From Acaryochloris thomasi RCC1774 (GTDB lineage Bacteria > Cyanobacteriota > Cyanobacteriia > Thermosynechococcales > Thermosynechococcaceae): a stretch of DNA of 32,000 bases. The stretch is from contig NZ_PQWO01000006.1 of the NCBI RefSeq assembly GCF_003231495.1, forward strand, positions 257,387-289,386, written 5' to 3'. Shown in pieces: positions 1 through 32,000 of the stretch. How positions within the stretch are numbered: position 1 is the first letter of the stretch; every line of letters begins with the position of its first letter. The notes below the pieces were generated by a model. That model had not been told where the DNA came from. It saw nothing but the letters and a program-made list of their open reading frames with translations, and searched no databases. A program made the translations under genes and the position numbers.

Positions 1-186
1 TGATCTCCAGTTGGGGTTTGTACCCCAGCCATCATGGGCAAATCGCAACGCAATTGCCTTCGAATCTGTCGACGTCATAGCGTTATCTCCTGTACGAGCA
101 ATAAATTGAGATGTTTGGGGCGGGAGTGGAGCGACCGCCAGGGAATCAGCGATTGCCACTCCTCTCGATGGGACAAAATGTGCCAT
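1..186 (-). CDS. NTF2/SnoaL-like protein (tentative), C-terminal part lies beyond the window edge
   Basis: The minus-strand frame is open from 186 to position 1. There is an ATG at 186 and a second ATG at 78 preceded by AGGAGA 7 nt upstream. Translation from 78 is MTSTDSKAIALRFAHDGWGTNPNWRS, which resembles SnoaL/ester-cyclase N-termini. The listed + ORF 34..333 is Cys/Arg-rich and looks like an antisense shadow. Confidence 0.35.
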   Translation of the reverse strand, partial: MAHFVPSRGVAIADSLAVAPLPPQTSQFIARTGDNAMTSTDSKAIALRFAHDGWGTNPNWRS

Positions 187-404
187 TTCTCAGTCATCCG
201 CAGGCTGACCCGAAACCACAGCGGCATTGCCACCCCACAGAAAGATGAGCAGCAGACCGAAAAATGCCAAGTGCTTGAGCGTGGAACGCTGTCCTTCATA
301 CCAGCGCAGAAGCAAGCGATATATGCGTTTTGAGTGAGATAGAAGCATTGATACTCTTCTCCATACGATGCCGTATGGTCTTAGAGTAGTATTCGTCGAT
401 ATTA

Positions 405-998
405 ATGTCAATACGCAGCCGTATGGTGAAGAAAAAAGATGGTCCTAAACTTAGTCGTCATGACTGGATTGAGCAAGGACTCAAGGCTCTGGCCGCCAGT
501 GGAATAGAGGCTGTGCGGGTAGAGCCTTTGGCGAAAATGATGCAGGTGACCAAAGGAAGCTTCTATTGGCACTTCAGAAATCGAGCTGAGCTATTAACAG
601 CGATTTTGGAGAAGTGGGTCAGCCAGCAGACTGATGGCATCATTGATCAGGTGGAGGCAGCGGGGGGGATGCCCCGTGAAAAGTTGCTACGTCTCTTTGA
701 GTTAGCAATCCAAGACGAAGGGCGCGAAGAGATTGCAATTAGGGCTTGGGCGACCAACGATGCCATAGTTGCTAAGACGTTAGTTCAGGTCGATCAGCGG
801 CGCTTAGACTATACAAAGGATTTATTTATCAGCATTGGTTTTACGTCGACCGAAGCCTTGGTGCGGGCGCGGATGGCTTACTATGCCCTCGTGGGCGAAT
901 TTGCTATCGGGGTTTACCCCAAGGCATACGCCAATCAGGCAGAGCGGCTAACAGAGATACGCCTCCGGTATGAAATTCTGGTTAATACCACTGAGTAA
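405..998 (+). CDS. TetR/AcrR family transcriptional regulator
   Basis: 197-aa ORF. The N-terminal HTH 'LAKMMQVTKGSFYWHFRNRAELL' is the TetR signature. ATG at 405 (alternative ATG at 423). Confidence 0.9.
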   Translation: MSIRSRMVKKKDGPKLSRHDWIEQGLKALAASGIEAVRVEPLAKMMQVTKGSFYWHFRNRAELLTAILEKWVSQQTDGIIDQVEAAGGMPREKLLRLFELAIQDEGREEIAIRAWATNDAIVAKTLVQVDQRRLDYTKDLFISIGFTSTEALVRARMAYYALVGEFAIGVYPKAYANQAERLTEIRLRYEILVNTTE

Positions 999-1031
999 GA
1001 CAGTCAGTGAAACGGTTGTATGAGTGTGAGT

Positions 1032-1057
1032 CGGCCAAAGGTTCGGTGCTTTGGCCG
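1032..1057 (+). terminator. Perfect 9-bp hairpin downstream of the TetR gene (terminator candidate)
   Basis: cggccaaag / gttcggtg / ctttggccg, 34 nt after the TetR stop codon. No U-tract follows, so the function is a guess. Confidence 0.3.
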
Positions 1058-1117
1058 TAATGCTTGAATGTCCGTCAAAGCCATACATGAAGCCGGGGCG
1101 CAGCACCACTCTTTTGT

Positions 1118-1471
1118 ACTAAGAAATGGACATCGAAAAGAGTTCTTGCTCTAGGTCCATGCGAAAGGCTAAAGCATGGTCGGGATTACTCGGTGTCGTC
1201 TCACCCATCACGAACTCAGGGCGTTTAGCGTCTTTCTACCTGGACGCGCCCCTCAGTCTGAATCGTAATAATATGCTGGGCCGCTTGATGCGCGGGTGTT
1301 TCGTGAGATGAGTGGTAATGATATTCAAAATGAAGATGGTCCCAGGCCACGTCTCAGCTTGAGATCAAGGCGGCAGGCTGGGTGAGCACCTGTGAGATAC
1401 TTTTTTCCTGCCGAAAATCAACTTCGATTGAGTCCCCGTTTGTCATGGAATGGCTGCTCCTCATACTTCAT
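1118..1471 (-). pseudogene. Decayed AraC-type regulator N-terminal (ligand-domain) remnant
   Basis: The minus-strand segment 1228..1356 translates to DVAWDHLHFEYHYHSSHETPAHQAAQHIITIQTEGRVQVERR. It aligns with residues ~30-66 of the intact AraC at 2206 (FTIEHHMEKPGELTTSGVAQHALLVTMSEGSTHQF), sharing E-x-H ... E ... AQH ... EG. It is bounded by stops, and neighbouring segments continue only in other frames. No HTH part remains because the TetR gene ends at 998. Confidence 0.35.
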
Positions 1472-1505
1472 ATTTTACGGGTCAGCCACAACCTGTTGGA
1501 GCATT

Positions 1506-2030
1506 CTAGGTTTGAACATGTGCTTCCAGCATCCACAAAAACTTGTCAGTTGACCGAGAGATTTCGGTATAGAGGTCTGCGGTATTTGCTTCACCAAGAC
1601 CCTGAGCAATCTCGATAGAGGATCGCACCGACCGAGCATACACAGCCATCTGCTCAGCCAGCAACAAGACGTATCCCTGCCCCTCTCTGCTGCTCAACCG
1701 ATAGTCAGGAATTTCAGAAAACTGTGCTGCAGTGCGGGCCGTTCCCAACGCCACTCCGCCCAGGGCCACAATGCGTTCACCCACCAATGTCGCAAAATAA
1801 TTGAGCTGTTCTGCCAGTTGCTCGAATAGTTGATATAGAGAGAAAAACTGCATCCCTTTGACGTTCCAGTGGGCGCAGTTTACCTGAGTCCAGAGATCAA
1901 TCGTCGAGGCTAAGGTGCGATTGAGAATTTCAATTATCTCTACCTGAACCTCAGGAGCCAAATCAATTCGCGTCGAATAGTAGCTGCCGTCGGATTTCAT
2001 GCTGGCCCAGCGTTTAGATGTGCTCAACAT
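1506..2030 (-). CDS. dps: Dps family DNA-protection / ferritin-like protein
   Basis: Dps hallmarks 'CAHWNVKGMQFFSLYQLFEQLAEQL' and 'ERIVALGG'. The listed ORF runs to 2099, but homology starts near YSTRIDL, so ATG 2030 (MLSTSKRW) or ATG 2000 (MKSDGSYY) is the more likely start. Confidence 0.85.
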   Translation of the reverse strand: MLSTSKRWASMKSDGSYYSTRIDLAPEVQVEIIEILNRTLASTIDLWTQVNCAHWNVKGMQFFSLYQLFEQLAEQLNYFATLVGERIVALGGVALGTARTAAQFSEIPDYRLSSREGQGYVLLLAEQMAVYARSVRSSIEIAQGLGEANTADLYTEISRSTDKFLWMLEAHVQT

Positions 2031-2205
2031 AGTAAAATTAGCCAAATTTTGTCTTGTCACCTTTTGGGATCTTTGGTCTGATCTAGAATCCATGCACAAT
2101 TAAGTAGGTCTGTATTACCTAAAGTGTGGTGGTATAGACACTCACAGACAGAAGACAACAGAACTGAAAATATTTAGGAACTAGGCAAAGCCACAGGACT
2201 ACATT

Positions 2206-3096
2206 TTGAATAACTCAACCTCAAAGGCTTCGTTTTCTAACATTGTTCCTGACGACTGGGTTTTATCGCGACAGCCGCTGAAGTCGGGTGGCTTCACCAT
2301 TGAGCATCACATGGAAAAACCGGGTGAACTGACAACATCTGGCGTTGCCCAACATGCGTTATTAGTCACAATGAGCGAGGGCAGTACGCATCAGTTTACC
2401 CGGCTTGGGAAGCAAGTCTATGAAGGCGAGAACCCTGCGGGTGCTTTCTGGTTAGCCTCTGCCAATACATCAGCAGAGTGGGCCTGGAAAACCGTTGATG
2501 AGACGGTCGCATTTGTCATCGAGCCTTCGCATTTGCAGCAGGTCGCAGCGGAAACCGAGTGTTTAGATCCTAGTTCAGTTGCATTACGCAATGTTGCCTT
2601 TGGGCGTGATTCGCAGCTTGAGTTTTTAGCTCAATGCTGTCGCCAGGAATTTCTACGGCAAGAAATAGGTGATCGCATCTACACCGATTCCCTCGCCAAT
2701 ATCATTGCACTTCACTTGCTTCGCAACTACTGTACCCATAAGCCACTCATCCGCGAGTGTGCAAAGGGGATGGGAAACAAGCGACTCCGGAATGTGCTGG
2801 AGTATATCGATACTCATTTAGATCAGGAAATCGGGTTGGCTGACTTAGCGGCCGTGGCGAAGATGAGTCAGCATCATCTCTCTCCCATGTTTAAGCAGTC
2901 CACTGGCCTACCTCCCTATCGCTATGTTTTGCAACAGCGGATCCAGCGGGCGAAGCAGCTACTCAAGCAGGATTCCCTCTCGATTACCGACGTGGCCTTG
3001 AGCAGTGGGTTTGCCGATCAGAGTCATCTGACAAAGCATTTCCGTAAGTCTGTGGGCGTCACTCCCAAAGCCTATCGAGAGAACCAAAATCTCTAA
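2206..3096 (+). CDS. AraC family transcriptional regulator
   Basis: 296 aa. C-terminal double HTH 'LADLAAVAKMSQHHLSPMFKQSTGLPPYRYVLQQRIQRAKQLL...ITDVALSSGFADQSHLTKHFRKSVGVTPKAYR'. TTG start at 2206 with AGGA 8 nt upstream; a stop lies in frame at 2182. Confidence 0.85.
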   Translation: MNNSTSKASFSNIVPDDWVLSRQPLKSGGFTIEHHMEKPGELTTSGVAQHALLVTMSEGSTHQFTRLGKQVYEGENPAGAFWLASANTSAEWAWKTVDETVAFVIEPSHLQQVAAETECLDPSSVALRNVAFGRDSQLEFLAQCCRQEFLRQEIGDRIYTDSLANIIALHLLRNYCTHKPLIRECAKGMGNKRLRNVLEYIDTHLDQEIGLADLAAVAKMSQHHLSPMFKQSTGLPPYRYVLQQRIQRAKQLLKQDSLSITDVALSSGFADQSHLTKHFRKSVGVTPKAYRENQNL

Positions 3097-3108
3097 ACAA
3101 CGTAGCCC

Positions 3109-3609
3109 TTACAAAACAGTTCCGAAAAGCCAAGCATCAAGGGAGAAGCTTCCAGGGCCAAACGCCAACAGGACAATCAACATTAGGTTGTAAACAAAGG
3201 CTTTCTCCTGACTCGGGGGTTCACCTTTGCCGTTTTCACCTTCGTACTCTCCTGCAGGTATCAGATAGGGATCATTGGCAATGAAGGGTAGACCTTTGGT
3301 GATTTCTAAAACCAAAGCAAATGCCATCGAAGCCAGCAGTGCTAAACAGGTCAGAGGCGTCAATAAACCAAAGGTCAGGCAAATACCGCCCAAGACCATG
3401 GATGAAGCCGATAAAAAACATAGATAAATCGGCATCTCTAAAGATTCGGACCACTGCTGCAGATGGGTCACTTTTGGATAGCCGTGCAGCACAAACAGGA
3501 TGCCCAGGCCGACTCGCAGAGCCAGTAGGGTGCCGCCCTGTATACCGGTGGGAAAGGCTGGATAAAGCGATCGCAACAAGTCTAAAGCAGACTCTAAAAA
3601 ATTGAGCAT
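3109..3609 (-). CDS. DoxX family membrane protein
   Basis: 166 aa with about four hydrophobic segments. 'LRVGLGILFVLHGYPKV' is a DoxX-type N-terminal motif. Its ATG overlaps the upstream stop by 1 nt (TAATG). Confidence 0.7.
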   Translation of the reverse strand: MLNFLESALDLLRSLYPAFPTGIQGGTLLALRVGLGILFVLHGYPKVTHLQQWSESLEMPIYLCFLSASSMVLGGICLTFGLLTPLTCLALLASMAFALVLEITKGLPFIANDPYLIPAGEYEGENGKGEPPSQEKAFVYNLMLIVLLAFGPGSFSLDAWLFGTVL

Positions 3610-4499
3610 TATTTCAATAAATCAATGGTGTACAAAGAGCGGCCCGCTGTGATGAAAAGACGCCTGCCATCCTGACCGCCGAAGGTCAGATTGGCACAGA
3701 CTTCAGGCACCAGAATCTTGCCGAGACAAGTCCCGTCGGGAGCGTATACCTGAATACTGTCGGCGGAGGTAATAAACAGATTGCCCTGCGGATCAACCTT
3801 GAGACCGTCGGGCTGACCGGGTTCAATGGCGCTAAACAATCGACCATTCGCCACCTGCTTTTCGTCAACAAGATCGTAGGCTCGAACGTAGTGATGCCCC
3901 TGAGGATAGTTGACCTGAGAGGTATCCGAGACGTACAGAATCTTTTCGTCAGGACTAAACGCCAGTCCATTGGGGCGTTCCATTTCTGTGATCACCGCAT
4001 CGATTTCTCCAGTCTCGGGATCAAAGCGGAACACGAAGCTTCCAGGCTGTTCCTGCTGTCCGCTGCAGCCTTCTCCAGCCTGAGTCAAGCCAAAGGGAGG
4101 ATCGGTAAACCAGAGGGTGCCATCCCTTTTCATGACAACATCATTGGGGCTGTTCAAACGGTTGTTTTGGTGGCGGTCCACCAATGTTTGCCACTCTCCG
4201 CTGTGTTCACGCCTGACAATGGCGCGTTTTCCATGAGAGCAACTGACCAGTCGCCCTTCTAGATCGAGGCAATTTCCATTTTGATAATCGCTGGGTTCGC
4301 GGATTACTTGGGTGCCGTCCTGAACACTCCAGCGAAAGACTCGGTTACCGCTGACGTCACTCCAAATTACGCTGTTGTCTTCCGGCAAATAGACTGGGCC
4401 TTCGCTGTGCTTTGCGCCCTCTGCTAACTGCTTGAGTTCTGCATTAGGTGAAATCAGATCGCATAAACGAGAGTCGTAAATAACAAGCGTCTTAGACAT
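3609..4499 (-). CDS. SMP-30/gluconolactonase/LRE family protein
   Basis: Beta-propeller lactonase motifs: SEGPVY, NSPNDVV..DGTLWFTDP, RPNGLAFSPDEKILYVSDT, PDGLKVD..GNL. The start was chosen at ATG 4499 (MSKTLVIYDS); the listed ORF extends to 4550. Confidence 0.8.
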   Translation of the reverse strand: MSKTLVIYDSRLCDLISPNAELKQLAEGAKHSEGPVYLPEDNSVIWSDVSGNRVFRWSVQDGTQVIREPSDYQNGNCLDLEGRLVSCSHGKRAIVRREHSGEWQTLVDRHQNNRLNSPNDVVMKRDGTLWFTDPPFGLTQAGEGCSGQQEQPGSFVFRFDPETGEIDAVITEMERPNGLAFSPDEKILYVSDTSQVNYPQGHHYVRAYDLVDEKQVANGRLFSAIEPGQPDGLKVDPQGNLFITSADSIQVYAPDGTCLGKILVPEVCANLTFGGQDGRRLFITAGRSLYTIDLLK

Positions 4500-4521
4500 G
4501 GGGCATTGCCTCGACAAGTTT

Positions 4522-5466
4522 CTACCGACATCCGACGAGCAACAAAGCATGGCCGTCAGGGTCTTTGATTAGACAGCCCCGACGAAATCGATAGGTGTCG
4601 GGAAAGTTCACCCAATGGGGAGAGACGATTTCAACATCTGCTTGTTTGAGCTGCTCTAGGGCCGATTCAATCTCTTCAGTTTCAAGAATAATATGCATGT
4701 GAGCTAGGTCGCTCGCGTCCCAGTGTTCAGGAATGGGGCGACCGGTACCCGGCTTGATATAGTCTAAAAGCTCAATGCCGATGCTGGTTTGAGCGGGCTG
4801 CAGGGGAATAACCTGAACGTCAGCGATGGGTAAGCCATCAAGAGTCGCCTGGACTTCGCCAGAGTGAAGCGTGCTGCTAACGACCGTCATGCCTAGAAGG
4901 TCGCGATAGAACTGCCTGCTGATGTCGGCGTTAGAAATTGCGATCGCACTATGATCGATCCCCAAGAACAAATCATCGCTGTTCTGATGCCACTTCTCTT
5001 TGCCCTTCCCTTCAGGGAACCAAATCAGCTCTAGACTTCGATAGTCAACATCTCTGAACTTGAAGGCCCGTACCCCGCCTGCGGTCGGGTTGTTTGCTGG
5101 AATGGTTTGAGGCCCGTCCGAAATTGGCTCAACGGAAAAGGACTGCAGATGCTTGTAGGCGCGGTCTAAATCGCTGACAACGATCGCCATATGCTGAAAC
5201 CAAAGATCGTTGCTCTGAGAATCCCTCGGAATCGGTGCAGAATCCGAGTCGAGACAGTCAACTAATTCGATAGTTTCATCCCCAAGCTGAAGCGTGACAA
5301 TCCGCACCGGACGAGGCGGAACGTCAGCAATCTGGCTATAGTTAGCTGCTTCTATCGTAATGTCACCCACGGGCTTGAAACCCAGAGCCTGAATATAGAA
5401 GCTCTGGGTGCGGTCAAGTTCCGCCACCGTCAGGGCAATGGAGTGAATTGCTTTGACGGCAACCAT
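4522..5466 (-). CDS. Two-domain VOC (glyoxalase/bleomycin-resistance/extradiol dioxygenase) family protein
   Basis: 314 aa with two tandem VOC-like halves ('IHSIALTVAELDRTQSFYIQALGF', 'IDHSAIAISNADISRQFYRDLLGM' ... 'IKDPDGHALLL'). Confidence 0.75.
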   Translation of the reverse strand: MVAVKAIHSIALTVAELDRTQSFYIQALGFKPVGDITIEAANYSQIADVPPRPVRIVTLQLGDETIELVDCLDSDSAPIPRDSQSNDLWFQHMAIVVSDLDRAYKHLQSFSVEPISDGPQTIPANNPTAGGVRAFKFRDVDYRSLELIWFPEGKGKEKWHQNSDDLFLGIDHSAIAISNADISRQFYRDLLGMTVVSSTLHSGEVQATLDGLPIADVQVIPLQPAQTSIGIELLDYIKPGTGRPIPEHWDASDLAHMHIILETEEIESALEQLKQADVEIVSPHWVNFPDTYRFRRGCLIKDPDGHALLLVGCR

Positions 5467-5467
5467 C

Positions 5468-5932
5468 TCAGCTCAAGTCTCCTGGACGCATCCCCAGCCA
5501 GCGATCGCCCTCTAGCTGAATGATCATCATCTGAACCGGCTGCTCACCCACGGTTCCAGAGATGTGGCCTTGATGTCCCTCGGCGTTTGGCTTTGTGTCT
5601 TGATCGGCTCCAAACGAGATCTCGCCAGTCCCCATTTCGACTCGTTTACCGTCCATTGTTTCGACATACCAGCAGCCCGACAGGGGCACAATCCACTGCG
5701 GCTTAGGATTTTCGTGCCATTCACCAACCCAGCCCACCGGCAGCTCGGCGAACAGGATCTTAGCGTCAGCGCTCATCAAGCGATTGTTCCACTGCGGATC
5801 GGCGTCGCCGCCCATGCTTTCTTGCTCAAAGTTAGTCAGCTCACAGCGGGTTTGGTGGCTGATGCCGTCATCGTCAGTCCAGACATGCCAATAGGGCTGG
5901 GTTGGTGGATTCTCACTGGAAGGAGCGGTCAT
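5468..5932 (-). CDS. Cupin-like small protein (first gene of the operon)
   Basis: 154 aa with a beta-rich 'WHENPKPQWIVPLSGCWYVETMDGKRVEMGTGEISFG' cupin-like core. Its stop is 1 nt from the next gene's ATG. Confidence 0.5.
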   Translation of the reverse strand: MTAPSSENPPTQPYWHVWTDDDGISHQTRCELTNFEQESMGGDADPQWNNRLMSADAKILFAELPVGWVGEWHENPKPQWIVPLSGCWYVETMDGKRVEMGTGEISFGADQDTKPNAEGHQGHISGTVGEQPVQMMIIQLEGDRWLGMRPGDLS

Positions 5933-5950
5933 TGTTCAAGTCTCTATTAT

Positions 5951-6006
5951 TCATAATTAAGATGACATGGCCCACCGTCGGAACAATCTATCTTCAGAGA
6001 GATATT
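5951..6006 (-). promoter_or_regulatory. Promoter/operator module shared with katG (copy 1)
   Basis: The 56 nt TCATAATTAAGATGACATGG...CAATCTATCTTCAGAGAGATATT align with 9652..9709. The first 14 nt are identical, and both carry the palindromic block ATCTnTCTkCAGAnAGAT (here 5986..6003). On the minus strand a TATGAA -10-like hexamer lies at 5950..5955. Confidence 0.55.
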
Positions 6007-6126
6007 AAACTCTAAACCTGGATTTCTCATAGGCAGGATTTAACAAATTGATTCAGCGCTATTCGTTGGGGCTTTGAACTAGAATACAGTTTCGAGCTGG
6101 GCAGCACACACTTTCGAGACTGAGTG

Positions 6127-6951
6127 ATGCAAGATACCGAACAAGCAGACAAGCAGTACTCTAACAAGGATCTGGAACAAAGGAGAACTTGGTATTCTCC
6201 CGCAGCAGAGGCTTATAACAAAGCACGACCTCACTATCCAAAAGCATTGATCAATCGAGTTGTTGAATTGACTCAACTTACCGATAATGCAAGGATTCTT
6301 GAAATAGGATGTGGTCCTGGAACTGCAACAGTTGCGTTTGCTGAGTTTGATTTTTCAATGGTTTGCCTTGAGCCAAACCCAGATTTTTGCACAATTGCTC
6401 AAAAGAATTGTGCTGAGTACCCGAAAGTCAAGATCCAAAATACTTCATTTGAGGAGTGGACCCTGGAGGTAGGGCGATTCGATGCTGTTGTAGCAGCGAC
6501 TTCAATTCATTGGATACGACCAGAAGTTGCGTACCCGAAAATAGCTAATGCTTTACAGAACAATGGTGCACTCATTTTATTGTGGAATGTACCAGCCATT
6601 TCTTCTCGTGAGGTCCATCAAATATTTCAGGACGTCTACCAAGTTCATGCTCCCTCTCTATTGAAGTACAAAGGGAAGGAAACTCATGAAGCAGAACTGA
6701 AAAAACTTGAACAAATTTTTACCAATTCAGGTCAATTCAAGGATATCGTGTTTGAACAGATTGTGTGGGAAACAGCGTACAGTGTGGATGAGTATCTGAC
6801 ACTGTTGAGTACCTTTTCACAATATTTGGAGCTAAATGAGAAAAGCAGAGATGATCTATGTGAAGGATTACGAAAGAAAATAGACAAAAACTTCGCGGGC
6901 CGCCTCCAACTCTCAAATCTTTCTGCTTTTCATATTGCCCGAAAAAAGTGA
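6127..6951 (+). CDS. Class I SAM-dependent methyltransferase
   Basis: SAM motif I 'ILEIGCGPGTATVAF'. The listed ORF starts at GTG 6124, immediately followed by ATG 6127. Confidence 0.85.
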   Translation: MQDTEQADKQYSNKDLEQRRTWYSPAAEAYNKARPHYPKALINRVVELTQLTDNARILEIGCGPGTATVAFAEFDFSMVCLEPNPDFCTIAQKNCAEYPKVKIQNTSFEEWTLEVGRFDAVVAATSIHWIRPEVAYPKIANALQNNGALILLWNVPAISSREVHQIFQDVYQVHAPSLLKYKGKETHEAELKKLEQIFTNSGQFKDIVFEQIVWETAYSVDEYLTLLSTFSQYLELNEKSRDDLCEGLRKKIDKNFAGRLQLSNLSAFHIARKK

Positions 6952-6993
6952 TATTGGTAACTGATAAAGTATCCAAGTTTAGCGTTCATCTAA

Positions 6994-7059
6994 TCAGTAA
7001 GACGTTCCTTTGCGATCGCTAAAAAATTTCCCCGTCATCGCCAGCGTGTCCTTGTCCCT
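6994..7059 (-). pseudogene. 3'-terminal remnant of an SDR paralogue
   Basis: The minus strand reads RDKDTLAMTGKFFSDRKGTSY-stop, versus ...EATLAMTGKFFSDRIETAY-stop for the intact SDR at 9719. Nt 7013..7047 match 9738..9772 at 33/35 positions, the first 26 identical. An in-frame TGA lies immediately upstream (7060..7062). Confidence 0.6.
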
Positions 7060-7133
7060 TCACCACATTAGCTCTGCCAGAAAATTCATTCCCAATTCTA
7101 GATCACTTGCACCTAACGTCTGCTCGGCAAGGA

Positions 7134-7195
7134 TGTGTTGCAAGGAATAGCAAGGCTTATAAGCTACTACTAGAGCAGTCCATCCTTGCAACACA
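7134..7195. repeat. 13-bp perfect inverted repeat with a nested 10-nt palindrome
   Basis: tgtgttgcaagga (7134..7146) pairs with tccttgcaacaca (7183..7195). The 36-nt spacer contains the palindrome gcttataagc (7155..7164). Confidence 0.7.
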
Positions 7196-7227
7196 ACTAA
7201 TTAGACAGTCCTAATCAACACATAACA

Positions 7228-7270
7228 GGCTCGGGGCTTTGTTGATACATTTCTGTCTTCTAGCCGAGCC
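7228..7270 (-). terminator. Hairpin directly after the katG stop codon (terminator candidate)
   Basis: ggctcgg (7228..7234) pairs with ccgagcc (7264..7270). On the minus strand it is followed by the T-rich TGTTATGTGTTGATT. The loop is large, so this is weak. Confidence 0.3.
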
Positions 7271-7271
7271 G

Positions 7272-9566
7272 TCAAGCGTGGACGTCAAAACGATCGAGCA
7301 TCATCACCTTGTCCCAGGCCGCAACGAAGTCTTTGACCATGCGTTCATGACCATCATCAGCACCGTAGACTTCGGCCACTTGGCGTAGCTCTGCGTTTGA
7401 ACCAAAGATCAGATCGCAGGATGTTGCAGTGAACTTTGTCTCGCCGGATTTGCGATCGCAAATCTCAAAGAGCCTCTCGCGATCGTCGGCGGGCTTCCAC
7501 TCATAGTCCATGCTGGTCAGAACTCGGAAGAAGTCATTGGTTAAAACACCGGGCCGGTCGGTAAAGACACCGTGCTTTGAATGATCCCAGTTTTGGTCGA
7601 GGGCACGCAGTCCGCCGACGAGGGCCGTCCATTCAGGAGCGGTCAACGTTAGGAGGTGCGCTCGGTCAAGAAAGATCCGCTCTGGCTTTACCTTGAAGCC
7701 AATCGCATCATTGTGGTAGTTCCGAAAACCATCCGAGACCGGCTTCAGCCAATTGAAGCTTTCAACATCGGTCATTTCCTGAGTCGTATCCATTCGACCC
7801 GGAGTGAACGGAACAGATACAGAAACACCGGCATCTTGCGCCGCCTTCTCGACTGCAGCACAGCCGCCCAGAACGATCAGGTCTGCCATTGAAATTTTTT
7901 TGCTGCCCGACTGAGCACCGTTAAAGTCTGACTGAATTTGCTCAAGGGCCGATAGAACCTCGCCAAGCTCCTGGGGGCGATTCATCTCCCAATCCTTCTG
8001 CGGATCTAAGCCGACACGCGCGCCATTTGCGCCGCCGCGCTTGTCAGTGTCACGGTAGGTGGACGCTGATGCCCAAGCGGCTGACACGAGCGCTGAGACA
8101 GAGAGTCCACTCTCGAGGATCTTATGCTTGAGAGCATCGATATCGGCATCACCAACAACATCATGGTCGAGCGCCGGAATCGGATCTTGCCAGGGCAAGT
8201 CCTCTTTTGCGACTTCTGGGCCAAGGTAGCGCGCCTTCGGACCCATATCCCGGTGCATTAACTTGTACCAAGCGCGAGCGAACGCATCGCTGAAGTCATC
8301 AAAGTCACCGACGAAGCGCTGACAGATCTCGTGATAGGCCGGATCAACCTTTAACGCCAAGTCCGACGTCATCATCATCAGCGAGTGCTCAACGTTTGGC
8401 TGGTGGGCATCCGGCGTCTTCGGTGCATCTGGACTGCTCGGCTGCCACTGAATGGAACCGGCTGGACTTTCAGTCTTTTCCCAGTCGTACTTGAACAGAT
8501 TTTCTAGGTAGCTGTTGTCCCATTGGGTCGGGTCTGGCGTCCAGGATCCTTCAATCCCGTTCGTCATTGTATATTGGGCAAATCCTGTCCCTTTTGGGTT
8601 TTGCCACCCGAGGCCCATTGCCTGGAGCGGTGCGGCTTCCGGTGCGGGGCCGATCTTGTCCGGCTCTACCATGCCGTGACTCTTACCGAAGGCATGACCG
8701 CCTGCAATCAGCGCCACAGTTTCCTCATCATTCATCCCCATGCGCGCAAAGGTCTCGCGGATATCGCGGGCGGACGCGGCGGGATCGCCCTCACCGTTCG
8801 GACCTTCGGGATCAACATAAATTAGTGCTTGGTGCGAAGCCGCCAGCGGATTTTCAAGGTCGTAATGTTCCTCGTCCGGCTTGCCGACCCAGCGGATCTC
8901 GCGGGTGACCATCTGATCTGGATGACCGGCGTGCTGCTTACCTCTTTCTCCGCTTTCTTCGAGCGATTGGCCATTCCAAAACTCAGAACCCCAGTAGGTG
9001 GACCGGTCTGCTTCCCAGGCGTCAATGCGACCGCCGCCAAAGCCGAAGGTCTTGAAGCCCATAATCTCAAGGGCGCAGTTGCCCGTTAGAGCCATTAGAT
9101 CAGCCCAGCTCAGCGCTGCACCATATTGCTGCTTAATCGGCCACAGCAGCCGCCGTGATTTATCGGTGTTCCCGTTATCCCACCAAGAATTGAGGGGGGC
9201 GAAGCGCTGCATGCCTTGACCGGCACCGCCGCGACCGTCTGCGATCCGGTAGGTGCCTGCGGCGTGCCACGCCATGCGGACCATCTGCGGCCCATAATTG
9301 CCGTAGTCAGCAGGCCACCAATCTTTCGAATCCGTTAGCAGCGCTTTGATATCACTCTTTAACTGTTCAAAATCAATCTTTTCAAAGGCTTCTTGATAAT
9401 TAAAATCTCGTAGCGGATTGGCTTGGGACGACTGTGTATGGAGAAGTTCGACCTGAAGCCGATTCGGCCACCAATCATCGGTTTGTGGCTTGGAGCCGAG
9501 AGCGCCGCCAACGCGGGTTCCACGGAAAGGGCATTGCGCAGGAGCGGCGGTAGGGGTGTTGTTCAT
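7272..9566 (-). CDS. katG: Bifunctional catalase-peroxidase KatG
   Basis: 764 aa with a two-lobed class I peroxidase layout and KatG-typical segments: 'CPFRG...[13 protein letters not shown]', '[19 protein letters not shown]', '[13 protein letters not shown]', '[22 protein letters not shown]'. Confidence 0.97.
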
Positions 9567-9651
9567 GGGTCCAATCCTTTCTAGGAAGTGTCTTCAGTCT
9601 GGCGAGTTGCTGCAGTAAGTTGGGCCGTGTGCTGGCATTGACGGCGCTCAA

Positions 9652-9709
9652 TCATAATTAAGATGGCACGATCAACGCTAGATACTCAATCTCTCTGCAG
9701 ATAGATATT
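9652..9709 (-). promoter_or_regulatory. katG promoter/operator module (copy 2 of the 5951..6006 element)
   Basis: TCATAATTAAGATGGCACG...CAATCTCTCTGCAGATAGATATT. An 18-bp palindrome at 9689..9706 pairs at 8 of 9 positions. On the minus strand TATGAT (-10-like) lies at 9651..9656, about 85 nt upstream of the katG ATG. Confidence 0.55.
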
Positions 9710-9718
9710 CAGTTGTCT

Positions 9719-10417
9719 TTAATAGGCTGTCTCAATACGATCGCTAAAAAATTTCCCCGTCATTGCTAGCGTCGCTTCCGTCGCTAGCCAAACTGCCGTA
9801 TCGGCACCTTGCTCGGGCGATCGCGGTGCCGACTCACCTCCCATATCCGTCGCCACCCAGCCAGGAGACATGGCATACACGCCAATCTGCTTTGGCCGCA
9901 GAGCATTCGCGAGCATAATAGTCGCTCCATTCAGTGCCAGCTTCGATAAACAGTAGCTGGGAACATTTGCCGAGAGTCCATCCAAAGCGCCATAGCCACT
10001 GGACATGTTGATCACTTTGGCGCTGTCAGATTTTTCGAGCAGCGGCAGGAAGGTCTGTGTGATCTTCACGGGACTGAAGGCATTTGTGTTCATGGTCTGG
10101 TCAAGAAGCTCCCGTGAAATCGTGAGGATGTTGACGCCTTCGTCGGGATAAATGCCGGCGTTGTTGATCAGCACGTCGAGACGCTCTATTTGTCGAGTGA
10201 GAGTTTCAGCCGCTTTCTGAATGCTGTGATCGTCAGTCACGTCGAGTTCAAGTGTTTTTACGTCTGGGTGTAGCTGTTCGGCAGCGGCTTGGGCTTTGGG
10301 TTGCGATCGCGCCGCCAAAATGACCTCAAACCCTGCTTTTAAGAGTCCTTCGCAAATGGCATAGCCGATCCCCCGATTGCCTCCAGTGACTAGAGCCGTT
10401 TTGTGTTGAGATGGCAT
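9719..10417 (-). CDS. SDR family oxidoreductase (carbonyl-reductase-like)
   Basis: 'TALVTGGNRGIGYAI' Rossmann motif, 'NNAG', and catalytic 'YCLSK'. Confidence 0.9.
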   Translation of the reverse strand: MPSQHKTALVTGGNRGIGYAICEGLLKAGFEVILAARSQPKAQAAAEQLHPDVKTLELDVTDDHSIQKAAETLTRQIERLDVLINNAGIYPDEGVNILTISRELLDQTMNTNAFSPVKITQTFLPLLEKSDSAKVINMSSGYGALDGLSANVPSYCLSKLALNGATIMLANALRPKQIGVYAMSPGWVATDMGGESAPRSPEQGADTAVWLATEATLAMTGKFFSDRIETAY

Positions 10418-10456
10418 AGGTGTTCCTATTCCAATTGGACCTTATTTTTCACAGAT

Positions 10457-10864
10457 CTATGTAATCAACACGTCGGTTATTTGTTCTAGCTCAATCAGGT
10501 TGCCATCTGGATCGCGAAAGCAGGTAGAAAGAAAGCCTCGATCAGGATAGTTGGTGGGTGGAGCCAGTAGTTCTACGCTGTGGCCTTTTAGATATGCGAT
10601 CGCATCATCTAAGCTCTTCACCTGAAAGGACAAAGCAACCTGAGCATTGTGAGGGTCATAGCTCAGGGACTCTGTTTGGGGAATAAAATCTGTCATTTTC
10701 TTGCGATTGAACAGCGTGATCCGAATCCCGTTGGCGTCAAACTCGACGTATTCATCCATATCGTCTTCAAACTTGATGTCGAGTCCCATCACATCTCGGT
10801 AAAAGGCTTTACAGGCTTGGAAGTCCTCGACGTTTAGACGGGTGTAGGTGTATCGAAATTTCAT
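10457..10864 (-). CDS. VOC family (glyoxalase-like) protein
   Basis: 135 aa, single VOC domain ('NVEDFQACKAFYRDVMGL' ... 'FRDPDGNLIEL'). Confidence 0.8.
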   Translation of the reverse strand: MKFRYTYTRLNVEDFQACKAFYRDVMGLDIKFEDDMDEYVEFDANGIRITLFNRKKMTDFIPQTESLSYDPHNAQVALSFQVKSLDDAIAYLKGHSVELLAPPTNYPDRGFLSTCFRDPDGNLIELEQITDVLIT

Positions 10865-10931
10865 GAATTGAGTTCTCCTATCGTTCTACCTGTCTTGCTT
10901 ACAATGAATCTTGATCGGACAAACCAGCAAA

Positions 10932-11118
10932 CTATAGTTCACAGATTAGCAGTCTGTCTAAAAAGTAGTTTGTTCTTTTGGAACCCTAGAGTGGGTTCTA
11001 TCAGCCTGAGGGATAATAGTCCGAGGGGGCTTCGAAAGAAAGAGGGAGGCCTTCTTCAATTCGAGCGATCACTAAAACTTGCATGGTTGAATTTCTCTGC
11101 AAAGGGGCTTGATATTGC
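10932..11118 (-). pseudogene. GUN4-domain C-terminal remnant (stops and a frameshift)
   Basis: The minus strand reads ...LPLSFEAPSDYYPSG**NPL*GSKRTNYFLDRLLICEL-stop, versus ...ELDFSLEAPLGCHPSGWWNSPYGSKMTNYFLARLLTCEQ-stop for the intact gene at 15669. Further upstream, AISSPFAEKFNHASFSDRS in another frame aligns with IAQDQTLVEKWGDRLGWREGDR. Confidence 0.7.
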
Positions 11119-11589
11119 TCAAACAAAGAGACTACCGCCATCAATATCGATGACTGTTCCTGTGAGATAAGGGTTAGTCATGATTTGCAACGCTATTGCC
11201 GCGATGTCTTCAGGTAATCCGATTCGCTGGACTGGGAGCTGCTCGGCTGTGTTTTTGTACATGGCTTCCCGTTGCTCCTCGGGCATATCGCTATAGATTG
11301 GGGGCTTGACCAGGCCCGGAGAAATCACGTTGACTCGCACGGGGGCTAATTCGACTGCCAAGGAGCGGCCTAATCCTTCTACGGCGGCGTTGACAGTGGT
11401 TGCAGCAACTGTCCCCACCGCAGGCCTGTGACTCAGCACACCCGAGAACAACGTGACCGAACCAGTGGCGCACATCTTGGCTGCTTTCACTGCTCGATAG
11501 GCTCCCCAGAACTTGCTGTCCATCGACGCCATCGCGTCTGCGGTTTCCATAAATGAAAGCGTTTTTTGTGTCATAGCGAAAGCAAACAA
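11119..11589 (-). pseudogene. SDR family oxidoreductase lacking the N-terminal Rossmann part
   Basis: The 156 aa correspond only to the C-terminal two-thirds of an SDR ('KFWGAYRAVKAA', 'NVISPGLV', 'GTVIDIDGGSLFV'). There is no TGxxxGxG segment. Only ~140 nt of non-coding-looking DNA lie upstream before the next gene. Confidence 0.55.
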
Positions 11590-11728
11590 AGAGAAGATGT
11601 AGCGGTTTAAGTCGCAATGATGGGGCGTACCGATTGATACTTTGTTTTTCGGTTGGATGTTTCCTATTTGATGTTCTGTATAAAAAATGCAGAAAATACA
11701 GGTGCGTTTATTCCCTCACTGCTGCACC

Positions 11729-12346
11729 CTACTCCTTGACCTGAGCGAGTGCCTCTTGTGCCTCTTTCTTAGACCAGCGTTCGGCATAGAGGGGTGCTCC
11801 GTTTTGGAAATAATGTCCGTTAGCGAGTGAGCCAACATCTATCGGCACAAACTTTGCCTCTTTAATCAGTTGAGCAACCGTTGTCTTTGCCTCTGGGTTG
11901 TCACCTGCATAAAAGATGGCGAGTTCATCCTCGGTTTGACCGTTGGCCCGCGCCTCCATCTCGTCCGCGAACATCATGTTGAACGCTTTAACGAGGGTGG
12001 TCTTCGGCAGCTTTTGCGCCAGTGCTTCGCTTTGGCTTGGGGCGCTGACTTCAACATCTCCATCTCGCTTAGGGTAGTAGTTTGAAGCTGTGATTAGCGT
12101 TTTCCCGGCCAGAGCATCTGCCGATAGTGACATCGTGGCCGCGAAGGGGATCGCTTCTAGAATGATGTCTGCAAATGCGATCGCATCTTCTGCCGTCCCA
12201 GCCTGAGCATTGCTCCCTGCTTTCTCAACCAGCTCGCTCAACGTTTCAGGATTGCGCGAGGAGAAGAAGACTTCATGACCTGCCTGTGCCCATAGTCTCC
12301 CTAAGGCTCCTCCAATATTTCCGCTGCCTATAATGCCAATCCTCAT
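11729..12346 (-). CDS. NAD(P)-binding oxidoreductase of the F420-dependent NADP reductase (NpdG-like) family
   Basis: 'MRIGIIGSGNIGGALGRLWAQAGHEVFFSSR' N-terminal dinucleotide-binding fold. The 205-aa size is typical of this family. Confidence 0.7.
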   Translation of the reverse strand: MRIGIIGSGNIGGALGRLWAQAGHEVFFSSRNPETLSELVEKAGSNAQAGTAEDAIAFADIILEAIPFAATMSLSADALAGKTLITASNYYPKRDGDVEVSAPSQSEALAQKLPKTTLVKAFNMMFADEMEARANGQTEDELAIFYAGDNPEAKTTVAQLIKEAKFVPIDVGSLANGHYFQNGAPLYAERWSKKEAQEALAQVKE

Positions 12347-12480
12347 TATTGATGCTCCAGTTAGTATTTTTTCTGTACATTGCTCACGCGTCTTGCCAAA
12401 GACCCAAACGGAGCTGACTGCTATCTACAAGCAAGCGAGTGTTTTCACCGGGGTGACCTCCTTCTCACAACGATGAGAAT

Positions 12481-13494
12481 CTATGCAGCAACAACAGCCC
12501 GATAGCGAGCTTTGCCATCCCGAACATGCTGCACGGCCTTGTTGATATCCTCCATCGCGAACTGCTCGCACATGGGCGCGATGTCATGAGTGGCGCAAAA
12601 CTCCAGCATCGCTTGGGTATCAGCAGGCGCTCCCGCTCGACCGCCCGCGATTTTTTTCTCAGTGCCAATGAGCGGAAAGGGCATAAACTCAACTGCGCCG
12701 CCCGGAACGCCGCAGAGAATTAGCGTTCCCTCTGGCGATAGGGTCTGAATGTAGGCGTTCCAGTCCACATCGGCGGAAACGGTAGATACAATCACGTCAA
12801 ACCGACCCGCAGCTTTTTCCAGATCCTCCGGTGATTCTTTGGTGGCAATGAAGTTTGTGGCTCCGAGTTCACGGGTTCCTTCTTCCTTGGAGCGAGTGGT
12901 ACTCAGGCCGGTCACTTGCGTGCCCATCTTGGCTAGGAACTGCACCGCTAGATGACCTAAACCGCCAACCCCCAAAACTGCCGTTTCCATTCCCGGTCGA
13001 ACGCCGTGATGACGAATAGGAGACCAAACGGTGGTGCCCGCACACATGAGTGGACCCGCGAGTGATGGATCGAGCGTCTCGGGAATTGGGATGGCCCATT
13101 TGGCTTGCGATCGCACCTTCTCTGCCCAAGCGCCATTGCGACCGACAATGGTTTCAGCCACTTCGCTACCGTTCAGGCACAGCGACTCTTTCCCAACGCC
13201 ACATTTTTTACAGTGATTACAAGACGCTGACTGCCAACCCACACCAACCCGCTGACCGACGCGATCTTGAGAGACTTGATCTCCCACGGCCACGATTTTA
13301 CCGACGGCTTCATGACCGGGAATAAACGGATAGCTAGACATCCCCCAGTCGTTGTCAATCATCGCCAAATCACTGTGGCAAATGCCGCAGAATTCAACTT
13401 CCACCTCAACTTCGTCTGGGCCTAGTGCGCCTGGATCGTACTCAAAGGATTTGAGCTGTCCGCCTTTCTCTTTGCAGGCATATCCTTTAATCAC
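12481..13494 (-). CDS. adhA: Zinc-dependent NAD(P) alcohol dehydrogenase (YahK/AdhA-like)
   Basis: 'GICHSD', 'GHEAVG' and the structural-zinc cluster 'CNHCKKCGVGKESLC'. The N-terminus resembles cyanobacterial AdhA (from memory, not searched). The start was chosen at GTG 13494 (IKGYACKEK...), 6 nt after GGAGAA; the listed ORF begins at TTG 13518. Confidence 0.88.
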   Translation of the reverse strand: MIKGYACKEKGGQLKSFEYDPGALGPDEVEVEVEFCGICHSDLAMIDNDWGMSSYPFIPGHEAVGKIVAVGDQVSQDRVGQRVGVGWQSASCNHCKKCGVGKESLCLNGSEVAETIVGRNGAWAEKVRSQAKWAIPIPETLDPSLAGPLMCAGTTVWSPIRHHGVRPGMETAVLGVGGLGHLAVQFLAKMGTQVTGLSTTRSKEEGTRELGATNFIATKESPEDLEKAAGRFDVIVSTVSADVDWNAYIQTLSPEGTLILCGVPGGAVEFMPFPLIGTEKKIAGGRAGAPADTQAMLEFCATHDIAPMCEQFAMEDINKAVQHVRDGKARYRAVVAA

Positions 13495-13599
13495 GGTTGT
13501 TTCTCCTAGAAAAATCAAGGGCTAGAGTTCGATAATGCAGCAAATCGGCTTGTTTTGAGGCGTCGTTCAACACTTTTCTCTAAAATTTCTGCATAAGTC

Positions 13600-14325
13600 C
13601 TACAGCTCTTGATCAGAAGGACGCACAACGATTTCATTGACCGAAACGTCATCAGGCTGCTCGATCGCATAGAGAACAGCTCGACTGATCGCGGTCGGCG
13701 AGATAAAGCTGAAGCTCTCCTCAACCTGCTCACCCGTTTGCTGATCATTGCTGGCCGTAATCAGCTCACTCTCAACCGCACCCGGATAAATAGTGGTGAC
13801 GCGGACCTTGCCCAACGTTTCTTTCCGCAGGGCTTCGCTGATCGCCTTGACCGCAAATTTAGTGCCGCAGTAAACCCCAAAGTTAGGAAAGACATGTAGA
13901 GAGGCAACCGAACCGATATTGATCACATGACCGCTGCCGCGCTCCATTAAATGAGGTAAGACTGCTGCAATCCCGTGCAGAACGCCGCGAATGTTGACGT
14001 CAATCGCTGTGTTCCAGTCGTCTAGCTTGAGGTCAATGAGTGGACTGACTGGCATCACGCCTGCATTGTTGATGAATACATCGACCTGACCAAACTTTGC
14101 GATCGTGGCCTGGACTAAAGCACGAGTTTGATCCACATCTGTGACATCTGTCGCGTGGTAGGCAACGCCGTCTCCTAATTCGGTAGCAAGTTCTTTGAGG
14201 CGGTCTTCGCGGCGGGCAGCAAGCATGACTTTGCCCCCTGCATTAGCGAGTTCTCTTGCGATCGCTTCTCCAATACCGCTACTGGCTCCGGTGACAATCG
14301 TGACAGTCTGATTAATCTTGGACAT
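13600..14325 (-). CDS. Classical SDR family oxidoreductase
   Basis: 'TGASSGIGEAIA', 'NNAG', 'YCGTK'. Confidence 0.9.
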   Translation of the reverse strand: MSKINQTVTIVTGASSGIGEAIARELANAGGKVMLAARREDRLKELATELGDGVAYHATDVTDVDQTRALVQATIAKFGQVDVFINNAGVMPVSPLIDLKLDDWNTAIDVNIRGVLHGIAAVLPHLMERGSGHVINIGSVASLHVFPNFGVYCGTKFAVKAISEALRKETLGKVRVTTIYPGAVESELITASNDQQTGEQVEESFSFISPTAISRAVLYAIEQPDDVSVNEIVVRPSDQEL

Positions 14326-14400
14326 TAAAACTCCTAAATGTAGAAATTGAAGGTTTTCGTCTGCCCAGCCGCTGCAGCGCTTCCAGATCCGTCATTAGGG

Positions 14401-15417
14401 TTAGCTCACCTGCAGCACAATCTTTCCGGTCTGCTTGTTTGACTCCAGCGACTGATGCGCTGCCACCACATCATCAAGCTTGAAGGTTTCGCTCACCACT
14501 GGTTTCAACCGACCGTCGGCCAAGCGCGGCAGCAGAAACTCACGTGCCTCAGCCACCGCTTCAACCTGCTGCGGCATACCCATGTGCGGATAGCCCGTGT
14601 AGGCAAATACGCTATAGCCATGCAAACTGATGTTTTTAGCCAGTACCGACATAGCGGGCAGCACCGGATCAGTCTGATCGAGAACTCCGTACAACACATA
14701 GCGCCCACCGACTGCCAAAGAGTTCAGCAGTGTCGGAATACTTTTTCCTGCAATCGGATCGAAGACTATCTTGACGCCTTTGCCTCCCGTAATCTCCTCA
14801 ATGCGGGTGGCTAAATCCTCCTCGTCAGTCACAATCACGTGATCGGCCCCAGCCTCCGATAGTGCTGCCGCTTTCGCTCGCTTTCGAGTGGTGGCAATGA
14901 CCGATGCACCAAGCTGCTTCGCAACTTCAATTCCGGCGAAACCGACGCCACCCGTTGCCGCTGTGAGCAGTACCGTATCGCCTTCTCCAACTTCACCTAT
15001 CGTGCTTAGGGCAAAGTACACCGTTGTATATTGAACCCCAACACAGGCAGCTTCTTCTGCGGAAAGGCGCTCAGGCCAGGGCCAGATTGCGTTGGCGGGA
15101 ACGATCGCCGCTTCACCGTATACGCCATAGTCTCCCTGAGAGAATGCGGGGATAGTGAAGATGCGATCGCCCACGGCTACATTGTCAACACCAGACCCCA
15201 CCGCCTCAACCGTCCCCGCAGCATCATAGCCAAGCTTGCAAGGAAGTTTTGGCACCTCAATATATTGATTAAGTCGCCAGAGCGCATCTGCACGGTTTAA
15301 GCCAACAGCCTTCACCGAAATGCGGACTTCACCCTTGCTAGGTTCCGGCAGCTCTTGGTCGTCAATCTTGAGAACCTCAGGACCACCAAATTCATGAATA
15401 CGGACAATGCGTGCCAT
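14401..15417 (-). CDS. MDR-family NADPH:quinone oxidoreductase / zinc-binding dehydrogenase
   Basis: Quinone-oxidoreductase-type MDR ('GLNRADALWR', 'AATGGVGFAGIEVAKQLGA'). The start was chosen at ATG 15417 (MARIVRI), 7 nt after GGAGA; the listed ORF begins at TTG 15438. Confidence 0.85.
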   Translation of the reverse strand: MARIVRIHEFGGPEVLKIDDQELPEPSKGEVRISVKAVGLNRADALWRLNQYIEVPKLPCKLGYDAAGTVEAVGSGVDNVAVGDRIFTIPAFSQGDYGVYGEAAIVPANAIWPWPERLSAEEAACVGVQYTTVYFALSTIGEVGEGDTVLLTAATGGVGFAGIEVAKQLGASVIATTRKRAKAAALSEAGADHVIVTDEEDLATRIEEITGGKGVKIVFDPIAGKSIPTLLNSLAVGGRYVLYGVLDQTDPVLPAMSVLAKNISLHGYSVFAYTGYPHMGMPQQVEAVAEAREFLLPRLADGRLKPVVSETFKLDDVVAAHQSLESNKQTGKIVLQVS

Positions 15418-15459
15418 TCTCATCTCTCCATTCTGCAAACTAGGCTGTAACTGAAATTC

Positions 15460-15546
15460 GATATTGACTTACTATCGGTAGCCTAATGACCGCCTCATTA
15501 ATTAGTCAAATGCATACTACGGATATATGGAATCGATAGCATGAAT
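15460..15546. promoter_or_regulatory. Orphan LysR-type divergent control region with a LysR start-codon stub
   Basis: 87 nt align with 22063..22144: GATATTGAC, CTATCGGTAG, CTAATGACC, GTCAAATG and ATCGAT...ATGAAT are shared. It contains the dyad TAATGA-n5-TCATTA. After ATGAAT (15541) the reading frame has no LysR similarity. Confidence 0.6.
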
Positions 15547-15668
15547 ATTGGGTTCACATCTGTGACTGTGCTGCTAGCCTCCAGCACGATTTCTCGGGTC
15601 ACGGGAAAATCTCGGTATGGAATCCTTTTGATATTTCTTGATTTATCCACGAAGTTGATAGGTGCAGT

Positions 15669-16292
15669 CTATTGTTCACAAGTTAGCAGTCGGGCGAGGA
15701 AGTAGTTTGTCATCTTCGAGCCGTAGGGCGAGTTCCACCAGCCAGATGGATGGCAGCCCAAGGGGGCTTCGAGGGAAAAGTCGAGTTCATGACACTTGCG
15801 CCAGCGATCGCCTTCCCGCCAGCCCAGGCGATCGCCCCATTTCTCAACGAGGGTTTGATCTTGAGCGATTGTGGTATCGAGCGTTCCCCCCAGCTCCTGA
15901 TAGATGCGGAGCTGAACGCTGAACCCGAACCGTTCATCGCTATAGGTTTGCCAAAGCTGATCGAGTACCTGTAGCTGACCGCAAGGAAATTTGCGGATGT
16001 CGTCGGGCCTTAGATCCTCTAGGTTTGCCACGCCTTCGATATCTTGAATCAAGCGAATGGTTTCCTGATCTGCCTCATACCAACGATGGTCAGCAAGATA
16101 ATCTTGAAGCTGTTCATAGCGATATAAATCGCCAACGGCTAGGAGTCTCTGCTCAATTTTGGTGACTTGCTTTGATAGCTGCTGCAGCGGTGAAACTTGC
16201 GTCTTGACTTCCTCTATCTGGGTCATGAGCTCCTGAAGCTGCGCTTGAATAGCAGCGAGCTGTTCACCTAGGGCGTTATCGGCATTACTCAT
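15669..16292 (-). CDS. GUN4-domain protein with N-terminal coiled coil
   Basis: The C-terminal part 'FPCGQLQVLDQLWQTYSDERFGFSVQLRIYQELGG...WGDRLGWREG...LEAPLGCHPSGWW' fits the GUN4 domain pattern. The N-terminal 50 aa are heptad-like (LQELMTQIEEVKTQV). Confidence 0.7.
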   Translation of the reverse strand: MSNADNALGEQLAAIQAQLQELMTQIEEVKTQVSPLQQLSKQVTKIEQRLLAVGDLYRYEQLQDYLADHRWYEADQETIRLIQDIEGVANLEDLRPDDIRKFPCGQLQVLDQLWQTYSDERFGFSVQLRIYQELGGTLDTTIAQDQTLVEKWGDRLGWREGDRWRKCHELDFSLEAPLGCHPSGWWNSPYGSKMTNYFLARLLTCEQ

Positions 16293-16723
16293 TGGCTGCT
16301 CCTTTGATCTCGTTGGTGGTGGAAGGTACGTGAGAGGTGTATTTGAAGAATCGGAGCAATCAGCGTTGTTACCACTACCATAATCAAAACAGCCGCATCC
16401 AGAGACTCAGACAAAACGCCGGTAGAGGCTCCCAAACCAGCAACGATAAGACCGACTTTTCCTCGAAGGGTCATGCTAGTGCCTATTGCGAATCGATTGA
16501 TGGGTTTATCACCGAAGGGCGCGTAGCCTGCGATTGCTTTCACTGCGATCGCACCCCCCCCGGCGATCACTAGCCCCTCTCGGTTCTCAGGCATCAGCGG
16601 ATTCAGAACGCGCAGGTTGACGCTGGCTCCAATCGTGACAAAAAAGATCGTTGTATATATGTATACGAAGGGCTGTCTTAAGTGCATCATCGACGGAACG
16701 ATCTGCCAAAAAGTTATGGGCAT
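16289..16723 (-). pseudogene. Cation:proton antiporter (CPA-type) C-terminal fragment
   Basis: The 144 aa match only the last TM segments of Na+/K+:H+ exchangers ('IFFVTIGASVNLRVL', 'GTSMTLRGKVGLIVAGLG', 'VVVTTLIAPIL'). About 250 N-terminal residues are absent. The stop overlaps the GUN4 ATG (ATGA). Confidence 0.5.
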
Positions 16724-16725
16724 GC

Positions 16726-16917
16726 CTACTGTTTCTCTTCTTTTTGCTGCTGAACTGCCTCATACCCAACGCCAATCACAAAGCCTAAGGTTGAGCCGAC
16801 GAGAATAATGGTGGCTCTGCGAGATTTAGTCTGACTCACATGATCGATCACGACACCCAGCGCTGCACCCACAAAAGCGGTTACTATTCCTGAAAAAATC
16901 AGCATTCTAAAATTCAT
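16726..16917 (-). CDS. Small two-TM membrane protein (hypothetical)
   Basis: 63 aa with two hydrophobic segments (MLIFSGIVTAFVGAALGVVI, ATIILVGSTLGFVIGVGY). It sits 2 nt upstream of the next ORF. No clear SD. Confidence 0.45.
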   Translation of the reverse strand: MNFRMLIFSGIVTAFVGAALGVVIDHVSQTKSRRATIILVGSTLGFVIGVGYEAVQQQKEEKQ

Positions 16918-16930
16918 TGTTCATCTTGTT

Positions 16931-17023
16931 TCAGACAAAAACAAAAGAGCAGAACAGCAAGATCGCGGTGACAAAAAATAAACCGTTATTCATCCAATCA
17001 TTGAAATTCCAGTCTTTGAACAT
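16931..17023 (-). CDS. 30-aa single-TM peptide downstream of the RND pump (not in the supplied ORF track)
   Basis: ATG at 17023 lies 10 nt after GGAGAA. Translation is MFKDWNFNDWMNNGLFFVTAILLFCSFVFV-stop. It begins 51 nt after the RND stop codon, on the same strand. Confidence 0.35.
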   Translation of the reverse strand: MFKDWNFNDWMNNGLFFVTAILLFCSFVFV

Positions 17024-17074
17024 CTAGAGCTTTCTCCAATCGTTATCTCATCACAGTAATCCGATGACGCAATC

Positions 17075-20000
17075 TCACTTATCCGGGGGACTCTTGACCA
17101 TGTTGGCTTCAGCTTCCTCCTCACTCATCGAAGGTCCAAGAGCCTCCATCTTTCTTCCTTTCCTGCCGCCACCCTTCAAGAAAGATTCCTCCAGATTCTT
17201 GATGACAATATAGAGAATCGGAACAAAGATCAGACTCAACGTCGTTGCCACCAACATGCCGCCAAAGACTGCTGTCCCCAGCGACCAGCGGCTTACTGCA
17301 CCCGCACCCGACGCAATCACCAACGGGATAAAGCCTGCCAGTGTCGAAATCGCCGTCATCAAAATAGCCCGAAATCGCTGCTCAGAAGCAAAGATAGCGG
17401 CTTGCTTGATTTTCATCCCCAAATCACGATTTTGATTCGCAAATTCCACAATCAAGATCGCATTCTTACTCGCCATCCCAATCAGCATCACTAAGCCAAC
17501 CTGAGCATAGATATTGTTGTTCAGCACCGGCCAAACGCCACCCGCCTGAAAAACCGTTGCTCTCAGCCAAATTCCGCCCAGCGCCCCCAAAATTGCTAGT
17601 GGAACAGAAAGCATAATGATCAAGGGATCGATATAGCTTTCGTACTGTGCTGCTAAGACCAAGAAAACCATCACAAAGCTCAGACCGAACACAATTGGAG
17701 CTGCGCCACCTGCTGACTTCTCTTCCGCTGCAGTATTGGTCCATTCATAGTCGAAACCGGGCTGCAGGGTGGCTTCAGCAACTTCTTCCATTGCTTGAAT
17801 GATCTGCCCTGAGCTATATCCAGGCGCAGGGGCTACGTTGACCTTGATCGCTGGATAGACGTTGTAGTTGCTGACAATGGGTGGGTAAGAAATTTGTTTC
17901 GCATTGATGAGATTGCTGAGCTGAATGAGTTCACCGTCACGCGATCGCACATACAAACTATTAATATCCTCCGGGTTCTGGCGCTGCTCCGCCTCTGCTT
18001 GGGCATAGACGCGATAGAGCCTGCCGTCGAGGACGAACTGATTGACAAAATTAGAGCCAAGGTAGGTCTGCAGCGTAGTTAAAATCTCGCTCACGTCTAC
18101 GTTTTGAGCATTGGCGCGATCGCGATCAATATCCGCCTCTAGCATCGGGCTGTCGAAGGTAAAGGTGGTCAGCGCCATTGCAACCTCGGGTCGCTCATTC
18201 GCGGCGGCAATCACTTTCTGGGTATTGTCGATTAGGGCATCCATCCCTCTACCCTGGCGGTCTTCAATAAAAATTTCTGACCCCCCAAAGCTGCTTAGAC
18301 CATCGACCGGCGGAGCGTTAACGGCAATCACTCTTCCCCCGTCAATACCTTGCTGAAATTGCTGATTGGCCTTCTGAAGCACCCCGAAAATAGAGCTAGA
18401 ATCTTTGGGGCGCTGCGCCCAGGGATAGAGCTTGACGAACATAATGCCTTTATTGCTGTTCAGGCCATCGAAAGAGAAGCCTGACAGCCCCATCGTATGC
18501 TCCACCTCCTCGTAATCCATCATCATCTGAGCGGCTTGCTCCGTAATTCGGTGGGTATAGTTCAACGAAACTCCGGGCGGTGCTTCGATAATCACAAAGA
18601 AATAGCCCTGGTCTTCTTCGGGCACAAATCCTTGAGGCAGCGTCTGATAGGCCCACCCCGTCAGAACTAAACCCGCCACAAAGATAGCGATCACTACCGG
18701 CTTGATCCGAGTCAAGAACTCAATGAGCTGACGATAGCGTCCTTTCAACCCATCAAAGCTGCGATTAAATCGAGGGAATAACCAGCCCAAAGGCCCCTTC
18801 ACCGGCTCCGCTCGCTGCAGGAAAACCCCAGACATTGAGGGCGAAAAGGTGAGGGCATTAAACGTTGAAAAAACAACGGCAAATGCAATGGTCAGCGCGA
18901 ACTGTTTATACACAATCCCCGTCGTACCAGGGAAGAACGTTACTGGAATGAAGACGGCCATTAACACAACAGACGTAGAAATTACAGCTCCCACCAGCTC
19001 ATCCATTGCATCTAAAGCAGCCTGCTGAGGACTCATACCCTGAGACAGCTTGCCTGAGACGGCTTCGACAATGACAATCCCGTCATCTACCACTAGACCC
19101 GTGGCGAGAATACAGGCAAACAGCGTTAACTGATTGAGCGTAAAACCCAAGACCTGCAGCGCAATCATCGTCCCAATCAAAGCTACCGGGATCGCCACGG
19201 CGGGGATCAAAGTCGCTCGCCAATCCTGCAGAAAGATAAAGATGATTAAGATCACCAACCCAATGGCTTGGGCAAGGGTCACGAGCAGATCCTTTAGAGA
19301 CGCATTGATAAACAGCGTGTTATCGTGAGCGACTTCAGCCTTCAAGCCTCGCGGAAAGTCGGCCTCTAACTCCGCCATTTTGGCCTTCACCAGTTCGGCT
19401 GTATTGAGTGCGTTGGTTCCCGGAAGTTGATAGATGACGAGTCCCACCGCTGGGTTCTCTGCATCAAATACGGCCTGAGAAAAATAGCTTTCTACGCCTA
19501 ACTCTGCGCGACCCACATCACTAACCTTAATCAGCGTGCCGTTCTCTCCAGCTTGAACCACTAAACTTTCGGCTTCCTCGACCGTCGTGAAGCGTCCTAA
19601 CACCCTTAGCGGCAGCTCAAATTGCTGTTGCGGAACGGTGGGCTGACGACCCACGCCCCCTGCCCCTACTTCAAAGTTTTGGCTTTGAACCGCATTCACC
19701 ACATCGGCTGCCGTTAGCCCCCGAGCTGCCAGCTTGTCAGGGTCGAGCCAGAGGCGCATCGAATAGGTCGCGGCACCAAAAGCCCTGAGACTGCCCACTC
19801 CTTCAATTCGCCTCAGTTCATTCCAGAGATAGCGATCGAGATAGTTATAGAGAAAATCAGGTTCGTAGTAGTAGTCACCCGCTTTATCTTTCTCGGAGTA
19901 AAGGGAATAAACCAGCGTGACGCTCGGAGACTCCTTCTCTGTGGTTATCCCCGTCGCTGTAACGCTTGGGGGCAGATTGGACTGTGCCTGCGCTACCCGG

Positions 20001-20338
20001 TTTTGCACGAGCACCTGTGCTGTATTCGTATCTTTTTCAACCGGGAAAGAGACGTTGATCGTGGCGCTGCCGGTGTTGTCGGTGCTGGAGCTGATCCACT
20101 TGATGTCCTCGGTGCCGTTGATCTCGCGTTCGAGGACGGTCGTTACATTCTCAACGGCAGTTTTGGCATCTGCCCCCACGTAATTTGCCCGGACAGCAAT
20201 CTGCTTTGGTGCAATCTGAGGCAGTTTATCCAGTGGCAGCAAGGCCATACAAATCAGACCCAGCAGCACAATCACGATAGTGCAGACGGTTGTTAAAACG
20301 GGACGCTTGATGAAGGGAGTGGAAACAGAAAACAGCAT
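17075..20338 (-). CDS. RND efflux transporter permease (AcrB/HAE1-like)
   Basis: 1087 aa. Typical RND N-terminus 'FIKRPVLTTVCTIVIVLLG', two large periplasmic loops and 12-TM architecture. Confidence 0.95.
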   Translation of the reverse strand: MLFSVSTPFIKRPVLTTVCTIVIVLLGLICMALLPLDKLPQIAPKQIAVRANYVGADAKTAVENVTTVLEREINGTEDIKWISSSTDNTGSATINVSFPVEKDTNTAQVLVQNRVAQAQSNLPPSVTATGITTEKESPSVTLVYSLYSEKDKAGDYYYEPDFLYNYLDRYLWNELRRIEGVGSLRAFGAATYSMRLWLDPDKLAARGLTAADVVNAVQSQNFEVGAGGVGRQPTVPQQQFELPLRVLGRFTTVEEAESLVVQAGENGTLIKVSDVGRAELGVESYFSQAVFDAENPAVGLVIYQLPGTNALNTAELVKAKMAELEADFPRGLKAEVAHDNTLFINASLKDLLVTLAQAIGLVILIIFIFLQDWRATLIPAVAIPVALIGTMIALQVLGFTLNQLTLFACILATGLVVDDGIVIVEAVSGKLSQGMSPQQAALDAMDELVGAVISTSVVLMAVFIPVTFFPGTTGIVYKQFALTIAFAVVFSTFNALTFSPSMSGVFLQRAEPVKGPLGWLFPRFNRSFDGLKGRYRQLIEFLTRIKPVVIAIFVAGLVLTGWAYQTLPQGFVPEEDQGYFFVIIEAPPGVSLNYTHRITEQAAQMMMDYEEVEHTMGLSGFSFDGLNSNKGIMFVKLYPWAQRPKDSSSIFGVLQKANQQFQQGIDGGRVIAVNAPPVDGLSSFGGSEIFIEDRQGRGMDALIDNTQKVIAAANERPEVAMALTTFTFDSPMLEADIDRDRANAQNVDVSEILTTLQTYLGSNFVNQFVLDGRLYRVYAQAEAEQRQNPEDINSLYVRSRDGELIQLSNLINAKQISYPPIVSNYNVYPAIKVNVAPAPGYSSGQIIQAMEEVAEATLQPGFDYEWTNTAAEEKSAGGAAPIVFGLSFVMVFLVLAAQYESYIDPLIIMLSVPLAILGALGGIWLRATVFQAGGVWPVLNNNIYAQVGLVMLIGMASKNAILIVEFANQNRDLGMKIKQAAIFASEQRFRAILMTAISTLAGFIPLVIASGAGAVSRWSLGTAVFGGMLVATTLSLIFVPILYIVIKNLEESFLKGGGRKGRKMEALGPSMSEEEAEANMVKSPPDK

Positions 20339-20382
20339 TAGTGTCTAGAGATTAGGTTGCCGGAATTTAAAAGCCGTAATCG

Positions 20383-21750
20383 TCAGTTACTCTGCTGCTG
20401 GCCCTCTCCTGCTTCTAGACTTCCGACCGTCTCTGCTTCCGTGATCGGTGTGCTGTCTTTGAGACTCAAAATATTGGAGGTGGCGATGCGATCTCCGACT
20501 TGGACGCCAGAGAGAATCTGATAGGCTTGATTTTGGATTTTGCCCAGCTTGATGGGCTGCTGCTGAGCCACTAGAGTGGCCTCGCCTGCCTCAGATTTCT
20601 GTTCTTTCGCGACGTAAACAAAGCTCTGCCCACCTAGAGTAGAAATGGCTGTTGTGGGGACGAGGATTCCTGGATTTTGATCCCAGATCACTCGAACGCG
20701 GACATACTCTCTATCTCGCAACCGACTCTGACTGGGGAACGTTACCTTCGCCAAGATTGATTGGGCATTCTGCTGCACCAGCGGAGCAACGTACGAAATT
20801 GTTCCTTTAATGCTCGATGTCTCACCATCTTCAATTGTTTCTGTCGCCAACCCTCGCTGGAGCCGATCGCGATTCTCAATCGGGATATTAATATTCAGCT
20901 CAAGATCTTGGTTGTTGGTAAGCGTCGTCAGTTGCTCACCAATGCTTACGTAGTCTCCGACTTTCTTCTCATCAAAGCTACCAATCACCCCATCAATCGG
21001 AGCGCTAATTGTATTAAAAGCAAGATTTTGACCGACTGACTTCAATTCAGCCGCTGAGCGAGAAACTGCCGCCTTTTGACTGGCAATACTTGCCCTGGCC
21101 TGATCGACTTGTCTATCAGAAGCCTCAAGGGATTCGACGGCTGCATTGAGAGCTTCTTGGCGAGAATTGCGCTGAGCTATATTTGTCTTGAGATCGCGGT
21201 TGGCATCATCTAAGTTCTGCTGAGGCTGCACGCCCTCCTTAACCAGCATTTTGGCGCGCCCCATATTGATCTGTGCTAATTCGACTTCGGCACCCAAATT
21301 TTCTAAATCGGCCTTCGCACTTTTTACCTGAGCAGCCGCCACTGCACGGTTTGCCTGGGCTGTTCTGAGTTCAGCTAGGGCTTGACCTAACGTAGCCCGC
21401 TCAACGTTGACGCTCTGATTGGCTGCATTGACATTTTCCTGGGCTTGGGTTGGTTCTAGTCGAACGATTTTGTCGCCCTTGCGCACTCTCTGTCCCTGCC
21501 TGACAAAAATTTCTATGATTCTGCCGTCGATTCGAGGAGCGAGGCTAACGCGATCTCGTGCCGTTGAAGTCCCGATAAATTCGCTGCTGTTAACGTGTGT
21601 ATCAGATTCAATGGTTGCTAGCTTGACTGCGATGGCTTTTGGCTGCTGCGCCTCTTTTTTGCCACCGCATCCTCCGAGTATTGAAGAGGTAGATAAAGCA
21701 ATAACAGACAAAAGTAGCGAGAAGCTTTTTAATTTGTGTTCAGCAATCAT
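20383..21750 (-). CDS. RND efflux periplasmic adaptor (membrane fusion protein), lipoprotein
   Basis: Lipobox 'ILGGC' after a signal sequence. Long alpha-hairpin region flanked by barrel-sandwich motifs ('RIDGRIIEIFVRQGQRVRKGDKIVRLE'). Confidence 0.9.
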   Translation of the reverse strand: MIAEHKLKSFSLLLSVIALSTSSILGGCGGKKEAQQPKAIAVKLATIESDTHVNSSEFIGTSTARDRVSLAPRIDGRIIEIFVRQGQRVRKGDKIVRLEPTQAQENVNAANQSVNVERATLGQALAELRTAQANRAVAAAQVKSAKADLENLGAEVELAQINMGRAKMLVKEGVQPQQNLDDANRDLKTNIAQRNSRQEALNAAVESLEASDRQVDQARASIASQKAAVSRSAAELKSVGQNLAFNTISAPIDGVIGSFDEKKVGDYVSIGEQLTTLTNNQDLELNINIPIENRDRLQRGLATETIEDGETSSIKGTISYVAPLVQQNAQSILAKVTFPSQSRLRDREYVRVRVIWDQNPGILVPTTAISTLGGQSFVYVAKEQKSEAGEATLVAQQQPIKLGKIQNQAYQILSGVQVGDRIATSNILSLKDSTPITEAETVGSLEAGEGQQQSN

Positions 21751-22062
21751 TTCACGAAGCCTGCTCTAGAGAGATATATCTGCAGCAATTTTGGATTTTT
21801 GTCTAGCTATCAATTTCCGATTGGCCTGCCTCTAAGGGCCGAGCCACACGAACGGCTAGCGCGTTGAAGAGCGATAGCCATAGGAATGCGGTCGTTATTT
21901 CTGTTTGAAAGGGTTCAGAGAATGAATAGAGTTTAAGTAGATTAAGAGGAAGTCTTCTGGTTTGTCTTGTCAGTTCTTGCTCAAATTTGTCAGATATTTC
22001 TTGATATTGACGGGATAGATATCTGCTATTCACACAGCTAATGTTAGCTAACGGATCTAGCT

Positions 22063-22138
22063 GATATTGACCCTCTATCGGTAGACTAATGACCATTGAC
22101 AGTATTGGTCAAATGAATATCATAGATAGTTAGTATCG
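22063..22138. promoter_or_regulatory. LysR-type divergent control region (intact copy of the 15460..15546 element)
   Basis: Lies immediately upstream of the LysR ATG. It shares the blocks listed for 15460..15546 and contains the dyad TGACC-n12-GGTCA (22090..22111). Confidence 0.55.
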
Positions 22139-23092
22139 ATGAATCTAATTCCAGAAGAGTCTTCTGTGACGATTGACTACGCCAGCCTCCGCCAGCTCGA
22201 CTTAAATCTGCTGCTTGCCTTTGACATTCTCGTTGAAGAGGCGAGTGTGACTCAGGCTGCTGAGAAGCTGAACATGAGCCAGTCAGCAATGAGCCATGCA
22301 CTTAAGCGTTTGCGGGCAGTGCTTGGCGATCCGATTTTGATTCGGACTTCACAGCGACAGATGGAAGTGACCCCCTATGCCCGTGAGATCAGTCCTCAGG
22401 TGCGACAGGTGCTCACAGATATTCAGGAAACGCTGCTGGCGAAAGATGTCTTCGACCCTGCCACTGCTCAAGAGGATTTTAGAATTGCCACTAATGACTA
22501 CGTTGAGGCGACCCTCAGCGCCCATTTGCTCCCAGAATTAATGCAGCAAGCGCCTGAAATTCAGGTGCGAATCGCGGGCATGGATAAGGATACAGCCTTA
22601 GCTTCTCTTGATAACAACAGCATCGATTTGTTCATCGGAGCGGGCTTAGATCTGAAGCGCTGGCATATTCGTGAAGCACTTTATCCGGAAGAGTTTGTCT
22701 GTGTGGTGCAGAGCGACTGTCCGTTGACTGAACTATCGCTAGAGGAGTATGCATCGAGATCTCATATCCTAGTTTCACTTCAGGATGACTTTCGAGGCGT
22801 TGGCGATCTAATCCTGGAACAGCAGCAGCAGTCTCGCCAGGTTGTTTGGTCAACGCCTCACTTTATGGCTGTGCCCTTTATGTTGGCCAACTCAGACTGC
22901 GTCGCCCTCTTGCCCAAGCGAATGGCGGAGCGATGTGCTAGGGAGATGGGGCTAAAGCTACTGCCGCCGCCCATCGACGTGACGGGATTCACGGTGTCTA
23001 TGGTCTGGCATCAGCGTCACAATAATCGTCCCCAGCACCAATGGCTCAGAAGTCAGCTTATAGCTGCCGCACAGCGTCTATCCGATCTCTAA
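22139..23092 (+). CDS. LysR family transcriptional regulator
   Basis: N-terminal HTH 'LDLNLLLAFDILVEEASVTQAAEKLNMSQSAMSHALKRLR' plus a C-terminal substrate-binding domain. Confidence 0.9.
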   Translation: MNLIPEESSVTIDYASLRQLDLNLLLAFDILVEEASVTQAAEKLNMSQSAMSHALKRLRAVLGDPILIRTSQRQMEVTPYAREISPQVRQVLTDIQETLLAKDVFDPATAQEDFRIATNDYVEATLSAHLLPELMQQAPEIQVRIAGMDKDTALASLDNNSIDLFIGAGLDLKRWHIREALYPEEFVCVVQSDCPLTELSLEEYASRSHILVSLQDDFRGVGDLILEQQQQSRQVVWSTPHFMAVPFMLANSDCVALLPKRMAERCAREMGLKLLPPPIDVTGFTVSMVWHQRHNNRPQHQWLRSQLIAAAQRLSDL

Positions 23093-23131
23093 ATGAGGTT
23101 TTCGTTTGCTTCGCGCTTTTATGGTCTTTCC

Positions 23132-23160
23132 TGTAAAGCCCTGATTTGGAAGGCTTTACA
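23132..23160 (+). terminator. 9-bp perfect hairpin after the LysR gene (terminator candidate)
   Basis: tgtaaagcc / 11-nt loop / ggctttaca, 40 nt after the LysR stop. No U-tract follows. Confidence 0.3.
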
Positions 23161-23222
23161 AAACAATCTGACTATTGCGACAGTAGTTTTAAAGGTCGGC
23201 AATCTTCTTGCAGAGGTACTTT

Positions 23223-24404
23223 ATGACTCGACAATGGCTGCAGCCACCCCGCCTTCGAGTGGGAGAAGGTGAAGAAGGTCAACCTCGCCATGCAACTTGG
23301 TTGGAGCTGTTTTACGATCTGGTTTTTGTGGTCGCGGTCTCGCAGTTAGCTCATAAACTCAGCGATGATGTTTCGCTGCCAGGATTTCTCAGCTTTGCGG
23401 TACTGTTTATACCCGTGTGGTGGGCCTGGATTGGAACGACTTTTTATGCCAATCGCTTTGATACGGACGATATTGTCCGGCGGGTGATCATGGGGCTGCA
23501 GATGCTTGCGATCGCATCTCTAGCCGTAAACGTCCATCACGGTTTAGGCGAAAGTTCCATTGGCTTTGCGCTCGCCTATGCCGCTTCGCGAGTGATGTTG
23601 ATTTTCGAATATCTCTGGGCTGGGTGGCATATTCCCAAAGCGCGTCCCCTCACCAATCGCTACGCTTTTGGGTTTAGCATTGGCGCACTGCTGTGGCTCA
23701 TTTCAGTCTTTGTCCCGCTCCCGTTTCGTCTGGGTCTATGGGCCGTGGGCTTAGCGATCGATTTTGCGACACCGCTGAGTGCGGGGAAATACACCCTCCA
23801 GATCCCACCCCATCCTGAGCATCTTCCTGAGCGGTTTGGCTTGTTCACAATCATTGTGTTGGGGGAAGCGATTATTGCTGTGGTCAATGGCATCTCAGAT
23901 ATGGACTGGAGCAGCTTGAGCATCGGGGCTGCTGTTCTAGGGTTCACCACCGCTTTCTCACTTTGGTGGATCTATTTTGAGAATGTCGAAGGTTCTGCCC
24001 TAGAAAAGGCCCGCACCTCTGGACGTATCTTGGGCCTCCAGGTTTGGCTCTATATCCACCTTCCTTTCGTGATTGGGCTGGCGGCAACTGGCGTTGGTGT
24101 CGAACACATTATCGCCAGTGCCAGTACTGCAGCTCTACCCACGCCTGAACGCTGGCTGATTTGTGGATCGGTGGCGATGTGCTATTTCTCTCTAGCCGTG
24201 CTGCATCGTACGGGGGTAATCTTTTTCTGTAAGGCAAGAACTCGGCATCGGTTGTGGGCTGTGGGGGTGGTTTTAGGAGTTGCGATCGCAGGCACCCAGC
24301 TTCTTCCCATCACCGTGATTGCCCTAATCGCAGCCGTCGGAATTGTGCAAGTCAGCTTAGACCTATATCAGGGTAAACCAGAACCCTCTAAAGCTGGCGT
24401 GTAA
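23223..24404 (+). CDS. ltrA: Low temperature requirement protein A (LtrA) family membrane protein
   Basis: 'ATWLELFYDLVFVVAVSQL' is the LtrA N-terminal signature, followed by about 10 TM segments. The start was chosen at ATG 23223; the listed ORF begins at TTG 23208. Confidence 0.8.
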   Translation: MTRQWLQPPRLRVGEGEEGQPRHATWLELFYDLVFVVAVSQLAHKLSDDVSLPGFLSFAVLFIPVWWAWIGTTFYANRFDTDDIVRRVIMGLQMLAIASLAVNVHHGLGESSIGFALAYAASRVMLIFEYLWAGWHIPKARPLTNRYAFGFSIGALLWLISVFVPLPFRLGLWAVGLAIDFATPLSAGKYTLQIPPHPEHLPERFGLFTIIVLGEAIIAVVNGISDMDWSSLSIGAAVLGFTTAFSLWWIYFENVEGSALEKARTSGRILGLQVWLYIHLPFVIGLAATGVGVEHIIASASTAALPTPERWLICGSVAMCYFSLAVLHRTGVIFFCKARTRHRLWAVGVVLGVAIAGTQLLPITVIALIAAVGIVQVSLDLYQGKPEPSKAGV

Positions 24405-24483
24405 GATAACTGACTCGATTAAGTAGAGCAATTGCAAAACACTCGATGTGAAGCAAGTTGAAAGCTGAGAGGTACAAAGAATC

Positions 24484-25173
24484 TTGCAAACTTCATTTGA
24501 TCAGCTCGTCGTCGTCGTTGCCAGTCGAGGCATTGGTGCCAAAGTCACTGAGCATCTTGTCTCTCGTACACGTCAATTGACTGCAGTTTCTCGTTCTCCA
24601 GCTCCGTTCGGGCGTTGGGTTGAAGCTGATGTCAGCCAGGAGAAAGGTATCGAAGCAATTAAGAAGGCGGTAGCAGATACTGCACTGAATGGATTACTTT
24701 ATATGGGCGGTACGTGGGAGACCCAAGCATTTACTTCCGAGTATGCTTTCGAGCAGTGTTCTGACGAGGATATAGCTCAGGTATTGTCTGTTAACTTCAT
24801 AACACCCATTCTCCTTGTAAAATCCTTGTTACTGTCTCTGCGAAAATCACCAAACCCTAAAGTCATATTGATGGGTGCTCTGTCAGGGCTAGATAATTTT
24901 CCCGCAAGAGAAGTGGCAAATTCAGCGTCAAAGTTCGGTTTGCGTGGCGTTGTTCACGCGCTACGAGACGATAGAATTGCGGTCACAGTAATGAATCCTG
25001 GAAATATTGCAGCTCCTGAAGTTCTATCTGACCTGAGCGAAGCCGGAGAATCGGACGATCATGCGACACCGCTTTTTGATCTACTGAGCATTATTGACTG
25101 CGTTCTTTCTCTGTTTCGATCAACCTGTACTAAAGAAATTCAAGTTCCAGCAATGAATGCGAGAGGAGCCTAA
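24484..25173 (+). CDS. Atypical SDR-fold protein (degenerate cofactor and catalytic motifs)
   Basis: SDR-like layout, but TGxxxGxG reads 'VVASRGIG', NNAG reads 'YMGG', and YxxxK reads 'NSASK' (Tyr replaced by Asn). TTG start. The stop lies 5 nt before the next ORF. Confidence 0.65.
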   Translation: MQTSFDQLVVVVASRGIGAKVTEHLVSRTRQLTAVSRSPAPFGRWVEADVSQEKGIEAIKKAVADTALNGLLYMGGTWETQAFTSEYAFEQCSDEDIAQVLSVNFITPILLVKSLLLSLRKSPNPKVILMGALSGLDNFPAREVANSASKFGLRGVVHALRDDRIAVTVMNPGNIAAPEVLSDLSEAGESDDHATPLFDLLSIIDCVLSLFRSTCTKEIQVPAMNARGA

Positions 25174-25178
25174 TCTGA

Positions 25179-26846
25179 ATGGTGGCAAACATGACCTCAA
25201 AACCAGCAATTATCGTTGTTGATGACGATCCCGCCGTGCTGCAGGCGATCGCTCGCGATCTTCGCAAACAGTATGGCGATCGCTTTCGCATTACTCGGGC
25301 TGACTCTGGCGCAAAGGCTTTAGATGTGGTGCAGCAACTCAAGCTACGCGGCGATACAGTCGCGCTCTTCCTGGTTGACCAACGGATGCCTGAGATGAAC
25401 GGTGTTGAGTTCTTAGAGCAGGCCAGCGAGATTTTTCCGGCGGCGAAGCGGGCGTTACTCACTGCCTATGCTGACACGAATGCCGCCATCGACTCCATTA
25501 ACAAAGCGCAGCTCGATTACTATTTACTCAAGCCCTGGGATCCTCCTGAGGAAAAGCTCTACCCGGTTTTGGACGATCTGATTCGTGATTGGCAGGCAAC
25601 ATTTAAGCCCGAGTTTAAAGGCGTAAAAGTGATTAGCGATCGCTGGTCTCCTAATTCCCACGCCCTGAGAGATTTTTTAGCCCGTAATCAGATTCCCTAT
25701 CGCTGGCTCGACATTGAAAATAATCAAGAAGCTCAGCAGCTCGTCACCTATGCTGGCGAGAACGATAACCCTTGTTTGCCGCTAGTGCTGCTTCCCGATG
25801 GCGAAAAATTAGTGAAGCCGACCACAGCTCAGCTTGCTCAGCAGGTTGGGATGCAAACCGAGGCCGAAAGCCCCTTTTACGATCTCGTGATTATTGGCGG
25901 CGGTCCTGCCGGATTAGCCGCAGCAGTCTATGGCGCATCAGAGGGCTTGCGAACCGTGATGATTGAGCGAGAAGCGCCGGGTGGACAGGCGGGGACCAGC
26001 TCTCGGATTGAAAACTACTTGGGTTTTCCGGTGGGACTAAGCGGAGCTGATTTGGCGCGGCGAGCCGTGACCCAGGCCAAGCGCTTTGGTGTGGAAATCC
26101 TTAACCCTCAGGAGGCCAAGTCCATCCGCCTGGAGGAGAACTACCGAATTATCACGTTGTCAGACGGCAGCGAGATTAGCTGTCATGCTCTGATTCTTTC
26201 GATGGGTGTGGCTTGGCGGCGGTTGACTGTTCCGGGCGTTGAGCAATTTACTGGGGCTGGTGTCTATTACGGCGCGGCTCAAACGGAGGCCGCAGCCTGC
26301 AAGGATGAAGAGGTCTATGTAGTGGGCGGGGCAAACTCAGCCGGGCAGGCCGCGATGTATTTTTCTAAGTACGCCCGCAAGGTGAGGATGCTGGTGCGGG
26401 GCGAGTCTTTGACGAAAAGTATGTCTCAATATCTGATCGACCAGATTGACAGCACAGATAATATCGAGGTGTGGCCGTTCCACAGCGTGATCGAAGCCCA
26501 GGGGAACGATAAGTTAGAAACTTTATTGGTTAAAGATTCTCAGACTGGCGAGGTGAAGACGCTGGCGACAAATTCTCTGTTTATTTTCATTGGTGCGACC
26601 CCCAGCACTGAATGGCTAGCAGATTTAGTGGAGCGAGATCAGCGAGGTTTTGTTTGTACAGGCCCAGATATACCAGAGGAGAGAGCTTGGCCCTTGGAAC
26701 GCGATCGCTTCTTACTGGAGACCAACATACCAGGTATTTTTGCGGTGGGTGACGTTCGCCACGGCTCTGTGAAGCGAGTGGCTTCAGGTGTGGGTGAAGG
26801 ATCTATCTGTGTACAGTTTGTACATCGACATTTAGCAAATGTTTGA
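25179..26846 (+). CDS. Fused response regulator receiver / Grx-like domain / thioredoxin-reductase-like flavoprotein
   Basis: REC domain: DDD15-17, D67 in 'LFLVDQRMP', T95, K118 in 'LLKPW'. Middle domain ~148-224 is a Grx/NrdH-like fold. C-terminal part has 'IIGGGPAGLAAA' (FAD), 'VVGGANSAGQAA' (NAD(P)H) and 'GIFAVGDV'. Confidence 0.9.
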   Translation: MVANMTSKPAIIVVDDDPAVLQAIARDLRKQYGDRFRITRADSGAKALDVVQQLKLRGDTVALFLVDQRMPEMNGVEFLEQASEIFPAAKRALLTAYADTNAAIDSINKAQLDYYLLKPWDPPEEKLYPVLDDLIRDWQATFKPEFKGVKVISDRWSPNSHALRDFLARNQIPYRWLDIENNQEAQQLVTYAGENDNPCLPLVLLPDGEKLVKPTTAQLAQQVGMQTEAESPFYDLVIIGGGPAGLAAAVYGASEGLRTVMIEREAPGGQAGTSSRIENYLGFPVGLSGADLARRAVTQAKRFGVEILNPQEAKSIRLEENYRIITLSDGSEISCHALILSMGVAWRRLTVPGVEQFTGAGVYYGAAQTEAAACKDEEVYVVGGANSAGQAAMYFSKYARKVRMLVRGESLTKSMSQYLIDQIDSTDNIEVWPFHSVIEAQGNDKLETLLVKDSQTGEVKTLATNSLFIFIGATPSTEWLADLVERDQRGFVCTGPDIPEERAWPLERDRFLLETNIPGIFAVGDVRHGSVKRVASGVGEGSICVQFVHRHLANV

Positions 26847-27314
26847 TGCCGGTGCTGCGGTCTTAGGCACATGGGTGGCGGTGCTAGATGTCGTTTTATA
26901 AAAATGTGGGGCAAAATAAGTTGGATGAGCACAAAGACGGCACCCATTAATTTCTCGAACCGGCCAATCTCTGGCTCTCTATTCTATGTTTAATCTGTCT
27001 GACGTTTAGATTAGAGAGATAGGGGTGAAAGAAGTTTTGGCACGTATCGCTAAAACCTAATTATGCTGCTGAGTGCGGATGCGATCGCAACCCAAATATC
27101 CAACAAATACTATTGCGCTTAGAGAGGCTTCAAGCTCTCTTGAAAAAATAAAAGAGTTGATGAAACCAGCAATATCATCATTTCATCATTCTTCATAAAG
27201 AATCCGTAAATTTACGCTTAAGCTGGGCACAATAGTAGAACAAGCTAATAGAGCCATCAGTAGCAATACTCAAGGTTAATGCATAACCTGGGTAAAAAAA
27301 AGCTTGCTTTTTTT

Positions 27315-27789
27315 GAGAGGCAGACAATACCTCTCGCTTGGGCTTCGGCACTAGTACGGGGGGAAACAGCTAGTGTTGGGGGTAAGGTCCGGGTTGCGAC
27401 AAGCACCACCGGACCTTTGCTACTCTTTTCAGCAACCAGCTTTGTGTCTGTGTGACGGAAATCACAGGCACCTCTAGCGTTGCCAGAGATGATGGTGTTG
27501 AAAGGGACGGATTAATAAAAAAAGTCCCTTCGGTACTGGCATCGTCCATTCACCTTCATTCTTACCTGATGGTGATTTAGGACTGCGAGTTTGCGTCTTA
27601 TCCTTTCGGAATAAGTTGCCTTTTCGGGGACTTTTTGAGGGCTGCACGGGGGGTGACAGCCGATACTCCTAATATAGACACCGTGACCCGCCTAGGAACA
27701 CAGGGTAACTACGGGAATTAGGAACATCATTTCAAGTTGATATCCGTGGTATTACAGACTCTGGCCGGAAGAGCCACCCAAGATTGAGG
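27315..27789 (+). ncRNA. Candidate structured RNA of unknown class (hypothesis only)
   Basis: The supplied track shows no ORF of 60 aa or more on either strand from 26948 to 27794. Local hairpins lie at 27315-35, 27349-75, 27384-417, 27451-66, 27502-30, 27597-615 and 27640-61. cUUCGg motifs are present when read on the + strand. Two hairpin loops share ACGGGGGGnnACAGC. Confidence 0.2.
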
Positions 27790-27794
27790 CTGTT

Positions 27795-28304
27795 CTAATT
27801 GGGCTGTCCCAAATAATCAATCTTGCCGATTTCAACGCCACAATGTCTGAGAATGTCGTACGCCGTTGTCACATGGAAGTAGACATTGGGCATCACAAAA
27901 GAGAGAAGATAGGGTAGGCCAGGAAATTTATAGACATCATCTTTGACGGGAAGCGTAATGATGTTCTCCTCTGACCCATCGATTTGCTCCGGTGCAAACG
28001 TTTCTAAGTACTCTATGGTTGCCCTTAAACGGGCGATCAGTTCTGGGAATGTTGACTCATTGTCTTCCATCGCGGGCGCTTCCGTCCCGGCGAGCCTTGC
28101 AGCTCCCCTCCTTGAGACGTCTGAGGCAATCTGAATTTGCTTGGCAAGGGGGAACATGTCTGGAAAGAGGCGAGCATTGATCAGGATGCTGGCGTCGATT
28201 CCTTTACTTTCTGCATGGGCAGCCCCTTTCTCAAGAATCCCGATTAGGTTATTGAGGGCTCGAACCATAGGAGGGATCGAGGCTTGGTACATCGAAATTG
28301 TCAT
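27795..28304 (-). CDS. DUF1993 domain protein (DinB-like helical bundle)
   Basis: 169 aa. 'MYQASIPPMVRALNNLIGILEKGAAHAESKGID...ARLFPDMFPLAKQIQIASD' matches the DUF1993 pattern as I remember it. Confidence 0.8.
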   Translation of the reverse strand: MTISMYQASIPPMVRALNNLIGILEKGAAHAESKGIDASILINARLFPDMFPLAKQIQIASDVSRRGAARLAGTEAPAMEDNESTFPELIARLRATIEYLETFAPEQIDGSEENIITLPVKDDVYKFPGLPYLLSFVMPNVYFHVTTAYDILRHCGVEIGKIDYLGQPN

Positions 28305-28353
28305 GGTGTCGCTGTCTCCGTGGCTGAAATGAGGTGTGCAGTGATCTTAAAAC

Positions 28354-29328
28354 TTAAGTTCCTCGCTGGTGGGGAGCTAGCAAGTCGAGGTCAGGACCAC
28401 TCGGAACGACTTGGGTCGGATTGATCGTGCTATGACTTTGGTAATAGTGCCGTTTAATGTGTATAAAATTGACCGTCTCGGCAATACCAGGTATTTGATA
28501 CAGATCGCGGACGTAGCCCCACAGGTTGGGATAATCCACAATCCGTCGGATATTGCATTTGAAGTGGCCGACGTAGACCGGATCAAAGCGGATCAGAGTC
28601 GTGAACAGTCGCCAATCTGCTTCTGTAAGCTGTTCGCCTGTTAGATAGTGCCGGTGGGCCAGTCGTTCGTTTAGCCAGTCGAGGGTTTCGAAAAGGGGCT
28701 GCAGAGCTTCTTCATAGGCATCTTGAGTGGTGGCAAACCCGCATTTGTATACGCCATTGTTGACGGTGTTGTAGATGCGATCGTTGAGGCTATCGATCTC
28801 GGCCCGCAGTTCTGAAGGATAGTAGTCTCCGGGCTTGGCTCCTGCTGAATCAAAGGCGCTGTTAAACATGCGGATGATTTCAGACGATTCGTTATTAACA
28901 ATGGTTTGGGTTTGTTTGTCCCACAAGATCGGGACCGTGACTCGCCCCGTGTAGTTGGGGTTGGCGTGAGTGTAAATTTCATGGGCAAATTTGGCGTTGA
29001 AGAGGGGGTCGGCAATGACCCCTTCACCGGCTTCAAAGGTCCAGCCATGCTCACCCATGAACCAGTGAACCACTGAGACGGGGATGCTCTCTTCTAAGCC
29101 CTTGAGCAACCGAAAGATCAGGGTTCGGTGCGCCCAAGGACAGGCGTAGGAGACATAAAGGTGGTAACGCCCCGATTCGGCCTTGAAGCCACCGCTGCCG
29201 GTGGGACCAGGTGCGCCATCGGCAGTAATCCAGTTGCGGAACTGGGCATCTTTGCGCACGAAGCGTCCGCCGGTTTCAGAGGTGTCATACCACTTATCTT
29301 GCCAAATGCCATCCACTAAAAGTCCCAT
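28354..29328 (-). CDS. Xi-class glutathione transferase / glutathionyl-hydroquinone reductase (YqjG/ECM4 family)
   Basis: 'GRYHLYVSYACPWAHRTLI' carries the CPWA catalytic motif. 324 aa, with the family-typical N-terminal 'GRFVR...FRNWIT'. Confidence 0.9.
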   Translation of the reverse strand: MGLLVDGIWQDKWYDTSETGGRFVRKDAQFRNWITADGAPGPTGSGGFKAESGRYHLYVSYACPWAHRTLIFRLLKGLEESIPVSVVHWFMGEHGWTFEAGEGVIADPLFNAKFAHEIYTHANPNYTGRVTVPILWDKQTQTIVNNESSEIIRMFNSAFDSAGAKPGDYYPSELRAEIDSLNDRIYNTVNNGVYKCGFATTQDAYEEALQPLFETLDWLNERLAHRHYLTGEQLTEADWRLFTTLIRFDPVYVGHFKCNIRRIVDYPNLWGYVRDLYQIPGIAETVNFIHIKRHYYQSHSTINPTQVVPSGPDLDLLAPHQRGT

Positions 29329-29471
29329 AATTGCTCTCCTGCATTGGCTGTGACACCCTTACACCTTAGCTTTTGCGAGATGAAAGGTGTTATTCCCTGG
29401 GAACAGATGCATTTCTCTTAATCTGGCATGATCAAGGAGACTGCATTCGTTTCAGCAAAGGAATCGTGATC

Positions 29472-30878
29472 ATGCTTTGTTCTACAGCTCTGCTGCAGAT
29501 GGAACCGTTCCAAGCTTTGCCTCCCGAGCGGCTAGATTGGATTTGCGATCGCACCCAACACATTCACCTTACTGCAGGCGAAGTTTTAGTCCGTGAAGAC
29601 GAACCCGCCAAAGGCTTTTTTATTCAACTGAGCGGCCAGATTACCGTTAGCCGACGCAGCAACGGCACTGACATGCCCGTCGGTCGTCATCAAAGCCCGT
29701 CGTTTTTTGGCGAAATTCAGGTTCTCACTGAAGATGTGGTGCCAGTGACTCTAACGGCTGATTGCAACACAGATCTCTATCGACTCGACTGTGCTGACTT
29801 TCTAGAGGTGCTGCATAGCTGCCGCGAGTTTGAAAAACATATTTTCCGCACCGTAGAGCAACGACTGCGCGGGCTAGAGTCGTTCATCCAAACTCGAGAG
29901 AAGATGGCTGCGCTGGGGACGCTTTCGGCTGGGCTGGCCCACGAACTTAATAATCCTGCGGCGGCATTAGTGCGGGTCTTGAAAGACGTGAAACCCGCTA
30001 TTCTTGAACTGCAGCGCATGAACCTCGTATATGGCCAGCATCAGGTCGATGATGATCATACAGAGCAGTGGATTGAATTGCGCGACCGGGGCTTTGATGC
30101 GATCGCAAACCCCAAAAACGACCCTCTTGCCCAAGGCGACCTCGAAGACGCCCTCACCGATTGGCTAGAAGACTACGGCGTCGAAGAAGCCTGGAAACTA
30201 GTTGAACCCTTAGCTGCCGGAGGTGTTCAGCCTGAGGCTTTGAATCAACTCGTGGACCGCTGGCGTGACGATGCCACCGAACTACGGGATATGGGGCTGC
30301 GATGGCTAGCACTGTCCTTTGATGTGATGGGAATGATCACGAATGGCCTGGATGGAGCGGAGCGCATTTCCATCCTTGTACAGTCAATGAAGTCTTATTC
30401 ATACATGGATAGAGCTGCCCAACAGCAGATTAATATTCATGACGGCATCGAAGATACGCTGCGCTTATTTGCCTTCAAGCTCAAGCATGGCATTAAAGTT
30501 GAACGTCGCTACGATCTAGAACTGCCAGAGGTAATGGCCTTTGGAAGTGAGCTAAATCAAGTGTGGACGAACTTGATCGACAATGCCATCGACGCCCTCA
30601 GCGAAGGAACGCCAGATGGAGCCGCACCGCAAATTATCATTCGAACTTGCCACAAAAGCAGTCACCTGCGCGTTGAAATCGAAGACAACGGCCCCGGCAT
30701 TCCGGCAGACGTCAAAAATCGTATCCTGGAACCTTTCTTTACCACGAAGTCTATGGGTAAAGGCTCGGGCCTCGGTCTAGATGTCGTGCGGCGGATTATC
30801 GAAAATCGCCACAGCGGTAGCCTGATGGTGGAGTCGAGACCAGGACGGACCTGCTTTGCCGTTTCGTTACCGATGTAA
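29472..30878 (+). CDS. Soluble sensor histidine kinase with an N-terminal CAP/cNMP-binding-like domain
   Basis: CAP_ED-like beta-roll ('GFFIQLSGQITVS...FFGEIQVL'). H-box 'LSAGLAHELNNPAAA', N-box 'WTNLIDNAIDA', G1 'DNGPGIP', F 'FFTTK', G2 'GSGLGL'. No TM segments. The start was chosen at ATG 29472; the listed ORF begins at 29373 (TTG). Confidence 0.9.
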   Translation: MLCSTALLQMEPFQALPPERLDWICDRTQHIHLTAGEVLVREDEPAKGFFIQLSGQITVSRRSNGTDMPVGRHQSPSFFGEIQVLTEDVVPVTLTADCNTDLYRLDCADFLEVLHSCREFEKHIFRTVEQRLRGLESFIQTREKMAALGTLSAGLAHELNNPAAALVRVLKDVKPAILELQRMNLVYGQHQVDDDHTEQWIELRDRGFDAIANPKNDPLAQGDLEDALTDWLEDYGVEEAWKLVEPLAAGGVQPEALNQLVDRWRDDATELRDMGLRWLALSFDVMGMITNGLDGAERISILVQSMKSYSYMDRAAQQQINIHDGIEDTLRLFAFKLKHGIKVERRYDLELPEVMAFGSELNQVWTNLIDNAIDALSEGTPDGAAPQIIIRTCHKSSHLRVEIEDNGPGIPADVKNRILEPFFTTKSMGKGSGLGLDVVRRIIENRHSGSLMVESRPGRTCFAVSLPM

Positions 30879-31233
30879 AATTAGGTCTTTTTTGTGCCTT
30901 CAGAGAAAAATTGTAGCGAAGGTTATTTAATAAATTCTTTTCATCAAATAACCGAGCATCGAGATGCTTTGTACGCCTATCATTAATCAGGTTGGCGGAT
31001 CTATTTGCATGGATTTATCTGCCGATCTCCCAGAATTTTCCCGAAAAATCACCTAAGTGGGTGTTTATTTGACCTCTGCATTAGGGCAGCCTTATAGAAG
31101 TGTCATTGCAGGATAATATTTACTGTTGAAAAAACAAAAAATGTTTTTCAGGATGTTTGTCAGCAGTCATATAATTTGTTTTTTATAAAACAATATGTTT
31201 CCTTATTGTCTCTACACATAGAAGATATTTCTT

Positions 31234-31713
31234 ATGCCACGGAAATTAAGTTCCTATGAATCTAGTCGATCAAACCTGTTGCTCGATCAGCTCTTGAAGG
31301 CTGGATTGCTCACAAAAGATCAAATAGACGTGATCCTTTTCGATCATGCTTCCACTTCAATTCCCATTCATGAGATTCTGCTTCAGCGAGGTTGGATTAA
31401 AGAACAAACTATCACCTACTTTATCCACAGTACGGGCCTTTCAGAGATCAAGGCACCTCCGACCCAAAGTATTGAGCAGCAGATTGATCGGCTACGCCAA
31501 CAGCAAGACAGACTAAAGAAAGCGAAGATCGCACTTGAGCAGGAAGTCAAAAATCTTCGCCAAGAAAAAGATATATTACGTCAATTTAGTGCAAGGCAGC
31601 GCCGGAAGAATCTAAACGCAGTAGACTACGAAAATAGAACGGCCCCAGACCGTCATCTTGATTCAAACTCGGACAGTCTATCAGGTCCAGATTCAATTAA
31701 ATGGATTGGATGA
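31234..31713 (+). CDS. Hypothetical protein with C-terminal coiled coil
   Basis: 159-aa ORF in an AT-rich island. The N-terminal 'LLLDQLLKAGLLTKDQIDVILFD...IHEILLQRGWIKEQ' resembles GspE-N/MshEN-like helical repeats. Residues ~80-120 are heptad-rich (QQIDRLRQQQDRLKKAKIALEQEVKNLRQEKD). Confidence 0.5.
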   Translation: MPRKLSSYESSRSNLLLDQLLKAGLLTKDQIDVILFDHASTSIPIHEILLQRGWIKEQTITYFIHSTGLSEIKAPPTQSIEQQIDRLRQQQDRLKKAKIALEQEVKNLRQEKDILRQFSARQRRKNLNAVDYENRTAPDRHLDSNSDSLSGPDSIKWIG

Positions 31714-31839
31714 CTTAGGGTTGCTTGCTGAATGATTTATGTATGATTTGTATTCTGATTGATTTGGCGAAGCTTCTGTAAGATAAACAAAGTGTCTCGT
31801 GTTTATTACTGTGGTTAAATTTTTTGTATATTAAAAAAA

Positions 31840-31857
31840 AGAATCTAAGAAGATTCT
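31840..31857 (-). terminator. A8 / 7-bp hairpin: intrinsic-terminator shape for leftward transcription
   Basis: agaatct-aaga-agattct is preceded on the + strand by an A8 run (31833..31840), so on the minus strand it is a stem-loop followed by a U-rich (A8-derived) tract. The stem is AT-rich. Confidence 0.3.
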
Positions 31858-31936
31858 AGGGCGTGTCATCAACTAACTTGACGTATCTACATTAATCTTT
31901 CATCTTAAAGACTCTTCTACTGTGAGGAGCTTTGAG

Positions 31937-32000
31937 ATGCCCCGACGATATGCTCTGCGCGATGATCAATGGGAGCAGATAGAAGACCTGCTTCCAGGGC
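31937..32000 (+). CDS. IS5-family transposase (DUF4096-type N-terminus), 5' part only
   Basis: ATG 31937 lies after GAGGAG. 'MPRRYALRDDQWEQIEDLLPG' is the characteristic N-terminus of IS4/IS5 (IS427/IS1031-like) transposase orfA. It is cut by the window edge. Confidence 0.7.
   Translation, partial: MPRRYALRDDQWEQIEDLLPG

Follow-up and report, generated by a model that had tools for sequence, protein, structure and literature searches.

Upstream of two transcription units in a 32-kb stretch of cyanobacterial DNA (32,000 nt in full, hereafter the window), namely the catalase-peroxidase gene katG and an operon of four uncharacterised enzymes, the same short sequence module is found. Do the two units answer to one regulator and, if so, which of them was recruited into the regulon of the other? 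The initial annotation had read the shared module as the sign of a common regulon that links the four enzymes to the peroxide response. The window is recognisable as cyanobacterial by its GUN4 gene and by the frequent GCGATCGC, and it is dense in genes of redox metabolism and detoxification (Dps, katG, several SDRs and Zn-ADHs, VOC proteins); a Xi-type GST, an RND pump and regulators of the TetR, AraC and LysR families are also encoded.

The operon occupies positions 3109..5932 of the minus strand and encodes, in the order of transcription, a cupin (5468-5932), a two-domain VOC protein (4522-5466), an SGL-type lactonase (3609-4499) and a DoxX protein (3109-3609). The gene identities were confirmed by Pfam (Glyoxalase twice, SGL lactonase, DoxX), and the tight spacing first reported was recovered: a 1-nt gap between cupin and VOC, a 22-nt gap between VOC and lactonase, which assumes that the lactonase starts at 4499 and is 296 aa long as in the orthologues L001 and L128, and a 1-nt overlap between lactonase and DoxX. 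The lactonase resembles beta-propellers of the gluconolactonase type; for the VOC protein and the cupin we found no close characterised structure or relative. The cupin has >1,800 homologues, most of them from filamentous cyanobacteria. L128 has the same four-gene operon, and L001, L002, L122 and L123 have the cupin-lactonase pair. The katG gene, assigned by Pfam, lies at 7272..9566 on the minus strand and encodes 764 aa.

The module consists of an 18-bp palindrome followed, after a variable spacer, by a 14-nt box. In a scan of the window, the 14-mer TCATAATTAAGATG was found in exactly two copies, at 5951-5964 and 9652-9665 as read on the plus strand; even with 2 mismatches allowed, only 0.33 matches would be expected. 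On the minus strand, which is the coding strand of both units, the box upstream of the cupin gene reads CATCTTAATTATGA, and the katG copy is identical. The 18-bp palindrome ATCTnTCTnnAGAnAGAT is likewise present exactly twice, and the pattern ATCTnTCTkCAGAnAGAT, proposed in the initial annotation, matched only these two unstranded sites, at 5986-6003 (coding-strand ATCTCTCTGAAGATAGAT, cupin) and 9689-9706 (coding-strand ATCTATCTGCAGAGAGAT, katG), with 0.12 matches expected at up to 2 mismatches. Together with its flanks the palindrome reads CAATCTnTCTnCAGAnAGATATT in both copies. The two elements come in the same order and face the same way with respect to the minus-strand gene that follows (cupin ATG at 5932, katG ATG at 9566), as had been described, and the spacer between palindrome and 14-mer is 21 nt at the cupin gene and 23 nt at katG. 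A half-site weight matrix scored the cupin site at 29.6 bits and the katG site at 31.5 bits; the next best site in the rest of the window reached only 3.5 bits and the best in 50 shuffles 13.8 bits. The matrix scan of the window found no motif at Dps, the ADH and SDR genes, the GST gene or the RND operon.

The similarity between the two copies is distributed unevenly. The box is identical at 14/14 positions and the palindrome with its flanks at 20/23, whereas the core of the spacer is identical at only ~7/17 positions and contains a 2-nt indel; outside the module, on either side, the two sequences are unrelated. The divergence of the spacer, with box and palindrome both kept, points to selection on two elements rather than to a passive duplicate. 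Dimeric helix-turn-helix proteins of the MarR, TetR or Crp type typically bind even-centred 9-9 palindromes of 18 bp, and both palindromes are putative sites of such a regulator. As an alternative function of the palindrome we considered a terminator or an RNA hairpin and rejected it: the palindrome folds weakly (-5.1 and -2.8 kcal/mol), it is followed by no T-run, and in an Rfam search no family overlapped it. Elsewhere in the window, a c-di-GMP-I riboswitch aptamer (Rfam RF01051) was detected at 27529-27630 of the minus strand (38.9 bits, gathering threshold 35); it lies in a gap of ~850 nt with no ORF longer than ~59 aa downstream on the aptamer strand.

We then compared 87 cupin loci, 80 from a metagenome scan and 7 from look-ups. 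A search among relatives had been suggested initially; in it, the module proved to be kept at the same operon in L001 and L128 and absent from the 85 other cupin loci, even by a relaxed composite rule that 21 of 17,400 shuffled upstream regions satisfied. In L001 the cupin is 88% identical and part of a cupin-lactonase operon; in L128 the cupin is 86% and the VOC protein 83% identical within an operon of four genes as in the window. Both loci have a spacer of 23 nt and the sequence TGnCATCYT at the box. In the L001 palindrome all 14/14 constrained positions are kept and the unconstrained positions vary; in L128 11/14 are kept, with three unsymmetrical changes, and the constraint on the palindrome is relaxed there. 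No alignment between the window and L001 is possible upstream of the palindrome, and the sequence that follows the box at the cupin operon is gene-specific and conserved with L001 and L128.

In three further loci with a cupin ~90% identical (L002, positions 3190-3230; L122; L123) no module is present; instead, a different 18-bp palindrome, CTCATCCTTATGAATGAG, i.e. CTCATCCTT(A/T)TGAATGAG, is followed directly by a TTGACA-like hexamer (TTGACA in L002 and L122, TTGATC in L123). Since these operons have another palindrome and a TTGACA-like -35, the module is dispensable for the operon, and the promoters of the operon turn over fast. The module is lineage-restricted, confined to a small clade. The same three loci contain, ~300 nt upstream, an ATCTCT-N8-AGAGAT sequence next to a divergent 154-aa gene of unassigned family. 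We considered it as a variant site and did not count it, as its spacing is 2 bp longer and it adjoins the divergent gene.

What is invariant in all four copies (two in the window, L001 and L128) is the palindrome core, then T-G-n-C-A-T-C-y-T, four free bases and (A/G)-T-G, so that the conserved T-G forms the sixth and seventh nucleotide after TGnCATCYT in 4/4 copies. This pattern led us to revise the core promoter. The hexamer TATGAw, suggested initially as the -10, is confined to the window copies (the orthologues have CATGAG in L001 and TGTGGA in L128), and the invariant TGn-CATCYT sits 8 nt upstream of it. In promoters of the sigma-70 type, an extended -10 has TGn immediately before a hexamer whose second base is A and whose sixth is T, and it makes a -35 unnecessary. 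A TGn next to a hexamer with -11A and -7T was found in 4/4 copies; the base at -12 of CATCTT is an atypical C in place of T. The earlier statement that a good -35 is lacking agrees with our scan, in which no canonical -35/-10 promoter was detected in either intergenic region. The extended -10-like elements are TGT-CATCTT at 5959..5967 (cupin) and TGC-CATCTT at 9660..9668 (katG), both on the minus strand, the former lying inside and next to the 14-mer.

A T-G six and seven nucleotides after a -10 hexamer is a typical -1/+1 pair, i.e. a pyrimidine-purine start. We infer putative starts at G 5952 for the cupin operon and at G 9653 for katG, with predicted leaders of 20 nt and 87 nt. With CATCTT as the -10, the centre of the palindrome, estimated before at about 50 nt upstream of the start, would move to -42.5 at the cupin operon and -44.5 at katG, L001 and L128, over the -35 position; the palindrome would span about -51..-34 in the former and -53..-36 in the latter. 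The 2-bp variation among the copies is thus counted from predicted starts. For katG, an alternative -10, TATGAT at 9656-9651, matches the consensus better (5/6) and would start transcription at ~9645-9646, exactly where the conserved katG leader begins.

That leader bears on the origin of the katG copy. With the closest katG loci (L124, L125 and L127, 88-89% identical) the homology covers the coding region only (window positions 9542..7281), and their upstream sequences are unrelated to that of the window katG. A katG-native 5′ leader is nevertheless recognisable in the window: 9567..9646 of the minus strand, CGCCGTCAATGCC ... AAAGGATTGGACCC, is homologous to the katG leaders of L129 and L133 and starts 5 nt after the box. 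Leaders of this kind, ~80 nt long (CGCCGTTCAAAC ... AATGGC ... CTCAG ... CAAyTTA ... AAAGrGGATCrGAC), are common to several cyanobacterial katG genes, with the shared positions at 490-571 in L129, 1420-1500 in L133 and 9567-9646 in the window. The cassette shared by katG and the cupin operon ends where the gene-specific leaders begin, and for this reason it looks like a transplanted promoter. Its palindrome with flank at katG is identical to the cupin copy of L001 at 27/28 positions.

The surroundings of katG carry traces of rearrangement. The segment made up of katG, its leader and its module is enclosed by a pair of 35-nt direct repeats (94% identical). The right copy (9738..9772, plus strand) lies inside the 3′ end of the SDR gene at 9719-10417(-); the left copy (7013..7047, plus strand), downstream of katG, looks like a leftover of that gene end. 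The repeats suggest that katG was inserted or rearranged at this place. Gene fragments are also found in the region. A 115-nt stretch (10927-11041 against 15664-15778) is 74% identical to part of the GUN4 gene, the SDR ORF at 11119-11589 is truncated and covers only the C-terminal two-thirds of its domain, and a 144-aa ORF at 16289-16723 matches only the last third of a Na+/H+ exchanger. These SDR, exchanger and GUN4-like fragments indicate that the region was rearranged repeatedly.

The distribution of the module gives the capture a direction. The module is present at the cupin operon in three lineages and at katG only in the window; it is absent at nine katG loci (katG 85-89% identical), among them L124, L125 and L127 and five further loci. 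The most parsimonious explanation is that katG took the promoter of the cupin operon, and it is more likely that katG was recruited into the regulon of the operon than the reverse. The claim that the module links the enzymes to the peroxide response is therefore turned around: the cassette belongs to the operon, and the native katG promoter was lost. Dps, a classical gene of peroxide regulons situated 4 kb away, has no site, which also speaks against such a link; what points to peroxide is the presence of katG and nothing further. The closest katG orthologues share an element of their own, TGAATCATGTAAATCATGAyAAkGATCGCC, ~110 nt before the katG ATG (L124 1385-1415, L125/L126 5871-5900, L127 3471-3500). 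We considered labelling it a Fur/PerR-like box and dropped the label, since it has 6-7/19 mismatches to the Fur consensus; it is better described as a conserved AATCATG-N3-AATCATG element.

Taken together, the module of ~60 nt could be understood as a promoter cassette with two functional blocks. In the first, an 18-bp palindrome with the half-site ATCT[A/C]TCTG would be bound by a dimeric helix-turn-helix regulator, probably one not encoded next to the operon. The second, 21-23 nt downstream, would be the extended -10 core TGn-CATCTT with no -35 hexamer, from which transcription would start ~7 nt further on, at the conserved T-G. The palindrome would then lie over the -35 region, as in cyanobacterial class II activator-dependent promoters. 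Within a small clade of filamentous cyanobacteria, the cupin(-VOC)-lactonase(-DoxX) operon would have had this cassette from its ancestor, and in the genome of the window a copy would have displaced the promoter native to katG as far as the start site, bringing katG under the regulator of the four enzymes. We assign this reading as a whole a probability of roughly 55%. That one regulator serves katG and the four-gene operon, activator and repressor versions taken together, we regard as quite probable: a common regulator is the best reading of the copies because their similarity exceeds chance, is conserved in blocks, recurs in orthologous promoters and has its 3′ edge at the gene-specific leaders. 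What the sequences establish directly is the pattern of conservation, the distribution among lineages and the junction with the native katG leader; protein binding at the palindrome, the starts at the two G residues, the sign of regulation, the signal and the co-expression of the two units would be deduced from them.

As to the sign of regulation, we lean slightly towards activation, since a core promoter of this kind seems too weak to work unaided. The same geometry would also suit a repressor that blocks access of RNA polymerase. The 2-bp difference in spacer length between the window copies is awkward for a class II activator that depends strictly on the face of the helix, and this difference, together with the regulatory habit of detoxification operons, favours repression.

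Repression could also be arranged in another way, which we consider unlikely. Here the two units would form a shared regulon under negative control, the palindrome being an operator over the start of a promoter located just upstream of it and the box being part of the 5′ leader. The -10 would be (T/G)AATAT, the last two bases of which are the first two of the palindrome, with a TTGACA-like hexamer 17-19 nt upstream of it. In detoxification operons derepression is more usual than activation, and the 2-bp difference in the spacer would be harmless for a repressor. The left flank AAT is indeed kept asymmetrically in three copies, giving TAATAT or GAATAT, but L128 has GTAACT at the -10 position. 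TTGACA-like hexamers can be picked out as ATGAGA at the window cupin operon (17-nt spacer), TTGAGA at the window katG (19 nt) and TCGACA in L001 (19 nt); the matches are weak, however, and below the 9/12 threshold of our scan. The arrangement would match that of the MhqR operator at -6..+12, MhqR-type operators being 9-9 inverted repeats with ATCTC/GAGAT arms over the start site (PMC6798810), yet no MarR or TetR gene is adjacent to the module-bearing units in the window, L001 or L128. The strictly conserved TGnCATCYT...TG is left unexplained by this layout, and the shared sequence ends at the box and the native katG leader, which fits a start at the box and not one 45 nt upstream.

Still less probable is a recent duplication or recombination, the same event that produced the 35-nt repeats, with the similarity as its by-product; common regulation would not follow from it, and one copy, or its palindrome, might be functionally irrelevant. 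In favour are the direct repeats on both sides of the katG segment and the gene fragments around it, and the 27/28 identity of its palindrome and flank to the L001 cupin copy has the look of descent and not of convergence. The box, moreover, is 14/14 identical in the window even where orthologues vary: four of its positions (AATT) differ among the orthologues, so its identity points to recent copying or gene conversion and not to selection on every base. Against this reading, divergence after a neutral duplication should be even, whereas the spacer has fallen to ~40% identity with an indel and the two blocks stand at 87-100%. Moreover, katG needs a promoter, and no candidate is present other than the copied segment, which takes the place of the katG promoter precisely as far as the leader. 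At the cupin operon, the palindrome has been retained across three lineages.

The genome-collection scan bears on whether the palindrome recurs at large. In this collection, which did not include the window's own genome, ATATCTNTCTNNAGANAGATTG gave 37 exact matches, of which 9, from 5 independent loci, were cyanobacterial. The flanked palindrome ATATCTnTCTnnAGAnAGATTG is thus over-represented in cyanobacteria (9/37), where it occupies conserved intergenic positions with no box: L091, L107, L113 and L114 (Microcoleus), L096 and L115 (Nostoc), L087 and L108 (Kamptonema), and L118; in L108 it lies ~40 nt upstream of a lipoprotein/ABC-transporter operon. These copies may be sites of a related regulator or repeat elements. 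We considered them as the visible part of the regulon and did not use them as evidence, as they have no box and their contexts are unrelated.

It is very improbable that the palindrome, or the module in its entirety, belongs to some dispersed repeat or small mobile element that is frequent in the genome and has nothing to do with promoters: the 9/37 exact matches in cyanobacteria, the Nostoc pair (L096, L115) that shares sequence on one side only and the two near-identical copies 270 nt apart in L118, like the ends of a repeat element, lend it some colour, but the cyanobacterial matches all lack the box, the 28 non-cyanobacterial ones are close to chance (~17 for 18 fixed bases in 1.2e12 positions, and more if AT-rich), the module has neither terminal inverted repeats nor target duplications, both copies in 32 kb lie at promoters in the same orientation, and the orthologous position is conserved in L001 and L128. 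In ~0.45 Mb of independently fetched cyanobacterial loci, only one further copy of at least 12 bits was found, the L001 orthologue, the diverged L128 copy falling below the cut-off. The possibility named at the outset, a common dispersed repeat, is thus not borne out in the window and the fetched cyanobacterial loci examined.

None of the three local regulators suggested as binders of the palindrome appears to be a good candidate, as judged from their genomic contexts. The TetR gene (405-998) has a pair of palindromes of the CCATACG-N4-CGTATGG type just upstream; they are held in two tandem 30-nt repeats at 350-427, which run into the start of the gene, and are probably TetR's own operators, different from the palindrome of the module. 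The LysR gene (22139-23092) adjoins a different shared element of ~75 nt. This second shared upstream module of the window, CATTTGACyAAT ... GGTCATTAGnCTACCGATAGnnnGTCAATATC, is found at 15439-15520, upstream of the Zn-ADH gene 14401-15438(-), and at 22040-22138, where LysR 22139-23092(+) diverges from orf97 and the RND efflux operon (21803-22096, 20383-21750 and 17075-20338, all minus), and it is probably the LysR regulator's own small regulon. The AraC gene (2206-3096) is not syntenic with the operon in L128, and proteins of the AraC family rarely use perfect 9-9 palindromes. A MarR domain turned up neither in the scanned ORFs of the window nor in the genes called for L001 and L128, and our search of the literature on regulator motifs of katG or DoxX operons in cyanobacteria returned nothing relevant.

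Tentatively, and on the doubtful side, the parts may be combined further. A new cyanobacterial stress regulator would recognise ATCTmTCTG-CAGAkAGAT at the -35 of extended -10 promoters and respond to a redox-cycling or electrophilic compound, not to peroxide itself; the conserved cupin-VOC-lactonase-DoxX operon under its control would serve detoxification, and katG would have been wired in by wholesale replacement of its promoter. If this were true, the locus would show how a regulon grows by promoter capture, in a case that can be dated and followed in the sequence. The phenomenon is familiar, as shared operators that define small regulons are routine, and the module is a lineage-specific instance that leaves general principles unchanged; its best feature is the promoter replacement at katG, resolved at the level of sequence. 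If confirmed, the motif would provide a handle for DNA-affinity capture of a cyanobacterial stress regulator, co-expression with a catalase-peroxidase would give a widespread operon of uncharacterised enzymes its first physiological context, and a housekeeping defence gene would have moved between regulons by the swap of a 60-nt promoter cassette.

To place the module among known systems, we compared it with four of them. The classical peroxide regulons resemble it in that a catalase-peroxidase gene shares a regulator motif with other stress genes, but here the closest katG orthologues carry other upstream elements and the Dps gene of the window has no site. In sequence, the module agrees with none of the OxyR, PerR and Fur consensus sequences. 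The best match to the OxyR operator (ATAGnTnnnAnCTAT-N7-ATAGnTnnnAnCTAT; four ATAG/CTAT elements at 10-bp intervals) in either upstream region had mismatches at 8-9/22 fixed positions, and the palindrome is even-centred and of 18 bp. Against the PerR and Fur boxes (TTATAATnATTATAA and GATAATGATAATCATTATC; AT-rich 7-1-7 or 19-bp inverted repeats that overlap the promoter) we counted 4-5/14 (PerR) and 8/19 (Fur) mismatches, and the matches upstream of both genes were no better than in unrelated control regions.

Among described operators, that of MhqR comes nearest. The MhqR regulon of Bacillus subtilis includes VOC-type dioxygenases and glyoxalases, a DoxX-like membrane protein and a hydrolase, and the classes of enzymes in our operon, VOC with DoxX and a hydrolase or lactonase, are by Pfam the same. 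MhqR, a quinone repressor of the MarR type in B. subtilis and Staphylococcus aureus, regulates VOC dioxygenases and related enzymes, and its operator is a 9-9 inverted repeat, TATCTCGAA-aTCGAaATA, at -6..+12 over the start (PMC6798810). The module likewise has a 9-9 inverted repeat, with the same outer arms ATCTC...GAGAT, but its arms are 8 bp apart instead of 6 bp, its palindrome lies upstream of a conserved core element, and its best match to the operator consensus TATCTCGAA-TTCGAGATA has 8/18 mismatches. In addition, no MarR gene is nearby, the phylum is another one and katG does not belong to the MhqR regulon. The relation to MhqR would thus be one of analogy and not of membership; by the same analogy, a quinone as signal or substrate of the operon is a plausible guess.

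In architecture the module resembles the NtcA-type class II promoters of cyanobacteria, in which GTA-N8-TAC is centred at -41.5 and a -10 of the form TAN3T follows ~22 nt downstream with no -35. As in these, a palindromic dimer site would lie over the -35 position of a weak core that has no -35 hexamer, and the distance from the centre of the site to the first base of the -10, 30 nt at the cupin operon and 32 nt in the other copies, compares with ~29-30 nt for NtcA. The module differs in its entirely different, even-centred 18-bp palindrome (ATCTmTCTG/CAGAkAGAT), in its -10, which would be CATCTT with a TGn extension, and in a spacing that varies by 2 bp. The history of the katG copy, which we infer here from the sequence junctions, corresponds in turn to regulon rewiring by promoter capture: katG keeps its coding region and its leader, gains the cassette of another operon, and is flanked by direct repeats.

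Follow-up and report, generated by a model that had tools for sequence, protein, structure and literature searches.

A receiver-bearing flavoprotein of Acaryochloris thomasi with a thioredoxin reductase fold but no catalytic cysteines is probably a signal-gated NAD(P)H enzyme

We analysed a window of 32,000 nucleotides of Acaryochloris thomasi RCC1774, and all positions are those of this window. The list of open reading frames and their translation contained the two genes described earlier, both on the forward strand: a 229-residue SDR-family protein (24484 to 25173; Pfam adh_short, 1.8e-12) and a response-regulator/flavoprotein fusion of 555 residues (25179 to 26846). Pfam and NCBIfam divide the fusion protein into a receiver (REC) domain (residues 9-126, 25203 to 25556; Response_reg, 2.3e-15), a glutaredoxin/mycoredoxin-like Trx-fold domain that lacks the active-site cysteines (residues 148-224, 25620 to 25850; TIGR02200, the mycoredoxin model, 5.7e-8 over residues 150-223) and a FAD/NAD(P)H module similar to low-Mr thioredoxin reductase (TrxR; residues 232-555, 25872 to 26843; Pyr_redox_2, 1.1e-35; TIGR01292, 4.2e-67), and these assignments are far beyond chance. 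The AlphaFold model (pLDDT 92.7, pTM 0.86) adopts the FR, or NAD(P)H-to-flavin, arrangement. The A. thomasi RCC1774 database entries named 'Thioredoxin reductase' and 'response regulator' are 100% identical to the 555-residue protein, although the ATG at 25191 (Met5) may be the true start, giving 551 residues, since NCBI also lists a 551-residue version and most homologues have 550. The soluble histidine kinase encoded 2.6 kb further downstream on that strand (29472 to 30878) is probably the cognate partner of the fusion protein and carries a cNMP/CAP-type domain (about 29565 to 29816; cNMP_binding, 5.4e-14), an H-box, AHELNNP, with its His at 29940 to 29942, and a HATPase_c domain (30549 to 30872; 1.4e-23). 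The mechanical call of this frame begins at TTG 29373; homologues begin at the Met at 29472, which we infer from the alignment to be the start.

Translation bore out the complete receiver of the original prediction, with D15-D16-D17, the phospho-acceptor Asp67 (25377 to 25379), T95 and K118, and thus the acidic pocket, the phospho-acceptor Asp and the Thr/Lys switch residues of two-component REC domains are all present. D15, D16, D67, T95 and K118 do not vary among 55 sequences from nine phyla, and the REC domain is 63% identical to that of homologues from other phyla, being conserved as much as the FAD domain. The order of a REC followed by a Pfam pyridine-nucleotide-disulphide-oxidoreductase domain fits the 'TrxB-type' response regulator class of P2CS/P2RP.

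The second domain had been described as a glutaredoxin/NrdH layout in which S157-P-N-S160 replaces both cysteines, and the translation and an alignment with M. tuberculosis mycoredoxin-1 (2LQO, E 0.0016) both agree with this description. In that alignment the W-S-P-N-S of W156-S-P-N-S-H161 (25644 to 25661) falls on W-C-G-Y-C, and neither a CxxC nor a CxxS of glutaredoxin, NrdH or mycoredoxin was found at the N-terminus of helix 1 of this domain. Residues 149-222 of the AlphaFold model form a beta-alpha-beta-alpha-beta-beta-alpha Trx fold whose helix 1 has SPNS at its N-terminal end, and a cis-Pro loop, for which P201, conserved in at least 90%, is the candidate cis-Pro. The two serines are themselves conserved in close relatives, S157 in 91% and S160 in 82%.

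In its C-terminal part the protein is a flavoprotein of dimer-type TrxR fold, with the FAD site and most of the NAD(P)H site retained. The fusion protein is 30% identical to E. coli TrxB, its best PDB sequence matches by HMMER are TrxRs (1e-47), and Foldseek aligned the module of the AlphaFold model to FR-conformation TrxRs with TM-scores of 0.92-0.95. As predicted, the glycine motif of the FAD site is in place, and that of the NAD(P)H site is mostly so. The GxGxxG (GGGPAG, 25896 to 25913), GGQ and GD flavin contacts of low-Mr TrxR are all present, and across 116 relatives G240, G242, G245, G269-Q270 and G524-D525 do not vary; N279 is a further invariant FAD contact. At the NAD(P)H site the remnants are G383-G-A-N-S-A388 and V406-R407-G408, the latter in place of H-R-R as had been noted (26325 to 26402). 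The GxGxxA motif is largely kept, reading GGGNSA in most of the family and GGANSA in the fusion protein, where the Ala at the G385 position, shared by 78% of close relatives, might weaken NAD(P)H binding. Within the HRRxxxR 2'-phosphate site R407 is the one residue kept and does not vary in the family, nothing equivalent to R177 or R181 remains, a Ser aligning with R181, and the residues present look compatible with dual use of NADH and NADPH.

At the former active site the segment GVYYGAAQTEAAAC begins at residue 361, and Y363-Y-G-A-A-Q-T-E-A371 (26265 to 26291) stands in place of the redox-active C-A-T-C-D. HMMER against PDB TrxRs and BLASTP against E. coli TrxB agree in placing T369 on Cys138 and E370 on Asp139, so that Glu370 occupies the place of the TrxR acid catalyst, and the Cys135 position falls on G365 or A366. 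The protein contains no CxxC at all, its cysteines being at 199, 335, 374, 493 and 544 only, as stated beforehand. The profile and structure check of the missing cysteines that had been proposed gave the same answer three ways, by HMMER, BLASTP and the mycoredoxin-1 alignment. The Trx-docking motifs GR/KG and FF, as defined in PMC9025218, are also absent, with G359-A-G361 and A371-A-A373 instead in the E. coli TrxB alignment, and A360 is present in 82% of close relatives. The protein scores 226.1 bits against the TrxR equivalog TIGR01292, under its cut-off of 343.45 bits, as do cNMP-type and actinobacterial relatives.

These features are not peculiar to A. thomasi. About 116 diverse representatives share (Y/F)-Y-(G/A)-x-x-x-x-E-A at the former CxxC site, none of the 116 has a CxxC at the active-site position, and Y364, G365 and E370 are invariant in the 55 sequences from nine phyla. 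No Cys column is conserved in the family, column 374 holding a Cys in 36% and all others in under 12%, and a single-Cys mechanism, as in CoADR, Nox and YpdA, was rejected on this ground. The loss of the cysteines is thus a trait of the family and not decay. Because a new strictly conserved motif (Y364, E370) replaces the lost residues, we regard the family as functionally distinct and not as a set of broken folds. All domains are under constraint, with identities to the fusion protein of 83-88% across cyanobacterial genera and 50-68% in eight other phyla. Among 150 representatives the core of Grx-like and TrxR-like domains lies behind a REC in about 64 and behind a cNMP_binding domain in at least 32, joined by 7 of 10 at first left unclassified, and it was also found alone or, rarely, before EF-hands. 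There is no dedicated NCBIfam model for the family, and its members are usually annotated 'thioredoxin reductase' or 'thioredoxin reductase (NADPH)'.

The expected link to CAP-domain kinases was strongly confirmed by gene neighbourhoods. In about 38 of the 47 loci with enough flank, spanning nine phyla, a full-length homologue of the cNMP-domain kinase adjoins the fusion gene on the same strand, often overlapping it or within 130 bp, and the pairing also occurs in annotated actinobacterial and Deinococcus plasmids. All-against-all clustering of the open reading frames of 58 loci left the kinase as the sole conserved neighbour; the other neighbours reflect local synteny among close relatives, and no further substrate-related, partner, output-domain or regulator gene was conserved nearby in these loci. 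By eye, the cNMP domain of the kinase seems to have no canonical phosphate-binding Arg in the alignment. A c-di-GMP riboswitch beside the fusion gene was considered as part of the system and rejected, as 9 related loci showed no conservation of it.

Compared with known flavoproteins, the fusion protein shares with low-Mr TrxR (TrxB, TIGR01292) the fold (TM-score 0.95 to FR-state structures) and the FAD and NAD(P)H Rossmann motifs, but it has neither the CATC disulfide, nor GR/KG and FF, nor the HRR triad, and it carries the REC and Grx-like domains in addition. AhpF and NTRC likewise have a Trx-fold domain covalently attached to a TrxR-like reductase, and AhpF is the top Foldseek match over the whole chain of the model (E 1e-32); however, AhpF and NTRC keep a CxxC in both modules and work as a dithiol exchange shuttle, whereas the fusion protein lacks the cysteines at both sites, and it scores 178.9 bits against TIGR03140 (AhpF; cut-off 502.9 bits) with an N-terminal Trx fold that has no active-site Cys. 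The TrxR-type FNRs (YumC and Chlorobaculum FNR; 3LZW, 3AB1) also have the TrxR fold without a CxxC and pass NAD(P)H electrons to a non-thiol acceptor, which makes them a precedent for the chemistry that we propose. Their HMMER matches are at E 1e-12 to 1e-15, versus 1e-47 for TrxRs; the alignment with 3LZW breaks off at residue 308 of 332 and the query ends 9 residues further, with the TrxR-like last helix, so that nothing in it corresponds to the C-terminal extension of the FNRs. Membership of the TrxR-type FNRs was rejected on this sequence distance and the missing extension, and the loss of the CxxC in the fusion family is independent of theirs. The cyanobacterial DDOR and FFTR are TrxR-derived flavoproteins with altered cofactor or partner use (PMC9025218), but they keep the CxxC and lose the NADPH motif, the reverse of the fusion family, which keeps the NAD(P)H motif and has lost both the CxxC and Trx docking.

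Because a phosphorylation switch is fused to a TrxR-like flavoprotein without catalytic cysteines, the fusion protein is probably a signal-gated NAD(P)H enzyme and not a real thioredoxin reductase. The original prediction spoke of a phosphorylation-controlled non-thioredoxin flavoenzyme or a sensor, and what holds of it is a receiver-bearing TrxR-fold flavoprotein without canonical dithiol chemistry, in which the loss of cysteines is real, aligned and family-wide. Our leading reading, to which we give slightly better than even chances, is that of a kinase-gated NAD(P)H flavoenzyme that forms the enzymatic output of a two-component system and passes electrons to a non-disulfide acceptor. The kinase (29472 to 30878) would phosphorylate Asp67, hydride from NADH or NADPH would be transferred onto FAD, and the electrons would continue to a small molecule, a metal, a quinone, O2 or a redox protein, reached near the new Y-Y-G-A-A-x-T-E motif with Glu370 at the place of the acid/base Asp139 of TrxR. 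The Grx-like domain may be a relic of an AhpF/NTRC-style substrate domain that now links sensor and rotating NAD(P)H domain as a module for coupling or binding, and phosphorylation could gate catalysis through it by altering the FO/FR domain arrangement or the dimer packing. Elsewhere in bacteria a fused cNMP domain or EF-hands would control the same core directly, as a one-component version of the switch. We infer phosphotransfer and gating from the architecture alone.

The strongest alternative, though an unlikely one, is that the protein is a pseudo-enzyme or redox sensor, which turns over no substrate but reads the redox or nucleotide state by binding FAD and NAD(P)(H) and combines it with phosphorylation, and which might act as a phosphate sink, in feedback to the kinase or in protein-protein interaction. 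Several of the observations above are in line with this: both thiol-redox folds have lost their catalytic cysteines, the sole conserved partner is a kinase and no substrate gene accompanies it, the second Gly of GxGxxA is an Ala, and the REC is as constrained as the FAD domain. An inert domain is harder to reconcile with the invariant Tyr and Glu that have arisen at the former active site, with the output position of the flavoprotein behind the sensor in cNMP- and EF-hand-fused relatives, and with the lack of any other conserved output domain or regulator in the operon; moreover, a paralogue turns over NAD(P)H several times per second (PMC6544261).

This paralogue, ATII-TrxR, also bears on the earlier statement that the family has no assigned function, which stands for the REC type but has to be qualified for the cNMP-fused type. 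The purified enzyme contains about 1 FAD per subunit, has a Km of 5 uM for NADPH and 4 uM for NADH, and reduces DTNB directly, which is unusual for low-Mr TrxRs (PMC6544261). We could recognise it as a cNMP-type member through its R. solanacearum orthologue, which has no CxxC and whose cysteines, at 206, 223, 376 and 467, match the published numbering exactly; the copy on the C. metallidurans chromid is a different paralogue, WP_011519316.1 and not WP_011516654.1. ATII-TrxR and the group annotated 'cyclic nucleotide-binding domain-containing thioredoxin-disulfide reductase' (C. metallidurans, R. solanacearum, Paraburkholderia, Deinococcus) have the same Grx-like and CxxC-less TrxR-like core, with 38-44% identity over about 400-470 residues (E 6e-82 to 3e-102) and (Y/F)-Y-x-x-x-x-x-E-A in common with the fusion protein, but they carry an N-terminal cNMP sensor, a one-component design, where the fusion protein has the REC of a two-component system. 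Thioredoxin-dependent insulin reduction, with a kcat of 28 per s, has been reported for ATII-TrxR (PMC6544261), and this result from a paralogue of about 40% identity, the sole member with biochemistry, weighs against our main reading; if correct and general, it would point back to disulfide chemistry.

Nevertheless it appears to us improbable that the fusion protein truly reduces thioredoxin or other disulfides by way of non-canonical cysteines such as Cys374, as proposed for ATII-TrxR. Thioredoxin reduction had been named in advance as the observation that would tell against a non-thioredoxin role, and it is now on record for the paralogue together with the DTNB activity, the source annotations also read thioredoxin reductase, Cys374 aligns with Cys376 of ATII-TrxR and Ralstonia, and polysulfide induces S. 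coelicolor SCO7298 ('trxB3'), which is a response regulator of the TrxB type (PMC9952706). However, the cysteine pairs of ATII-TrxR, Cys206-Cys223 and Cys376-Cys467, come from a homology model and no mutants (PMC6544261), three of the four are absent here, where L205, Q222 and N465 are the equivalents of Cys206, Cys223 and Cys467, and none is conserved in the family, not even column 374. The complete lack of a CxxC, the G-A-G and A-A-A at the docking sites and the score under the TIGR01292 cut-off speak against it as well.

The architecture itself is already known, as censuses covering Streptomyces and thermophilic cyanobacteria list 'TrxB-type' response regulators (PMC9739842, PMC9953108). 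These, for example SCO7298 with its kinase SCO7297, have the same REC and Pyr_redox domains beside a kinase, and the actinobacterial loci that we examined have the same operon of response regulator and kinase; the class is defined solely by domain architecture, and SCO7298 was compared on that level only. What seems not to have been described before is the chemistry without cysteines and the pairing with the kinase: the searchable literature yielded no account of the CxxC loss, of the Grx-like domain or of a cNMP kinase as partner, and no functional study of a REC-type fusion, the Galperin response-regulator censuses being outside this coverage, and a survey of cyanobacterial TrxRs (PMC9025218) and a review of Deinococcus thiol reductases do not mention the family.

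We tentatively suggest, at somewhat less than even chances, that the Grx-like and TrxR-like core without catalytic cysteines represents a class of NAD(P)H flavoenzyme that has so far escaped recognition, gated by signals and working by non-thiol chemistry. If so, two-component, cyclic-nucleotide-type and Ca2+ signalling would share it as an enzymatic output across nine or more bacterial phyla, with phosphorylation or a ligand switching electron flow by controlling the rotation of a TrxR-type domain; it might act, for example, as a ferredoxin reductase, as a reductase of ROS or quinones, or as an electron sink under regulation. Response regulators studied so far nearly all act on transcription, c-di-GMP turnover or chemotaxis, and a widespread two-component system with a redox flavoenzyme as its only output would link signalling directly to metabolism. 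Thousands of database entries probably bear the name 'thioredoxin reductase' wrongly, and the tally of thioredoxin systems, that of cyanobacteria included, is inflated by it. The family also shows, as an experiment of nature, how the TrxR scaffold is re-used after loss of the dithiol, and its REC, cNMP and EF-hand variants offer three handles on the allosteric control of domain rotation in a flavoenzyme.

The SDR gene ends 5 nt upstream of the fusion gene (stop at 25173, ATG at 25179) and encodes N-S-A-S-K at residue 146, as described earlier, where three redox folds with altered catalytic residues had been grouped together; the alterations are real, but the new conserved motif contradicts degeneracy and the SDR does not belong to the group. 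Its homologues are absent from all 58 related loci, those of 92-94% identity included, and for this reason it was rejected as a partner and is, on neighbourhood data, an unrelated neighbour outside the conserved system. A functional redox pair or operon of SDR and fusion protein, to which the short gap, the shared strand and the deviation of both from textbook catalytic motifs had pointed, is most improbable and effectively refuted by these neighbourhoods and by the separate cyanobacterial family of the SDR with its invariant N-S-A-S-K. The Tyr-to-Asn change occurs in all 120 cyanobacterial homologues of that family, from which the A. thomasi SDR departs at V12, the first Gly of GxxxGxG in 118 of the 120, and in this organism the gene is perhaps co-transcribed with the fusion gene.

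The 555-residue fusion protein encoded at 25179-26846 (+) is 100% identical to an A. thomasi RCC1774 protein that is named 'Thioredoxin reductase' or 'response regulator' depending on the database. Pfam and NCBIfam place a receiver domain (REC) at residues 11-123, a weak but significant match to mycoredoxin (TIGR02200, 5.7e-8) at 150-223 and a thioredoxin reductase (TrxR)-like module at 234-551, which scores 226 bits with TIGR01292, under the curated cut-off of 343 bits. The start codon is ambiguous between 25179 and 25191, and NCBI holds both 555-aa and 551-aa versions; most homologues have 550 aa, which favours Met5 (25191), although the residue numbering used here is that of the original prediction and counts from 25179. 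The residues quoted in that prediction were all found in the window ORF, namely D15-17, D67, T95 and K118, S157-P-N-S160, GVYYGAAQTEAAAC from residue 361, VRG at 406-408 and cysteines only at 199, 335, 374, 493 and 544, with CxxC absent.

The alignment of the missing cysteines was checked by HMM comparison and structure prediction, and both thiol sites proved to be Cys-less at the CxxC position. HMMER against solved TrxRs and BLASTP against E. coli TrxB agreed on the key TrxR positions: Cys138 of TrxB corresponds to T369, the acid/base Asp139 to E370, Cys135 to G365 or A366, Arg130 of the G-R-G thioredoxin-docking motif to A360 and Phe141-Phe142 to A372-A373, and R407 alone is left of H175-R176-R177...R181. 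In the Grx-like segment, W-S-P-N-S lies on W-C-G-Y-C of M. tuberculosis mycoredoxin-1 (2LQO, E 0.0016). An AlphaFold2 model built with 55 diverse homologues as input was confident (pLDDT 92.7, pTM 0.86) and displays residues 149-222 as a classical beta-alpha-beta-alpha-beta-beta-alpha Trx fold with helix 1 beginning at SPNS. The top whole-chain match of the model is AhpF, and its TrxR-like part matches TrxRs in the flavin-reducing (FR) conformation (5MH4, 3CTY, 3R9U) with TM of 0.92-0.95 but flavin-oxidising (FO) structures with only ~0.63. TrxR-type ferredoxin-NADP+ reductases work on the same scaffold in the absence of a dithiol, but membership of the window protein in this group was rejected on HMMER comparison with solved structures.

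Judged from its homologues, the CxxC-less fusion protein is a member of a family and not the product of decay. In cyanobacteria, many genera (among them Leptolyngbya, Leptothoe, Adonisia, Calothrix, Synechococcus PCC 7336, Thalassoporum and, within Acaryochloris, A. marina) have homologues with 83-88% identity over the full length, and eight other phyla have full-length homologues with 50-68% identity, those listed being from Acidobacteriota, Chloroflexota, Bacteroidota, Actinomycetota, Deinococcota, Chlorobi-like bacteria, Alphaproteobacteria, Dormibacterota and Abditibacteriota. Every domain is under constraint (REC 63% and N-terminal FAD part 68% identity to other-phylum homologues), and the receiver residues, Y364, G365 and E370 are invariant in 55 full-length homologues. 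When residues 135-555 were used as query against 1.8 billion cluster representatives, the best 150 matches were all of the same type; across 116 of these the pattern at the CxxC site is (Y/F)-Y-(G/A)-x-x-x-x-E-A, and none of the 116 has a CxxC at the former TrxR active site. The NAD(P)H motif of the family is mostly GGGNSA and H-R-R is mostly replaced by V-R-G. There is no conserved Cys column in the family, column 374 being Cys in 36% and all others in <12%.

The proposed co-occurrence with a CAP-domain kinase was borne out by a neighbourhood comparison, in which ORFs were called in 58 related loci and compared to the window genes. In ~38 of the 47 loci with enough flanking sequence to show it, a full-length homologue of the cNMP-binding histidine kinase (29373/29472-30878, +) adjoins the fusion gene in the same orientation, frequently with a gap of 1-130 bp or an overlap. 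In most phyla the kinase gene is downstream, and in Bacteroidota and Chlorobi it precedes the fusion gene. The same pair is found on annotated plasmids of Streptomyces, Tsukamurella and Deinococcus, on which the 'ATP-binding protein' beside the fusion gene is cNMP_binding plus HATPase_c, and all-against-all clustering of the 58 loci revealed no other widely conserved neighbour. In the window, two minus-strand genes (27795-29328) separate the fusion gene from the kinase, coding for a DUF1993 protein (1.4e-61) and a Xi-class GST with the C-P-W-A-H-R motif characteristic of glutathionyl-hydroquinone reductases; L017, a locus whose fusion gene is 94% identical, has the DUF1993 insertion as well. 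The cNMP/CAP-type domain of the kinase (29565-29816, +) keeps the F-G-E element and, judged by eye, has no Arg where the canonical R-(S/T)-A phosphate-binding cassette would have one, in a region that is poorly conserved among kinase homologues; the kinase ligand may be other than cAMP or cGMP. On actinobacterial plasmids a third operon gene overlaps the kinase stop (L086 7696-8049; L087 7726-8076) and encodes a 116-aa UBP-type zinc-finger protein (zf-UBP 1.3e-14).

A REC precedes the Grx-like and TrxR-like core in ~64 of the 150 representatives and a cNMP-binding domain in at least 32; Pfam found cNMP_binding in a further 7 of 10 that an initial crude scan had left unclassified, and roughly ten proteins of 400-430 aa have the core without a preceding domain. 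In one case among the 150, the representative P0195 (707 aa), C-terminal EF-hand pairs follow the CxxC-less core (EF-hand_7 1.4e-17), which suggests a Ca2+-controlled version. The cNMP type is named 'cyclic nucleotide-binding domain-containing thioredoxin-disulfide reductase' by NCBI and 'cyclic nucleotide-regulated FAD-dependent pyridine nucleotide-disulphide oxidoreductase' by the C. metallidurans annotators. These proteins are 38-44% identical to the window protein core and share its motif, so the same flavoprotein would answer directly to a CAP-type domain in some bacteria and, in others, to a CAP-type kinase acting through REC.

In two-component censuses, REC with Pyr_redox is a 'TrxB' class with no function given, for example S. 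coelicolor SCO7298 with SCO7297 (PMC9739842, PMC9953108), and SCO7298 ('trxB3') is induced by polysulfide (PMC9952706). A survey of cyanobacterial thioredoxin reductases includes NTR, NTRC, FFTR and DDOR and not the fusion protein clade (PMC9025218). The cNMP-type paralogue ATII-TrxR (553 aa; Crp domain 13-146, TrxB 234-522) contains 1.87 FAD per dimer, has a Km of 5 uM for NADPH and 4 uM for NADH, reduces DTNB directly at 5.6 per s and supports Trx-coupled insulin reduction at 28 per s; CxxC is nowhere mentioned, redox centres at Cys206-Cys223 and Cys376-Cys467 were proposed from a homology model, and an R. solanacearum protein is given among its relatives (PMC6544261). The R. solanacearum megaplasmid orthologue has Cys at 206, 223, 376 and 467, plus 314, and reads G-V-S-Y-W-A-S-P-I-E-A-R-L-C, with CxxC absent. 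Since these cysteines match the ATII-TrxR numbering exactly, we take ATII-TrxR to be a member of the family. It has only Cys376 (Cys374) in common with the window protein, whereas positions 206, 223 and 467 are L205, Q222 and N465.

The fusion protein thus retains its receiver, FAD site and, largely, its NAD(P)H site, and its cNMP-domain kinase partner is conserved; it has lost the dithiol, thioredoxin docking and most 2'-phosphate ligands, the old active site now has an invariant new motif with Tyr and Glu, and a paralogue binds FAD and turns over NADH and NADPH. We lean towards a joint reading in which the kinase would phosphorylate Asp67 and thereby gate an NAD(P)H-to-FAD-to-acceptor reaction, while the Cys-less Grx-like domain, whose probable ancestor is a substrate domain of the AhpF/NTRC kind, would either link the sensor to the NAD(P)H domain as it rotates or serve to bind the acceptor. 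A role as a non-catalytic sensor of redox state or nucleotides would fit the cysteine losses and the lack of partner genes but is unlikely in view of the new conserved motif, the placement of the flavoprotein as output in one-component relatives and the turnover by the paralogue. That the protein is a true disulfide or thioredoxin reductase with odd cysteines, as the ATII-TrxR claims would favour, is improbable for a family that has no conserved cysteine and has lost the docking motifs, and a functional partnership with the SDR encoded directly upstream, refuted by the neighbourhood data, is scarcely credible.

This is not a new kind of protein, as the REC and Pyr_redox architecture is already in catalogues and an assay of one paralogue has been published. 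What appears to be undescribed in the searchable literature is that the family as a whole lacks any redox cysteine, that its replacement motif puts Glu on the Asp139 position, that the mycoredoxin-like domain is Cys-less, that a CAP-domain kinase is a near-obligate partner and that the core is modular, with REC, cNMP and EF-hand versions. By implication, a large family is mis-annotated as 'thioredoxin reductase'. If the protein is a signal-gated non-thiol oxidoreductase, it would add a new class of enzymatic output to two-component and cNMP-type signalling.

The 229-aa SDR ORF (24484-25173, +) ends 5 nt upstream of the fusion ORF and carries N-S-A-S-K at residue 146, as described, but its place in the system as a 'degenerate SDR' did not hold. 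Since no SDR homologue lies near the fusion gene in the 58 related loci and the SDR belongs to a separate ~233-aa cyanobacterial family in which N-S-A-S-K, with Asn for the catalytic Tyr, is invariant (120/120 sequences), it is an unrelated neighbour with a motif that is atypical family-wide. By this comparison it is a conserved atypical SDR and not a pseudogene; the window SDR alone has V12, at a position that in 118 of 120 homologues is taken by the first Gly of the GxxxGxG nucleotide motif.

A gene for LtrA (low temperature requirement A; 23208-24404, +; L084 10934-11248; L085 9911-11140) is found no more than a few kb from the fusion gene in A. thomasi, on Nostoc edaphicum plasmid pNe_3 and on Deinococcus aetherius pDAETH-1, but in none of the 58 genome loci; this proximity may be a weak association or chance. 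Window 2206-21750 looks like a stress/detoxification neighbourhood, with a KatG-like two-domain haem peroxidase (7272-9566), an AcrB/HlyD RND efflux pair (17075-21750), two Zn-dependent alcohol dehydrogenases, a glyoxalase/dioxygenase, an SMP-30 lactonase and an AraC regulator, and a LysR regulator lies at 22139-23092; the theme is local and not conserved around homologues. The ~950-bp gap from the fusion gene stop to the DUF1993 stop holds a c-di-GMP-I riboswitch aptamer (RF01051, 27529-27630, -; 38.9 bits, gathering score 35, window E 2.3e-4), which is absent from nine related cyanobacterial loci. Beyond the aptamer on the same strand are a terminator-like hairpin (27491-27469, -) and a T run, the minus strand downstream has only 50-59-aa ORFs, and read-through would transcribe the fusion gene in antisense from its 3' end.
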